DNA of 64,000 bases from Verrucomicrobiia bacterium (GTDB taxonomy: Bacteria > Verrucomicrobiota > Verrucomicrobiia > Limisphaerales > UBA1100), in the NCBI GenBank assembly GCA_014239365.1, contig JAAZZB010000001.1, positions 6,494 through 70,493 on the forward strand, given 5' to 3'. Positions within the stretch are counted from its first letter, which is position 1. The number at the start of each line of letters is the position of its first letter. The position numbers were made by a program, and so were the translations under genes. Below, piece after piece: positions 1 to 64,000 of this stretch. Below the pieces are notes generated by a model. It was not told where the DNA came from, did not search any database, and worked only from the letters and a program-made list of their open reading frames with translations.

Positions 1-607
<607 letters not shown>

Positions 608-685
608 TTTAGTTTCTCAAACGGGGCGTAGAAAGTGAAAACACGTCCAAAACAGGTGGTTTTTTGCAAAAGTAGCCACAAAAAG

Positions 686-760
<75 letters not shown>

Positions 761-1080
761 CACCTGTTAGAGCGGGGAAATATAGGGATGCGGGCGCGAA
801 TGTCACGGGAAATCTGTCGGTGAACAGATTGTGGAAGATTCGTCGGTTGACAAAACGGCCAACCTCAGGCAGATTGTCGGGACACCAATTTCTTTGATCC
901 GGGCGACAGAACGTTTCTTCAGAGGGGTTCTCCACCCCCACCTCCTTGGCGTCTGTTGCCCGGATCACTTTTTTCGCCCCGACGCATTTCGAAGGTAAGT
1001 CAAAATAATCCCAAAATTTTTTACTGAAACGATTGACGGCGTGCGCGGCTTGCATTAGCTTGCCGCCCGCAGAATTTTGC

Positions 1081-1157
1081 GGGGGTGTAGCTCAATTGGT
1101 TAGAGCGCTGGCCTGTCACGCCAGAGGTCGCGAGTTCGAGTCTCGTCACTCCCGCCA
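1081..1157 (+). tRNA. tRNA-Asp (anticodon GUC)
   Basis: Sequence is GGGGGTGTAGCTCAATTGGTTAGAGCGCTGGCCTGTCACGCCAGAGGTCGCGAGTTCGAGTCTCGTCACTCCCGCCA. It has an acceptor stem GGGGGTG/CACTCCC, an anticodon arm CTGGC-CTGTCAC-GCCAG, a GTTCGAGTC T-loop and an encoded CCA. Confidence 0.95.
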
Positions 1158-1212
1158 TTTTTTTAAGTTCGCATCCATCCCGTTTCGCAATCTGCGACCA
1201 CTTCAACAAAAA

Positions 1213-1418
1213 CCCACGATGATTCCCAAAGGGAATCAACAACAATAGCCCCGGGTGAAACCCGGGGAAAAAGCATCGAAGGAAAACAACCTCAAAGGGG
1301 TTGAACTTTGGCAGCCCCGATGAATTTGGGAATTCAACCCCTCCGGGGTTGGTATGAATTTTCACCTCCAACCCCGGGTTTCACCCGAGGCTATTGTTGT
1401 TCATCCCTTCGGGATGTG
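1213..1418 (+). repeat. 206-bp foldback (MITE-like) repeat, copy 1
   Basis: About 90% identical to 2629-2835 in the same orientation. The ~45-bp termini are inverted: cccacgatgattccc..caacaacaatagccccgggtgaaacccgggg versus ccccgggtttcacccgaggctattgttgttcatcccttcgggatgtg. Internal mini-hairpins include gattccc-aaa-gggaatc, ccccgggt-gaa-acccgggg and catccc-ttcg-gggatg. Confidence 0.85.
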
Positions 1419-1470
1419 TTGTTAGTTCGTCGCAACCGATTTCGGCACAAAGCCGAGAACGCGAGCATCA

Positions 1471-1815
1471 CTACTGCGCGGGCACCACCGAAGCTACTCC
1501 GGTTTCCGAGTTGTAATTCCATTTCATTCCGTTGGGCACGGCGGGCAATTCGGCGAGGAGGCCTTCGGTGATGAGCTGCTGCAAACTGTCGGCGGGTTTG
1601 GAGCTGGTGGCTTTATATTGGTTGAGGGCGCTGTTCACCTGCATGAGGCCGGCATTGATGATGGCCCTGTTGCGGCCTTTGTTCACCGCGCCCAAATAAT
1701 CCACCGGCGCCGTCGCGGGATTGCCCGAGGAATTTTCATTGAGATCCGGCTCCGGCTGATCGCCGCACGCGCTGGTCAACAATCCAAGCGCGATAACATA
1801 AAAGATAGTTTTCAT
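1471..1815 (-). CDS. Small secreted lipoprotein, function unknown
   Basis: ATG at 1815 gives MKTIFYVIALGLLTSAC|GDQ, a signal peptide plus lipobox. The ORF is clean and 114 aa long. I recognise no family motif. Confidence 0.6.
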   Translation of the reverse strand: MKTIFYVIALGLLTSACGDQPEPDLNENSSGNPATAPVDYLGAVNKGRNRAIINAGLMQVNSALNQYKATSSKPADSLQQLITEGLLAELPAVPNGMKWNYNSETGVASVVPAQ

Positions 1816-1915
1816 CTGCCCCAACCCTACGCCTCACGGCGTTTGGGTAAAGGTTGTTCTCTGGATCTTGAAATTATGTGTTGTAATTCAAGTTGGCTTG
1901 GCTTAAATTATCTCT

Positions 1916-2149
1916 GTGCCGGAAGTCTTTCGCGAGCGTGGTTGGGTGGCTTGTTTTTACAGCAATGAAGGTGGAGAGCCGCCGCACGTTCACATCCGTA
2001 AGGGCGGGGGTGAGGCGAAATTTTGGGTCCACCCCGTGCGGTTGGATTCGTCCGATGGATTGAAGGTGAAAGAATTAGCCGTGGCCGAACGGTTGGTTGA
2101 GAAACACGAGGCCAAAATTTTGGAGAAATGGAATGAGCACAGTCAGTGA
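1916..2149 (+). CDS. DUF4160-family small protein
   Basis: GTG start. The sequence MPEVFRERGWVACFYSNEGGEPPHVHIRKGGGEAKFWV matches the DUF4160 signature (F..y.n.h.PPH.H... .aKf.i). It overlaps the next gene by 17 nt. Confidence 0.7.
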   Translation: MPEVFRERGWVACFYSNEGGEPPHVHIRKGGGEAKFWVHPVRLDSSDGLKVKELAVAERLVEKHEAKILEKWNEHSQ

Positions 2150-2522
2150 CACCCCGCGCGCCCGCAGCGCCAAACATAAAACCGGCAGCATCCAAGTGGA
2201 ATTCGAGGATGGCCGTTCGGTGGTTTTCCCCATCACTGCCAGCCCGCGATTGGCCAAGGGCAAGCCGCGCCAGCTCAATCATATTGAGATCAGCCCACAT
2301 GGATTACATTGGCCGGATTTGGATGAAGACCTTTCGCTGCGCGGCATTCTTGCCGGGCGCTACGGCCCCGGCCACGGCGGGAGCCGCGCCGGTGCGGGTC
2401 GCAAATCCAACGGCCACGTGCGGATGCAACTCTCTGTCAAACCTGCCACCCGCAAACGCCTCCAGTCGCTCGCTAAAAAAAATGGCACCACCATTTCCGC
2501 CGTGGTGGATGCGCTGGTGTAA
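2133..2522 (+). CDS. DUF2442-like protein with C-terminal ribbon-helix-helix-like tail
   Basis: ATG at 2133. The core IQVEFEDGRSVVFPI..SPRLAKGKPRQLNHIEISPHGLHWPDLDEDLSLRGIL is the DUF2442 pattern. The C-terminus VRMQLSVKPATRKRLQSLAKKNGTTISAVVDALV looks like a CopG/Arc-type strand-helix-helix. Confidence 0.65.
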   Translation: MSTVSDTPRARSAKHKTGSIQVEFEDGRSVVFPITASPRLAKGKPRQLNHIEISPHGLHWPDLDEDLSLRGILAGRYGPGHGGSRAGAGRKSNGHVRMQLSVKPATRKRLQSLAKKNGTTISAVVDALV

Positions 2523-2628
2523 TGTGCGTTCTATTAAGTGTGGGATTTCAAGAATTCACGATTCCGGCGAGGCACCGGAATCCGCACGCGAGGGCGCGTA
2601 TGCTCCCCAAAACTAATCGGCCTATCGG

Positions 2629-2835
2629 CCCACGATGATTCCCGCAGGGAATCAACAATAATAGCCCCGGGTGAAACCCGGGGAAAAAGTATCGAAGGAA
2701 AACAACCCCGGAGGGGTTGAACTTTAGAGGCCCCGGTGAATTTGGAAATTCAACCCCCTCCGGGGTTGGCTCATTTTTCATCCTCTAACCCCGGGTTTCA
2801 CCTGAGGCTATCGTTGTTCATCCCTTCGGGATGTG
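2629..2835 (+). repeat. 206-bp foldback (MITE-like) repeat, copy 2
   Basis: Direct repeat of 1213-1418. ORF-track peptides over both copies (FPGFHPGLLLLIP.GNHRG) are translations of the repeat, not genes. Confidence 0.85.
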
Positions 2836-2845
2836 GGCTGGAATT

Positions 2846-5755
2846 CTATTGCTCCTCTTCATTGCTGCTGCGACCTTCGCGATCTTTGGCGCGTTGGCGG
2901 GCGGCTTGGAGGGCGTCGAGGGTGGAGGCTTGGGGCGGAGCGATGACGGGGGGCTTGGTGGGATCTTCAGTTTCTCCGAGGACAGGTGGGGCGACCACGG
3001 GTGGGCCTTCGCCGGTGCGCTTTTGGATGCGTTTGCGTTTTGGGAATTGGAGGCCTGTTTTTTCCTCGGGGGCGACGGCAGCGCTGGCGGCGCTGGCGAG
3101 GGAGGCGCGCGTGCGTTTTTGGGTGGGCCCGGCGAGGACGCCTTCGTGGGGTGTGGCGGCGCGGAGTTTGGAGCCGAAGAATCCGGTGCGGCGTTGGAAG
3201 ACTTCCAGCAAAAATAAAATCAACGCCGCGAGCACCAGCCAAACGGCGAGCGGCAAATGGCGCGGTTGGCGCGGGAGGGTGCCCCAAATATCCGCCAGCG
3301 CGAGGCGTTCCTGTCCGTTGGAGGCGTGGCTGAGGCCGGCCAATGTGAGGCGGCCGCGGTTGGGGTGGTCCGGTGCGAATTCCGGTGAGTACGGCAGGCA
3401 AACCGGCGCGAGAGTTTGCACCAGATTTTGGCCGAGGTCGATGCTACTCAAAAGCGTTTCGCCGCCTTGCAGGGGGAGGGTGGCTTCGAGCAGGTCGGCG
3501 GTTTTCCAATTGAGATGGCCGGTGGTTTTTTGCGGCGCTTCGCCGGGGAGGCCGCGCAGGGTGGTGAGGCGTGGGCGCTCGGTGATTCGTCCGGCGCGGG
3601 CGGGGTCGAGGTGCAGTTGCACAACACAAACGCCATCGCGCACTTCCTGCGTGAGCAGCATATTGTCGGGCAACTCCGTCGGGCTTCCTGCGGCCCAACG
3701 CGCGAGCGTGGCATAAAAATCTCCGGCGTCATTCCATTCGGCGAAGTCGCCTGCGTACGTGCCATCCGCCTCGCCGGTAAAACACACCACGCGCCCCGCG
3801 CCCACTTGCCACCACGCCACGCCCGGCGCGGTGTAGTCGTCCAGCGTTTGCATTCCAACGCTGGCGCGTTTGCGGGCGTACGTCAGGTTGTATCCACCCA
3901 ACGCTGGCGGGGTCCATTGCCCTTGCGCGCCGAGCGTGCTGAAGTCGGTGAGAATTTTCACGCCGGTGGCTTCTTTGATAAACGTGTTGCGCGCGACGGC
4001 AAAGGTGTCCTGCGCGAAGATGCGCGGAATTTCCGTGGGTCGATCGGTGAAATAAACATTCCCTTCGCCGCGCTTGGCGATGTCTTTGAGCAAATCCGCG
4101 TCAATATCGGAATCCGTGCCAAGGCCGATGACGCTGATGGTGATACCGGCCTTGCGCATTTTGGCGACGAGATTTTTGTAATCACCCGGCTCCTCAGAAT
4201 CCTGTGCATCGGAAAACAAAATCACGTGCTTGTTCGCCGCCTTGGCGCGCTGCAGCATTCGCGCGGCCGCCTCCAGCGCGACGTACACATAAATGCCGCC
4301 GCCGCCGGGTTGGATGCTCAGGATTTTTCGCCGGAAAAATGCCGTCTGATTTCGCTCCGCAGTGTCGAGGCGCAATTCGGTGTTGGGCGCGCTGTCCACG
4401 GCGATGACGCCAAACTCGTCCGTGGGCGAAAGCAAATCCAACACCTGCGCCGCGCCGAGGTTGGCGAGATCCATTTTCGTTTTGCCGCCGCTCACGCTCA
4501 TGCCCATTGAACCGGAACGATCCATCACCACCACGATAGCCGTCTGCAATTTGCGAATTTCATTCCGCCGCTCGAGCGTCACCGGCAGGATCGGTTCGAT
4601 GGGCGATTGATAATAACCACCCGGCGCATACGATTTTTCGCCGCCGGTCATCAACAAACCCGAGCCGGTTTCGCGTACCCAATCGCGCAGCGCCTCCATC
4701 CCCTCGAGCCCGAGGTCGCCGGCCATTACGTTTTCTAAAATCACCGCCGACCAACGCGACAAATCCTCGAGACTCCAATCGCACTGCGCCGGCGTGCGGG
4801 CCACGAGCGTGGCGCCGCCTTTTACGAGCAATCGCGCTAAGCCACTTTGCGCGCCGAAGTTGGAAACCAACAACAACGGCTTGCGCCCGCGCACGCCGAC
4901 CAATGCGCGGGCCGTATTATTTTCCGGGATTGCATCGACCGCTTTGGTGGCGTCGGCATCAGCGACAAGGGCGCGGATATTCAGCGAGTACGCCGCCGTG
5001 CCGGGCAGCGCGGGGCGGTCGCGAAAAAGCAGGCGCGACAAACCCCTCGGCACTTCGCGTTTGCCTGCGGCGATGACCGTATCGTGCCGCCGCAATTCGT
5101 ACGCAATCTCCTGCGCGCGCGGCGAATTCACCCAGCCGGAAATCATAAACGCCTGCCCCGGCAACACCGCGCCCGGCGCCTGCAAACTGCTGATGGCGAG
5201 GTCTTCCCCGCGCGAGCGGCTCATCCAGCGGTGGTCAATCGCAATGCCGCGCCCCGCCGCGCGGGCGGCGGCGGCTGTTGGGTCGCGCCCCGTCCAGTGG
5301 CCGTCGGACAACACCAAAATCCGCCCGCCCTTGCCCGGCGGAATCAACGCCATCGCATTGTCCAACGCATTGGCAAGCCGCGAGTGTTGGCCGTCCACTT
5401 TGCCGGTAAACTCGTCCAAGCAATCCACGCCCGGCGCGAGTTCAATCCCCGCCTCGCGGCCGAAACTCACCACCGCCAGCCGGTCGCCCGAACTCATTTC
5501 GTGGTGCAACTGTTTGATGGCCTCGAGTTGATCTTCCTTCGCGCGCGCGGGCATTGACGCGCTTCGATCGGCCACCACCACCAGCACTCCGTGGCGATCC
5601 GGCAACCGCACCGCCGGCTGCGCCATCGCCAGCACCAACAGCCCGAGCGTGATGCCGCGCACCATATTCAGCCCGCGCCCGGGCAACGGCCACGCCACCA
5701 TCGCCGCGCCCAACGGCACCAGCAACAACAACCAAATGGGCGCGAGCAAAGTCAT
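2846..5755 (-). CDS. Large membrane protein with two VWA domains (BatB-like); last gene of the MoxR operon
   Basis: N-terminal TM MTLLAPIWLLLLVPLGAAMVAW. Two MIDAS DxSxS motifs (VVVADRSASMP and VVVMDRSGSMG). A C-terminal TM LPLAVWLVLAALILFLLEVF is followed by a P/K/E-rich tail. The start lies 1 nt after the stop of the upstream gene. Confidence 0.8.
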   Translation of the reverse strand: MTLLAPIWLLLLVPLGAAMVAWPLPGRGLNMVRGITLGLLVLAMAQPAVRLPDRHGVLVVVADRSASMPARAKEDQLEAIKQLHHEMSSGDRLAVVSFGREAGIELAPGVDCLDEFTGKVDGQHSRLANALDNAMALIPPGKGGRILVLSDGHWTGRDPTAAAARAAGRGIAIDHRWMSRSRGEDLAISSLQAPGAVLPGQAFMISGWVNSPRAQEIAYELRRHDTVIAAGKREVPRGLSRLLFRDRPALPGTAAYSLNIRALVADADATKAVDAIPENNTARALVGVRGRKPLLLVSNFGAQSGLARLLVKGGATLVARTPAQCDWSLEDLSRWSAVILENVMAGDLGLEGMEALRDWVRETGSGLLMTGGEKSYAPGGYYQSPIEPILPVTLERRNEIRKLQTAIVVVMDRSGSMGMSVSGGKTKMDLANLGAAQVLDLLSPTDEFGVIAVDSAPNTELRLDTAERNQTAFFRRKILSIQPGGGGIYVYVALEAAARMLQRAKAANKHVILFSDAQDSEEPGDYKNLVAKMRKAGITISVIGLGTDSDIDADLLKDIAKRGEGNVYFTDRPTEIPRIFAQDTFAVARNTFIKEATGVKILTDFSTLGAQGQWTPPALGGYNLTYARKRASVGMQTLDDYTAPGVAWWQVGAGRVVCFTGEADGTYAGDFAEWNDAGDFYATLARWAAGSPTELPDNMLLTQEVRDGVCVVQLHLDPARAGRITERPRLTTLRGLPGEAPQKTTGHLNWKTADLLEATLPLQGGETLLSSIDLGQNLVQTLAPVCLPYSPEFAPDHPNRGRLTLAGLSHASNGQERLALADIWGTLPRQPRHLPLAVWLVLAALILFLLEVFQRRTGFFGSKLRAATPHEGVLAGPTQKRTRASLASAASAAVAPEEKTGLQFPKRKRIQKRTGEGPPVVAPPVLGETEDPTKPPVIAPPQASTLDALQAARQRAKDREGRSSNEEEQ

Positions 5756-5756
5756 T

Positions 5757-7535
5757 TTAAGTGCGTCCCCGCTGGCGGGCGATCATCCACAAATGCGCCA
5801 GCGCACCCGCGAGCGCCAGCAGAATGAGGTAAGGCAAAACCGATGCGTATTCGAAGCGCACCTCTTCTTCCGTGCCCCACGCGCCCCACTTGCCGGTGGT
5901 AGCGGCGGAGAGATTGGACTCCGCGCCGGCCAAAAAATTGATCGCAAAATTTTCCCGCAGCCGATTCGTTTGCGAGCCGGATGCCACCGTGTAGACGCCC
6001 GGCTGCGCGACGGGCAATTGGATTTCCCCGGCGGGCGCATCGAGTTTTTTTTCTGTTTTATTGGGAAACGTAAGCGTCGCGCTTTTGCCGCGCGGGCGGT
6101 ACGGCACTTCTGCGCCGAGGCGCAAATTGGCCTCCGGCAAACCCGCTTGCGCCCGCGCGCGCCAGCTCAGCAAATTCCAAAACAGCGCGGGCCATTGCGG
6201 GGTGTCCTGCACAGTCGATTGATCGGGCGCGAAATACAGCGTCAACTGCTCGCGCTGGCGGCGGTCCGTGCGGGTGGTGAGCAGCGGTACATTACCGGCA
6301 GTGATGATCGGCAAATGCCCGGGCGTTCGCAACGAATTGGTCGCCGTGGCGTGCGCGCCCCACACGATGCCCGGCAGCGTGAGGCCGCGTGTGAGTGGGT
6401 GGCCGGTGTCCATCACGAATGGGCCGGTGAACCGCTCGGCTTTTTCGGGCATTGGCGCGAAGCGCAAGCCCCACGCCTCGCGTCCGGCGGGCAGTGAATC
6501 GCTTTGGTGGATGACCAATTCCGGCGGTTGATTCGTCGGCGCGCGCAGGCCGGTGGATGCGAGCGTTTCGGTAATGAGCCGCGCGAGGTTGGTGTCGGTG
6601 ACGGACATTTGCACGCGCACTTGCCGACGACGCGGGCGCACAAGCGCGGCGCGGTTGTCGCCCGCCAAGGCGTCGCCGCCCAGCTCCGCGCGCAGCGTGC
6701 CCATCGTGGCGGGCACGGGCAAAGTGACGCGGTGCGTGCGGTTGGTTTCCAAAAGCAATCGCTTTTCATAAACGACCTGTTGGCCGGCGGTCACTCGAAG
6801 TGTGTTGGTGGCGGCGCGGGCGGAGAGGTTGGCGACTTCAAACAAGCAACGATCACCTTCGCCGTGCGGCGTGCGTGCGGCGTTGACGAAAGCGAAGTTG
6901 ACGCGCGGCTGACCCACGGCGTGCCAGCGAATGCGGCCGGGCGGCAAGTCGGTTGCGGCGGGGGCGTGATCCGTGAGCACAAGCACATCGGCTTCGCCAC
7001 CGGCGAGGTTGCGGGCGAGGGCCAGCGCGGCATCGAGGTCGGTCGCGTGGGCGGTGCACGTCCACAGTGGGATTTGGTCTTTGAGTTGATCCGGGTGCGG
7101 CACGGTGTTGCCGAGTAAGCGCGGCCCGGCACCGGCGGCGATGAGTTGGTAGCTGGCAAAATTTCGTTCGGCCAAAATTTCATTTAATAATTTCAGCGCC
7201 TCATCGCGCGGCTGTTGGCCGGTGGGGCCGGCGGTCATTGAGAGGGAATCATCGAGCACCACGATGAGGGGGCGGGTGGTGTGCGGCAATTGCCAGCGCG
7301 GGCCGAGCGCGGCAAAGACGAGTAGCGCGAGGATGAGTAGCTCCAGAAAAAACACGGGCGGAAACTTGGGCGTCTCAAAGCGGCGACCGCCTTCGCGCGA
7401 TTCCTTTTGCATTTGCCACAGCAACAAACTGGACACCGGTTGTTTGCGAAACCGATGCCGCAAAAAATAAATTGCCGCGAGCAACGGCAAACTGATGACC
7501 GCGATCCACGCGAGGGGATAAGTGATGGTCGGCAT
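5757..7535 (-). CDS. BatA-like aerotolerance-N-terminal/VWA-like membrane protein
   Basis: I chose the internal ATG at 7535, which shares its T with the TGA of the upstream DUF58 gene. The N-terminus is MPTITYPLAWIAVISLPLLAAIYFLRHRFRKQPVSSLLLWQ, followed by a second TM and then IVVLDDSLSM (DxSxS). The ORF-track extension to 7859 is R/H-rich shadow sequence. Confidence 0.75.
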   Translation of the reverse strand: MPTITYPLAWIAVISLPLLAAIYFLRHRFRKQPVSSLLLWQMQKESREGGRRFETPKFPPVFFLELLILALLVFAALGPRWQLPHTTRPLIVVLDDSLSMTAGPTGQQPRDEALKLLNEILAERNFASYQLIAAGAGPRLLGNTVPHPDQLKDQIPLWTCTAHATDLDAALALARNLAGGEADVLVLTDHAPAATDLPPGRIRWHAVGQPRVNFAFVNAARTPHGEGDRCLFEVANLSARAATNTLRVTAGQQVVYEKRLLLETNRTHRVTLPVPATMGTLRAELGGDALAGDNRAALVRPRRRQVRVQMSVTDTNLARLITETLASTGLRAPTNQPPELVIHQSDSLPAGREAWGLRFAPMPEKAERFTGPFVMDTGHPLTRGLTLPGIVWGAHATATNSLRTPGHLPIITAGNVPLLTTRTDRRQREQLTLYFAPDQSTVQDTPQWPALFWNLLSWRARAQAGLPEANLRLGAEVPYRPRGKSATLTFPNKTEKKLDAPAGEIQLPVAQPGVYTVASGSQTNRLRENFAINFLAGAESNLSAATTGKWGAWGTEEEVRFEYASVLPYLILLALAGALAHLWMIARQRGRT

Positions 7536-8401
7536 CAGGCGGGCTCCAGTAATTGAATTTCCTCCAGCGCGCTGAGCGACTTGCCGAGGTCTTCGGCGAT
7601 GAGGGTGGTGAGTTGCGCGCCGGTTTGTTTGCAGGCGTTGTGCCAGCTTTGTTGCAGACGGCGGAGGGTGTCGCGATAGGTTTGCTCGATGGTGGCGTCG
7701 ATATAAATGGAAAGCAGCTCGCCGGTCTCGGTGTCCTGCAACTGCACGTTGCCCGGCTCGGGCGGGGTGGCATCGGTACGGGCGAGCAATTGGATGACGT
7801 GCAAACTGGCCGCGCCTTCGGAAAGTTTGCGCAGCGTGGGCAGCGGATCGCCGGGCCACAGCAAATCGCTAATGATGACCCGCATCCCTTGACGGCGCAA
7901 TCGCGGCGGCAGCAATCCGTGCGCTTCCTCAAAGGACCGCGCGCCGCCCATGGGCAGATCGCCCCACGCGCCGGGCGGTTGGGTGTCGTTGCGGACGCGT
8001 TGGAAGCCCTCGCCGGTCATCCACAACGCCTGCGAGCAACGCGCGTTGGCGGCGGCGGTGGCGAGCAGCGCGGCGAGTTGATGCAGCGCGGCGGGCTTGT
8101 CGGTGTCCGGCAAATTCATCGAGGCGGAGGTGTCGAGGATGAGATCGAGATGCGGCTGCACTTCCTCGCGATGCAGTTTGACGATGAGCTGATTGCTGCG
8201 GGCGTACGCGTTCCAGTCGATATGGCGGAGGTCATCGCCCGGTTGGTACTCGCGGTAATCCTGAAAATCCACCGAGCTGCCCGCGCGGCGGCCGAGGCGT
8301 TCACCGCGCGTGCCGCTCATCGGCGCATCCGGCAGGCACAGCGCGTAACGCATCCCCGCCCGCTCGCCATCAATCAAGCTTTGGCGGAATGGGGTTTTCA
8401 T
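7535..8401 (-). CDS. DUF58 domain protein
   Basis: The sequence GERLGRRAGSSVDFQDYREYQPGDDLRHIDWNAYARSNQLIVKLHREE is the DUF58 signature. The start is uncertain: ATG at 8401 overlaps the upstream gene by 32 nt, and the alternative is ATG at 8353. Confidence 0.8.
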   Translation of the reverse strand: MKTPFRQSLIDGERAGMRYALCLPDAPMSGTRGERLGRRAGSSVDFQDYREYQPGDDLRHIDWNAYARSNQLIVKLHREEVQPHLDLILDTSASMNLPDTDKPAALHQLAALLATAAANARCSQALWMTGEGFQRVRNDTQPPGAWGDLPMGGARSFEEAHGLLPPRLRRQGMRVIISDLLWPGDPLPTLRKLSEGAASLHVIQLLARTDATPPEPGNVQLQDTETGELLSIYIDATIEQTYRDTLRRLQQSWHNACKQTGAQLTTLIAEDLGKSLSALEEIQLLEPA

Positions 8402-9944
8402 TTGAATCGACCGGCGGCGTGGCAGCCGGTTCTTCAGCGCGCTCGTAGGGTTTGAAATCGATGACGCGTTGGTAAATCCATTTGGCATTGAACACCAGCG
8501 CTACCGCCGTGAGCCCCACCGCAGTAGCCAGATGGATGAGCACTTCTTCCTGTTTATAAAATGCAATCGGCGAAAAAGAAGTGATCGCGATGCCGGGAAT
8601 AAATGCGTCGCCCATAAAATCCTGCGTGAACAAATAATAAATTATAAACGCCCCGAAATAGGGAATCAAAATAATCACGATCACAAACAGGCGCGGCCAC
8701 AGCGCGCTGCGGTTGGGGATCAACGTGCGATGCACCCACAACGCCATTAGCGAATAGGCAATGTGATACAAGCCAATCACAGTGAAGCCCTGCCAAGCTT
8801 CGTGCCAATCATTCGCGTGCGCGGAACTTCCGGTGAGTGTGGGCCAAACCAAAATGCTGGCCGAGGCGATGAGCAAACCGCTAAAGGCCAGCAGACAACA
8901 CAGGATAATCCCGCTGAGCGCGCCATTGAAAAACAAAAACGCCACCGCGCGGCGCAAAGGATGACGCGGGATTTCGCGTCGCACACGCACGCTCAGATGA
9001 TCCTCCAGCCCGATGGAATAAAAAATTCCAAACACCCCAAGCAGGCCGGAGATGAACAGGAAACTGCCGGCGAAGATTTCCCATTGGTCTTTCGCCAACG
9101 CCCAAATGAATGCCTCCAACCCGACGACCGCCCACATCACCACGCAATACACGCGCAGCGGATATTCGCGATTGGCCGAGCGGGGCGTGATGAATGTGAC
9201 ACACAAAAAAAACAGCAACCCGCCCGCCAGACCGATGTTGAGCAGCACGGTGAAAATCACGGGCAACGCCTCTTCCCAAAACCGTCCGCCGGTGAGTGCT
9301 CCGCCCAACGTGGCAAAGGCGCCCGCCATGAGCACACCGCCGATGGTGTATAAAATAATCGGCAATCCGACGAACAACGCGATGAGGATTTTGAAAATGA
9401 AATGAATCCCCATCGAGGCCAGCATCATCGCCGCCAGTAGTAAGAGACAGTTGATACAATATAAAAATCCAACCGTCAGTAGAATGGTGGGCAGATCAAT
9501 GCCGCGCAGCAAATAGCTGAACACCATAAAGGGCAACGCCGCTGTAAAGAAGATGCCCACCAGTGCCGCGCCACTGAGAAATTTGCCGGCGATGATGCGC
9601 GCCGGGCTCATCGTGGTGATGTAAAGCAAATCCGCGCTGGCGCTGGAGCGCTCGGCCATGCTGCGGATGCCCACGTAAATGGGCAGGAAAAAAAAGGTGA
9701 CCGCCATCATCACGCCCGCGATGGAGCCGAAGAGTTGCGCGCCGAGATAATTACCGCGCCCGGCCATTTCGTCGCCCAGTAAAAACGCCAGCGAAACGAT
9801 GAAGAAAATGGCCATCATCAACAGCACCGCGCCGGCGACCGTCCAGTTGCGTCCGGCTTGGCGGAGGTCTTTTACCAATACCGCGTTGGGCTCGATGCGC
9901 TTGAACCACGCGAAGCGCGATGAAGTGGCGGCGGTCTCGCTCAT
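8370..9944 (-). CDS. ABC-2-type permease-like polytopic membrane protein
   Basis: 524 aa with roughly 12 or more hydrophobic spans. The N-terminus (VKDLRQAGRNWTVAGAVLLMMAIFF..) resembles ABC-2/NosY-like permeases. It has an ATGA overlap with the upstream ABC ATPase gene. Confidence 0.65.
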   Translation of the reverse strand: MSETAATSSRFAWFKRIEPNAVLVKDLRQAGRNWTVAGAVLLMMAIFFIVSLAFLLGDEMAGRGNYLGAQLFGSIAGVMMAVTFFFLPIYVGIRSMAERSSASADLLYITTMSPARIIAGKFLSGAALVGIFFTAALPFMVFSYLLRGIDLPTILLTVGFLYCINCLLLLAAMMLASMGIHFIFKILIALFVGLPIILYTIGGVLMAGAFATLGGALTGGRFWEEALPVIFTVLLNIGLAGGLLFFLCVTFITPRSANREYPLRVYCVVMWAVVGLEAFIWALAKDQWEIFAGSFLFISGLLGVFGIFYSIGLEDHLSVRVRREIPRHPLRRAVAFLFFNGALSGIILCCLLAFSGLLIASASILVWPTLTGSSAHANDWHEAWQGFTVIGLYHIAYSLMALWVHRTLIPNRSALWPRLFVIVIILIPYFGAFIIYYLFTQDFMGDAFIPGIAITSFSPIAFYKQEEVLIHLATAVGLTAVALVFNAKWIYQRVIDFKPYERAEEPAATPPVDSNENPIPPKLD

Positions 9945-10870
9945 TGCACGCCTCCGGTGGTGACGTTCATAAAAATGTCCTCGAGGTTGGCTTTGGTTTG
10001 GCGAAACTCCACCACGCGATGGCCGCTGGCGATGAGGGTGTTGAGCACGCCGAAGGCTTCGTCCTCGCCGCCTTCCACTTCGAAATGTAATTCGGTGCCA
10101 GCCACGCGCGGGTTTTCCACGTGGGCGGTTTGCAGCAGCTCGCGCAATAAATCCTGCGGCTCACCCAGCACGCGCAGCGCGTACGTGCGGCGCGGCGCGC
10201 GCTTGGCCATCACGTCATCGATGCGTCCACTTTCCAACAGATTGCCCTGTTCGATGATGATGACGCCATCGCAAATTTCGGTGAGCTCGGTGAGAATGTG
10301 CGAGCTGATGAGAATGGCTTTGCCTTGCTTGGCGAGCAGCGAGAGGAGTTCGCGCAGTTCCACCCGCGCGCGGGGATCCAATCCGGCGGCGGGTTCATCG
10401 AGGATGAGCACTTGCGGATCGGCCACCAACGCGCGCCCGAGGCTGACGCGTTGCTTCATGCCTTTGGAAAGGGAGCGCAACGTTTTTTCCCGGATGCTCG
10501 CCACGTTGGTGAACTCCTCCACACCGGCCACGGCCTCGGTGCGTTGGGTGCCGCGCAGTCCGTAGGCGCGCGCAAAAAAATCGAGGTACTCGTGCACGGT
10601 GGTATCCCAATATGGCTTCAGTTCATCGGGCACAAAGCCGATGAGATGCCGGGCTTTTTCGGGGTATTCAATCACCGAAAGATCGTCCACAAACACATCG
10701 CCCGCGTTGGGCTCATCGAGCGTGGCCATGATGCGCATGGTGGTGGTTTTGCCCGCGCCATTGGGGCCCACGAAGCCGAAGATTTGGCCGGACTCAAACT
10801 CGAATGAAATGGAGTTCACCGCGAGCGTTTTGCCGAACTCACGCCGAAGATTTTGCACGCGGATTTTCAC
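9941..10870 (-). CDS. ABC transporter ATP-binding protein
   Basis: Walker A GPNGAGKTT, signature LSKGMKQRVSL, Walker B LILDEPAAGLD and H-loop SSHIL. Confidence 0.93.
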   Translation of the reverse strand: MKIRVQNLRREFGKTLAVNSISFEFESGQIFGFVGPNGAGKTTTMRIMATLDEPNAGDVFVDDLSVIEYPEKARHLIGFVPDELKPYWDTTVHEYLDFFARAYGLRGTQRTEAVAGVEEFTNVASIREKTLRSLSKGMKQRVSLGRALVADPQVLILDEPAAGLDPRARVELRELLSLLAKQGKAILISSHILTELTEICDGVIIIEQGNLLESGRIDDVMAKRAPRRTYALRVLGEPQDLLRELLQTAHVENPRVAGTELHFEVEGGEDEAFGVLNTLIASGHRVVEFRQTKANLEDIFMNVTTGGVQ

Positions 10871-12816
10871 GGGCCGGCCTCCGATTGTTTGAGCACCCCG
10901 TACACCACCGCGTGCGTTTTGAGCTGCCCGCGGCCGATGGGGTTTTCCATAAAAGGCGAGCCCGCCATTCGCGCGAGGTACGTGCCCGGCACGAGGTTTT
11001 TTGGGTAATTATTTTCCGGCGTATCTATTTTTGTGGACAATAAAAATTCGGTGTTGAGGTGGTTGATGACCGTTTGATTTTCAGAGCTGCGTTGGAGTTC
11101 CACGCGCTGGCCGGCGTGCAGGATGGAGGCTTCAAAAATATTTCCCCGTGCATCCGCCAGCCAGAGATGGAGGATGTCCGCGCCGAGGCTGTTGACCACC
11201 GTGGGCGTGCCGCCTTTCCAAGTGACGCTGAGGCGTTCCTTGCGCGGCTCGCTTTTTCGCAGCGCGAAATGCGCCGGCACACGCGAGGTCACCCATTTGC
11301 CGGTGAAGCGTTGCCCCTTCGTCCAGTCCACCCCGCGATTGCCGCCGGGATCGTTCCCCCGGTAATTGAGCAGCGGCGTGACTTCCGTGTGCGCAGAGAA
11401 ATTCAGTTCGCCCGGAGCCACCGGCGCGTAAATGCCCAGCGCGCCCACGGTGGTGGCTTGTTGCGTTTCTTGATTTAGGATTGTGATCACATCGCGCCGC
11501 ACCGTGGGGGTGAAGCCTTCGTTGAGCAGCACCGTGCCGAAAACGATCGCGCTGGTGAGGATTGAGATCGCCGGAAGCGTCCACAAAAACCACGTGCGTT
11601 TTTTGAACTTATGTAGCAACACCAAATTCACCGGCCCGGCCAGCACCACGAACCCGATTAAAATCACAATCATCAACCGCACCGGCACGCTGGAGTCTTC
11701 CACGATCGGAAAATAACTATCATAACTACCCGAGTTTTGGTGGTCATAATAAAACTGGTAATCTCCGTACAATCCGGTCGTTGCCGCGACAATGGAAAGC
11801 AAAACCGGCTGCCGGGGATCGGTGTGATTGGACAGGGTTTTTATTCCAGCCAGCATTTTAGTGTTGGCCAGCTCGTCGTTTACGGGCGAATCCATCAGAT
11901 GAATGTACCCCCAACCCAAGGCGAATGCCGCGCCCGGAACGGGGCCGGTGCCTTGTCCCGGTTGGGTTTGGTTTTCGGATCCGGTAGCGTTCTCCTCATG
12001 CGGGAACGCTTCATTATTAAAATGATCTTCATTTAAGGACACCACATTTTTGCGGAAAATATTTTCAGATTTTTTTCGGGATGTCATTTGGCTGGCGCTT
12101 TGCAATCGGGCATCCGCCGGCAAAGTGATTTTGCCCAGCACAAACAACCGCCCGCCGGCGCGCACATATTGCAGGAGCGCTTGCTGAACTTCAGACGGCG
12201 CTGCGTCCCATTCTTTCGCCCGCACCACCACCACATCAAACCCACTAAACGCCAGCCAATGCCTCGGCCATTGAGAGGTGGGACCCTCGGCAATGTTCAC
12301 GCTAAATTCCGCGGGGGCGCTGGAGCTTGATCCGGCAGCACTGGCCGGCATCGCCAGGGTACCTCCACCCCACGACCGGCTGGCCAACACAACGGTTATC
12401 TTGTTGTTGCCGAGATTGACAAGTTCATCCACGTGCACCCCAAAGGCATCATCCAGTCGGCGCGCGGTGCCATCCACAATGATGTTGGCGTCGCTGTTGA
12501 AACTATTGATGTCGAGAGGAGGCTGATAGAGGGAAATCACTTTGCGGCTTTTGGGGCCGAGCGTCACGGTGCGGCGTATAATTTCGATGTTGGATTCGCT
12601 TCGGAAATTTTCCCGCGGCAATTCGATGGTCACCGTTCGGCCCTGGGTGGTCGAAAGATTTTCCAGTTCAAACTGATGCGCCGCGTAACCGTGGGAGCGT
12701 TCGGCATCGGCCAAAGTGCGTGTGCGGACGTGGACGTTTTTGAACGTCAATTCCCCCGCCAACATGCTGAAGGCCAGCAGCGGCACGACACACACAATTT
12801 GGAAAAAACGAATCAT
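10867..12816 (-). CDS. Membrane protein of unknown function (649 aa) within the MoxR/ABC operon
   Basis: Signal/anchor MIRFFQIVCVVPLLAFSMLAG, with central TM spans (VRLMIVILIGFVVLAGPVNLVLL, WFLWTLPAISILTSAIVFGTVLL). It has 4-nt ATGA overlaps with both neighbours. I recognise no family. Confidence 0.6.
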   Translation of the reverse strand: MIRFFQIVCVVPLLAFSMLAGELTFKNVHVRTRTLADAERSHGYAAHQFELENLSTTQGRTVTIELPRENFRSESNIEIIRRTVTLGPKSRKVISLYQPPLDINSFNSDANIIVDGTARRLDDAFGVHVDELVNLGNNKITVVLASRSWGGGTLAMPASAAGSSSSAPAEFSVNIAEGPTSQWPRHWLAFSGFDVVVVRAKEWDAAPSEVQQALLQYVRAGGRLFVLGKITLPADARLQSASQMTSRKKSENIFRKNVVSLNEDHFNNEAFPHEENATGSENQTQPGQGTGPVPGAAFALGWGYIHLMDSPVNDELANTKMLAGIKTLSNHTDPRQPVLLSIVAATTGLYGDYQFYYDHQNSGSYDSYFPIVEDSSVPVRLMIVILIGFVVLAGPVNLVLLHKFKKRTWFLWTLPAISILTSAIVFGTVLLNEGFTPTVRRDVITILNQETQQATTVGALGIYAPVAPGELNFSAHTEVTPLLNYRGNDPGGNRGVDWTKGQRFTGKWVTSRVPAHFALRKSEPRKERLSVTWKGGTPTVVNSLGADILHLWLADARGNIFEASILHAGQRVELQRSSENQTVINHLNTEFLLSTKIDTPENNYPKNLVPGTYLARMAGSPFMENPIGRGQLKTHAVVYGVLKQSEAGP

Positions 12817-13856
12817 CCGGTGGGTTGCAGCGAAACATCTTCGGGCAAGTGCAGGCCGGTGTCGTCGAGGGCTTCGAGCAATTGATCGAGCACGCCGTGG
12901 GCATCCACGCGATCGAAGCGCGCTTGGTAATTCAAAATCAACCGGTGATTCAAAACCGGCCGTGCAATTGCGCGCACATCTTCAAAGCCCACCGTCGGCC
13001 GGCCATCCACCAGCGCGTGCGCCCGCGCCGCCTCGGCCATCGCGATGGCCGCGCGCGGGGAAGCGCCGTATTGCACGTAGCGCGTTACCGGCTCGGGCGC
13101 TTCGGCGTTATCCGGATGCGTGGCGGCGACCAATCGCGCGATGTAACTCGCCACCGGTTTGGGCAGGAAAATATGCTCCATCACACTGAAAAGATATTTG
13201 AGGTCATCGGCATCGAGCTGCCATTCCGGCGCGGGCACATCGCCGCGGCGGCGACCGGTGATGATGTTTTGCAACACCGGCGCATCCACCGCATCAAACA
13301 TCACGCGAAACAGAAAGCGGTCCAGCTGCGCTTCGGGCAATGGATACGTGCCTTCCATCTCGATGGGATTTTGGCTGGCGAGCACGAAGAACGGATCGGG
13401 CAGTGCGCGTGTTTGGCCGCGTAACGTGACCGAGTGTTCCTGCATCGTCTCGAGCATCGCGCTTTGGGTTTTGGGTGAAGCGCGATTGATTTCATCCGCC
13501 AACAAAATATTGGTGAACACCGGCCCCGGCTCAAAAATCATTTCGCGTTTGCCGGCATCCGTCTCCTGCAAAATATGCGTGCCCACCACATCGCCCGGCA
13601 TCAAGTCCGGCGTAAACTGCACGCGGCTGAATTGCAGCTTCATCACGTTGCCGATGGTTTGCACCAGCGCGGTTTTGCCCAAACCGGGGAGGCCTTCCAA
13701 CAAAATATGCCCGCGACTGAGCAGGCCGATGAGGACAAGCCGATGAAGCTCCGCGCGCCCAAGCAGACTGCGGTCGAGTTGTTCCAGCACTTGCCGGGTG
13801 AGTTCGGTGGCCGGAGTCAGTTCTTCCGGTTTGAGTAGGCGGGTGGTTTCACTCAT
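12813..13856 (-). CDS. MoxR-family AAA+ ATPase
   Basis: Walker A LLEGLPGLGKT, Walker B ILLADEINRASPKTQSAMLEAMQE-type (ILLADEINRASPKTQSAMLETMQEHSVT) and FFVLASQNPIEMEGTYPLPEAQLDRF. Confidence 0.93.
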   Translation of the reverse strand: MSETTRLLKPEELTPATELTRQVLEQLDRSLLGRAELHRLVLIGLLSRGHILLEGLPGLGKTALVQTIGNVMKLQFSRVQFTPDLMPGDVVGTHILQETDAGKREMIFEPGPVFTNILLADEINRASPKTQSAMLETMQEHSVTLRGQTRALPDPFFVLASQNPIEMEGTYPLPEAQLDRFLFRVMFDAVDAPVLQNIITGRRRGDVPAPEWQLDADDLKYLFSVMEHIFLPKPVASYIARLVAATHPDNAEAPEPVTRYVQYGASPRAAIAMAEAARAHALVDGRPTVGFEDVRAIARPVLNHRLILNYQARFDRVDAHGVLDQLLEALDDTGLHLPEDVSLQPTG

Positions 13857-13970
13857 AGGAATTGCGGGGAAACTATAACCGCCACGGACGGGGCGTTCAC
13901 TAAAAAAAGGCTTGGGGATTCATTAATAAAAATGATGGAACGATCGAGTGAGTCAATGCGTTGACGCCTC

Positions 13971-14020
13971 GGTAGGGACGCGCTGCGCGCGTCCGTGGAC
14001 ACGCGCAGCGCGTCCCTACC
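13971..14020 (-). repeat. Perfect 19-bp-stem GC-rich hairpin at the 3' end of the 469-aa gene (possible terminator)
   Basis: The sequence is ggtagggacgcgctgcgcg-cgtccgtggaca-cgcgcagcgcgtccctacc. It overlaps the stop codon at 14016. No clear U-tract follows. It shares GGTAGGG..CCCTACC ends with the hairpin at 29048-29102. Confidence 0.6.
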
Positions 14021-15425
14021 GATCTTCCCCACGTTGGAAAAAGCGATCCACCGTCCCGCGATGGCGGGGGAGTACCGGCGCGGTCAGCGCGCTGCCACCA
14101 CCGGCTTGGGTATTTTGCAATGCGTCGCGGCCGAGCACCGCTTCGCCGCCGGTGACATCCGGCGCGCTGGAGGTTACGCCCGCGAGGCGGGCTTGATTGA
14201 GACTCACGCTGGGCGAAAGTTTTTCTTCCTTAAACGCTGCGCCCGCTTCGTCGGTGGGATCGCCGTATTGGGTGGGGCCCGCGCCGGGGCCGCGGTTGAT
14301 GTCGCCTTTGCCTTGGCCCATTTGTTCCAGAAATTCGCGCAGATCTTCCTGCCCGAACCCGCCTTGGGCCAGTAGTTGTTTGAGGGCTTCGCCGCCGGGC
14401 AATTCGCCCGCGCCTTTGAGTTGTTCGGCGAGGTTGGGCGGGATGAGGTTTTGTTGTGCCAATTTTTGCGCGAGCTTTTGGAGGGCGTCTTTATTTTCGC
14501 GCAACGCGTTGAGCAACGGCTCGAGTTGTTTGGGATCCATCGGTTGATTGCCCTTCGCAGCTTGTTGGAGTGCTTTTTGAATTTCCGGCGCGAGATTTTC
14601 CAGCGCTTCGTTATCCAGCAAATCATTTAACAACGCGCCCAGTTCCTTCAACGCTTTCTCCTCGGAATCCAGCGCGGCGTCCTTGGGCATTTTGTCCACC
14701 GCATTGCCGAGCATCTCGGCTTCGGTGAGAGCGGCCATTTTTTTCAGGGCTTCCTGTGCGGCTTGTTCGGCGAGGTTTTGATTGGACAGCTTGAGGTGAT
14801 CGAGCGCTTCCCAAGTTTTGGCCGGATTAAATCCGGTGGCTTCTTCCTTGAGGCGTTCGAGTTCTGAACGCTTCACTTCGGCTTCCTGTTCGGACAAAAT
14901 ATTTTGTTCTTCAAGCACATTCACTTGCTCGCGTGCTTGCTCGATGGTTTGGCCAATCTCCAGCGGCGGCTCGGCCAAAAGTTTTGCAAAGCGCGTGGGG
15001 ACGAGCAGGGTGACCATCAAAAAAATCAATGCCAACATCACGCCGCCGTAAGCGCGCCCGCCGCGCCAGTGTAAATTGGGCAGGCGCAAATGGTTTTGCC
15101 GTTCCGCCCACGCCTCGGTGTCCACCTCGGCATCGGCCATCACGAGTCCGCCGGCTTTGTTTTCTCGGTCGAAGGTGGCGCGCAGTTGTTCGGCGTTGGG
15201 GCGTCGCTTCAATTCGCGCCGCCAAGCCACGCCCAGCAAAATGGCGAGCGAGCCTAAACCATACGCCCACCAAAAAGGCGGCAGTTCTGCAACGAGCCGC
15301 ACCACCAACGCGAGCACGCCGAGCACCATCAGCCACACACCCATCCAACGCAAAGCAGTGCGGCGAAACATCATCGCGCTCACGCGGCGTGAAAAAGATT
15401 GGATGGATCGGTCGGATTGGTTCAT
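14016..15425 (-). CDS. Membrane-anchored coiled-coil protein, function unknown
   Basis: Two N-terminal TMs (WMGVWLMVLGVLALVVRLV, WWAYGLGSLAILLGVAW) and a third at about aa 130. A long E/K/L/Q/A-rich helical region follows. The ORF is clean at 469 aa. Confidence 0.6.
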   Translation of the reverse strand: MNQSDRSIQSFSRRVSAMMFRRTALRWMGVWLMVLGVLALVVRLVAELPPFWWAYGLGSLAILLGVAWRRELKRRPNAEQLRATFDRENKAGGLVMADAEVDTEAWAERQNHLRLPNLHWRGGRAYGGVMLALIFLMVTLLVPTRFAKLLAEPPLEIGQTIEQAREQVNVLEEQNILSEQEAEVKRSELERLKEEATGFNPAKTWEALDHLKLSNQNLAEQAAQEALKKMAALTEAEMLGNAVDKMPKDAALDSEEKALKELGALLNDLLDNEALENLAPEIQKALQQAAKGNQPMDPKQLEPLLNALRENKDALQKLAQKLAQQNLIPPNLAEQLKGAGELPGGEALKQLLAQGGFGQEDLREFLEQMGQGKGDINRGPGAGPTQYGDPTDEAGAAFKEEKLSPSVSLNQARLAGVTSSAPDVTGGEAVLGRDALQNTQAGGGSALTAPVLPRHRGTVDRFFQRGEDR

Positions 15426-15531
15426 CGCTACTGGAATGAAGATAGTGGGGATTTGAGTTCTGTCAAGGGGAGTTCGTTGTGGGTTTGGGGTGTTTGATTA
15501 TTGGGTTTGTCGGTTCATTTTATTTGGGTTC

Positions 15532-15601
15532 GGACTCGCAAGCTCGTCCCTCCAATCGGTTGCGGTTCTAGTTTTCAACGGAGGGAGGAGCTTGCGAGTC
15601 C
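15532..15601. repeat. 22-bp-stem inverted repeat in an AT-rich intergenic region
   Basis: ggactcgcaagctcgtccctcc, then a 26-nt loop, then ggagggaggagcttgcgagtcc, with one mismatch. Confidence 0.7.
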
Positions 15602-15668
15602 ATGAAAATTTCCTTCAAAAGTTTGAAAACCCAAAAAACCGCCCAAAACCTGTGGATAAAAAAGCGCT

Positions 15669-15771
15669 GTTGTTACCAAAAAATAATTTGCGCGATTGGC
15701 AAAGTCGTGGTAAGAATTGAGCAACGGGTTGTTGTTACCCTTGTGTACACGTTAAAAAACAAGTTGTTACC
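15669..15771 (+). repeat. Three direct copies of GTTGTTACC upstream of the giant ORF
   Basis: Exact 9-mers at 15669-15677, 15731-15739 and 15763-15771. The last ends 5 nt before the ATG at 15777. Confidence 0.7.
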
Positions 15772-15776
15772 ACATT

Positions 15777-18700
15777 ATGGCTAGCTTACGTAAACGACTA
15801 AAAAGTGATAACTGGGTTTGCTGCTACGCCACGGCGGATGGGCGGCGGACGCAGCGCAGCACAGGCACTACTGATAAAGATGAGGCGATGGCGATCTGCC
15901 GTCGTTGGGAGAATGATGAGTATGCGCTGCGCGAAAGCGAGGAGCCGGTGGAGGGCATGGCCGTGTCCAACAAGCGCGCGTTGGTGGCCGGTTTGGTTTC
16001 GATGGTGATTGTGATTTTGGGTTTAGTGGGCTACTGGCAATATGATCTTTGGAAGAACGGGCCGGAGTTGTTTGTGGATGTGCCGGAGAGTGAACGGCCG
16101 GAAACATTTTTTGAATCCAGTTTTGCCAAGCGGCATCGTTGGGTGAAGCTTTCGCCGGATGCGTTGGAGCGGTTGAATACGCTGGGCGGCAAGATTCGGC
16201 TGAATCTTTTTGATGATCTGCAGCTGAGCACGGAGGTGGTGGTGCGGCGCTACATCAATGGCGGCAAAGAAACTTCGGTGGGTCTTTTGGATAATGATCC
16301 GGATACCTTAATGATGATGTGCCACAAAACCACTCAACCCGGGAAGTTGATGGGAGTGTTGGTGGATACGTTAGGCACGCAATATTTAATTTCGCACGAG
16401 ATTGATGGTAAGCACGTCATTGTGGAAGTGGATCAATCGAAGATCCCCGGTTGCGGTGGTGTGATTGAATTGGAGCCGGCAAAGACCGCTGCGGCGAAGC
16501 CCGCCTCACGCGTCGCGCCCGAGGCGATGGCAATGGAGCGGATTTTGCGTGGCACCGAAGAGGCACGGGCACGCATCGGCACGGGCGATCATTCGCATCA
16601 AACGGGGGCGACTTGCAAAGATTGCCGTTCGTTTGCTTCGCTCAAAGAGAAATTCAATCAAGTAAAAGTTCGCATAAATCCTCCAAAGAGCGACACGCCC
16701 ACGGGGCCTTCGGCGTTCAGTGGACAGGATGAGCCAGTGAACACCGCTTCCCATAATTTACTTAATTCCGTGAACTTCAGTCGGCCCATTTTTGCGGCGA
16801 TTGATAATACCCGCAGCTTTGGCCTTTGGGGTCGGGGCGGGTCCGCCATCCAAACCACCGGCCCCGCTTCACCCGGAGTTTTGGAGCATCTGCGCGGAGG
16901 CGATGTGGAAATCATTGATATCCTGTTTGTTTATACCGATGACCTCCGGGCGGCGCAGACAGGGGCGAATCCAGCGGAGCAGCTTGAGAATCTTAAGCTT
17001 TCCATCACGCGCACGGTGGAGCTGACCAACACGATTTTTTCTAAATGCCATATCCCGCTTGAGGTGCGCACAGCGGATGTGACGCTGGCGCGATGGCGGG
17101 CGATGTCGGGCGGCGATGCCACGTTGGCGGCCGCAGGCGGGCCCGCTGGTGCGGCGTGGGAAGAGGTGCAGGCACCTGTTCGACCCGTTTTCGATTCTGC
17201 AGCCACCCCGCCCGCCTTTACCAAAGATTGGACCAATGGCGCGAAAGTGGGGGTCTACAGACCCAAGTATGAAATGTACAACCCCAGCAAGCTGACGCCG
17301 GCGGGTGAATTGGGCGATGCCTTGTCGTGGATTGGGCAAAACAGTAACAGCTTACTTTATGGGGACCAATACTGGGGGCAAGGCACATTTCAGGCTGCCG
17401 GTGGGGCGGAGCAATGGCCTCACAATAATTTGCCCAACAATATCGCGTGGGTGTTGGTGCCGATATTGGATGATTCTGGAAACGCCGGAGATAATGCTGC
17501 CAGTTTTACGTACAGTAATACGAATACACCCGAGCTGAACACCGGCCCCGTGGAGCACGCCGAATCCAGCCACGGGCTTACCGATCCCGGAGGCGCACCG
17601 GGGAATCCCGCCACCACACTTCCCACCGGTGTTCCTGCGATGTCGCATATTCCAGTGCAGCAATACCACGATTTGACAGGCCCTACGAAGGGGCCGGTAA
17701 TGGTGGATATTGGCGCAGACACCATTGAGTGGCTTGGCGGCGCGGATCACGGTTTGGCCACCGGTTCGGTGGTTTATTTCGAATCTTGGGGCACGGCGCC
17801 GGATACGAACGCGAGTGCGATTCCGATTTGGAACGTGTATCAACAGCCCGCAAAACTTGCCGTAGTGCAGGTGCAGGCTGACGGAGGCGGAGCAGCGGGT
17901 GGGCGTCCTCAGCCTGAGTCACAGCCGGGCGGCGGCGGTAGCAAGAGCGCTCCCAAACCAGGAGGCGCCGGGGTTCCCAAGGCGGCCGGTCCGGTGGCGG
18001 CAAGAAATCGCGGAAGAATTACCAGCGCCCAACATTATCCGGGCTTGTCGGTTGGTGAACGCACCGTTCATCCAATTTTAGAAGGGGGCCGGGCGAGTTA
18101 TTGGTATCTCGATTATTCGGGCGATGTGGCGGATCCGGAAAAGAGCGCGCGCGCTTTTTTGGGTGCGATGGCGCAACAACTGCAAATGAAGGCCGACACT
18201 TCAGATTTGCAATTGCTCGAGGTGAAGCACGGGCTGGGCACCGGCCACGCGCGGTTCCAGCAAGTGCTCCACGGCATCCCGATTTATGGCGGATTTGTTT
18301 CAGTGCATCAGCGACCCAGCGGAGCCATCCACGCTTTGCATACCAAGTATCACCATTCGTTATCGGTGGATGCTCAGGCGAGTCCGGCCATTTCGATGAC
18401 CTCTGCCAAGGCGGCGGCTTATCGGAAAGGCGGGGTGACCCGTCCGCGTATGCCCGGCTCCGGCAAGCTCGTGTGGTGGCCGGACGATCGGGGCGGGGCC
18501 AAGCTTGCTTGGGAAGTGACGATTTGCGCACTCAAACCGCTGGGAGATTTTCATACCGTGGTGGATGCCCAATCGGGCCGGGTGTTATTGCAGGAAAACC
18601 GCATCTGCTTCGCCACGGGTGCGGGCAATGTTTTTATCCCAAACCCCTACCAGAGAAAAGGCGGGAATGCCGACGCCTCGCTACGGGATAATCCAGCGGG

Positions 18701-21700
18701 AATTGATGATAATAACAGCACCGAGTTGGACGGGTATATGACCAACGTAAGTTTGCCCCGGCTAAGTACTGGCACGGGAACGCTTATAGGGACTTATGCC
18801 GATATGGTGCGCCTCAACAATGGCAGCGTCCCTGCGGTTACACTGGCCAATGAAGCCACGCGCGTTTACAACTATAGCCGCAACGACGTTCGCTTTGAGC
18901 AAACCAATATTTACTATACCATCGACCGGGTGGGTGCTTATATTTCTTCACTGGGATTTTCCAGCGGCAATACCCCGCCCAACGGCATTCGCGATGCCAA
19001 TGCCACACGAAGTTGCGCGCAATGGGATGGCAGTCAAAATGCCTTTTATTCCCCCGCAAATAATTCGTTACATTTCGGCACAGGCACCATCGACTCGGCG
19101 GAGGACTCCGATGTGGTGGCTCACGAATATGGCCACGCGATTACATTTGACCAAAATATCAACTGGGGCACGGGCGGAGAATTTGGCGCAATGGGCGAAG
19201 GCTTCGGCGATTATTTGGCCGTGACCACCTTCTTCGACGACGGGGATGCACTTTACCAGAAACATCATGCTGCCGTTGTTGGCGAATGGTTTGGGATGGG
19301 GTTTGACCCGATCTTTGATAATTCCCCTGATGTTTCAAAAGGAAAAATCAAGACCATCTTAGGTGGCGGCGCCATCGGCAATTTCATTGACGACAATTCC
19401 TCGGCGCGCTCAACCGATGTTGAAATACGAAGTGTGGCGGATTTCGTCATCGAACCCACCAACTGGCAAAAGCTCTATCTCACCGACAACAACGGCAGCC
19501 GGGTGCGGCGGATGGATTTTAATGCCACCTTCGGCACGACGGTTGATGTCAATTCCTCCTTCACCATACTAGCCGGCGGCGGGGTGCAGAATCCGGATGC
19601 CAATGCGTCCGCGGCCAATGTGGCTCTACAGCAAAGCCTTGGCACGCTGGGCGCGATCGATCTGAACTCCACTGAAGGCGTATTCTTCGTGGATAAAAAC
19701 GCAACCGGTTCCTGCCGTATTCGGCGCATCGACACCAACGGCTCACTCACCACTGTGGCCGGCGGCGGTGTAACGAGCCCCAATTTCATTGCTACTGAGC
19801 CCGGGGCGGCCTCGCCGATGGCCACTACATTGAATTTCACCAGCATTGAAGATATTGCGTTTGACGATCTAAATCGACTTTACCTGAGCAGCACCAATGC
19901 CCAAAGGGTTTGGCGAATGGAAACAAACGGCTCCATCATCCTGTTCGGCGGCGGCGGTGTTTCAGAATTGGATGGGCAACCCGCCACCAGCACGCGCTTA
20001 GGCGGCACCCACACATTGGCTACCGATTCGGAAACCGGCTTTTTCGGGACCACCCGCTTTGTTTATCTGGATGCCAACTCTACCACCAACAGCATGCGCC
20101 TTCGCCGAATTTTGGTGGATGACAATGCCACCCTGCGCACCATCAGCACCGTGGCCGGAGTGGTGGGGGGGATTAATCCCGATACCGCCACCACCCCCGT
20201 TAATGCCGCCAACGCATTACTCACCAACGTGGATGGCATCGTGTTCGACGCCTCAGGCCGATTGTATTTTGGCGATCGAGGGGCCCAACGCGTGCGGCGT
20301 ATCGATGCGACTGTGAATATGTTTGGTGTCAAAACCTACACCACCCTCAGCACCGTTTCCGGTGGCGGGGCAAACGATACCGGCGATGGCGCTGCCACCG
20401 CCGATGCGGTCATTGGCCCGGTGAAATCCATTGCCGTCGATGCCACGCGCCAGGTTTATTCGTTAGGCAGCACGCCGTTGGGCGGGCTGCGCATTCGCAA
20501 GTGCTTCGGCGGGCCACCGATTGATCCCCCAATGGTGCGGCGCATCGATGGCAATAAACTATATACCGATCTCGTAACCCCCGCCAACAGTCCCGCCAAC
20601 GTCCACGGCAATGGTGAGATTTGGAGCCGCGCCTTATGGGATATCCGCGCAGCCATTGTCACCTCGGACGGCAATGCCTCCATCGCCGATCGCATTATTT
20701 TGCAACACCATTTTGGGCTGCCCGCGGGGGCCACAATGCGCACCGCTGCGATGGCTATCAACAATGCCGACATCAGCCTTTATTCCGGTGCCCATACCAA
20801 TTCCATCCAAACCGCCTTCAACAATCGGGGCATCACTGTGCATGGCGACTACACTGGAGGCACAGGCGTGCGGCTTGCCTTGAACACAGATTATTATGTG
20901 GGTCGGGTGGATGCCACTAAGATCAACATTTACTCCAGTATGGGTGAGGCGGTGAAGGGCCTTAATAAAATTGATTTCAACGCAACCGGATTCAACGTTA
21001 TGATGGTGCGCGCTTCAGCGGGAGACATCACCTACGGTCAGGCATTTCGGCCACCGAACCCCGCTAATGTGATGCCCGTGGTGGGCACCAACGGTATGGA
21101 TGTGGGTGCCCTGCGAATGGACATCAGCGGGGGTGGAGGCCAGCGCTACCCAAACCTGCACGGAGCTTTTGGAGACTTTGGTATGGGCGTTGCAACAGCC
21201 CGAGCCGATCTCGTGTGTATCCTCACCGAAAACGTGGGCGGCGCCGCCGCCGGTTTAGCCCAGAAACTCACCATGCGCGGCCCGAACCCGCCGCAAGATT
21301 TGATGTCCGGCACCACTCGACCCGATGACGTGGACTTCAACTCCTCACAAGTACTCAGCAACCGCGACAGCATTCGCAATCTTTCATTGCAGGGGCAATA
21401 CCTCACCGGCGGCTACACCTTCCAACACGAGCTGGGCCACGTACTCGGCTGCGCCCACGGCCTCGGCGATGTGGGTGCCGGCTCGCCACCGGGCACACCC
21501 GGCCTGCACCCACACGACGGTGGCATCACGTTCAGCCCCTACGCCTACACGAATTCCAATGGCGTGGCCGATGAGTTTCTTGCCGTGGGCAATCATTTCA
21601 CCACCTGGGGAAGCGATGGCTTTGGCACAAAATACTGTACCATCATGGCCTACACCAATACGCGAGGCAGCACACGCGTTCCGCTTTTCAGTAGCCCGGT

Positions 21701-22709
21701 CGCATTTTGGAAAGGCGAGCCCACCGGTTTATTACGCGGGATGTACCTGCCGCCGCCCTTGTCTTCCTACGACAAGCCCTTGTATTTGGATCACGCGCGC
21801 ACCATTTCGGCCGTGGGCCATCACGCCGCGTTTTTCCGCGATTCCAACGGCTCCGGCCGCGCCTCCTCACGTACCTCCACCCGGCCCTCCCCGCCCAAAG
21901 GATTGCCCGGCGAACGGCCCAATACCTACGCCCGTGGCGGCGCTCAAGCCGGCGGAAACACTCAAGCCGGCGGCACCCAATTTGCAGCCAATCCTAATAA
22001 CCCGAACCAAATAAATATTGGCACCGCCCAGAAACCAGGCAAAGGCCTCGGCGGTGGCAGTAGCGGCGGAGGCACCACCGGCGGAGGTGGCACCACCAAC
22101 ACCAATCAAAACAACGGCGGCAACCCCGGCTTCCCCACGGGCGGCGGCGGCCCGGGCTTGGGCACCGGCGGCGGTGGGGGAGGTCTCCCCCCCGGCGGCA
22201 CCAACACCGTGCCCAATCTACCCATCAATCCGGCCGTGCCTAATGACCATCGATATTCGGCAATGAAATGGGGCGGGCGTTGGGCTAATAACACCTTTGC
22301 CACCGTCATCAACGGCCACAACAACGGCGCCACCCACGAAAACGCCGAACGCGGGCACCCCGCCTTCCACGGCAAATCCGTGTGGTGGTACATTGAATGG
22401 CCCGGCCCGGCTCCCCTCAAACTAAAAAAACTGGTGGCCACCACCAAAGGCAGCACCTTTGACACCACCCTCGGCGTCCTCTACGTGCCCAAGGGCCAGC
22501 CCGCAGCTCAGGTGCCGCTCAACAATCAGTACTTCAGTTGGAACAACAACGCCCCCGGCGGCGGTGGCCCCTTTAGCACCGTGGTGTTGGCCCCCAATCA
22601 GGCAGGAGTTGCACTGACGCTCAACCCCGGCGATCGCGTCTACTTTATGGTCGACGGCATAGGCGGCACCACCGGCAAAATCCGCCTCGACGTGAAGCTT
22701 AAAAAATAG
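15777..22709 (+). CDS. Giant secreted/membrane-anchored multi-domain zinc metalloprotease (2310 codons)
   Basis: - TM/anchor ALVAGLVSMVIVILGLVGYW at aa 68-87.
- FTP-like propeptide FLGAMAQQLQMK..HARFQQVLHGIPIYGGFVSVH at about aa 795.
- PepSY-like segment (..KLAWEVTI..VVDAQSGRVLLQEN).
- Gluzincin site VVAHEYGHAI (nt 19122-19136) plus MGEGFGDY (Glu at nt 19197).
- Six NHL-like blades with the pattern ..LY..D....RVRRID...G.
- HGNGEIWSRALWDI at nt 20604.
- Metzincin motif HELGHVLGCAH (nt 21426-21458) and Met-turn CTIMAY (nt 21636-21653).
- G/P/T/N-rich linker, then a roughly 155-aa C-terminal domain.
- The real start may be ATG at 15957 (MAVSNKR..). Confidence 0.85.
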   Translation: MASLRKRLKSDNWVCCYATADGRRTQRSTGTTDKDEAMAICRRWENDEYALRESEEPVEGMAVSNKRALVAGLVSMVIVILGLVGYWQYDLWKNGPELFVDVPESERPETFFESSFAKRHRWVKLSPDALERLNTLGGKIRLNLFDDLQLSTEVVVRRYINGGKETSVGLLDNDPDTLMMMCHKTTQPGKLMGVLVDTLGTQYLISHEIDGKHVIVEVDQSKIPGCGGVIELEPAKTAAAKPASRVAPEAMAMERILRGTEEARARIGTGDHSHQTGATCKDCRSFASLKEKFNQVKVRINPPKSDTPTGPSAFSGQDEPVNTASHNLLNSVNFSRPIFAAIDNTRSFGLWGRGGSAIQTTGPASPGVLEHLRGGDVEIIDILFVYTDDLRAAQTGANPAEQLENLKLSITRTVELTNTIFSKCHIPLEVRTADVTLARWRAMSGGDATLAAAGGPAGAAWEEVQAPVRPVFDSAATPPAFTKDWTNGAKVGVYRPKYEMYNPSKLTPAGELGDALSWIGQNSNSLLYGDQYWGQGTFQAAGGAEQWPHNNLPNNIAWVLVPILDDSGNAGDNAASFTYSNTNTPELNTGPVEHAESSHGLTDPGGAPGNPATTLPTGVPAMSHIPVQQYHDLTGPTKGPVMVDIGADTIEWLGGADHGLATGSVVYFESWGTAPDTNASAIPIWNVYQQPAKLAVVQVQADGGGAAGGRPQPESQPGGGGSKSAPKPGGAGVPKAAGPVAARNRGRITSAQHYPGLSVGERTVHPILEGGRASYWYLDYSGDVADPEKSARAFLGAMAQQLQMKADTSDLQLLEVKHGLGTGHARFQQVLHGIPIYGGFVSVHQRPSGAIHALHTKYHHSLSVDAQASPAISMTSAKAAAYRKGGVTRPRMPGSGKLVWWPDDRGGAKLAWEVTICALKPLGDFHTVVDAQSGRVLLQENRICFATGAGNVFIPNPYQRKGGNADASLRDNPAGIDDNNSTELDGYMTNVSLPRLSTGTGTLIGTYADMVRLNNGSVPAVTLANEATRVYNYSRNDVRFEQTNIYYTIDRVGAYISSLGFSSGNTPPNGIRDANATRSCAQWDGSQNAFYSPANNSLHFGTGTIDSAEDSDVVAHEYGHAITFDQNINWGTGGEFGAMGEGFGDYLAVTTFFDDGDALYQKHHAAVVGEWFGMGFDPIFDNSPDVSKGKIKTILGGGAIGNFIDDNSSARSTDVEIRSVADFVIEPTNWQKLYLTDNNGSRVRRMDFNATFGTTVDVNSSFTILAGGGVQNPDANASAANVALQQSLGTLGAIDLNSTEGVFFVDKNATGSCRIRRIDTNGSLTTVAGGGVTSPNFIATEPGAASPMATTLNFTSIEDIAFDDLNRLYLSSTNAQRVWRMETNGSIILFGGGGVSELDGQPATSTRLGGTHTLATDSETGFFGTTRFVYLDANSTTNSMRLRRILVDDNATLRTISTVAGVVGGINPDTATTPVNAANALLTNVDGIVFDASGRLYFGDRGAQRVRRIDATVNMFGVKTYTTLSTVSGGGANDTGDGAATADAVIGPVKSIAVDATRQVYSLGSTPLGGLRIRKCFGGPPIDPPMVRRIDGNKLYTDLVTPANSPANVHGNGEIWSRALWDIRAAIVTSDGNASIADRIILQHHFGLPAGATMRTAAMAINNADISLYSGAHTNSIQTAFNNRGITVHGDYTGGTGVRLALNTDYYVGRVDATKINIYSSMGEAVKGLNKIDFNATGFNVMMVRASAGDITYGQAFRPPNPANVMPVVGTNGMDVGALRMDISGGGGQRYPNLHGAFGDFGMGVATARADLVCILTENVGGAAAGLAQKLTMRGPNPPQDLMSGTTRPDDVDFNSSQVLSNRDSIRNLSLQGQYLTGGYTFQHELGHVLGCAHGLGDVGAGSPPGTPGLHPHDGGITFSPYAYTNSNGVADEFLAVGNHFTTWGSDGFGTKYCTIMAYTNTRGSTRVPLFSSPVAFWKGEPTGLLRGMYLPPPLSSYDKPLYLDHARTISAVGHHAAFFRDSNGSGRASSRTSTRPSPPKGLPGERPNTYARGGAQAGGNTQAGGTQFAANPNNPNQINIGTAQKPGKGLGGGSSGGGTTGGGGTTNTNQNNGGNPGFPTGGGGPGLGTGGGGGGLPPGGTNTVPNLPINPAVPNDHRYSAMKWGGRWANNTFATVINGHNNGATHENAERGHPAFHGKSVWWYIEWPGPAPLKLKKLVATTKGSTFDTTLGVLYVPKGQPAAQVPLNNQYFSWNNNAPGGGGPFSTVVLAPNQAGVALTLNPGDRVYFMVDGIGGTTGKIRLDVKLKK

Positions 22710-22712
22710 CAT

Positions 22713-22820
22713 CCGCCTTCGGCGCTTAACCGGTCGTTTGCGGGTCGCTTGCACTGGACTCTGCGCCTGTTGTAGCCCGGGCCGTTGGCCCGGGCCCCGG
22801 CTCACCGAGCCGGGCTACAA
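22713..22820 (+). repeat. GC-rich structured repeat, copy 1
   Basis: ..ttgcactggactctgcgcctgttgtagcccgggccgttggcccgggccccggctcaccgagccgggctacaa. The outer stem is ttgtagcccgg/ccgggctacaa. A near-identical copy lies at 22932-23026. Confidence 0.8.
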
Positions 22821-22893
22821 AACCAATCCGGCTAGCCAATATCTTTCAGGCCAGCCCACACCTCGCTCACCCAAAGCGCTGAAAGCGCGAAAC

Positions 22894-22931
22894 AATTGCC
22901 CGCCAATCATTTAATTGCCCGCCAATCATTT
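22894..22931 (+). repeat. 2 x 19-nt tandem repeat (aattgcccgccaatcattt)
   Basis: Two exact adjacent copies, read directly from the sequence. Confidence 0.85.
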
Positions 22932-23026
22932 CGCACCTTCGGTGCCTTACGGGTAGTTTGCACTGGGCTCTGCGCCTGTAGCCCGGGCCGGTGGCCCGGG
23001 TTCCGGCTCACCGAGCCGGGCTACAA
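22932..23026 (+). repeat. GC-rich structured repeat, copy 2
   Basis: cgcaccttcggtgccttacgggtagtttgcactgggctctgcgcctgtagcccgggccggtggcccgggttccggctcaccgagccgggctacaa. It abuts the stop of the PQQ-propeller gene. Confidence 0.8.
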
Positions 23027-24346
23027 TTAGTTCCCCACGCAATAGAGGTGCGAATCGGAGCGCAGATAAAGGCGGCCTTTGCTGATGGCGGGGCTGGCGT
23101 TGAAGACGGTGCGGTCGCTGGTGAAATTGTTTTGGGCGAGTTGTTTGAATTTGGGTTTGGCTTCCACCACAAACGCACCGGCGTTGCGGCTGACGGAAAT
23201 GAGTTTGCCGTTCACCACGATTGATGAAGCATAAAATTTTGGGACACCCCGCGTGCTTTGCAGCCGCTCGCGGTAAACTGCTTTGCCGGTCTTGGCGCTA
23301 AGGCACACGGCGTAGCCGCTGCGGTCCATCCAGTAAATATGGCCGGCGTGATGGACGGGCGAGGCGACGTAGGGCGAGCGGGTGGAGGTCCAAAGTTTTT
23401 TGGAATTGCTGACGTCATCCTTGCCGCCGAGCTGGAGGGCGATGCCGCTTTGGCGCGGGTAACCGCCGAAGGCAAAGATGGTGCCGCCCGCAGCAATCAC
23501 GCTGGGGGAAACATTGCTGCCGCCCACGCCGGTGAAGGCGTACCAGTTGAAGGTGCCTTTGGCGGGGTTGAGCGACCACACTTCGCTGTCCACCGCGAGG
23601 ATCATTTCGGTGCCGGCTTTTGTTTTAATGAGCGCGGGTGTGCCGTAGGAATCCTGATAACCGGCGATGATTTTTGGGCCCCATCGCCACGCTTGTTTGC
23701 CGGTGGCGGTGTGCAGCGCGACGAGGGCGCTGCCTTCCTGCAGGGTGTTGAGCAAAAGTAAATCGCCGTGCAACACCGGGCTGGTGGCCGAGCCCCAGCG
23801 TTTGCGGCTGGATTGCGTGCCGGTTTTGGCGCGCCATAATTCTTTGCCTTTGAAATCAAACGCGAGCACGCCGGTTTTGCCGAGGAACACAAAAACGGAT
23901 TTGCCGTCGGTGGCTGGCGTGCTGGTGGCGTAGCCGTGCTCGGGCACGCCCATTCCGCCATAGCGATCTTCCTCGGCGGTGGGTTTGATTTTGTTGTGCC
24001 ACAAAATGTCGCCGGTCTTGGCGCTGATGCAAAGGACGTGGCGCAGAAGTTTGCGCGGGTCGCCTGCGCCACCACCCACGCCGTAGCCGGAATAGCAGGT
24101 GAGAAAAAGATGGTCCCCCCAAACCACCGGGCTGGATGCGCCAGCGCCGGGGAGTGGGGTTTTCCACTTGAGGTTGTTGGTGTCGCTCCAAGTGAGCGGC
24201 GCAGTCTCGCCGGGAGCCGTGCCATCGCCATTGGGCCCGCGCCATTGCGGCCAGTTTTTATCAACTGCCGGAGCCGCCAAAGCCGCCAAAGCGGTTGAGG
24301 CCAAGGCAATGCCGAGGCCGAACAGAGCAGGGCGCAGCGATTTCAT
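23027..24346 (-). CDS. PQQ-like (BamB-type) beta-propeller repeat protein, secreted
   Basis: ATG at 24346 gives a signal peptide MKSLRPALFGLGIALASTALAALAAPA, then NWPQWRGPNGDGT.. and repeated ..G.l.a.d..tGk..W propeller blades. The ORF-track extension to 24556 overlaps the EF-hand gene and was rejected. Confidence 0.8.
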   Translation of the reverse strand: MKSLRPALFGLGIALASTALAALAAPAVDKNWPQWRGPNGDGTAPGETAPLTWSDTNNLKWKTPLPGAGASSPVVWGDHLFLTCYSGYGVGGGAGDPRKLLRHVLCISAKTGDILWHNKIKPTAEEDRYGGMGVPEHGYATSTPATDGKSVFVFLGKTGVLAFDFKGKELWRAKTGTQSSRKRWGSATSPVLHGDLLLLNTLQEGSALVALHTATGKQAWRWGPKIIAGYQDSYGTPALIKTKAGTEMILAVDSEVWSLNPAKGTFNWYAFTGVGGSNVSPSVIAAGGTIFAFGGYPRQSGIALQLGGKDDVSNSKKLWTSTRSPYVASPVHHAGHIYWMDRSGYAVCLSAKTGKAVYRERLQSTRGVPKFYASSIVVNGKLISVSRNAGAFVVEAKPKFKQLAQNNFTSDRTVFNASPAISKGRLYLRSDSHLYCVGN

Positions 24347-24365
24347 TTGTGGAGCGAGCGAAAGG

Positions 24366-25331
24366 TTAAGCGTCCGAGCGCCGATCCGTGGGGCGTTCTG
24401 GCCGTGTGGGCCGGTCGCCGCCGGGGCGTTGGTCTGGGCGGCTGGGGCGGTCGGGCCGATTGAATCCACCACCGGGCCGATCACCACCGGGGCGTTGGCC
24501 GGGATTGAATCCGCCTTCACGTCCGCCGGGGCGTCCGCCTTGGCCGCCGCGCTCAAATGACGGGCGCATTTCTTCGCGGGTGAGTTTGCCGTCTTTATTT
24601 TTGTCCAGCTTGGACAATGCGACGGTGGCGTTCTTGAGTTCCGCAGCGGAAATCTCGCCGTCTTTATTAGCGTCCAACGCGATCATCACGGGATTCATCG
24701 GGCGTCCGCCACCGAAGTTGGGCCGATCACCGCCTTGACCGGGGCGTCCACCTTCGCCGGGACGTCCTCCCTGTCCGGGCCGACCGCCTTGGCCACCGGC
24801 ACCGGGTCGTTCACCTTGGCCGGGGCGACCGCCGCCACCTTGGCTGCGGAAAAACTCCATGGCTTGTTCGCGCGTTGGGCGCTCATTTTCATCGAGTTTG
24901 CCATCGCCGTTTTTGTCGAATTTCTTCACTAACAATTCGCGCATATTTCCCCGAGCATCGCCACCGCGCCCGCCTTGGCCACCTTGGCCGGGACGTCCGC
25001 CACCGAACCCACCGCGTCCGCCTTCACCGGGGCGTCCGCCCGCGCCGGGCCTTCCGCCGCCGGGGGCACGGTCTCCGCCGCCCGCGCCGCCTAATTGGGC
25101 ACGGAAAAATTCCTGCATTTGTTCGCGAGACGGGCGCTCTTTTTCGTCGAGTTTGCCGTCGCCGTTTTTGTCAAAATGTTTGAGCATTTGTTCGCGAATG
25201 GAGCCACGGTCGCCGCCGCTGGGACGTCGATCGCCTCCTTCGCCGGGGCCGCGTTGTTGTGCCTGTGCGGCGGTGGGAATGAGGATGAGGCCGCCAAGGA
25301 TGGCGGGAATCAGGGTTTTTGTTTTCATCAT
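24366..25331 (-). CDS. Secreted EF-hand calcium-binding repeat protein
   Basis: Signal peptide [24 protein letters not shown]. Four canonical EF loops: [36 protein letters not shown] and [12 protein letters not shown]. They are separated by G/R/P-rich spacers. Confidence 0.85.
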
Positions 25332-25475
25332 GATTATGGTTTTGTGAATGGTTTTGGGAGTCTTTGGACTTTTCCGGATTAGTTCGACTAACAAGACGTC
25401 CGGCGACCCTTGTATCGTTACAAAAAATGTAACTTGGCGTGCACGAAAATCGTCCGGATAACAGGAAGTATCAAA

Positions 25476-26483
25476 ATGAAACTCATCCCCTTCTTTTTCA
25501 CCGGCTTGTTTGCGGTAAATCTCTGCGCCATTCCGATTGCCTCAGCCGCTGCTGAGGGCAAGATCGCTTGGTTTGGCACGTGGCAGGGCGGCTTGGCCGA
25601 GGCGCAGCGCACGGGCAAACCCATCCTGCTCACCTCCGGCGCGCCCCAATGCCACAACGTGCCGGGCGTTTGGTGACCGGGCAAAACGAGCATGGACAGG
25701 AGTTTCCTGTCTCACAAATCGGTGGTCGCCGCGTCGCGCAAGTTTGTGTGCATCCGCCTCGCCACGTATGAAGACGCCGCTGAGAACGCGGTGCTCAAGC
25801 GCATCTTCGCGCCGGGCGGCACATTGCAAAACACGGTGTTCGGCATTCTCACGCCCGATGGAAAAACGTCCATCGTGCGCGCCGGGCGCAGTCCCGCGTG
25901 GGCCTTCGGTGGCGCGGCGGGCAAAGGGATCCATCAACAAACCGAAGCCGTGATGGCCAAGATGGGCGACACGATGGAGGCCATCGCGCTGGCATATCCG
26001 GGCAATGGCACGGAAAGTAAAGGGCCGCTGCCATTGCCGTACCTCGCAGATTTGCGCGTGGCGCTGAATGTGACCGCGTGTGATCGCCAACCGCTCGTGG
26101 CTGTTTATGGCAACGCCGCCCAACGCAAAGCGATGGAGGCGGAGTTGACGAAGCTCGCATGGAGCGATCAGTTTATGGGCCAAGTGCAATACGTCGCCGC
26201 GAGCAAGGCGGCGGATTTTACATCGGTGAAAGGATTGAAAGCCAAGTCCGGCATCATTGTGATTCAGCCGGAGCCATTCGGTTTGAGCGGCAATGTCATT
26301 CGCGAAATCGCTGCGGGCACAAAAGCCGGTGAATTAAAAAATCAACTCGCCCAAGCGCTCGGCAAACACAAGCCCAGCGAATTGACCTACGACCAACACC
26401 GCCGCGCCGGCGCCCAAGCCGGCAAGCGTTGGGAAAGCAAAACGCCCAACACCGACGGCGCGGGCCGCCGCCGGCAGCGTTGA
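25476..26483 (+). CDS. Secreted thioredoxin-fold (Thioredoxin_7/DUF255-like) protein with in-frame TGA at 25674-25676; candidate selenoprotein, alternatively a pseudogene
   Basis: AGGAAG lies 8 nt before the ATG at 25476, followed by a signal peptide. The fold motif reads KPILLTSGAPQCHNVPGVW-TGA-PGKTSMDRSF..KFVCIRL. The two track ORFs (25410-25676 and 25692-26483) are in the same frame. A hairpin lies at 25694-25712, downstream of the TGA. Confidence 0.55.
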
Positions 26484-26490
26484 TTTTTTT

Positions 26491-26553
26491 AACCGCAGAT
26501 TGCACAGATTTTTTTGGGTTTTTAATCTGCGAAACTCTGCGTAATCTGTGGTT
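26491..26553 (+). repeat. Imperfect inverted repeat after the thioredoxin-fold gene (possible terminator)
   Basis: aaccgcagattgcacagatt..aatctgcgaaactctgcgtaatctgtggtt. The outer arms aaccgcagatt/aatctgtggtt pair with one G-U. Confidence 0.5.
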
Positions 26554-26567
26554 AATAATTGGTTTCA

Positions 26568-27880
26568 ATGAACACAAAAGCATTTCTCATCGCGGCATTG
26601 GCGGTTTTCTTCGGCGGTTCATTGTCCGCCGACCAACCACGCACGCCGGTTTCTGCGCTGCCCAATTTGGTGTTGTTGGTTTCCGATGATATGGGCTGGA
26701 ATGAGGTGGGTTATCACGGCAGCAAAATTTCCACGCCACACATCGATCGCCTCGCGAAGGATGGTTTGCAGCTGGATCGGTTTTATGTGCATCCCATTTG
26801 CAGCCCCACGCGCACGGCGTTGATGACCGGTCGGTCGCCCGCGCGTTTTGGCATCACGGCGGCGTTGACGCGCGGCGCGGGTGTGCCTTTGAGTGAACAT
26901 TTTATGCCGCAAACTTTTCAGAAAGCGGGCTACCAAACTTTCATTGTCGGCAAATGGCACCTCGGCAATCGGGGCGATGAGTACGGTCCGCGCCAACGCG
27001 GCTTTGATCATTTTTATGGCTGCCGCGGCGCGAAGGTGGATTACTACACGCACCTCGGCCCGCGCGGTTTGGATTGGCAACGCAACGGCGAACCCCTTCG
27101 TGAGGAGGGCTATTCCACTGACCTCTTCGCCGCCGAGGCCATTCGATTGATAAAAAATCGCAATCGCCGCCAGCCGATGTTTTTGTATTTGCCATTCAAC
27201 GCGCCGCATCCTGTTGCGCAGGCACCGGCGGCGTTAATTGAGCAATATGCCAAGCTTGGGTTCACCGGACAAAACACCGCCCACGCCGCCGCTATCGACG
27301 CGATGGATCAAGCGATCGGTCGCGTACTTGCGACGATTGAAACTGAAGGGATGGCGCGCAATACGTTGGTGATGTTTTTTTGCGACAACGGTTCCGGCGG
27401 TGGCGGACGCGGCTTGCGCGGCAGTGGGCCAAAAGGCGGCGCGGGCCAACTCGCGTTACGCGGCGGCAAGGGGAGTGTGTTCGAGGGCGGCATTCGGGTG
27501 CCGGCGGTGCTGCGTTGGCCGGGCGTGATTCCGGCGGGGGCCAAGAGTGGTCAGTTGGTTTCCGATGTCGACTTGTTTCCCACCCTCGCCGCGGCGATGG
27601 GGATTGCGCCCAAAAACTCAAAGCCATTCGATGGCGTGAATTTGTGGGACGCGCTACGCAACAACAAAACTGCCCAGCGCAAGCCGGTGGTGGTGGCCGG
27701 TTCGCGAGGGGAATTCGCGCTATTGCAGAACCAATGGAAACTCATTTTGAGCCCTCAACAAACGAGCCTTTATAATGTGACCAAAGACCCCACCGAAAGC
27801 CGCGATGTGATTTTGGATCACCCCATCATTGCCGCCGAATTGGCCGATGCACTCGCGCCTTACAAAACACCGGAAAAAGA

Positions 27881-27884
<4 letters not shown>
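26568..27884 (+). CDS. Arylsulfatase (formylglycine-dependent sulfatase family)
   Basis: Signal peptide, then [18 protein letters not shown] and the CxPxR site [12 protein letters not shown]. Further motifs are KWHLG and FFCDNG. Confidence 0.9.
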
Positions 27885-29044
<1,160 letters not shown>

Positions 29045-29047
29045 TTA

Positions 29048-29102
29048 GGTAGGGCGCGCTGTCTCAGCGCGCCGCGGCGCGGTGGGGACACCGCGCCCTA
29101 CC
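29048..29102. terminator. GC-rich hairpin between convergent genes (putative bidirectional terminator)
   Basis: ggtagggcgcg-(33 nt)-cgcgccctacc, flanked by A/T-rich sequence (taatta / attattt). It sits between stops at 29044 (+) and 29104 (-). Confidence 0.55.
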
Positions 29103-29103
29103 A

Positions 29104-31635
29104 TTATTTCCCCTTCGTTTTCAGCATTGCCTTGATTTTCTCGACGCTTTGGTTGCCCAAAGGGAGCGGCCAGCCGAGGGTATCTTTGTTGGGCTGGAAG
29201 CCACCGCCGTCGACGTCTATCCAGATGGGATTGATGTAGGCGCAAGGCTTGAGGCTGGCGTTGGCGCTGGTGCCGTAACCGGTTTTCAGATCGTGATTCT
29301 CGCCCATGGCCACGACGATGAGGTGGGCGTCGGCCTCGAGATTGATGCTGAACGTGGTGTCCATCACAACGGGGCTGTTGTTAAACATCTTCGGATTTTT
29401 CTTTGCAGTGAGGTTTAAGTTGGGCACTTGTCGGCCGTTCACTAGAACTTGCACGCGGTCGATGTGCACCCAGTCGGCACACTGAATTTTTACTTTCAGA
29501 TTCACCTTGCCGTCTTTGGCGGTGATCTCGCTGCCGGGCAGGGCACCGTTGGCGGTCACTTCAAGAAACGGCCCGGTGGTGAGCATCAGTCGGCCGGCCT
29601 TGGCGTTGCGGATGATTTCCTTGGCGTCAATTTTCGCGGGTGCGTCGGTGCTGCTGGTTACGTAAGTGCGCCAGCCGCCGACGCCGTTGCCGTAAACTGA
29701 ATGTGCGTCGGCCACCGCGATGGCGCGCGTGCGGTAGCCTTGGTTGAGCATCTGTAGCCACACAAACTCGCGCACCTCGCGGACTTGCTCGCGTGTGCCG
29801 CGCCGGTAGAGCGTCCACGGCGCGGTGGCGAGGATGGCGTTGCCGCGAAAATTCTGTGTCTCGATGGCGTCGATGTATTTTTCGTAACCGGCAAATCCAC
29901 CGTCGGGTTTGCCGTCGAGATTGCGGTCCCAAAATTTCTCCGTGAGGTTCGGGTGGTTCACGTGCACCCAACGGTTGGGATCCCAGCCGCCGAAGTTTTG
30001 CAGGGCAATGGTGTTGAGGCGTGGATCATTTTGAAACACCGGCGCGCCGCCATCCTGCGCGAAGGGATTGGGCTTCGGCAACGGAAACGCATTGTGATGC
30101 GAACCCGCGCCGCCGCCCGTGAGCTCGAGGCCGATGACAGTGCTGAGGTGTTCGGAGAGCCCGAGCTTTTTGATGTGGGGCGTCCAGTCGTAAAGGCGGT
30201 TGTGCTCGGTGGTGGGCGCAAACTCAATGTGCTCGGCGGCGAGGTTGATGATGCGGTCGTCGGTGCCGCATTGGTTATCGCCGCTGGGCGTGGAGTGATT
30301 GTGAAAATCCGTGCTCACCCAGCCGCGCGTGTTCACCACACGTTGCAGCGCGCCTTTGACGGGGGCAAACGCTCCGGCTTTCACGATCACCTCGCGCACC
30401 AAATGGTTGTGTTCAATGCCGTGTGTGATCACCAGCCGATACGTGCCCGGATCCAGCGCCACGTTAAACTTGCCCGTTTCCGAGTGCCACTGGTCCACGC
30501 AGCCGTGCGCGCGATTCTGCGGCCCAAGATTCGGCGTGGCGGTTTTGCCCGTGCCGATGAATTGCACCTTGCACGGGGTGTCTTTGCCCGCGGCGTCGGT
30601 GATGGCGAAAGCCACGCCGGAGAGGGGAGGTAGTTCCGTAGTGATTTTAGCTTCATCGCTCTCCTTAACTTCAATAATTTGCTCATGAGTTTTTCTGCCG
30701 CGATCTTCAATTTTAACCTGATATGAGCCAATCGGAAATTGTGTGGCAAACCTTCCATTTTTTTTGGTGTACGCGGGAATCGATTGGCCCTTGGACGTGA
30801 GGGTAATGGTGGCACTATGGATGGCCTTGCCGGTGTTTGACTCGGTGAGTTGAATGCTCAGTAATCCAGTTTTCATGTTGGCGTAGCGCGCGACTTCTCC
30901 AACAGCCTCAGCAGGTGAATTACCCACGGCAAGGAAGCGTATGAATCTGGCGGTTTCGTTAGGCTTGAGTGTTAATTGACTATGAGGCTTGGCCAACCCG
31001 GGTGTTCCTGGAAGTCCTTTAATCCAACCCACTGCATAAGAACCACGATCAGAAGGATCGACTGCGTCGATCCACAGGACGTCTTGAAAAGTTCCGCGCT
31101 TGCCCGAAGGTTTCCAGTAATCTGCTATCGAACCTTTCCGATCTTCATCGGATTTGTTGTGATACCACGAAGTAATTAGTAATCCTCTGGATCGGTGGCC
31201 TAAGTTATATTCATGCCTCTTAAACAGCCCATTGTTGCGCGCCGCATCCACTTCTACTCGGACCCTAGCACCTCCCATTCCTAGTCCGCCTGAGGCTTGA
31301 GCGATGCGCACATTGGACACATTGCCACGATGGCTTCCAGGCGAGAAGATGGTGAGCTGATCATTTTGGCGGGCGTTTAACGTAAGGTCGTACAGGCAAC
31401 CGGGGGTGATGCCACCGTTGCCGTAGAAGGTGCTCATGTTGGGGCGGCGCAGCGGTTGGTTGCCGGAAATGACGGCGGTGATGTGGTCATTGCGCAAAAT
31501 AAAATCACCGATGATGCCGTCGGCTTCTTTGCCTTTGGGGAGTTGATCGGTGTTGTTGGGGCCGACCTCGAACGCCTCCACGGCGGCATGGGTGAGGGCA
31601 GGGGTGAGGAACAGGAGAATGAGGAATTGCTTCAT
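29104..31635 (-). CDS. PHP/CehA-McbA-like metallohydrolase with N-terminal beta-sandwich domains, secreted
   Basis: ATG at 31635 gives a signal peptide MKQFLILLFLTPALTHA. The motif WVSTDFHNHSTPSGDNQCG..EHIEFAPTTEHN is PHP-like (D.H.H...S.D). The family call is tentative. Confidence 0.5.
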   Translation of the reverse strand: MKQFLILLFLTPALTHAAVEAFEVGPNNTDQLPKGKEADGIIGDFILRNDHITAVISGNQPLRRPNMSTFYGNGGITPGCLYDLTLNARQNDQLTIFSPGSHRGNVSNVRIAQASGGLGMGGARVRVEVDAARNNGLFKRHEYNLGHRSRGLLITSWYHNKSDEDRKGSIADYWKPSGKRGTFQDVLWIDAVDPSDRGSYAVGWIKGLPGTPGLAKPHSQLTLKPNETARFIRFLAVGNSPAEAVGEVARYANMKTGLLSIQLTESNTGKAIHSATITLTSKGQSIPAYTKKNGRFATQFPIGSYQVKIEDRGRKTHEQIIEVKESDEAKITTELPPLSGVAFAITDAAGKDTPCKVQFIGTGKTATPNLGPQNRAHGCVDQWHSETGKFNVALDPGTYRLVITHGIEHNHLVREVIVKAGAFAPVKGALQRVVNTRGWVSTDFHNHSTPSGDNQCGTDDRIINLAAEHIEFAPTTEHNRLYDWTPHIKKLGLSEHLSTVIGLELTGGGAGSHHNAFPLPKPNPFAQDGGAPVFQNDPRLNTIALQNFGGWDPNRWVHVNHPNLTEKFWDRNLDGKPDGGFAGYEKYIDAIETQNFRGNAILATAPWTLYRRGTREQVREVREFVWLQMLNQGYRTRAIAVADAHSVYGNGVGGWRTYVTSSTDAPAKIDAKEIIRNAKAGRLMLTTGPFLEVTANGALPGSEITAKDGKVNLKVKIQCADWVHIDRVQVLVNGRQVPNLNLTAKKNPKMFNNSPVVMDTTFSINLEADAHLIVVAMGENHDLKTGYGTSANASLKPCAYINPIWIDVDGGGFQPNKDTLGWPLPLGNQSVEKIKAMLKTKGK

Positions 31636-31757
31636 AGCGTTGAGGGCATTGTGGCGGCGAGGAATCAGGTGGCAAGTGAATTCATTATAATAGGCACAAC
31701 GGTGAGCGCACCCCGGACTTTTCATTTCGCTGGTTTTTTGCTAAAAGCCTCGCGTTC

Positions 31758-34700
31758 ATGGCGAGGAAAACTAAATCAAACGCGTCGGCGTCTCTCGCGC
31801 CGATGAAGTTATTGGCGGCTAATCGCAGCGAAATTGCTATCCGCATCTTTCGCGCGGCTACGGAGATGGATCTGCGCACGGTTGCGATTTATGCGCAGGA
31901 AGACCGGCTCGCGGTGCATCGGTTTAAGGCGGATGAGGCGTATATGGTGGGCGCGGGCAAGGGGCCGGTGGGCGCGTATCTCGATATTGAAGGCATCGTG
32001 GGGATGGCTTCCGAGCGCGGCGTCAATCTCGTTCATCCGGGCTACGGATTTTTGGCTGAGAATGCTGACTTCGCCGAGGCATGCGCCAAGGCGGGGATGA
32101 CGTTCGTGGGGCCGCGCCCGGAGTTGCTCCGCCAAATGGGTGACAAAACCGAAGCGCGCGCGCTGGCGAAGGCCGCGGGCGTTCCGGTGTTGCCCGGCAC
32201 GGATGACGCGATCAAGACTCGCGCCAAGGCGGTGAAGGTCGCGAAGCAAATTGGGTTTCCGCTCATCATCAAAGCTGCCTTCGGCGGTGGCGGCCGCGGG
32301 ATGCGGGTGGTGCATCAAGCCAAGGATTTGGAGCGGCTGCTCGATGAAGCGCGCGGCGAGGCGGATCGTGCATTTGGAAATCCGGCGGTGTTTCTCGAAA
32401 AGTATGTGCAAAACGCCAAGCACATTGAGGTGCAAATTTTGGGCGATCAACACGGCAACGTTTTGCATTTGCACGAACGCGATTGCTCGGTGCAGCGGCG
32501 TTATCAAAAGGTGGTGGAGATCGCCCCGAGCGTGGCGCTGGATGAAACGGTGCGGGACGAATTGTGCACGGCGTCATTGGAATTGGCCAAGCACATTCGG
32601 TATGACAACGCGGGCACGATGGAGTTTCTGTACGATATGGATTCCAAGGCGTGGTATTTCATCGAGATGAATCCGCGCATTCAAGTGGAGCACACGGTGA
32701 CGGAAGTGGTGACGGGTATTGACCTCGTGCGCTCGCAGATTCAAGTAGCGCAAGGGCACTCGCTGCACGGCGAGGTGATGCAGTTGCCCAAACAAAAAAA
32801 CGTGGCGTGCGTCGGCCACGCCGTGCAATGCCGCGTGACGACGGAAGATCCTGCCAATCATTTCACGCCCGATTACGGGCGCATCATTGCTTATCGGTCG
32901 GCGGCTGGTTTTGGGCTTCGGCTCGATGGCGGGCAGGGCGATGCGGGTAGTGTGATCACTCCGTTTTACGATTCGTTGCTGGTGAAAATCACCGCGAGCG
33001 GGATGAGCTTTCCGCTCGCGCTGGATCGGATGAAGCGTGCGTTGAAAGAATTTCGCATTCGCGGGGTGCAGACGAACATTCCTTTTCTTGAGAACGTGAT
33101 CAAAAACGAAACGTTCCGCAGCGGGCAGGCGAGCACGACGTTGATTGATAACACACCGGAATTGTTTGCCTTCAAGCGTCGGCGCGATCGGGCGAATCGG
33201 TTACTTAATTACATCGGCGACGTGGCGGTGAACGGGAATCCGCAAACGAAAAACTTTGAGGTCAAGGAATCGTTCAAACCCATCGCGCCGCCGGAACACA
33301 ATGGCGATGCCGAGCCGCCTGCGGGCACGCGGCAAATTTTGCTCGATCAAGGCCCCAAAAAATTCGCCGAGTGGACGCGTAAACAAAAGCGGTTGCTCGT
33401 CACCGACACCACTTTGCGCGATGCGCACCAAAGTCTGTTCGCCACCCGAATGCGCACGGTGGATATGTTGCACATCGCCGACGCCATCGCGCATCGCACG
33501 CCGGGGCTCTTCAGCCTTGAGATGTGGGGCGGCGCGACGTTCGACACCGCGATGCGATTCCTGCGCGAAGACCCATGGCAACGCCTACGCCAACTGCGCG
33601 AGGCGGTTCCCAACATTTGTTTCCAAATGCTCTTTCGCGGTTCCAACGCGGTGGGCTATTCGGATTATCCCGATAACGTGGTGCGGGCTTTTGTGAAACA
33701 CGCCGCCGAAAACGGAATGGATATTTTCCGCATTTTTGATTCGCTCAATTATCTCCCCAACCTCAAGGCCGCGATGGAGGCAGTGCAGGATACGCACGCG
33801 GTGTGTGAAGGGACCATTTGTTACACCGGCAATATTCTTGATGCGAAGCGCGACAAGTATCCGCTCAAATATTACGTGAAGCTCGCGAAGGAACTTGAGA
33901 AAATGGGGGCGCACACGCTTTGCATCAAAGATATGGCGGGGCTGTGTCGTCCATACGCCGCGCACAAACTCGTGAAAACATTGCGCGGCGAAGTGGGCTT
34001 GCCGATTCATTTTCACACGCACGACACCAGTGGCGTGAATGCCGCCTCCGTGCTCAAGGCGTCGGAAGCGGGCGTGGATATTGCTGACCTCGCGATTGCG
34101 TCGCTCTCCGGTTCCACGAGCCAGCCGAACCTTAATAGCGTGGTGGCCGCGCTGGATCACACGCCGCGCGAAACGGGTTTAGATCTCGGCACGTTAAATG
34201 AATTTTCTGATTACTGGGAGCAAGTGCGCAAAGTTTATGCGCCGTTTGACACCGGCCCGCGCAGTGGCATTGGCGATATTTACGAGCACGAAATGCCCGG
34301 CGGCCAATACACGAATCTGCGCGAGCAGGCGGAAAGTATGGGGCTCGGCGCGCGTTGGAAGGAAGTGGCGCGCACGTACGCGGAGGTGAACGATTTGTTT
34401 GGCGACATCGTGAAAGTGACGCCGTCCAGCAAAGTGGTGGGCGATATGACGATGTTCTTGGTCACGCGCGGCATCAAGCCGGCAGACGTGGTGAACCTTG
34501 AGCCGGGCGCCACGCCATTCCCGCAATCAGTTATTGATATGATGAAGGGGCGCCTTGGAAAACCCATTGGCGGTTGGCCGCGCCAAGTGCAGCGAGTGGT
34601 GCTTGGAAAACAAAAGCCGCTTAAGGGTCGGCCGGGGGCGGACTTGAAACCGCTGAACCTCGAGCGCACGCGCAAAAAACTGGAGGGCGAAATCCATCGC

Positions 34701-35243
34701 AAAGCCAGCGACGATGCGTTGTTGAGTTTCCTGATGTATCCGGAAGTGTTTAAGGAATACAATAAATTCCGGCGCGAATACGGCGACGTCTCTGTGCTGC
34801 CAAGTTCTACATTTTTTTATGGACTCAAACCCGGCGAGGAAATCGCCGTGGACATCGAGGTGGGCAAGACGCTTTACATCAAGCTCATCAACATCAGCGC
34901 GCCGGACGAGGACGGCTTGCGCACGCTCACCTTCGAGCTGAATGGTTACCCGCGCGAAGTGGAGATTGCCGATGTGTCGCTCAACGTGCAGGAAAAAGTT
35001 CAAGCCAAAGCCGACCCCGGCAACGATCTGCACGTCGGCGCGCCCATCCCGGGCATCATCACCGAGCTGGCCGTGGGCGTGGGCGCGAAGGTGGCGAAGG
35101 GCGACAAACTGATCACGATGGAGGCCATGAAAATGCAAACCACCGTGTACGCCGCCGCCGATGGAGTGGTGGACGCCATCCACATCGACATCGGCGAATC
35201 AGTGGAGGCAAAAGATCTTGTGATGGAATTACGCGAGGCGTAG
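31758..35243 (+). CDS. pyc: Pyruvate carboxylase
   Basis: Biotin-carboxylase N-terminus (KLLAANRSEIAIRIFRAATEM, GYGFLAENADFA, EMNPRIQVEHTVTE). Carboxyltransferase TIM domain (LLVTDTTLRDAHQSL, HFHTHDTSG). C-terminal biotinyl site EAMKMQ. Total 1161 aa. Confidence 0.95.
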   Translation: MARKTKSNASASLAPMKLLAANRSEIAIRIFRAATEMDLRTVAIYAQEDRLAVHRFKADEAYMVGAGKGPVGAYLDIEGIVGMASERGVNLVHPGYGFLAENADFAEACAKAGMTFVGPRPELLRQMGDKTEARALAKAAGVPVLPGTDDAIKTRAKAVKVAKQIGFPLIIKAAFGGGGRGMRVVHQAKDLERLLDEARGEADRAFGNPAVFLEKYVQNAKHIEVQILGDQHGNVLHLHERDCSVQRRYQKVVEIAPSVALDETVRDELCTASLELAKHIRYDNAGTMEFLYDMDSKAWYFIEMNPRIQVEHTVTEVVTGIDLVRSQIQVAQGHSLHGEVMQLPKQKNVACVGHAVQCRVTTEDPANHFTPDYGRIIAYRSAAGFGLRLDGGQGDAGSVITPFYDSLLVKITASGMSFPLALDRMKRALKEFRIRGVQTNIPFLENVIKNETFRSGQASTTLIDNTPELFAFKRRRDRANRLLNYIGDVAVNGNPQTKNFEVKESFKPIAPPEHNGDAEPPAGTRQILLDQGPKKFAEWTRKQKRLLVTDTTLRDAHQSLFATRMRTVDMLHIADAIAHRTPGLFSLEMWGGATFDTAMRFLREDPWQRLRQLREAVPNICFQMLFRGSNAVGYSDYPDNVVRAFVKHAAENGMDIFRIFDSLNYLPNLKAAMEAVQDTHAVCEGTICYTGNILDAKRDKYPLKYYVKLAKELEKMGAHTLCIKDMAGLCRPYAAHKLVKTLRGEVGLPIHFHTHDTSGVNAASVLKASEAGVDIADLAIASLSGSTSQPNLNSVVAALDHTPRETGLDLGTLNEFSDYWEQVRKVYAPFDTGPRSGIGDIYEHEMPGGQYTNLREQAESMGLGARWKEVARTYAEVNDLFGDIVKVTPSSKVVGDMTMFLVTRGIKPADVVNLEPGATPFPQSVIDMMKGRLGKPIGGWPRQVQRVVLGKQKPLKGRPGADLKPLNLERTRKKLEGEIHRKASDDALLSFLMYPEVFKEYNKFRREYGDVSVLPSSTFFYGLKPGEEIAVDIEVGKTLYIKLINISAPDEDGLRTLTFELNGYPREVEIADVSLNVQEKVQAKADPGNDLHVGAPIPGIITELAVGVGAKVAKGDKLITMEAMKMQTTVYAAADGVVDAIHIDIGESVEAKDLVMELREA

Positions 35244-35512
35244 TTTTTGAACTGCAGATTTTTCAAAAGTTATCCACGGTAACGTTCCCCCGAAAACGGC
35301 GTCTCCAATGTGAGATCACTTCATTGCAGGCAGGGCGCCAATTTCCCCTGTTTTTGCCGGTTTCGGCGCGATGCGTGAGAACTAATGCCGTCGTTTTAGG
35401 CTTGCCGATACCACCAAATGTGGTAGTTTTCCACAGGGCCACAATATCTTGTGGCGGCCATTTTATTGGCAAAAGGGGGAAAGGGGCGCCTGAAAACAGG
35501 CGGGGTGTAAGG

Positions 35513-37258
35513 ATGGCATATACTTCATTTAGGGATTTTTGTGTCGCCGCGCAATTGGCGGAGCCGGATCAGTTTGACCAATGGCAAACAGATTGGCGGG
35601 CGGAGCGTGCTGAGGGCGGTGAGGTCGGGGCGTTGCCGGAGTTTCTCTGCAAACGCAGCGGCAAAACTGAAGACGATTTCCTTGCGAGCGTGGCCGAGGC
35701 TTACGATTGGCAACGCATTGAGCTGGGCGAGGTGAAGCCTACCGCCGAGGCGCGCCGCCGCATTTCTTCCAAGATCGCTTCGCAACATCGCGTGGTTCCC
35801 ATTAGCGTTGAAGAGGGTGTGTTGATGGTGGCGGTGTCTGATCCGTTCAACACGGAATTACTCAACGCCGTTCGCTTTGCCGCGAAGGGGCCGGTGCGCT
35901 TTGTGTTGTCCACATCCGAAGACATCGAAAAGAGCTACGAAAAATATTACGGCGTGGGCGCGGAGACGATTGACGAATTGGCGCAGGACGAAGTGGAGGA
36001 TGAGGATGATTTGGAATTGATGTTCGGCGATGAAAAGGAAATCGCCGAAGGCGATCAGGAGGCGAGCATCATCAAATTTGTGAACCAAGTCATTTGGCAG
36101 GCGTACAAAAGCCGCGCGACGGATATCCACTTTGAACCGCACGAGGACGAGCTTCAAATCCGCCATCGGATTGACGGCATCCTGCATCAAATGCCATTGC
36201 CGCCGCAGCTGAAGCTATTGCAGGCCGCACTCATTTCGCGCATCAAAGTAATGAGCGGAATGAACATCGCCGAGAAACGCCTGCCGCAGGATGGCCGCAT
36301 CAACGTGCGCGTGAAAGGCGAGGAGATTGATATCCGTGTCTCCACCGTGCCCACGGTTTATGGCGAAAGCGTTTCGCTTCGGCTGCTCACCCGCGGCAGC
36401 GTGCTCAAGGGAATGGACAGCCTCGGGATGACCGCCAATCTCGAGAAAAACATCCGCGAGGTCATCACCAAACCGCACGGCATTATGTTGGTCACCGGCC
36501 CCACCGGCTCGGGTAAATCCACTTCGCTTTATTCATTTCTTAACACCATCAACTCCATCGATAAACGCATTATGACGGTGGAGGATCCGGTGGAGTACGA
36601 AATGAAAGGCGTCAATCAGGTTTCGGTAAAGAACGATATTGGCCGGACTTTCGCCCACGTGTTGCGACATTTTTTGCGGCAAGATCCCGATGTGATTATG
36701 GTGGGTGAGATTCGCGATGGCGAGACGGCGGAGATCGCCATCCAAGCCGCCAACACCGGCCACCTCGTGTTCAGCACGCTGCACACCAACGACGCGCCGA
36801 GCGCCTTCACGCGGTTGATCGATATGGGCACGGAACCGTTTTTGGTGGCCGACGCGATTGAGGCGATTATGGCCCAGCGGCTGGTGCGCACCTTGTGCCC
36901 GGAATGCAAAGTGGAGCAGCAGGTGTCCAAGGATTATTTGTTGAAAGTGGAATTTCCGCCCACACAAATTTCGGAGGCGCGGTTTTGGCACGGCTCCGGT
37001 TGCGATGCGTGCGGCGCGCGCGGCTATCAGGGGCGGACAGGAATTTACGAATTACTTTCCAATAGCGAGGCATTGCAACAACTGGTGATCGACCGCGCGG
37101 CGGCGTCCACCATTGGCGTGCAGGCGCGGGCGGAGGGGATGGTTTCCCTGCGCGAATACGGCTGGGGCCAGGCATTAGCCGGGAAGACCTCCATTGAAGA
37201 AGTGTTGCGTGTGACGCAAGCGCCCGATTCGGGCGATGAACCGCAGGAGAATTTTTAG
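35513..37258 (+). CDS. Type II secretion / type IV pilus assembly ATPase (GspE/PilB family)
   Basis: ATG at 35513 follows GTAAGGA. T2SSE_N-like N-domain, Walker A GPTGSGKST, Asp box, Walker B IMVGEIRD, His box and a tetracysteine motif CPECK..CDACGARGY. Confidence 0.9.
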   Translation: MAYTSFRDFCVAAQLAEPDQFDQWQTDWRAERAEGGEVGALPEFLCKRSGKTEDDFLASVAEAYDWQRIELGEVKPTAEARRRISSKIASQHRVVPISVEEGVLMVAVSDPFNTELLNAVRFAAKGPVRFVLSTSEDIEKSYEKYYGVGAETIDELAQDEVEDEDDLELMFGDEKEIAEGDQEASIIKFVNQVIWQAYKSRATDIHFEPHEDELQIRHRIDGILHQMPLPPQLKLLQAALISRIKVMSGMNIAEKRLPQDGRINVRVKGEEIDIRVSTVPTVYGESVSLRLLTRGSVLKGMDSLGMTANLEKNIREVITKPHGIMLVTGPTGSGKSTSLYSFLNTINSIDKRIMTVEDPVEYEMKGVNQVSVKNDIGRTFAHVLRHFLRQDPDVIMVGEIRDGETAEIAIQAANTGHLVFSTLHTNDAPSAFTRLIDMGTEPFLVADAIEAIMAQRLVRTLCPECKVEQQVSKDYLLKVEFPPTQISEARFWHGSGCDACGARGYQGRTGIYELLSNSEALQQLVIDRAAASTIGVQARAEGMVSLREYGWGQALAGKTSIEEVLRVTQAPDSGDEPQENF

Positions 37259-38766
37259 TGGCCGATTCCAACGACAAACCCAAGCCTCGGCCGAAGCCCA
37301 AAGCTAAAGCTACGGCAACAGCAAAAGCGCAGCCCGCTGAGGCATTGCCCGCCGCGTGCAATGTGGTGGATTGTTCCTCGGGTCGGCAACAGTTCTGGCG
37401 GTTCACCGGCAGCAAAAACCAGATGAAGCTGGTGGACGTGCGCGAGGCTGAGCTGGACGAAAAAATTCCAACCAAACATCTCGATCGCGATTCCAGCCAA
37501 ATGTGGCGCGCGCATTGCCAAAACGATGCGTGGTTGCCGGCGGACAAAGTCTTTTTCCGCGTGCTGCATTTGCCTTTGTGCGACGCGCGCGAGTTGCCGG
37601 GAATGGTGGAGCTGCAGTTGGAAAAAGTTTCGCCATTGCCGTTGGGGCGCGCGGTGTGGTCCTTTGAGGTGGTTCCCGCGCATCGCGCGGATCGCGAGCA
37701 ACAAACCGTCGTGGTGATGCTCGCCGAGCGCGCGGTGGTGGAGGAATGCGTGGGCGAGTTGGAGAAGGCCGGATATTTTCCTGACCGCCTTGAGGCGGCG
37801 GTGATGCATCAGGTTTTGGCCACGCCGCAGGGCGGCGAGCGGCCCGATGGCGCGTGGGTTTACCCGCGCTTTCTCGAGGAGCGCGTGGTGTGCACCGTTG
37901 CGTGGTGGGACGAAGGGGTGTTGCAAAACATCACACAAATTATTCTGTCCTCCGCCGAGCATCTTAATGAACTCACCGAGCAACTCACTGCCACCACTTG
38001 GGCGGGCGAGATGGAAGGCTGGCTTACCGGCAGTACGCACTGGCATTTGGTCATCGCTTCGGAACAGGGCGAGCAATGGCTGCCCGCTCTAAACGAATGG
38101 GCCGGGCAGGGAATGCAAGTACAAGCGCCGCCCGATGCCAGTGCGCTGGCGGCGGCCTGTGCCACGCGCGCCACGCGTCCGCTGGAGCAGGGCAACCTCA
38201 TGCCGCCCGAACGCCGGGCGCACTATCATCGACAGGATGTGGATCGCGTGCTCGGCGGCATTCTCACATGGATGCTTTTGTTTTATGTGATGTTGCTTGC
38301 CGGTTATTTTGTTTTGAATTCGCAAACTGCCGTAAAGGAAGAAGCCAAATTTCAGCAGTTGAAAAAAATGAAGGCGATGGAAGAGGAGGTTGTGCTGCTT
38401 AAAGAGAAACACAAGCTGTTGGTGCTGCAGCGCAGCAGTCGCAAGACCGCCCTGCAAGTGCTCAAGGAAGTGGCCAATCAAATGCCGGAAGAACTCACCT
38501 TGAGCTACATTAACTCAGTGGAAGTTCGCGGCGAAGGGAGCAACATCACTCTCAACGGCCAGATGACCTCCGGGCACGGCAAACAAGTGGACGCCTACCG
38601 CAACAATCTCGCAAGAATTATGGTGGCCGATCCGGTTTCCAATAAGCAGCGCAAGTTGTTTCACGCGGTCAACACATCTCATACGCGAGCCGGCGCAGCC
38701 GGCGTTGAGGGGCCCGGGCGCTGGACGATTGTTTGCACCTTGCGCCCCGACATCCAGTTGAAATGA
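37258..38766 (+). CDS. PilM-like/PilN-like fusion protein (pilus/secretion assembly), tentative
   Basis: The GTG start overlaps the upstream TAG. A K/P/A-rich N-terminus is followed by a cytoplasmic region, then a single TM ILTWMLLFYVMLLAGYFVL, a coiled coil and a periplasmic domain typical of PilN. Position between the ATPase and PilO-like/secretin genes supports the call. Confidence 0.5.
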   Translation: MADSNDKPKPRPKPKAKATATAKAQPAEALPAACNVVDCSSGRQQFWRFTGSKNQMKLVDVREAELDEKIPTKHLDRDSSQMWRAHCQNDAWLPADKVFFRVLHLPLCDARELPGMVELQLEKVSPLPLGRAVWSFEVVPAHRADREQQTVVVMLAERAVVEECVGELEKAGYFPDRLEAAVMHQVLATPQGGERPDGAWVYPRFLEERVVCTVAWWDEGVLQNITQIILSSAEHLNELTEQLTATTWAGEMEGWLTGSTHWHLVIASEQGEQWLPALNEWAGQGMQVQAPPDASALAAACATRATRPLEQGNLMPPERRAHYHRQDVDRVLGGILTWMLLFYVMLLAGYFVLNSQTAVKEEAKFQQLKKMKAMEEEVVLLKEKHKLLVLQRSSRKTALQVLKEVANQMPEELTLSYINSVEVRGEGSNITLNGQMTSGHGKQVDAYRNNLARIMVADPVSNKQRKLFHAVNTSHTRAGAAGVEGPGRWTIVCTLRPDIQLK

Positions 38767-39347
38767 TTGCAATCTTAAATATGCTGAACGTGAGAGCGGA
38801 AGAACGCCGGGCGGTGATTATTTTTCTGATGTGTTTTTTGGTGGTGGGAAATCTGGTGTGGCTTTGGATTGGGCCGGGGCTGCTCACGTTGCGCACTCAA
38901 CTGGCCGAACACGAACAGGCGTTGGAGAGGGAGGGGATGACCCAAATCGCCCATCGTGAATTGAACCAAATGGTGGCCGAGCTGAACCCCAAAGCCAGTA
39001 TGGCCAGCGGCAGCGAACAGGCCACGATGGTCATTGAGACGCTTCGCGACGAGGCGGAGCGAATTGGTATCAAGGGCATCAGCCTGGATTCAGTCCGATC
39101 GTCCAGCCGCAACAACAACCCGTTTATTGAGCACAAACGCAACGCCACGTTTGAAACCAGCCTGATCAATCTCGTGGAATTTTTGCAGGCGGTGGCCGAT
39201 AAGAAAGATTCAATGATCCGTGTGAGCGATTATAAAATCAGCCCCTCAGGCGATCGCCAACGGGTGCGTGTTCAGATGTCGTTCATCGCCAGCTATCCCA
39301 ACCCCGACTACGGCAAAAAAAAATCCAAGAAGAAAAAGAAAAAATAG
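38763..39347 (+). CDS. PilO-like assembly protein with poly-lysine tail
   Basis: ATGA overlap with the upstream gene. TM IIFLMCFLVVGNLVWLWIG, a coiled coil and a small alpha/beta domain. The C-terminus is GKKKSKKKKKK, encoded partly by an A9 run at 39315-39323. Confidence 0.5.
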   Translation: MIAILNMLNVRAEERRAVIIFLMCFLVVGNLVWLWIGPGLLTLRTQLAEHEQALEREGMTQIAHRELNQMVAELNPKASMASGSEQATMVIETLRDEAERIGIKGISLDSVRSSSRNNNPFIEHKRNATFETSLINLVEFLQAVADKKDSMIRVSDYKISPSGDRQRVRVQMSFIASYPNPDYGKKKSKKKKKK

Positions 39348-39398
39348 CGCGCTCAATTTTACAACCCAACTCAACCTAGCGAAAGAAAGACTGAAACT

Positions 39399-41366
39399 AT
39401 GAAAAACATCATCACATACATCGCGCTGCTGGCGATCATCGGCACGGCTCACGCGCAACAAGCTCCGCCTGCGCCGCAGCCGCCGGAGGCCGAACCCATC
39501 GTGGTACTCAAAGGGGAGGTGATGCAGGGGATTGACCTTGATGCCTTCCTGGAAATGTACAGCGATTTGGTGGGCAAAACCATCATCCAAGCGCAGAACC
39601 TGCCGAAGGTGACTTTTTCATTCCGCACCAAGAATGATTTCACCCGACGCGAGGCGATCACTTTTTATGAGACCCTCCTGTCAACGCGCGGGATCGCCAT
39701 TGTGCCGATGAATGCCAAGATGATCCACGCGCTGCCTTCGGCTGAAGTGACGAAGACCCCCCCGGCCATCAGCGTTTTGCGCGCGGATGAATTGCCCGAA
39801 GGCGATGTGTACATCCACTATGTGCACACGCTCAAACACATCAAGGCCTCGGACACGGTGGACTTGCTTGTCACGCTCGCCAAATCGCCCCAATCCGTCA
39901 CCGCCATTGAGGGCAGCAAGAAGCTGATGTTGCGCGATTTTTCCAACAACGTGCGCGCGATGTTGGCTATTTTGGAGGAGATTGATGTGGAGGCGATCAA
40001 TGACAAGGAAACCGCTTTGGTGAAAATCAAGTACGCACTCTCGGCGGACATCGCCGCGCTGATTAGCTCATACACGGCTAACCCCACCGCAGCTTCCACC
40101 GCCAACACGCGCGCGGGCAGCACCCCTCGCACCGGAGGCAGCACTCGCACTGGCGGCACAAGCCGCACCGGCGGCACAAGCACGACTGGCGGCAGCTCCT
40201 CGCAGCGTGGGCAATTGCAGCAACGCCTTTCGCAGGTGGTTCAAGGCGCGGCATTCAGCGGCGCGGGCGCGGCTATTTTGGGGGATACATCCATCATCTC
40301 TTGGGAACGCGGGAACGAAGTCATCATCACCGGTTCTCCCGCCAACGTGGCGCAGGCCAAAAAACTCATTGAACAATTGGATCGCGTGCAACCGCAGGTG
40401 CTCATCGAGGCCATCATTATGGATGTGGCCCTCGGCGATGATGCCACGTTTGGAGTGTCAATCCGCGAACAGCAACAAGGGCTTGCCGGCGGGGGCAGGG
40501 GAAAACTTTCCTCGGCATTGGCTTCCGCGTTGGGGCCGGCAGCGTTTGCCGCCAACTCAGTGGGCGGGGCGAACTCCGGGTTTCAGTGGTGGAATACTTT
40601 CGGCCTGAAATGGGAAGTGGCCATCGAAGCGATTAACAATGATACGCGCGTGAACATCCTTTCGCGTCCGCGCATCCAAACCACGCACGCCGCGATGGGC
40701 GAGTTGTTCATCGGCGACACGCGACCGGTGGTCACCGGTTCGATTCGTGATATTAACGGCGGCACCAGCTCGCAATATCAAATGCAAAAAATCGGCATCA
40801 CGCTCGAGGTGCTGCCGTTCATTAACGATGGAGGCGTGGTGTCCATGGAAATTAATCAGCAAGTTCAGGACATCGTTGGCTCGCAGGTTATTGACGGCAA
40901 TGCCGTGCCCATCACCACCGACCGTTCGGCTAACGCCAAGGTCACCGTGCGCGATGGCGAGATGGTCGTGCTCGGTGGGTTTATCAAAACCAAAGTCACC
41001 GAGACCGAAAGCAAAGTGCCGCTCGTTGGCGATCTGCCGTTGTTGGGGAAATTGTTCCGTCGCACGGTGGATGTGAACGAGCGCAGTGAGTTAATTATGA
41101 TGATGCGCCCCACCGTATTGGCCACGCCCGAGGCGGCTTATACAAAGGCCTTGAGTGAGGTGAGCAACAAACCCGGCTTCGAGACGGCGCAATTTTCCGA
41201 GCGCTTCATTAGCAATAAATATCGGATTAACCTTGATCAAGAGCGTGAGAAGAAAAAGAAGATTCTGCTCCAACGGACGGGGATCGATTTGGACAAACCC
41301 GACGCGCAATCGTTGCCTGCGCCACGGCGTGAACGGAATTTGGAAAATCTGTTGAAGCGTCCGTAG
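39399..41366 (+). CDS. Secretin (GspD/PilQ family outer-membrane channel)
   Basis: Signal peptide MKNIITYIALLAIIGTAHA, N-domains and a T/G/S-rich linker. The C-terminal secretin core includes VPLVGDLPLLGKLFRRT. Confidence 0.88.
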   Translation: MKNIITYIALLAIIGTAHAQQAPPAPQPPEAEPIVVLKGEVMQGIDLDAFLEMYSDLVGKTIIQAQNLPKVTFSFRTKNDFTRREAITFYETLLSTRGIAIVPMNAKMIHALPSAEVTKTPPAISVLRADELPEGDVYIHYVHTLKHIKASDTVDLLVTLAKSPQSVTAIEGSKKLMLRDFSNNVRAMLAILEEIDVEAINDKETALVKIKYALSADIAALISSYTANPTAASTANTRAGSTPRTGGSTRTGGTSRTGGTSTTGGSSSQRGQLQQRLSQVVQGAAFSGAGAAILGDTSIISWERGNEVIITGSPANVAQAKKLIEQLDRVQPQVLIEAIIMDVALGDDATFGVSIREQQQGLAGGGRGKLSSALASALGPAAFAANSVGGANSGFQWWNTFGLKWEVAIEAINNDTRVNILSRPRIQTTHAAMGELFIGDTRPVVTGSIRDINGGTSSQYQMQKIGITLEVLPFINDGGVVSMEINQQVQDIVGSQVIDGNAVPITTDRSANAKVTVRDGEMVVLGGFIKTKVTETESKVPLVGDLPLLGKLFRRTVDVNERSELIMMMRPTVLATPEAAYTKALSEVSNKPGFETAQFSERFISNKYRINLDQEREKKKKILLQRTGIDLDKPDAQSLPAPRRERNLENLLKRP

Positions 41367-41392
41367 CGGTATTCCGTGGAGACTGAAAGCGC

Positions 41393-42118
41393 TTAGCGTT
41401 GGCCGTCGTACCACCAGTTGCACGTCTCGCGGCGGCGGAGGTTGAAGCCCGCCGTGAGGGTGGAGCGGAGCATAAAGCCAATCAGCCGCAGTGGTGAATA
41501 CATCACCATCCGGCGGTTCGATGAAAGCAGCGGCGGGCGGCGGATGATGCGCACCCGCTGCCGCCGTTGGCGCGCGAGCCGTTTGAGGCGGCGGTCGAAT
41601 TCAATTTCCTCTGCCGCATAAAGTTTGTGGCTGAAGCCTTCCAACTCCCGAAATGCTTCCGCGCGGCAGAAAATATATGAACCCGCCGGCCATCGAAACA
41701 CGCGGCTGATTAAGTTCCAAACCCCCAGCCCAATCGCCGCCCACCACGGCATCGCTTCCATCCGAATCACCGCGCCGCCGCCGACAGTGTCTTCGGTTTC
41801 CATCCAATCCGCCGTGGCGGCAAAAAGCCCCTCGCACGGTGTGGAATCCGCATCCAAAAAAATAATCCAATCCCCGCGCGCCGCATTGCCCGCCGCATTC
41901 CGCGAGCGGGAGATTTGGTTTTCTTTTTCAAACACCACCCGCGCGCCGGCCGCTTCCGCGATGGCGGCGGTGCGATCGGTGGAATTATTGTCACACACCA
42001 CCACCTCCATTTCCCAACCCCGCGCGCGGAACGCCGCTCCCGCCGCCTCCACTGCCGCCAAAGTTTCCCCCAAAAGCTTCTCCTCGTTGAACGCAGGAAT
42101 GGCAACGGAAATCAACAC
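41393..42118 (-). CDS. Glycosyltransferase family 2
   Basis: MLISVAIPAFNEEKLLGETL..VVVCDNNSTDRTAAIAE..FLDADS, the GT-A fold DxD region. Confidence 0.85.
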   Translation of the reverse strand: MLISVAIPAFNEEKLLGETLAAVEAAGAAFRARGWEMEVVVCDNNSTDRTAAIAEAAGARVVFEKENQISRSRNAAGNAARGDWIIFLDADSTPCEGLFAATADWMETEDTVGGGAVIRMEAMPWWAAIGLGVWNLISRVFRWPAGSYIFCRAEAFRELEGFSHKLYAAEEIEFDRRLKRLARQRRQRVRIIRRPPLLSSNRRMVMYSPLRLIGFMLRSTLTAGFNLRRRETCNWWYDGQR

Positions 42119-42150
42119 GCCGCAGTGTGGACTGAACGGAGGGAAAAGTT

Positions 42151-42272
42151 AATGACCAAGTTCCAATGACCAAGTTCCAATGACCAAGTTCCAATGACCA
42201 AGTTCCAATGACCAAGTTCCAATGACCAAGTACCAATGACCAAGTACCAATGACCAAGTACCAATGACCAAG
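42151..42272 (+). repeat. 14-nt tandem array (8 full units plus 1 partial) forming the left arm of an AATGACCAA-family palindromic element that extends to about 42370
   Basis: aatgaccaagttcc x5, aatgaccaagtacc x3, then aatgaccaag. The right arm is ..cttggggcttggtcattgggcattggaactttcccct. Track ORFs reading GHWNLVIGTWSL are translations of this array. Confidence 0.9.
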
Positions 42273-42413
42273 CCCAAAGGAATTCCCAATACCCAGGAAA
42301 CGCTTTCATTTGGGACTTGGAGCTTGGGCATTCCTTGGGGCTTGGTCATTGGGCATTGGAACTTTCCCCTGACTTTCCTCTCCCCCTCTGTTAACCTCAC
42401 ACCTGCCGATTGA

Positions 42414-45400
42414 ATGGAGAGTTTTCCAAAAAAAAGACAGTCCACCCCGCGCAAGCCGGGCCGATGGCGGCGGTGTTTGCTTTGGGGCACGGGCGCGTTG
42501 GCGGTGTTGCTGTTGCTCAGCTGGGCGGTGGTGACTAGCAATTGGTTTCTGCGCGCGGTGCTGTTGTCCAAGGCGAACCACGCGCTCAACGCCACGGTGG
42601 ATTTCAAAAACGCCAAGTGGTCCCTCGGCAGTCAACTTCAATTGGAAGGCGTCACCCTCCACGCCACCGGCGAGCGCCCTCTATTAAAGGCGGCGCGCGT
42701 GGAGGTGAATTATCAATGGCGCGATTTGCTTGCGGGCCGGATGGAGTTTGGGGAAATCATTTGCGATGGGCCGGAAATTTTTCTTCACATCGATCGCAAC
42801 GGCAATCCCAATTACGCCCCGTTGCTCGAGCGCCCCAAATCGGATAGCGACGGCAAGCCCATCCGGATTGGGAACATTTCAATCAAAGACGCGCAAGTGG
42901 AATATCGCCGCGATCATCAAAGCGGTACCACGGAGGCCGCGCACTTATCCGGACTGCAAATGATGACCGGCGAAATCGCTGGCGGTGAATCCGGCCAAAT
43001 CACCGTGCAAGGCCGCGCGGGCTATTCGCTGAAACCGCTCCAGCAATCGGCCGAAGGATTGGAGGGCAATTTTCAACTGACGTTCACGCATCAACTTGAT
43101 GACCGTCTGTTGCCCACGCGCGTGGCAAGCAAAGGGGATGTGCGGGTGTCCACCGCCACGGGCCAGTTTGCCTTTGCCTCGGGGCTGGAAGCCGAACTGG
43201 ATGGCGAGGCAACCGCCGATGAGCTGCGGCGCTTCGCCCTGCACTTCACGCACACGGGCGATGCGTTGGGCAAAATTGTGGCGAGCGGAAAATTGCAGCC
43301 CGCCAAGGGCGGGGCGGATCTCACCGTGGCATTGCATCGGGTGGATCAACGTGTGCTGAATTTCCTTGGGCGACCGGTGGGATTCGATTTTCATTCCACC
43401 GTGCTGCACTCCACCAATCGCGTGCGCGTGGCGGATTTTGGCAAAACGCTGGAAGTGCGCGGCACACTGCGGGCGCAGCCGTTTCATCTCAGCTCCGGTG
43501 AATTCACCACGCCGCCGCTGGAAATCGGCACGGCGGAATATGCGTTCAACATCAACACTCCCGCCCGCACTGCCCGGCTCGACACACTGAAAGTCAACGC
43601 CACTCACGAAGGCCGTCCCTTGCTTGCGGGTCATCTCGACAAGCCGATGCAGTTTGACTGGAGCACGCGCGGCGCGCCTCTGGGCGAATCGTTTTTTACG
43701 CTCACCACGGAAAATATAAACCTCGCCGACTGGCGTCCGTGGCTGGGGGAATACGCTGTGGAGGGCCGTGTCTCTGCCGGGTTCAGGATTCATTTTCAGG
43801 AAGCCGGTCGCCGCATTGGCTTTGCGCTTGCGGCCGAAGGCGTGGGCTTGCGTTTGCAGGAAACCGCCCCGCGCACTTTGCCCGCCAGCTTGCGTGCGGA
43901 TGGGGTGCTGCAAAACTTCCGTCAATTGACGTTGGCCAAATACGCGTTGCGCCTTGGCAGTACCAATGCGCCGGTGCTCAACGCCATCGGCAGCGGAGTG
44001 CAATGCGATTGGCGCGAACGCACTCTGAGCGGCGGTGTTTCTGTGAAGGCCGATCTGGCGTGGGTGCGCCCGTGGTTTCATAGAGCGCCGGAGACCTTGA
44101 GCGGTAAGCTGGATTTTAATGGAACCATTACGGTCGGCCTTCGCGCGCCGCAGTTTCAGGCGGTCAAAGGTCAATTGGATTTGGCGAATGTCACCTTTCG
44201 CAAAGGGCAACGCGGAATCACAAACCTCTACTCGCGTGCGAATATCGATCTGCGCCTTGACCAAGGCCATCGCCTCACCATTGCCAGCCTCGGCGCGCGC
44301 GTGTCCGTGCGCGGCCGCGAGATTGCCCCGCACCTCACTGCCATTGGAAAATGGGATTTGCGATCAGGCGTGCTGGATCTTTCGCAGGTCACCGTGAAAG
44401 ATTTTCAACTCGGCCCATTTGCCGATCAAACCGGCCTCACGCAATTCACCAACGGCGTGCTCGCCGCCACGGTTTCGCTGAAACATGTTCCCGACCAACA
44501 AACTCAACTGAACGGCAAAGCAACCTTCACCGACGCCCGCCAACCCGACTGGCCCGCGCCGGCAACCTTCACCGCCAGCGGGAAAATGACGATGGACGGA
44601 AGCCGCACCGCGCGTTGGCCGGTTTCGGTGGCCGGACTCCGCGTGGAATTTCCGCGTGGCGATGTACTCGATGGCGAACTGCAAATCACCGGTGGCTGGC
44701 ATCCGCAAACCGGCGCGGCTACTTTCACGCTGGAAGGTGCCGAACTGGATTATCGCCTGCTCGCGCCGTGGTTGGCCGGGCGCAACGACGCTTTCCAATG
44801 GACCGGCGGTAAACTCAAATGGCCTGGCAAAACCGAGGTGAAACTCGACGGCCAAGGCGGCGGCACTTGGCGCGGCCTCATTCACGCCAGCGGACTGCTC
44901 GCCGAGGCGCGCGATTTCGATTGGCCCAAGGCACCGATGAATGCCGAGTTGTTCCTGGATTTTTCCCGCTCAATCCCCAAGGACGGCCAACCCGTAAACA
45001 CCGTGCGCGACGCCAACCTCAAAGTGATGTTGCCCGACAAAACCGCCGCCCGTTTGCGTTTCAGCGGGCAGCACTGGCCCCGCGAAAATCGCTGGCGAAT
45101 GGGGTTTCAACCGCCGGCACCTAAAGAAAAAGGCTTCATCAGCCATCAACTGCTACAGCCGTTGTTGGGCAAAAAACTCGCCCCGCGCAAGCTCACCCAA
45201 GGCGTGCTACAGCATCCGGCAAAGCTGGAAATTTCCAGCAACGGCCAAGGCGGGTTTCAAATCAAAGGCGATGTGGAACTCGCCAACGTGCGGATGGACG
45301 ATCCCTCCCAACAATGGCCCGACAAAGTCCTCGCCGCCACCGTCACGCTCGATCTCGCCCGCCAACCCATCGTGCCCGGTACGGACGAATGGAGCATCGT

Positions 45401-46988
45401 CTCCCACGGCACCCGCGGCTTCGTTTTCATTAGCAACAAACACAGCGGCACCTTCAGTGTGAAAGGCGATTTCAATCCCTTCCGCAGCCATGGAAATTTG
45501 GAATGGGACTGCCGCGATCTCGATCAACTCGCCCTCGCCCCCGTGTCCGATTTGCTCGGCGGTCCCGCTTTCCGAACCGTGCGCATCAAAATGTTCAAGG
45601 GCTCCATACGCCTCAATGAAACCGGCGGCGGCCACATCCGTGCCAGTCTCCAAATGGATCGCGTGCGATTGATGACTGACCCCGAACGCGCTCCTGCCCG
45701 CGCCTTGCTCTTGGATTTGAAAGGCGGCGTGACCAATCACGTTTACCACCTCAATCAATGTTCCGCGACATTAACGGCCACCAATGCATTTGCCGGGCAA
45801 TTCAGTTTCAACGTGACGGGTACTTTGGATTTCTCCCGGCCCAACGATCCTTCGGGTCATTTGAAAATTAAATCTAAGTCGCTCGACATCACGGCACTGG
45901 AGGGAATGTTTGAACAATTTAGCAAACCCAAACTCGCTGCACCCCCAGTTGTGCCCATACCCATTGTGCCCGCGGTGACGCGCTCGGTGTTCCATAATTT
46001 CCAGTGGGATTTTGATGTGAAACAATTGCACTGGTTTGGCCTCACCGGCACGAATGTGTTGGGGAGCATCGTGCGCGATGGCCGCAAAGTGCATTTGAAA
46101 CCACTGGAAATGAAACTCTTCGGCGCGCCCGTGATGGCTGAAGGTTGGTACGAGCCGCAGGGAAACCGCACGCGCTACGCGATGAATTTTTCCTGCGAAC
46201 AGCTTTCGCTGAATCAACTGAACGACTACTTCAAAATAAAACGCACGCACAATTACGGATTGCTTAATGCCCGATTCCACGTCGCCGCCAACGCATTGAA
46301 TGGGCCCGAATTCAAAAAAAGTTTTTTGCTGCGCGGCATTGAAAATGGCCCAGCCTATTTAACCACCACCAAAGCGCATTGGGCATTTTTTCGCGACGGG
46401 AAAATGCCCCGACCTAACGTCATCCCATCGAGTGTGAGCAGCATCGTCCAAATCATCCCCGGCCTGTCTTTGCCAATGGAGGGCGTCTCGGGTGCCTTGG
46501 GGAGCATCGCGTTATTATTGGGCGACAAAGAATTGGAGGCCAGCCATTTGGATCAGGGGCAGTTGCTGATTTCTGTAAAAGACGGAATCATCTCCCACGA
46601 TTTCACAGTGGCCGGACCACTCGTCCGGGCAAATATCGAGGGCAAAATTAATCTGGCCAATCATTGGTTGGATTCGCTCATCAAAGAAAAAGTGCACATC
46701 GAGTTCGCCCCAAAATTTGCAATCAAGTACAGCCCCACCGGAGTTGTTTTCCCAAAGAAAAAGTTCGTGAAAATCCCTCATTGCCTTGCCATCAGCGGCC
46801 CCTTGAAAAATTGGGATTTTCAGCCCAATACAATTGGATTGGGGCTCTTGCAGGCCGGGAAATTGACTGCTGCCCCCGGCAGATTATTTCGCAAACTCCC
46901 CATCCCATTGATCAACAAGGAAGAGGATATGCTGGTGAATCCATTGGGCCTGCTGCGGTGGCTCATTCCCGGCGGGGACGAGGATTGA
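42414..46988 (+). CDS. AsmA/TamB-like giant envelope protein
   Basis: N-terminal anchor CLLWGTGALAVLLLLSWAVV, then the AsmA-like start NATVDFKNAKWSL..LEGVTLHATGERPLLKAARVEVNYQWRDLLAGRMEFGEIICDGPEIFLHIDRNG. A roughly 1500-aa repetitive beta-rich body follows. Confidence 0.6.
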   Translation: MESFPKKRQSTPRKPGRWRRCLLWGTGALAVLLLLSWAVVTSNWFLRAVLLSKANHALNATVDFKNAKWSLGSQLQLEGVTLHATGERPLLKAARVEVNYQWRDLLAGRMEFGEIICDGPEIFLHIDRNGNPNYAPLLERPKSDSDGKPIRIGNISIKDAQVEYRRDHQSGTTEAAHLSGLQMMTGEIAGGESGQITVQGRAGYSLKPLQQSAEGLEGNFQLTFTHQLDDRLLPTRVASKGDVRVSTATGQFAFASGLEAELDGEATADELRRFALHFTHTGDALGKIVASGKLQPAKGGADLTVALHRVDQRVLNFLGRPVGFDFHSTVLHSTNRVRVADFGKTLEVRGTLRAQPFHLSSGEFTTPPLEIGTAEYAFNINTPARTARLDTLKVNATHEGRPLLAGHLDKPMQFDWSTRGAPLGESFFTLTTENINLADWRPWLGEYAVEGRVSAGFRIHFQEAGRRIGFALAAEGVGLRLQETAPRTLPASLRADGVLQNFRQLTLAKYALRLGSTNAPVLNAIGSGVQCDWRERTLSGGVSVKADLAWVRPWFHRAPETLSGKLDFNGTITVGLRAPQFQAVKGQLDLANVTFRKGQRGITNLYSRANIDLRLDQGHRLTIASLGARVSVRGREIAPHLTAIGKWDLRSGVLDLSQVTVKDFQLGPFADQTGLTQFTNGVLAATVSLKHVPDQQTQLNGKATFTDARQPDWPAPATFTASGKMTMDGSRTARWPVSVAGLRVEFPRGDVLDGELQITGGWHPQTGAATFTLEGAELDYRLLAPWLAGRNDAFQWTGGKLKWPGKTEVKLDGQGGGTWRGLIHASGLLAEARDFDWPKAPMNAELFLDFSRSIPKDGQPVNTVRDANLKVMLPDKTAARLRFSGQHWPRENRWRMGFQPPAPKEKGFISHQLLQPLLGKKLAPRKLTQGVLQHPAKLEISSNGQGGFQIKGDVELANVRMDDPSQQWPDKVLAATVTLDLARQPIVPGTDEWSIVSHGTRGFVFISNKHSGTFSVKGDFNPFRSHGNLEWDCRDLDQLALAPVSDLLGGPAFRTVRIKMFKGSIRLNETGGGHIRASLQMDRVRLMTDPERAPARALLLDLKGGVTNHVYHLNQCSATLTATNAFAGQFSFNVTGTLDFSRPNDPSGHLKIKSKSLDITALEGMFEQFSKPKLAAPPVVPIPIVPAVTRSVFHNFQWDFDVKQLHWFGLTGTNVLGSIVRDGRKVHLKPLEMKLFGAPVMAEGWYEPQGNRTRYAMNFSCEQLSLNQLNDYFKIKRTHNYGLLNARFHVAANALNGPEFKKSFLLRGIENGPAYLTTTKAHWAFFRDGKMPRPNVIPSSVSSIVQIIPGLSLPMEGVSGALGSIALLLGDKELEASHLDQGQLLISVKDGIISHDFTVAGPLVRANIEGKINLANHWLDSLIKEKVHIEFAPKFAIKYSPTGVVFPKKKFVKIPHCLAISGPLKNWDFQPNTIGLGLLQAGKLTAAPGRLFRKLPIPLINKEEDMLVNPLGLLRWLIPGGDED

Positions 46989-47020
46989 TTGCCCGCCGCC
47001 TTTTGGTACACTCCGCACGG

Positions 47021-48394
47021 ATGCAACCGGTTCTTGATTACCTCCAAACCCATCGCGGGCGCTTTGAAGAGGAGCTTTGCGAATACCTTCGCTTGCCCAG
47101 CGTGTCTGCCCAGAGCAAGCACGCCAAAGACGTGCGCGCCACGGCGGATTGGGTAGTGAAGCATTGCCGCGCCATCGGGCTTAAAGCAAAAAAACACGCC
47201 ACGGACTTTCATCCCATCGTCACCGCCACCACCCCCAAGCGGCCTGGGAAACGTCCGCATTTTTTGGTGTATGGCCATTACGACGTGCAGCCGCCGGAGC
47301 CATTGCACGAATGGAATTCGCCGCCCTTTGAGCCCACCCTCCGCAATGGCGCGGTGTACGCGCGCGGGGCTACGGATAATAAAGGCCAACATTTCGCACA
47401 TCTCAAAGCCGTTGAGGCATTTTTGAAATCCGGCACGGAACTGCCATGCGATCTTACTTTTGTGATCGAAGGTGAAGAGGAAGTCGGCAGCGAAAGTTTG
47501 ATGACTTTTTTGCGGCAAAAAAAACGCGAACTGAAATGCGATGCCGTGGTGGTGTCGGACACCGGGATGCCGTCCAAAAAACATCCCGCGCTGACGTACG
47601 CCCTGCGCGGCGTGGCCGCGATGGAGGTCACCGTGCGCGGGCCGAAGGCCGATTTGCATTCAGGTATTTACGGCGGCAGCGTGCAAAACCCTGCGATGGC
47701 GCTCTGCCAAATGCTGGCGGCGTTGCGCGATAAAAAAGGGCGCATTGCCGTGCCTGGGTTTTACGATAAAGTACAAAAACTTTCCGCTCACGAACGGAAG
47801 CAATTCAAGCGCCTGCCGTACAGTGAGGCGGCTTACAAAAAATTGCTTGGCGTGAATGGTCTGTTTGGCGAGGCGGGCTTCACGGCCATCGAACAGCGCA
47901 GCTCGCGGCCCACGCTGGAAATCAACGGCCTCACCAGCGGCTATCAAGGCGAGGGGAGCAAAACGATTGTGCCCGCATGGGCGCGGGTGAAAATCACCTG
48001 CCGCATTGTGCCCGATCAGCAGCCGCACGAAATTTTGCGGTTGTTAAAGAAGCAGTTGAAAAAACTTTGTCCGCCCGGCGTGCGATTGGAAATTGAAGAA
48101 GGCCATGGCGCGGAGCCTTATTTGGTGTCGCCCACGGGGCCAAAGGCTCAAGCGGCATTGGGCGCATTGCGCGAGGCGTTTGGGCACGAGCCGGTAATCC
48201 TGCGCGAGGGCGGCTCCATTCCCATTATCACTGAATTTAAGAAAGTGCTCGGCGCGGATTCGCTCTTGCTCGGCTTGGCGTTGCCGGATGATAACCTCCA
48301 CTCGCCTAACGAAAAATTTGACCTTACCTGTTTCCACAACGGCGCGGCAATGAGCGCCCGCCTTTGGCCGGCCTTGGCCGCCGCATCATCGTGA
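47021..48394 (+). CDS. M20-family dipeptidase/deacylase
   Basis: ATG at 47021. Motifs: FLVYGHYDVQPPEPLHEWNSPPFEP..YARGATDNKGQ, VIEGEEEVGS and the C-terminal LHSPNEKF. Confidence 0.85.
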   Translation: MQPVLDYLQTHRGRFEEELCEYLRLPSVSAQSKHAKDVRATADWVVKHCRAIGLKAKKHATDFHPIVTATTPKRPGKRPHFLVYGHYDVQPPEPLHEWNSPPFEPTLRNGAVYARGATDNKGQHFAHLKAVEAFLKSGTELPCDLTFVIEGEEEVGSESLMTFLRQKKRELKCDAVVVSDTGMPSKKHPALTYALRGVAAMEVTVRGPKADLHSGIYGGSVQNPAMALCQMLAALRDKKGRIAVPGFYDKVQKLSAHERKQFKRLPYSEAAYKKLLGVNGLFGEAGFTAIEQRSSRPTLEINGLTSGYQGEGSKTIVPAWARVKITCRIVPDQQPHEILRLLKKQLKKLCPPGVRLEIEEGHGAEPYLVSPTGPKAQAALGALREAFGHEPVILREGGSIPIITEFKKVLGADSLLLGLALPDDNLHSPNEKFDLTCFHNGAAMSARLWPALAAASS

Positions 48395-50103
48395 GCAAAC
48401 CAAATCCATCCATCACAGAGGCCGAGTCCACGGAATTATCCGTGGGGCTGCGGCGGTTTTTATATTTTACTGCCACCCTCACCGGCGCGATCATTCTCAT
48501 CGTGGAAATCCTCGGTGCAAAAATGCTTTCGCCGTTCCTCGGCACCTCACATTTTGTGTGGACGGCCCAAATCGCCGTTACGCTCGTTGCGCTTTCGTTG
48601 GGCTATTTTGTGGGCGGCTATGTGGTCGATCGCTCGCCGCGCCTGAATTTTCTCTATTATTCCATCCTCGGCGCGGCGGTGTATCTTGCCGCCACGGTGC
48701 CGATGGTGCGGCCTATTTGTTTTAAGCTCATGAAACTATCGCTCGAATGGGCATCGTTGTTTGCTTCGGCGTTTCTCTTTCTCATCCCGCTGGCGTTGCT
48801 GGCGATGACCGGCCCATTCCTCGTGCGCGTGCTCACGCAGGATGTTGAAAACGTCGGTGGCAACATGGGTCGGCTCACCGCCATCAGCACCCTCGGCAGC
48901 GTCGCCGGCGTGGTGCTGATTGGTTACGTGTTGATTCCGCATTTACCAAACTCGGTGACGATGCTGATCACAGCGGGGGTCTTGGTTGCGTTGGCGGCGG
49001 TTTACTTTATGGTGTGGGGGCGCAACGAGACGGCGCTCACCGCGTTGGTTCTGGGGGTGCTCTTCACCGCCGGCCTTGGCCACAGCGGCTTGCGCGGGCA
49101 GTTTGAGGATACGATGAAATATGGCGGGCTTACCTGGAAGGTGCTTCACCGTGCCAACTCGAATTACGGCGAGTTGCTCGTCATCGAGTATCGTGACGGC
49201 GAGAATGTGGAGCGCCGTTATCTCAACGATCAGCTCATCCAAAACACATACGATCCCGACACGGGCCAGAGCCGCGCGCTGTTCTCCGGCGCATTGCGAT
49301 GGTTAGCCCACGCATATACTCCTCAGATTGAGAACGCGCTCTGCATCGGTATGGGCGTGGGAGTTGTGCCGATGCAACTGGCGGCCGATGGCGTGGCGGT
49401 GGACGTCGCGGAAATTAACGGTGCCGTGGTGCCGATGGCGGAAAAGTTTTTTGGGTTTGATTCTCGCAAAGTCAACGTGGTGGTTTCCGATGGTCGGCAA
49501 TTCCTCAATCAATCCGCCAAGCAATACGACGCCATCATTTTGGATGCGTTCCTCGGGGATTCCACTCCCAGTCATTTGATGACGCAGGAAGCCTTCACTT
49601 CCATCCGCGAACATCTTTCGCCCACGGGCGTGTTGGTGATCAATTGTTTTGGCGAGTCCACGGATCAACGCCAGTTCTTTGCCGCTTCGCTGGATAAAAC
49701 ACTGCGCTCGGTTTTTGGCAAACCCAAAGTCACCGTCCACGCTTCGGGATATGGGAATGTGTTTTTTGTGGCCACGCGCGCGGATGCCCTCGTGCAGCAT
49801 CGCCCGCCCGCCGCCCCAAACGCCGAGGCCCGCGAGCGGATGGCGGCGATGGTGGCGGATGCCGCCATTCAGTCGGAGTGGCGGCAATGGTGGGAGCAGG
49901 CAAATGGCAAGGGGCCGTTTTTTTCCGAGCACTCGCAGGTGCAGAATGAGCTGGGGTTGGCGTGGAAAAAGGAGCGTGTTTATGATTTCAGTGAGGGGAG
50001 CATTTTGCTGGATGACTTCAATCCTGTGGAATTTCACGACGCGCACAATCGCGAAGCCAACCGGCGTGGGTTGATGAATTTCCTGCAATCCACCGATGGC
50101 TGA
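48391..50103 (+). CDS. Fused polytopic-membrane / spermidine-synthase-like protein 1
   Basis: The start is uncertain: GTG at 48391 overlaps the upstream TGA, and the track gives TTG at 48364. About 7 TMs (FLYFTATLTGAIILIVEILGAKMLSPFLG..). The C-terminal class-I fold has ALCIGMGVGVVPMQL, VVVSDGRQFL and IILDAFLGDSTPSHLMTQEAF. Confidence 0.7.
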   Translation: MSKPNPSITEAESTELSVGLRRFLYFTATLTGAIILIVEILGAKMLSPFLGTSHFVWTAQIAVTLVALSLGYFVGGYVVDRSPRLNFLYYSILGAAVYLAATVPMVRPICFKLMKLSLEWASLFASAFLFLIPLALLAMTGPFLVRVLTQDVENVGGNMGRLTAISTLGSVAGVVLIGYVLIPHLPNSVTMLITAGVLVALAAVYFMVWGRNETALTALVLGVLFTAGLGHSGLRGQFEDTMKYGGLTWKVLHRANSNYGELLVIEYRDGENVERRYLNDQLIQNTYDPDTGQSRALFSGALRWLAHAYTPQIENALCIGMGVGVVPMQLAADGVAVDVAEINGAVVPMAEKFFGFDSRKVNVVVSDGRQFLNQSAKQYDAIILDAFLGDSTPSHLMTQEAFTSIREHLSPTGVLVINCFGESTDQRQFFAASLDKTLRSVFGKPKVTVHASGYGNVFFVATRADALVQHRPPAAPNAEARERMAAMVADAAIQSEWRQWWEQANGKGPFFSEHSQVQNELGLAWKKERVYDFSEGSILLDDFNPVEFHDAHNREANRRGLMNFLQSTDG

Positions 50104-52681
50104 CAACAAACCCAAAGCGTCCGCCGTGGGGTTGCCGCTGTTTGCGGTCACCATTTTTTGGGGCGCGTTTTTGTTGTTCCTCGTGCAGCCGCTCATCGGC
50201 AAATACATCCTCCCGTGGTTCGGCGGCACGCCCGGCGTGTGGACGACTTGCCTTTTATTTTTCCAATGCCTCCTGCTCGGCGGCTATGCGTACGCGCATT
50301 GCCTCAATCATTTTTTCCCGCTGCGCAAGCAGGTGATTATCCACGGCGTGTTGCTGGCATTGGCGGTGATCACGCTGCCCATCACGCCGAGCGAAACCCT
50401 CAAGCCGACTGGTAACGAAGCGCCCACGTTGCAAATTTTGCTGCTGCTCACGTTGAGTATCGGGCTGCCGTACCTCGTGCTTTCTGCCACGGGGCCGCTG
50501 GTGCAGGCGTGGTTTGCGCGCACGCATCCGGGGCGCTCGCCGTATCGTTTGTACGCGCTTTCCAATGTGGGTTCGCTCTTGGCGTTGGTGGGGTATCCCT
50601 TCTTCGTGGAGCCGTGGAGCACGCGCACGTCGCAGGTGAATGGTTGGTCGCTCGGGATGCTCTTTTATGGCGCGGCGTGCGGTTGGTTGGCGTGGCGGTT
50701 GTATCGCGCCAAGGATGTTGGCAAAGTGGAGTTGGACGAATCAAAGGAGGAAACCAAGCTCGCCAAAGCCATGCGCTGGCCGCTGTGGCTGGCGCTGCCC
50801 GCGTGCGGCACGGCGCTCCTGATGGCGACTACTAATAAGCTTTGCCTCGATGTGGCGGTGGTGCCTTTCCTGTGGGTGCTGCCGTTGGCGCTTTATTTAA
50901 TTACGTTTATTATTTGTTTCGATAACCCGCGTTGGTACGTGCGCGAATTTTTTGTGCCGCTCTTGGTGCCGCTGTGGTTGGGTGTCTTTTGGGCGTTGGA
51001 AGTGGGAGTGGATATGGACATCGTCCTGCAAATTTCCCTGTACTGCGGTGCGCTGTTCGTCAGCTGTATGGTGTGCCACGGCGAGCTGTATCGCCTTCGC
51101 CCGGAGCCGTCGCGGTTGACGCAGTATTTTTTGGGCATCTCCGGCGGCGGCGCGTTGGGCGGATTATTTGTGGCCGTGGTTGCGCCGATGGTGTTCAGCG
51201 GCTATTGGGAATACCATATCGCGCTGTGGGCGGTGGGTTTACTTTTCCTCGTGGCGTGTGTGGTGGGCCGCGAGGATTGGCGCATTAGCAAATGGCACTT
51301 GCGGCTGGTGCTGTTCGGCTGCTGGGTGGCGGTGTGCCGTGCGTTGCTGGACCACACCAGCTTGAGCAACTTTTGGCAAGTGGTGGCCACGGTAGCACCA
51401 TTTGCGTTGGCCTGTGTGTTAACGCGTGTGGTGTTTCACCACTGGTGGGCGCCCGCGCGTCGCACGGAACCGCGTGAAATTTATTCGGGCATCTTCGGTG
51501 CGTTAGGTGCGTTGACGTTTACGCTAGTGGCATTGGTGATCGCGGGCGATTGGTCGCTCAACAATAAGTTTCATTATCTCAACCAATTTCATCCCGGTCT
51601 CTGGGCAGCCGTTGCGTTGCTGGCGCTTAATGCGTTTGTGTGGAATAGCGTGCGCGATTGGCGCGGTTGGAGCATCCACTGGGGCTGGGCCGCGGGCGGT
51701 TGGGTGCCGGTGTTGGTGGCGCTGGCCGCAGGGCTGGTGGCGCAGGCTCAAGACACCTACCGGAAAGAGGGCGGCATTCTCGTTTACCGCGAGCGGGGAT
51801 TTTATGGAATCCTGAAAGTCACCGAGTATTCTGCCGATGAGGATCCGTATCGTTTGCTGCTCAATGGCCGTATCACGCACGGCTACCAATACACGGATGA
51901 AAATTCCAGCGGACGGGTGACTACCTATTACGGGCCGCCAACGGGCGTGGGCTTGGCGGTGCAGTATTTTCCATTGGAGAACAATGCCACCCGCTTGCGC
52001 GTGGGCGTGGTGGGTTTGGGGGTGGGCACGCTGGCCGGATACGCAAAGGCGGGCGACCATTATCGAATGTACGAGATCAATCAGCAAGTCGTGGATTTGT
52101 CTTCGCGAGAGGTGGGTATGTTTACCTATTTGCAGGAGGCAAAAAATCGCGGCGCGGATGTGGAAGTGGTGCTCGGCGACGCGCGGCTTTCGATGGAGGC
52201 GGAACTGCGCGCGGGCAAGCCGCAGGGCTTTCATGTGTTGGCGTTGGACGCGTTTAGTAGTGACTCCATTCCCGTGCATTTATTGACCAAAGAATCGGTG
52301 GCAATTTATCTGAAACACCTTGCGCCCAAAGGAGTGCTGGCAGTTCATATTTCCAATCGCTATCTGGACTTGGAGCCGGTGGTGCGGCGGTTGGCAATGG
52401 AATTCGATCTCTCAATGATGGTGGTGGAAAATTCAAACGGCGGCTTTGGCGAGCATTGGGTTTACGGTTCGTCGTGGGTGTTGCTGGGGCGCAATCCTGA
52501 GTTTTTTGACATCCCGGAACTGTGGGGAAATCCGCTGGAAAAATTCACAGAAAAAGAAGACTTGCCGCTGTGGTCAGATGATTATGCGAGCATCTTCCGC
52601 ATTATGCACAAGCCCGATTGGTGGTATCGCTGGGCCGATCGCTGGAAAAAACTTACCGGAAACAACGATGAGCGCCAATGA
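50096..52681 (+). CDS. Fused polytopic-membrane / spermidine-synthase-like protein 2
   Basis: 8-nt overlap with the upstream paralog. About 12 or more TMs (LFAVTIFWGAFLLFLVQPLIGKYILPWFGG..). The C-terminal fold has VGVVGLGVGTLAGY, EVVLGDARL and LALDAFSSDSIPVHLLTKESV. Confidence 0.75.
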   Translation: MADNKPKASAVGLPLFAVTIFWGAFLLFLVQPLIGKYILPWFGGTPGVWTTCLLFFQCLLLGGYAYAHCLNHFFPLRKQVIIHGVLLALAVITLPITPSETLKPTGNEAPTLQILLLLTLSIGLPYLVLSATGPLVQAWFARTHPGRSPYRLYALSNVGSLLALVGYPFFVEPWSTRTSQVNGWSLGMLFYGAACGWLAWRLYRAKDVGKVELDESKEETKLAKAMRWPLWLALPACGTALLMATTNKLCLDVAVVPFLWVLPLALYLITFIICFDNPRWYVREFFVPLLVPLWLGVFWALEVGVDMDIVLQISLYCGALFVSCMVCHGELYRLRPEPSRLTQYFLGISGGGALGGLFVAVVAPMVFSGYWEYHIALWAVGLLFLVACVVGREDWRISKWHLRLVLFGCWVAVCRALLDHTSLSNFWQVVATVAPFALACVLTRVVFHHWWAPARRTEPREIYSGIFGALGALTFTLVALVIAGDWSLNNKFHYLNQFHPGLWAAVALLALNAFVWNSVRDWRGWSIHWGWAAGGWVPVLVALAAGLVAQAQDTYRKEGGILVYRERGFYGILKVTEYSADEDPYRLLLNGRITHGYQYTDENSSGRVTTYYGPPTGVGLAVQYFPLENNATRLRVGVVGLGVGTLAGYAKAGDHYRMYEINQQVVDLSSREVGMFTYLQEAKNRGADVEVVLGDARLSMEAELRAGKPQGFHVLALDAFSSDSIPVHLLTKESVAIYLKHLAPKGVLAVHISNRYLDLEPVVRRLAMEFDLSMMVVENSNGGFGEHWVYGSSWVLLGRNPEFFDIPELWGNPLEKFTEKEDLPLWSDDYASIFRIMHKPDWWYRWADRWKKLTGNNDERQ

Positions 52682-53465
52682 ACAACCGGCTTGGCTCGGG
52701 TTGTTTCCGGATCAGGATTTTGAATTTCGCTTTGGCGCAAAGCCCGGAAATGCGGTCAACTTTTTTGCCGACACGACTGACAACGCCTCCCTCATAACCG
52801 CTCGCGGTAAAGCCTTGGAGGAATCGACCGAGCAATGTTTATTTGAGAATCCTGCTGCGGCGGAGGCGATGGCCGAATGCCTTGAATGGGCTGGATTGGA
52901 GGAGGTCGGTTGCCGCGAACTGGCGCTGCATTGGGAGCCGGATTTTTTGATTTTGTTGCCGGATGAAAACGGGCGGTTTGTCTTCCGCGCGGGCGCGGTT
53001 TGTTTTCCATCATCGTGGCGGCCGGAAGAAAAAATCGGGCTTCCGGTACACGCCATCCATTCGCCTGTGCCCACGCTCAACGAAAAGCTTGGCACACACA
53101 TCGATAAATTTTTAGCAAGGCTTGAGCCCGGCAAAGCATGGGAACGCTCCAACTGGGGCTTGAGCCGTTCGGCGGAACTCAACCAGCATCCCACCCGCGA
53201 CATCCCGCGCCTCGCGCCGCCGTTTGCTGCTGATGAAGCGTGGATTCGGATTGAGGATCAAGTGCTTTACCGATTGCCAAAAACGCAAGCGCTGCTCTTT
53301 GGCATTCGTTTAGTGAATGTATCGCTGGCGGAACTCAAAAAATTCCCCGATGCCCAAGCCGGTTTGCACCGCGCCATCGCAACAATGCCTGAAGATATTG
53401 CGGATTACAAAAACGTCACCGATGGGCGCGAGCATTTGCTGACACTGCTCAATCCGCGATCGTAA
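52668..53465 (+). CDS. DUF3445-like protein (tentative)
   Basis: ATG at 52668 overlaps the upstream gene by 14 nt. 265 aa and soluble. Blocks such as WEPDFLILLPDENGRFVFRAGAVCFPSSW and RSNWGL resemble DUF3445 as I recall it. Confidence 0.45.
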   Translation: MSANEQPAWLGLFPDQDFEFRFGAKPGNAVNFFADTTDNASLITARGKALEESTEQCLFENPAAAEAMAECLEWAGLEEVGCRELALHWEPDFLILLPDENGRFVFRAGAVCFPSSWRPEEKIGLPVHAIHSPVPTLNEKLGTHIDKFLARLEPGKAWERSNWGLSRSAELNQHPTRDIPRLAPPFAADEAWIRIEDQVLYRLPKTQALLFGIRLVNVSLAELKKFPDAQAGLHRAIATMPEDIADYKNVTDGREHLLTLLNPRS

Positions 53466-53469
53466 ATCA

Positions 53470-54729
53470 TCAATCGGAAATCTCTTCCGTCAATGCCGCG
53501 CCTCGCCGTGCTTTTTCGCCGGAAGGATAATCGGAAAGTAACGCCAAGCTGGAAGCGATGATGAGCCCGGCGCTGAAGAGGCTGAGATTACTGGCCGGCA
53601 TCAATCCAATCAGCCAAAAGCCGAGGAAGGGCGAAATGAAATTGCGGATGCCATTAAAAAACAAATGGACGCTCATATAGTCGGCCACGTGTTTGGCGGG
53701 CGCGAATTTGGTAACCCAAAGGCTCCACGCCACTTCACCCCCCGCGTTGGCCACGCCAAAGAGTCCCGCGGCAATGCAAAGGCCGACCATTGACGTGCTG
53801 TGAAAAAAGAGCACGAGCGATACCGCAAAGAAAAAATTCAGGATCACCCGCAACACAAAAAAATTCATTTTGTCAAAGAGGCTTCCCCAAAGCGGACTGA
53901 AGATTAGTTTCACGGCGTTCGGAATGAAGACGAGAATCAGCGCGATGCGGGCGGGCGTGGGATCAAAACCCAGCGTGTAGACGTCCGCGTATTCGCCCGC
54001 GTTGGCGAGATATTCCACGCGCAATGGGAAAAGCATCAGATTGCCAATCCCAAAGAGCATCCAGCAAATGAGGATGTGACGGAACAATTTGTCCTCTTTC
54101 ACAAACCGCAGCGAGCGGAAGGGATGCGTGCCTTCCGCTCCCGTGAGTGTCTTGCCCGGAAGGCGTGAAAAGCAATAAGACGCCCCCGCAAACGCCAATG
54201 CGAAAATCAACATCAACCCCCACGGATAACCGGAAAGTTTTTGGCTGTCATCGCTGTTGGTTAGAATCCAGCCCACCAACAAACCGAATGAAGCCGCGCT
54301 GATGATGCGAATCATCGCCGTCCGGGAAAAATATTTTCCCCGTCGTTTCGCCGGATAATTTTCCTGATAAATTTGGGTGACCAATGGAATGGTCGCTGTT
54401 CCCAAAGTGGTGGCCACAATAATGCCGCCAATGAAAAGCCATCGGTCACTCACCGCTGCGAGCAATGCGAAACACCCCGCCGCGCCCAGCGCCAATCGAG
54501 AGGCAGCCTGCGCGGTGGTCCAGCCCAAGTCCGCCACACGCGAAACCACAACCGGCCCCAGCATAAAACCGAGCGCCCCCGCCGCCGCGATCGTCGCCTT
54601 CGCTGTTGCCCCAAACTCAAACCACTGAACCGCAATCAACAGGAGGAACGTCGTGAACGCCGTTTCAAGAATCCCCGAAGCCACCGCCCGCAGGCGTTCA
54701 AAGCGATATGTGATTTCCGTCCGGTTCAA
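53470..54729 (-). CDS. MFS transporter
   Basis: 419 aa with about 12 TMs and a basic loop between TM2 and TM3. It is convergent with the previous gene with only a 4-bp gap. Confidence 0.7.
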   Translation of the reverse strand: MNRTEITYRFERLRAVASGILETAFTTFLLLIAVQWFEFGATAKATIAAAGALGFMLGPVVVSRVADLGWTTAQAASRLALGAAGCFALLAAVSDRWLFIGGIIVATTLGTATIPLVTQIYQENYPAKRRGKYFSRTAMIRIISAASFGLLVGWILTNSDDSQKLSGYPWGLMLIFALAFAGASYCFSRLPGKTLTGAEGTHPFRSLRFVKEDKLFRHILICWMLFGIGNLMLFPLRVEYLANAGEYADVYTLGFDPTPARIALILVFIPNAVKLIFSPLWGSLFDKMNFFVLRVILNFFFAVSLVLFFHSTSMVGLCIAAGLFGVANAGGEVAWSLWVTKFAPAKHVADYMSVHLFFNGIRNFISPFLGFWLIGLMPASNLSLFSAGLIIASSLALLSDYPSGEKARRGAALTEEISD

Positions 54730-54783
54730 GGGAGGGGAGGATAGTCATTTCACGGCGAGGTTGCGAGAATCGGTTTGGAGGGG

Positions 54784-54812
54784 TTGACCTCGGCTGGAAT
54801 CAGTGGTATCAT
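54784..54812 (+). promoter_or_regulatory. Sigma70-type promoter of hicAB, with an inverted repeat overlapping the -10
   Basis: TTGACC (54784-54789), a 17-nt spacer, then TATCAT (54807-54812). The -10 region contains TATCA-TAT-TGATA. The hicA ATG lies only 11 nt downstream, so the transcript would be near-leaderless. Confidence 0.55.
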
Positions 54813-54823
54813 ATTGATATCAG

Positions 54824-55024
54824 ATGCCACGAAAGGTAAGACAGTTGATTGCGGATTTAGAGCGGGCGGGGTTTGTAAATCGCGGGGGCAAGGGCAGTCA
54901 CCGAAATTATTCGCATCCGACCGGTGGCCGAATTACTGTCAGTGGGCGGCCCGGTGAAGATGCAAAATATTATCAAGAGCGCGATCTCCGAAATGCCTTG
55001 GCAAAAGTGAAAGGGAAAAAATGA
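54824..55024 (+). CDS. hicA: HicA-family mRNA interferase toxin
   Basis: 66 aa: RKVRQLIADLERAGFVNRGGKGSHRNYSHP.GGRITVSG..GEDAKYYQERDLRNAL, the YcfA/HicA pattern with the GSH motif. Confidence 0.85.
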   Translation: MPRKVRQLIADLERAGFVNRGGKGSHRNYSHPTGGRITVSGRPGEDAKYYQERDLRNALAKVKGKK

Positions 55025-55368
55025 CGAAAACAGAAATCAAAAAGACCGCAGCGGGCTATCCCAAGTTTGTGGAATGGAGCGATGAAGACAATTGCTTCAT
55101 CGGTCGCTGCCCAATGCTCTTTGAGGGCGGAGTGCACGGCCGTGATGAGGCTAAGGTGTACCAGCAGCTTTGCGAGGCAGCTGAGGAATGGGTGCAGGTT
55201 TTGTTGAAGGATGAAACACCTTTGCCAGACTCGAAATCCGTGAGCGATTACAGCGGCAAATTCTTAGTGCGTGTGGATCCAGCGTTGCACCAAAGGTTGG
55301 CGTTGAAGGCGCAGGCGAGCGGGGAGAGTTTGAACAGCTTGGCTGGCAAGGCGCTGTCGAAGGCTTAA
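55021..55368 (+). CDS. hicB: HicB-family antitoxin with RHH C-terminus
   Basis: ATGA overlap with hicA. HicB N-domain ([46 protein letters not shown]). The C-terminus [31 protein letters not shown] is typical of HicB antitoxins. Confidence 0.85.
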
Positions 55369-56867
55369 TTCGCCGCCGCCAATTCCTCTTCGCAATCGAC
55401 GATTTGTTGGATTTGGGTGAGGAACCAGGGGTCGATTTTGGTGAGGTTGAAAATTTCGTCGATGGTCATTCCCGCGCGGAGGGCGTGGCGGAGGTAGAAG
55501 ATTCGCTCGGCGTTGGGGGTGGTGAGTTTTTGGATGATGAGGTCGCGCGGGAAGATGTCGCGGTCGCCGTGGACGGTGTCGCCGACGCGCCAGTGTTTGC
55601 CATCGCCGCCGAGGCCGGCGCGGCCGATTTCCATTGAGCGCAGGCATTTCTGTAAACTCTCCTTGAAGGTGCGGCCGATGGCCATGGCTTCGCCGACGCT
55701 TTTCATTTGGGTGTTGAGCGTAGGATCGGCTTGCGGAAATTTCTCGAAAGCGAAGCGCGGGATTTTGGTGACGACGTAGTCGATGGTGGGCTCGAAACTG
55801 GCGGGGGTTTCGCGCGTGATGTCGTTGGGGATTTCGTCGAGCGTGTAGCCGACGGCAAGCTTGGCGGCGATCTTCGCAATCGGAAATCCAGTGGCTTTGG
55901 AGGCGAGCGCGGAGCTGCGGCTGACGCGCGGGTTCATCTCGATGACGATCATCCGGCCATTGTCCGGGTTCACGGAAAACTGGATGTTGGAGCCGCCGGT
56001 CTCCACGCCCACGGCGCGGATGATTGCGAAGCTCGCGTCGCGCATGATTTGAAATTCTTTGTCGGTGAGCGTTTGGATGGGCGCGACGGTGATGCTGTCG
56101 CCGGTGTGCACGCCCATCGGGTCAAAGTTTTCAATGGAGCAAATGATGACGCAGTTGTCGGCCTTGTCGCGCATCACTTCCATCTCGAATTCCTTCCAGC
56201 CGATGAGCGATTCTTCGACAAGAATTTCATCGACCGGCGAGAGGTCCACGCCGTTCTTGGCGATTTCCTCAAACTCATCGCGGTTGTACGCGATGCCGCC
56301 GCCGGTGCCGCCGAGCGTGTACGCGGGGCGAATGATGAGCGGGAATTTCCCAATCTTATCCGCGACGGCCCACGCCTCTTCCATATTGTGGGCGATGCCG
56401 CTGTTGGGCACGTCGAGGCCAATCTCGAGCATCAGTTCCTTGAAGCGCTCGCGGTCTTCGCCGCGTTCGATGGCGTCGGCTTTTGCGCCGATCATTTCCA
56501 CGCCGTGCTTTTCTAAAACGCCCGTGCGGAAAAGTTCCATCGCGGTGTTGAGGCCCGTTTGCCCGCCGAGCGTGGGGAGCAGCACGAGCTTGCCGTCGGT
56601 GCCGAGGTTTTTCATTTCGGCTAATTCGCGCACGATAATTTTCTCCACCGCCTCGGGCGTGACCGGCTCAATGTACGTGCGGTCGGCAAATTCCGGGTCG
56701 GTCATAATCGTGGCCGGATTGGAATTCACCAGCACCACGCGATAGCCCTCCTCGCGCAGCGCCTTGCACGCCTGCGTGCCCGAATAGTCAAACTCACACG
56801 CCTGCCCAATAATAATCGGGCCAGCGCCAATGATTAGAACCGAATGAATGTCGTCGCGTCGTGGCAT
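55365..56867 (-). CDS. carB: Carbamoyl-phosphate synthase large subunit, N-terminal half only (500 aa)
   Basis: [69 protein letters not shown].. is colinear with canonical CarB. It stops at ..[23 protein letters not shown], equivalent to about residue 500 of the ~1070-aa E. coli protein. Confidence 0.9.
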
Positions 56868-56933
56868 AAACCGCCGGAGGGATACCGGAAAACGGCGCGC
56901 GTTAACAGAGATTTTTGGGGGAACCAGTTTTTA

Positions 56934-56991
56934 CCACAGAGGCACAGAGAACACAGAGGTGAGATTCTCTGTGTTCTCTGTGCCTCTGTGG
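56934..56991. repeat. Perfect 25-bp-stem inverted repeat between ruvB and carB
   Basis: ccacagaggcacagagaacacagag-gtgagatt-ctctgtgttctctgtgcctctgtgg. No obvious U-tract follows, so terminator function is uncertain. Confidence 0.8.
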
Positions 56992-57004
56992 TGAATTGGT
57001 TTGC

Positions 57005-58021
57005 CTAAAGCAAACTCTGCTGCTTCCCGCCGTCCATTTTTAGGCCGAGGCGGGCATAGCCGAGTTCGGTGGCGGTGCGGCCTTGGGGGGTTCTTTGGAG
57101 GTAGCCTTCCATGATTAGGAAGGGCTCGTAGACTTCTTCGAGGGTGTCGGGCTCTTCGCCGACGGCAGCGGCGATGGAGTTGACGCCGACGGGGCCGCCG
57201 TTGAATTTCACGATGATGGTCTCGAGGATGCGCTTGTCCATTTCGTCGAGGCCGTGGCTGTCGATTTCCAGCATCGCGAGGGCGGCGTCGGCAATGGTGT
57301 TGGTGATTGCGCCGTCGGCTTTTACTTGGGCGTAATCGCGGACGCGGCGGAGGAGGTTGTTCGCGATGCGCGGGGTGCCTCGGCTGCGGCGGGCAATTTC
57401 AGTTGCGCCTTGTTCGTCGATGGCCACATCGAGCAAACCGGCGGAGCGCGTGACTATGCGCGTCATATGATCGGCGGCATAATAGTTGAGGCGTTCGCGA
57501 ATGGGAAAGCGCGTGAGCAACGGCGCGGTGAGCAGTCCGCTGCGGGTGGTGGCGCCGATCAATGTAAACCGCGGGAGGTTGAGCCGCACGCTGCGGGCGT
57601 TGGGGCCTTGGTCGATGATGATGTCCAGCTGGTAATCCTCCATCGCGGGGTAGAGATATTCCTCCACGGTTTTTTGCATCCGATGAATTTCATCGATGAA
57701 GAGCACATCGCCTTCCTCAAGATTAGTGAGCAACCCCGCGAGGTCGGCCGCCTTCTCGATAGTCGGCCCGCTAGTGCAGCGAAGGTTCGCGCCCATCGCC
57801 TTGGCAATGATGTGCGCCAGCGTCGTCTTGCCCAATCCCGGGGGGCCCGAGAGCAGCAGATGGTCAATCGGCTCCGCGCGCTGCGTGGCGGCGGTGACGG
57901 CAATCTCCAACCGCTCCCGCACCTTCTCCTGTCCGCCGAACTCTGTAAACGCCACCGGCCGCAGCGACGTCTCAAACGCCGCATCCGCTTCCCCCAATTC
58001 ATCAGTCACCCGTGTGGCCAT
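57005..58021 (-). CDS. ruvB: Holliday junction branch migration helicase RuvB
   Basis: ATG at 58021. [19 protein letters not shown], Walker [15 protein letters not shown], Walker [10 protein letters not shown] and [17 protein letters not shown]. The track extension to 58243 runs through a repeat element. Confidence 0.93.
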
Positions 58022-58081
58022 TGGGTTGAGAGTGGGGGAGAGGGCGAGGGCGGGACAAGGCGATTCGACTAACAGAGGGCG

Positions 58082-58199
58082 AATGCCCAATGACCAAAAC
58101 CCAAGTCCCAAGGAATGAGCAATCAACAATAACCAATTTGGGGTTTGGGAATTTTGATTTCCTTGGGGCATTGATAATTGGGCATTGGTCATTTCCCCT
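58082..58199 (+). repeat. AATGACCAA-family palindromic element, copy 2
   Basis: aatgcccaatgaccaaaacccaagtcccaaggaa..tccttggggcattgataattgggcattggtcatttcccct. It has the same TTTCCCCT end as the copies at 42370 and 61412. It sits in the divergent ruvB/58221 intergenic region. Confidence 0.8.
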
Positions 58200-58220
58200 C
58201 CTCGCGATAGGCTTTCGGCA

Positions 58221-58817
58221 ATGGCTGAACGCGACGACAACACTCCGGAAGAAGAGGCCGAGTTTTGGCCGAATTATGTTCCGGTGCCGCCGCAGTTTCA
58301 TTCGTTTATGGAGGAAGGGCCGTTTGCCAAATGCACTTTGTGCGATGGGGCGTTGTTGGAGGATGGCACGGCGTATTTGATTCACAAAGCGTTTCATCGC
58401 GAGGAGGTCATTTTTGAATACGCGATGTGCCTGCCGTGCCGCGCGAAAATGCAGGGTGAACTTTCGGTGGAATCGATCGAGGCCATCAACGCGTATATGG
58501 AGCAGTACGAAATCGAGGATCGCACGGGGCCGATGATGGAGGCGCACGGCACGGATGTTTCGCGCTGGCTTTCGCATTGTCTCGTCACCGGCGCGCCCAT
58601 TGCCGAGGCGGAGGAGTATCATTACTACGCCTTTTGCGATGGGCCGGATTTGGTGTTCAACGGATTACCGATTGCGCTCGCGGGCAATGTGGATGAAGAA
58701 CTTAACGAGTTGCTCTCACAAAAAACCCGCGATCGATTGGATGGGTTTGTGGATGAACAATTTGGGTTGCCCCCGGAATTGCGAAATCCGATTAAGGGGA
58801 GTCCGGTTTTTATTTAA
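58221..58817 (+). CDS. Hypothetical protein with a CxxC...CxxC pair
   Basis: ATG at 58221. 198 aa, acidic. The sequence [20 protein letters not shown] suggests a zinc ribbon. I recognise no family. Confidence 0.55.
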
Positions 58818-58898
58818 TTGGTTTATACCAAAGAGGTGCCTCTGTTTTGAATCTTTCCTTGAACAAATCCCCCCTCCGCACCAGTCTAAATCTCATCG

Positions 58899-60302
58899 AT
58901 GCTTGATTTCATTGGCAACAAAGTAACGCATTGCGATGGTGTTTCGCGGCGTAGTTTTCTGCGTGCGGGCGCGTTGGGCGTGGGCGGGTTGACGCTTGCG
59001 GATGTGTTGCGCGCGGAGGCCGCGAACGGCAAATCACATAAAGCCGTCATCAACATCCATCTCGATGGCGGGCCACCGCAGATGGATATGATCGATCCCA
59101 AACCGGAAGCCCCCGCGGAATTACGCGGCGAATTTTCCTCCATCAAAACTAAAATCCCCGGCGTGCATCTCACTGAGTTGATGCCACAAGTGGCGGCTGC
59201 AGCCGACAAGTTTGTTTTTCTGCGCTCGCTCGTGGGCAGTGCCGGTCGGCACGATGGGTTTCAGTGTCAAAGCGGTTATCACATCAAAGAGCTGGCTAGC
59301 ATCGGCGGGCGACCTGCGATGGGTTGCGTGGTGGATCAATTGCTTGGCTCAAATGGAAATGCTCCGGCGTTTGTGGATCTGATGCAAGGCCGTCCGCTGG
59401 CACGTAACAGCGCGCGCGCGGGTTTTCTCGGGCCGGCGTTCAAGCCATTCCGTCCAGACATTTCGCACCTGTTCCAGCGCGAACTGGAGGAAGGGATGAA
59501 GGGCGAGCTGGCGCGACTTGGCAAAGATCATCAGGTTAATCTCAAACTCATCGCGGGCCTCAACGCGGAGCGGCTGGACGATCGCGTCGGTTTGCTTCAG
59601 CAATTCGATGGCATCCGCCGCGCTGTCAATCAAAGTGGCACGGTGGATGCGATGGATCGTTTTAATCAACAAGCCGTCGGTATTCTCACTTCCGGCAAGT
59701 TTGCCGACGCAATGAATTTTGCAAAGGAAGACCCCAAAGTGCTCGCGCGCTACACGCCGCGCCACAAAGAAGAAGGCGCGCGCGGCACGACCGCTGATGG
59801 CTACAACGCCTCGCGCAAACTGCTGCTCGCCCGCCGCCTCATCGAAGCCGGCGTGCGCGTGGTGAGCGTGAGCTTCAGCGATTTCGACACGCACTCCAGC
59901 AACTTCAGCCGAATGCGCCACCTCGTGCCCGTGGTTGATCACGCGCTCGCCACGCTCGTGGCCGATCTGGGCGATCGCGGGATGCTCGATGATGTGCTCA
60001 TCGTCGCGTGGGGCGAATTCGGGCGCACGCCAAAGGTCAACGCCAAGGGTGGGCGCGATCATTGGCCGCGCGTTTCGCCGGGGTTGATGGCCGGCGGCGG
60101 TATTCGCACCGGCCAAGTCATCGGCGCCACCGATAAAATTGCCGCCGAACCCACCGAACGCCCTGTGCATTATCAGGATGTGATGGCCACGATGTACCAA
60201 CACCTCGGCTTGGATCCGAACGCCACCACCGTGAACGACACCACCGGTCGCCCACAATATCTGTGCGACACCGGTCGGCCGATTCGGGAGTTGGTGGGTT
60301 AG
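58899..60302 (+). CDS. DUF1501 domain protein (sulfatase-fold, Tat-signal)
   Basis: Twin-arginine-like VSRRSFLRAGALGVGGL, then DFDTHSSNF and GEFGRTPKVNAKGGRDHW, the hallmark DUF1501 blocks. Confidence 0.88.
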   Translation: MLDFIGNKVTHCDGVSRRSFLRAGALGVGGLTLADVLRAEAANGKSHKAVINIHLDGGPPQMDMIDPKPEAPAELRGEFSSIKTKIPGVHLTELMPQVAAAADKFVFLRSLVGSAGRHDGFQCQSGYHIKELASIGGRPAMGCVVDQLLGSNGNAPAFVDLMQGRPLARNSARAGFLGPAFKPFRPDISHLFQRELEEGMKGELARLGKDHQVNLKLIAGLNAERLDDRVGLLQQFDGIRRAVNQSGTVDAMDRFNQQAVGILTSGKFADAMNFAKEDPKVLARYTPRHKEEGARGTTADGYNASRKLLLARRLIEAGVRVVSVSFSDFDTHSSNFSRMRHLVPVVDHALATLVADLGDRGMLDDVLIVAWGEFGRTPKVNAKGGRDHWPRVSPGLMAGGGIRTGQVIGATDKIAAEPTERPVHYQDVMATMYQHLGLDPNATTVNDTTGRPQYLCDTGRPIRELVG

Positions 60303-60429
60303 GACTGGCCTTTCGGTCTGGCTGCGGCGTGCTCGGAGAGCCCGCCCTACCTTTTAGATTTCTCAAATTTCATAAGTTTCAAAATAATAGAAATGTTGCA
60401 TTGCCGCCTTTGGTGTGAAGAATGTGGCA

Positions 60430-61299
60430 ATGGATGTTGCGGTATTTGGAGCGAGCGGATTTATTGGGCGCCACACTTGTGAGCAGTTGCGCGCGGATGG
60501 CTTGGCGGTGCGCGAATTGGCGCGGCGGAGCGATCCGCCGATGGACGCGCTGCGGGCGACAGAGGCGGAATTGGCCGGGGCGATTTTGGGATGCGATGCG
60601 GTGGTGAATGTGATTGGCATCAAGTGCCCAGACGGAGAGCAGACGTTTCACGCAATGCACGTGACGGTGTTGGAGAAAATTCTTGCGTCAATGGGCGAGG
60701 CGGGCGTGCGGCGGTTGGTGAACATTAGCGTGGTGGTCAGCAAACCCGATCCGGGCAGCGCGTATCACGACACCAAATGGCAGGCGGACGAATTGCTGCG
60801 CGCCAGCGGCGTGGATTGGACGTTGCTTAAACCCGGCGTGGTGTACGGGCGCGGTGACAATATGCTCGGCCATCTTACGCAGATGATTGGCCTCACGCGG
60901 TTTTTTCCGATCGTGGATCGAGGCCGTTCAAAAATGCAGCCGGTGTGCGTGCTGGACGTCGCGGCGGCCATTTCCGCGTGTGTGCAAAAGCCGGAGACGA
61001 TTGGAAAAACTTTTGACGTCGTTGGCCCCGCGCCGATGGAATTGCGGAAGATTGTCCGCATGGTGGCCGAGGCGATGGGTGAGCCGGTGGTCATCCTGCC
61101 CACGCCGTATCACTTGATGAAACCGGCGGTGCACGTGATGGGTTGGGTGATGCGCGAACCGCTGTCTACCCCGGCCCAATTGCAAATGTTGCGCGAGGGA
61201 ATGACGGGTGACGTGGAGCCGATGCAGCAGGAATTGGGCGTGGAGCCGAGGGCGTTTACGGCGGAGAATATTCGGGGGCTGTTGCCGGGGGCGGAATGA
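60430..61299 (+). CDS. NAD(P)H-binding SDR-family protein (NDUFA9/NmrA-like)
   Basis: MDVAVFGASGFIGRH is a Rossmann GxxGxxG. Further blocks are ..YHDTKWQADE.. (YxxxK) and LLKPGVVYG. The track start GTG at 60415 is also possible. Confidence 0.75.
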   Translation: MDVAVFGASGFIGRHTCEQLRADGLAVRELARRSDPPMDALRATEAELAGAILGCDAVVNVIGIKCPDGEQTFHAMHVTVLEKILASMGEAGVRRLVNISVVVSKPDPGSAYHDTKWQADELLRASGVDWTLLKPGVVYGRGDNMLGHLTQMIGLTRFFPIVDRGRSKMQPVCVLDVAAAISACVQKPETIGKTFDVVGPAPMELRKIVRMVAEAMGEPVVILPTPYHLMKPAVHVMGWVMREPLSTPAQLQMLREGMTGDVEPMQQELGVEPRAFTAENIRGLLPGAE

Positions 61300-61412
61300 C
61301 CAAATTCCAATGACCAAATCCCAAGGAATTCCCAAGACCCAAATCTCAAATTTGGTTATTGGAAATTGATTATTCTTTGGGCCTTGGGTTTTGGGCCTTG
61401 GTCATTTCCCCT
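61295..61412 (+). repeat. AATGACCAA-family palindromic element, copy 3
   Basis: aatgaccaaattcc aatgaccaaatccc aaggaattcccaagaccc..gggccttgggttttgggccttggtcatttcccct. It spans the whole gap between convergent stops and contains both stop codons. Confidence 0.8.
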
Positions 61413-62322
61413 ACATCCGAAAATCTTCGGCCTTCTTTTTTTCCTGTTTGTTCAGCACGCGCATATCGAGGCCGTCGTAGATGACGAGTGATTTTGGCGC
61501 GACGCTGTCCATAATGAACACGTTGCCGCCGATGGTGCTGTGCGCGCCGATGACGGTGCTGCCGCCGAGGATGGTGGCGCCGGGATAAATGGTGACGTGA
61601 TCTTCAATGGTGGGATGGCGCTTCTTGCCGCGCAGCCCTTGGCCGGCGGAAGTGGAGCGCGCGCCGAGGGTGACGCCGTGATACATCTTCACGTGATCGC
61701 CGATGATCGTCGTTTCGCCCACCACGCAGCCGGTGCCGTGATCGATGAAAAAGTGATGGCCGATGGTTGCGCCGGGGTGGAGATCCATTCCGGTGCGCGC
61801 GTGTGCCCACTCGGTCATAATGCGCGGCAGCAGCGCGACGTTTTTTTTGTAAAGCACGTGGGCCATCCGTTGCACGGAGATGGCCTCGATGAATGGATAG
61901 CTGACGATAATTTCCTCGTGGCTCTTGGCGGCGGGATCGCCATTGAAGGCGGCCTCCACATCGGTGCTGAGAATGTTCCGCACGTTGGGTAATTCAGCGA
62001 GCAAATGCATCGTCAACTCGCGCGCGGCTTCGCGTGGGTTGGCTTTGGCGGCTTCGGTGGGTGGAGAGTGCTCGATGCTCTTGAGCAATTCATCTTCGAG
62101 CTTGCCCGCGACGGCGTCCATCAGCAGCGCCGTTTCCATTTTTAACTCGGACGAATGTGTGACCTTGTCATCAAAAAAACCGGGGAAGAGCAGCGCCAAT
62201 AAATCTGACGTGATGGACACCGTGCCGCTTTTGGAAGGCAGATTGGTGCCGTCCAAATGATTGATGCCGCCCACGCTGGCGTACGAGGCAATCAGTTCAT
62301 CGGTGAGTTTAGTAATTTTCAC
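61411..62322 (-). CDS. cysE: Serine O-acetyltransferase
   Basis: Left-handed beta-helix hexapeptide region DLHPGATIGHHFFIDHGTGCVVGETTIIGDHVKMYHGVTLGA, with an N-terminal helical SAT domain. Confidence 0.88.
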   Translation of the reverse strand: MKITKLTDELIASYASVGGINHLDGTNLPSKSGTVSITSDLLALLFPGFFDDKVTHSSELKMETALLMDAVAGKLEDELLKSIEHSPPTEAAKANPREAARELTMHLLAELPNVRNILSTDVEAAFNGDPAAKSHEEIIVSYPFIEAISVQRMAHVLYKKNVALLPRIMTEWAHARTGMDLHPGATIGHHFFIDHGTGCVVGETTIIGDHVKMYHGVTLGARSTSAGQGLRGKKRHPTIEDHVTIYPGATILGGSTVIGAHSTIGGNVFIMDSVAPKSLVIYDGLDMRVLNKQEKKKAEDFRM

Positions 62323-62367
62323 GCGGGCACAGTTAACCGCACGCGGGGAGTCGGCGCAAGGGCGGAG

Positions 62368-63432
62368 CTACATGGCGCGCGCCACGGCGGCGGCGGCTTG
62401 GGCGGGGGTGATGGTGGTGAGGCAGCGCAAATCGATGGGGCATTTTTTTAGAAAACAAGGCGCGCAGGGGGCGGTGGTGCGGAGGAATTGATGGGGGGAA
62501 TTGTCGTCATCGGGCAAACCGGGCGCGGTGAGTTCGGGGCTGGTGCTGCCGAAGGGGACGATGACCGGCGTGCCCACGGCGGCGGCGACGTGCATTGGGC
62601 CGGTGTCGTTGGTGAGCACGGCATTGCATTCGGCGAGGGCAGTGACGAGTTCGGTGAGCGATGTTTTGTCGGCGAGGTTGGTGATGTGTTCGGCGGGGAG
62701 TGCGTTGGCGATTTCGGCGGCGGTTTCCACATCGCCTTTGCCGCCGAAGATCAGCAAGTGGGCTTGGTGTTTTTCGATGAGGATTTTTCCTGCTTCGATG
62801 AAATGCTCGGTTGGCCAGCGTTTGGCGGGGCCGTATTCGGCTCCGGCAATGAGGCCGATTTTTGGGGTGCCGGAATTTTTTGTTGTCGGAGTTTTTAGGC
62901 GTAGCGTAGGTGCGGTGGGATTTTCGCTAGCGCCGAGTTGTTTGGCGAGGTGAAGATATTGATGAATGTGATGGGCGCGGGCGGGATATTTTTCGGGCGG
63001 AAGATCGTTGGTGATGCGGTATTCGATATCCAGCGGCAGCCGTTTGTGCATCGGCACGGCGTGAGGGTGGGGGGCAATTGGCTCGGTGAGAAACCACTTG
63101 CGCCAGCGGCTGGCGTAGCCGATGCGGCGGGGGATGTTCGCGTGCCAACACTCGAGGGCGCTGCGCGGGGAATTGGGCAGGATAAGCGCGGTGTCGAAAC
63201 GATGCTCGCGCAGGCGTTGGCCGATGGTGAACGGGGATTCGCCCTTTGCAAATGTGAGCACTTCGTCGAAGTGCTCGGTGCCGTCCCAAAGGCCGGCGAG
63301 CTTTTCGTGGGTGAGGAGAGTGAAGCGCGCTTTGGGGTGTGCTTCGCGCAATCGATCGATGGCGGGCAAAGCCATAATGGCATCGCCGAGCCAATTGACT
63401 CCGCGGATGAGAATGTTTTGCGGCGTGCTCAT
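62368..63432 (-). CDS. ADP-heptose:LPS heptosyltransferase (GT9)
   Basis: ATG at 63432. NILIRGVNWLGDAIMALPAIDRLREAHPKARFTLL.. and the C-terminal NDTGPMHVAAAVGTPVIVPFGSTSP. Confidence 0.85.
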   Translation of the reverse strand: MSTPQNILIRGVNWLGDAIMALPAIDRLREAHPKARFTLLTHEKLAGLWDGTEHFDEVLTFAKGESPFTIGQRLREHRFDTALILPNSPRSALECWHANIPRRIGYASRWRKWFLTEPIAPHPHAVPMHKRLPLDIEYRITNDLPPEKYPARAHHIHQYLHLAKQLGASENPTAPTLRLKTPTTKNSGTPKIGLIAGAEYGPAKRWPTEHFIEAGKILIEKHQAHLLIFGGKGDVETAAEIANALPAEHITNLADKTSLTELVTALAECNAVLTNDTGPMHVAAAVGTPVIVPFGSTSPELTAPGLPDDDNSPHQFLRTTAPCAPCFLKKCPIDLRCLTTITPAQAAAAVARAM

Positions 63433-64000
63433 TTTGATTTGGACTTGGATTTGGGCCGGGGTTTCCAGCGGTTGTGAACCCAGAACCAGTTGGCGGGATC
63501 GCGTCGGATGTAATCTTCCTGCGCGGCGATGATGTCGCGGGTGATGGCTTCGGTGGTGCGGCGCTTGCCGTTTTCGCGCAGTGGGATTTCTTCGCCGAGT
63601 TCGAGCTTCCACTGTCCAAGGCCGGTGCGAAAACAGGCGGAAGGAAACAGGCGGCAGCCATAACGCTTGGCCATCACGGCGGGGGCGGCACTGACGGAGG
63701 CTTCGCGGCCGAACACCGGCAAGCGGAGGCCGCCATCGCCGGCGTGTTGATCGGCGAGCAATCCCAGCAAAAGGGAAGGCTGCTTCATCGTTTTCTTGAG
63801 TTGTGGGCCTTCGTCGCGTCGTTCAAAGTAGAGGCAACCGGAGGCTTTGCGGAGTGAGAGCATCAGTTTGGTTAACTTCCGTTGGCGGAGGCCGCGGTAG
63901 GTGGTGACGACTTGGCCGGAGGGCACGGCGAGTTTCATCCACGCGAAGAGCTCGAAATTTCCGAAGTGGCCGACGGCAAGCAGAATGCGTTCGTTCGGAT
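63429..64000 (-). CDS. Lipid A biosynthesis (LpxL-family) acyltransferase; the 5' end runs off the window
   Basis: The frame continues upstream of the track ATG: ..GHFGNFELFAWMKLA.. is the H(x)4E/D acyltransferase motif. The C-terminus is ..DPANWFWVHNRWKPRPKSKSKSK. It has an ATGA-type overlap with the GT9 gene. Confidence 0.75.
   Translation of the reverse strand, partial: PNERILLAVGHFGNFELFAWMKLAVPSGQVVTTYRGLRQRKLTKLMLSLRKASGCLYFERRDEGPQLKKTMKQPSLLLGLLADQHAGDGGLRLPVFGREASVSAAPAVMAKRYGCRLFPSACFRTGLGQWKLELGEEIPLRENGKRRTTEAITRDIIAAQEDYIRRDPANWFWVHNRWKPRPKSKSKSK

Follow-up and report, generated by a model that had tools for sequence, protein, structure and literature searches.

More than 110 families of prokaryotic selenoproteins are already known, and most of them are thioredoxin-like. 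In the E. coli fdhF-type SECIS element, as in the bSECISearch consensus, a hairpin lies within the coding sequence immediately 3' of the UGA and carries a small apical loop that starts G-U. Published criteria for bacterial elements of this kind (bSECIS) comprise a loop of 3-9 nt with a G in loop positions 1-2, a stem of 4-16 bp, a spacing of 16-37 nt and a minimum free energy of -7.5 kcal/mol or lower (PMC13188914). Two catalogued families bear comparison with the gene described here, namely the VPGUxxT family thioredoxin-like (seleno)protein type 2 (NF041383), which appears as 'hypothetical protein OS_HP5' in a study of Olavius symbionts (PMC13188914 Table 1), and the Trx7/PDZ (seleno)protein NF041199, a selenoprotein with a Thioredoxin_7-type domain, a CxxU motif in which selenocysteine (Sec) comes second, and a PDZ domain. 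At the level of the fold, the relevant proteins are those of the AGR2, DsbD-gamma and DsbH type, which are secreted or periplasmic. [quoted passage not shown]

The gene analysed here lies in a 64-kb window (the whole stretch of DNA under study), and very probably encodes a single exported selenoprotein of 335 residues with Sec at position 67. Its features are as follows.

25476..26483, + strand: full coding sequence of the proposed selenoprotein, 335 codons with Sec67 among them, followed by the stop TGA (26481-26483), all in one frame.
25476..25547, + strand: predicted Sec-pathway signal peptide, MKLIPFFFTGLFAVNLCAIPIASA, read from the sequence, with probable cleavage after A-S-A.
25557..25895, + strand: predicted N-terminal thioredoxin-fold domain, AGR2/DsbD-gamma/DsbH-like, about residues 28-140, boundaries approximate.
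25650..25652, + strand: codon of Cys59 (TGC), eight residues before Sec67; candidate resolving cysteine.
25674..25676, + strand: putative UGA codon for Sec (residue 67) within W-U-P-G-K; based on TGA in 82/82 copies and on Cys homologues.
25694..25712, + strand: putative bacterial SECIS hairpin, 8-bp stem, loop GUU at 25702-25704; based on fold, covariation and codon choice.
25749..25751, + strand: codon of Cys92, in F-V-C-I-R on predicted strand beta2, invariant in all alignments.
26028..26375, + strand: predicted C-terminal thioredoxin-like (PDI b-type) domain with no redox motif, boundaries approximate, from the model of the homologue P0080.

The product matches no catalogued selenoprotein family at the curated cutoffs, NF041383 and NF041199 included. 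With NF041383 it shares the character of a bacterial thioredoxin-like selenoprotein, a similar length (the model has 287 positions), a weak alignment over the N-terminal domain, in which residues 28-136 pair with model positions 3-103, and a V-P-G immediately ahead of the Sec region. The profile score, however, is 17.4 bits where the cutoff is 275, the C-terminal two-thirds stay unmatched, and the motif reads V-P-G-V-W-U-P-G-K-T rather than V-P-G-U-x-x-T. The score against NF041199 is lower still (12 bits, cutoff 300), the residue at -3 from Sec is Gly, and no PDZ match is found. No description of the family was found in the literature searched on WUPGK, UPGK and WCPGK motifs and on Thioredoxin_7 selenoproteins, and the 119 selenoprotein families of a 2026 list include none with this motif; the family may figure under another name in a supplementary list. 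It seems reasonably probable that the gene represents an undescribed selenoprotein family, defined by an exported two-domain PDI-like architecture, a single Sec in W-U-P-G-K, a Cys partner at -8 and a SECIS that hardly varies.

The TGA at 25674-25676 (codon 67) is the sole break in the frame that runs from ATG 25476 to TGA 26481-26483. A preliminary description of the sequence had noted two open reading frames in the same frame, parted only by this TGA and five sense codons, after which the next ATG stands at 25692; the sequence bears this out, and the readthrough product written there, ...APQCHNVPGVW-[TGA]-PGKTSMDRSF..., is reproduced exactly, as are the Cys eight residues upstream (Cys59) and the Lys at the second-Cys position of CxxC. 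The N-terminus also resembles a signal peptide, as had been proposed, and a comparable hydrophobic leader precedes nearly all of the 82 reconstructed orthologues.

These orthologues come from 80 species-representative genomes which, with the window, provide 82 gene copies at 37-90% identity. The tblastn matches in all 80 genomes cross the TGA in frame. An alignment of orthologues had been suggested as a check, and it speaks clearly for a selenoprotein: the codon after an invariant Trp is TGA in every one of the 82 copies, with no TAA, TAG or sense codon among them, in taxa that include Verrucomicrobiota, Planctomycetota, Omnitrophota, Kiritimatiellia and Vulcanimicrobiota. In 20 more distant full-length homologues, which align end to end with the product of 25476-26483, the same column holds Cys in the motif W-C-P-G-K; the three of them whose DNA was read (loci L081-L085) encode it as TGC. 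One orthologue only carries a residue other than Cys, the close relative L086, where the site is TTA (Leu), one base from TGA, and the hairpin is retained. The stop sits at the nucleophilic-Cys position, as the preliminary description held, whereas the degenerate W-C-x-x-C motif it assumed gives way to the family's own W-[C/U]-P-G-K, in which the Lys is invariant and no resolving Cys follows. Upstream, a Cys is found at -8 in 95% of 81 orthologues and at -9 in one clade (L031/L033-L035). The Sec form may be the dominant one across marine and freshwater Verrucomicrobiota, Planctomycetota and neighbours.

Downstream of the TGA, the hairpin GGACAGGA-GUU-UCCUGUCU forms 8 bp around a 3-nt loop, with a free energy of -10.2 kcal/mol. 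Its position at 25694-25712 and the start of its loop 28 nt from the U of the UGA stand as first described, the spacer between TGA and stem being 17 nt and not the 18 nt given there; 25 nt lie between the UGA and the loop, which agrees with the earlier statement that the distance falls in the bacterial SECIS range. The suggested fold of 25674-25735 recovers the hairpin, yet this 62-nt segment on its own is unexceptional (z = -1.38); the significance of the hairpin comes from the comparison of orthologues and not from the fold of a single sequence. There, it stands at a fixed distance, with 94.7% of cells paired, and six of the eight pairs show compensatory, double-sided changes; none of 500 shuffles reached these values of pairing and covariation, and slid controls were 29-59% paired. 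The collapse of synonymous-site entropy is confined to codons +7 to +11. Within the hairpin, Arg is AGG in 61 of 66 copies, where the remaining conserved Arg positions use CGN; for Ser, 78 of 78 codons are AGT (TCN elsewhere); and Phe is TTC in 73 of 74, compared with 46/35 at +23. The structure is kept despite an altered peptide in L072 (MDRSLWS) and L056 (MDEGALS). Conversely, it is absent from the TGC homologues, in which the corresponding 19-nt segment has a folding energy of -1.8 to -3.8 kcal/mol compared with -10.2 in the window, even in L083 with its near-identical peptide MDRDFLS.

The window hairpin lies within all four of the PMC13188914 bSECIS criteria (GUU loop, 8 bp, 25 nt, -10.2 kcal/mol), while the 19-nt core alone misses the threshold of -7.5 kcal/mol in 24 of 71 distinct orthologous sequences (-5.6 to -7.2). 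Compared with the fdhF-type element, it shares the location, the G-U at the start of a small loop and a distance to the UGA inside 16-37 nt, but differs in having a triloop, a perfect 8-bp stem without a bulged U, and a sequence that is almost invariant across phyla. A covariance model of the SECIS alignment has a single match in the window, 25694-25712 itself (63.4 bits), and detects no second copy there. An Rfam scan of 25600-25800 gave chance matches only, with no family that fits the hairpin.

A hairpin of this kind could act otherwise than through selenium. Downstream hairpins can generally stimulate readthrough, and this lends some credit to decoding of the UGA without selenocysteine, either by hairpin-stimulated near-cognate insertion of Trp or Cys or by insertion of Cys via the Sec machinery. 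We regard this as very unlikely. The hairpin fits the SelB-type bSECIS in its G-U loop, loop size, stem length and spacing; the recoded codon falls where a thioredoxin fold has its redox-active Cys and is matched by Cys in homologues, the classic Sec/Cys pair; and selB adjoins the gene in two orthologous loci. In these, L015 and L017, the gene is immediately preceded on its own strand by selB (TIGR00475, 345.8 and 334.3 bits, cutoff 242). Both loci are verrucomicrobial and have the downstream sulfatase-DUF3500 synteny in common with the window; the ORF upstream of selB is not recognisably selA in either. No selA, selB, selD or tRNA-Sec was found in the 64-kb window, nor any tRNA-Sec within 3 kb of 60 orthologous loci. 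Because the gene is linked to selB in some genomes, its product could help to maintain the Sec-decoding trait in these phyla. As a selenoprotein gene, then, it would be decoded with selenocysteine at UGA 25674 during translation, the hairpin 17 nt downstream in the coding sequence serving as the SECIS that recruits SelB-GTP-Sec-tRNA(Sec) to the ribosome.

The structure of the product was read from an AF2 model of the Cys homologue P0080 (pLDDT 87.3) and not of the window protein. In this model, the N-terminal domain adopts a thioredoxin fold whose active residue stands at the start of helix 1: Cys90, the counterpart of Sec67, follows strand 73-78 and directly precedes helix 91-101, at its N-cap, and the counterpart of Cys92 lies within strand 114-119. 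The placement at the N-cap is shared with Thioredoxin_7-type proteins. The relation to Thioredoxin_7/DUF255 that was first proposed holds at the level of the fold but not as membership, the matches to Thioredoxin_7 (PF13899, residues 32-97, 24.6 bits, E = 2.8e-5) and to Thioredox_DsbH/DUF255 (PF03190, 18.1 bits) both falling under the gathering threshold of 27; for the Cys homologues, only a 'faint' precomputed Thioredoxin_7 match is on record. Foldseek aligns the model with AGR2, AGR3, ERp18, 3f9u, DsbD-gamma and DsbH, and the N-terminal fold agrees with the AGR2/AGR3/ERp18, DsbD-gamma and DsbH/DUF255 proteins at a target-normalised TM-score (TMt) of 0.58-0.66 and a probability of ~1.0. Like the window protein, AGR2 has a single active-site residue, one Cys in CxxS. 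The window protein differs from these proteins in having a putative Sec for Cys, U-P-G-K with an invariant Lys and the additional conserved Cys at -8, and also in a second thioredoxin-like domain and C-terminal helices that AGR2 and DsbD-gamma lack.

The second domain (P0080 residues 195-305) is modelled as a beta-alpha-beta core with pLDDT above 90; it has no Pfam or PDB sequence match, and a search of the PDB with the family profile returned nothing meaningful (best E = 0.16). Foldseek aligns both P0080 domains, over 260-330 columns, to the a-b pairs of PDI, ERp44 and the QSOX1 N-terminal fragment, which suggests a catalytic domain followed by a redox-inactive thioredoxin-like domain. The whole chains superpose poorly, however (rmsd 15-20 angstroms, query-normalised TM-score (TMq) 0.20-0.26, identity 9-14%), which points to a different domain orientation or a merely generic resemblance, and the window protein is bacterial and contains Sec, unlike these three.

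Taken with the signal peptide, the model suggests that the pre-protein would be exported to yield a two-domain PDI-like (a-b) protein, with Sec67 at the helix 1 N-cap, where CxxC oxidoreductases have their nucleophilic Cys. Cys59 could serve as the catalytic partner of Sec67, with which it might pair as a selenenylsulfide; a mixed Se-S intermediate is also conceivable, as in single-Cys proteins of the AGR2 type. The most likely function would be selenol-based redox chemistry in the periplasm or outside the cell, which might reduce or isomerise a disulfide, for example, or some other oxidised substrate.

The fold also bears on whether the two reading frames could be separate genes, one coding for a small peptide that is exported (25476-25676), the other for an independent protein of 263 residues starting at ATG 25692. 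Gene callers annotate the second frame in 93 of the best 120 database clusters, and 94% of orthologues keep the Met at +6, a conservation also explained by the G of the Met73 ATG (25694) being the first base of the stem. Against this highly improbable arrangement, the second frame would begin in the middle of the fold, as the preliminary description had recognised, the split falling between strand 1 and helix 1 in the P0080 model; the halves are fused in single proteins in the Cys homologues; and the second frame has no signal peptide. In five orthologues (L042, L047, L048, L051 and L074) it could not start at +6, because neither Met nor ATG is present there.

A recent pseudogene, in which a Cys codon (TGC/TGT) had mutated to TGA and the gene was decaying, had been put forward at the outset beside the selenoprotein. 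The TGA is indeed one base off TGC or TGT, the window holds no Sec machinery and public annotation handles the locus as a truncated gene, but the idea is effectively refuted by a TGA conserved across several phyla down to 37% identity, by a dedicated hairpin conserved in TGA forms only, and by purifying selection before as well as after the TGA, with the protein conserved and synonymous sites free. Relatives show no further stop or frameshift. Upstream of the TGA, P-18, A-24 and G-3 are 100% conserved while the synonymous-codon entropy is 1.7-1.9 bits, so the part N-terminal to the TGA must be translated in frame. A sequencing or assembly error at 25674-25676, where one base change would restore Cys, and a genome-wide reassignment of TGA can be dismissed just as firmly, since the TGA recurs in 80 independent assemblies and TGA is an ordinary stop elsewhere, as first described, ending 14 of 39 large ORFs of the window, this gene and the next one included.

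The public records examined almost all split or truncate the gene: of the best 120 database clusters, the 93 mentioned above take the Met downstream of the Sec codon as their start, and U is annotated in none of the 120. Hundreds of annotations in Verrucomicrobiota and Planctomycetota would be mended by a family model that carries a selenoprotein flag. The bacterial selenoproteome would gain a thioredoxin-fold protein that is exported, has a single Sec and bears the unusual motif U-P-G-K, an incremental addition and no new principle given the number of prokaryotic families already known. Such a protein would suggest that abundant aquatic polysaccharide degraders use selenium in their periplasm or outside the cell. 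The near-invariant SECIS also offers, across phyla, a clean natural data set on SelB recognition, with compensatory variants and with Cys forms that have lost the hairpin.

Around the gene, a scan for promoters and terminators performed no better than shuffles. A scan of the window for ORF pairs split by TGA gave 109 candidates, mostly off-frame, and no convincing selenoprotein candidate other than that at 25674. Within 3 kb of the orthologues, a sulfatase occurs at 23 loci and DUF3500 at 12. These neighbours were considered as a clue to function and rejected: the arrangement in Verrucomicrobia is synteny among relatives, and in the Planctomycetes concerned, whose genomes are taken to be sulfatase-rich, the sulfatases near the orthologues vary in position and strand.

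We regard 25476-26483 (+) as very probably a genuine selenoprotein gene, as the preliminary description had proposed, and this reading of its in-frame TGA is supported by conservation of the TGA, by Cys homologues and by a covarying hairpin; the mechanism is ordinary. A single frame, described correctly at that stage, runs from ATG 25476 to TGA 26481-26483, its sole interruption being the TGA at 25674-25676 (codon 67, Sec67), and the next in-frame start, ATG 25692, lies five codons past it. The readthrough product is MKLIPFFFTGLFAVNLCAIPIASA followed by AAEGKIAWFGTWQGGLAEAQRTGKPILLTSGAPQCHNVPGVW-U-PGKTSMDRSFLSHKSVVAASRKFVCIRLATYED... Three features around the TGA and downstream of the gene are relevant here.

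25694-25712, predicted by folding: hairpin GGACAGGA-GUU-UCCUGUCU, 8 bp, 3-nt loop, -10.2 kcal/mol
26559-27884, same strand as the selenoprotein gene, downstream: sulfatase
27881-29044, same strand, downstream: DUF3500 protein

The hairpin lies where it had been placed, with a spacer between TGA and stem of 17 nt rather than the 18 nt first reported. The 62-nt fold at the TGA is by itself unremarkable (z = -1.38), so the single window sequence is not decisive.

Comparison across relatives is more informative. In an alignment of 71 distinct 54-nt stretches, each beginning at the TGA, bases pair in 94.7% of cells over the eight proposed pairs, six of which show double-sided compensatory changes; the observed pairing values were reached by none of 500 shuffles, and sliding the partners as a control lowered pairing to 29-59%. 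Structure is kept in stem variants, both AGA/UUU at L071, with two synonymous changes, and GAG...UUG at L032 and L055, and the stem is preserved despite an altered peptide at L072 (MDRSLWS) and L056 (MDEGALS). The apical loop is GUU in 61 of the 71 sequences and G-U is present in all. The hairpin is thus a conserved structure. The bacterial SECIS model specifies a loop of 3-9 nt with a G within its first two positions, a stem of 4-16 bp, a UGA-to-loop distance of 16-37 nt and an MFE <= -7.5 kcal/mol (PMC13188914). The window element falls within all four limits (loop GUU, 8 bp, 25 nt, -10.2 kcal/mol), in agreement with the range first suggested for it; when the 19-nt core was folded alone, 47 of 71 sequences satisfied the whole model and the remainder missed the energy threshold only. 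No RNA family matching the hairpin was found in Rfam.

With C substituted for U in the query, a search of proteins returned 296 relatives. Among the best 120 clusters, 93 start exactly at the Met following the TGA position, matching the truncation seen in the window, and the family is systematically misannotated; 20 are full length with Cys at the TGA column, one has Leu, six are fragments and none is an annotated full-length selenoprotein. Scanning one genome per species (GTDB) gave 181 loci with a relative; the 80 that matched best, at 37% to 90% protein identity, belong to Verrucomicrobiota, Planctomycetota (Pirellulaceae, Gemmataceae, Isosphaeraceae, Mariniblastus), Omnitrophota, Kiritimatiellia, Vulcanimicrobiota and others. 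Together with the window these comprise 82 gene copies, one locus having two in tandem. In 82/82 the invariant Trp is followed by TGA, with no case of TAA, TAG or a sense codon, and protein sequence is conserved in frame on both sides; nearly all start with a signal-peptide-like leader. The tandem paralogues (L002:669 and L002:1791, on one Verrucomicrobiota contig) each carry TGA and hairpin. A Planctomycete clade (L031, L033, L034 and L035, around position 3181 or 296) has a variant motif, W-U-K-G-K, and its upstream Cys has moved to -9 (LACLHQVPGIWUKGK).

By codon statistics over the 82 copies, amino acids upstream of the TGA are conserved and synonymous sites free to vary: P-18, A-24 and G-3 are 100% conserved with their codon entropy at 1.7-1.9 bits, and for C-8 conservation is 95%. 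This means that the N-terminal part is translated, with purifying selection acting on it. Loss of synonymous freedom is confined to codons +7 to +11, the hairpin, where Asp is GAC in 73/82, Arg AGG in 61/66 (CGN, entropy 2.0-2.3 bits, at other conserved Arg positions), Ser AGT in 78/78 (TCN elsewhere), Phe TTC in 73/74 (46/35 at +23) and Leu CTG in 74/81.

DNA was read for four full-length homologues. P0080, P0073 and P0107 have TGC at the Sec site, and their equivalent 19 nt folds at merely -1.8 to -3.8 kcal/mol; the hairpin is absent in the Cys homologue L083 (GAC CGG GAC UUC CUC UCG) despite its near-identical peptide MDRDFLS, so the structure is tied to TGA, not to the peptide. The fourth, the Gemmataceae-like P0069 (L086:4001-5260), has TTA (Leu), one base off TGA, and an intact SECIS-like hairpin (GGACAGGAGUUACCUGUCC), to be explained either by loss of Sec in the very recent past or by an error in the assembly.

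Within the 64-kb window no selA, selB, selD or tRNA-Sec was found, the only tRNAs there being tRNA-Glu and tRNA-Asp. Two Verrucomicrobiales genomes, with orthologues 66-69% identical and the same downstream sulfatase-DUF3500 synteny, encode selB (TIGR00475, cutoff 242 bits) on the same strand directly upstream of the orthologue.

L015:827-2716: selB, 345.8 bits
L017:887-2776: selB, 334.3 bits

The ORF preceding selB in both is not recognisable as selA. At the Planctomycete locus L032 a selB C-terminal fragment lies at the locus edge, and several Planctomycetes have been reported with full selA/B/C/D sets (PMC4807772).

UGA readthrough inserting an amino acid other than Sec is unlikely, as the hairpin is SelB-type, selB adjoins orthologues and a Sec/Cys pair is present. 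A reading as two genes, the second starting from the Met after the TGA, fails: the split would cut the fold, the Cys forms are single fused proteins and five orthologues lack the ATG at +6. A pseudogene, which the preliminary description had entertained as a very recent one, and a sequencing error are excluded by the TGA conservation. Global recoding is excluded too, since TGA ends 14 of 39 large ORFs in the window, the ordinary stop it had been taken for.

The selenoprotein's fold was approached through a model of the Cys homologue P0080 rather than the window protein (68-sequence alignment; pLDDT 87.3, pTM 0.85). In this model Cys90, equivalent to Sec67, follows strand 73-78 and immediately precedes helix 91-101, the nucleophile position of the predicted thioredoxin fold; the -8 Cys sits in a short beta-hairpin just ahead of it, and the invariant Cys of F-V-C in the strand that comes next. 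Foldseek matched the N-terminal domain to AGR2, AGR3, ERp18, DsbD-gamma and DsbH in the PDB (target-normalised TM-score 0.55-0.66) and, in the same range, to a Bacteroides exported cytochrome-c-biogenesis-related domain. Both domains align loosely with the a-b pairs of PDI, ERp44 and QSOX, which indicates that the C-terminal domain is a second, redox-inactive thioredoxin-like domain. The active-site motif is W-[U/C]-P-G-K, its invariant Lys standing where CxxC proteins have their second Cys, and the invariance of R94, Y98, E99, E103, N119 and T120 hints at a defined substrate site. The protein is probably an exported selenol-based oxidoreductase, which would act via a mixed Se-S intermediate that Cys59 may resolve.

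Pfam Thioredoxin_7 and DUF255 match below threshold only. The protein belongs to neither of the two nearest NCBIfam models, the VPGUxxT type 2 selenoprotein family (17.4 vs 275 bits) and the Trx7/PDZ selenoprotein family (12 vs 300 bits). Of the 119 prokaryotic selenoprotein families inventoried in 2026, none shares the W-U-P-G-K motif or the two-domain architecture, none such appears in the GOS and earlier selenoprotein lists, with supplementary lists covered in part, and BSepDB holds previously reported families only. A literature text search for the active-site motif found no description. The family is of a well-known kind and has probably not been described so far.

The order of sulfatase and DUF3500 gene downstream is kept in about a dozen Verrucomicrobial loci, and several Planctomycete loci also have sulfatases within 3 kb, in varying orientation; any functional link to the selenoprotein would be putative. 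Long antisense ORFs overlapping the gene, at 25418-25693 (-) and 25542-26189 (-), recur in relatives and are artefacts, because their recurrence is due only to sense-strand conservation. Other features of the window are as follows.

24366-25394 (-): divergent neighbour with a signal peptide, Gly/Pro/Arg-rich repeats and several EF-hand calcium-binding motifs
15777-22709 (+): very large protein (2310 residues) bearing motifs of fungalysin M36 peptidase and of FTP propeptide
2846-13856 (-): cluster of the aerotolerance-operon type (MoxR AAA ATPase, VWA and BatA-like), plus an ABC ATPase
55021-55368 (+): HicB-like ORF, abutting the next
55365-56867 (-): 500-residue ORF, the N-terminal half only of carbamoyl-phosphate synthase large chain

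With its preATP-grasp domain, ATP-grasp domain and start of the oligomerisation domain, the last of these is a split or truncated carB.
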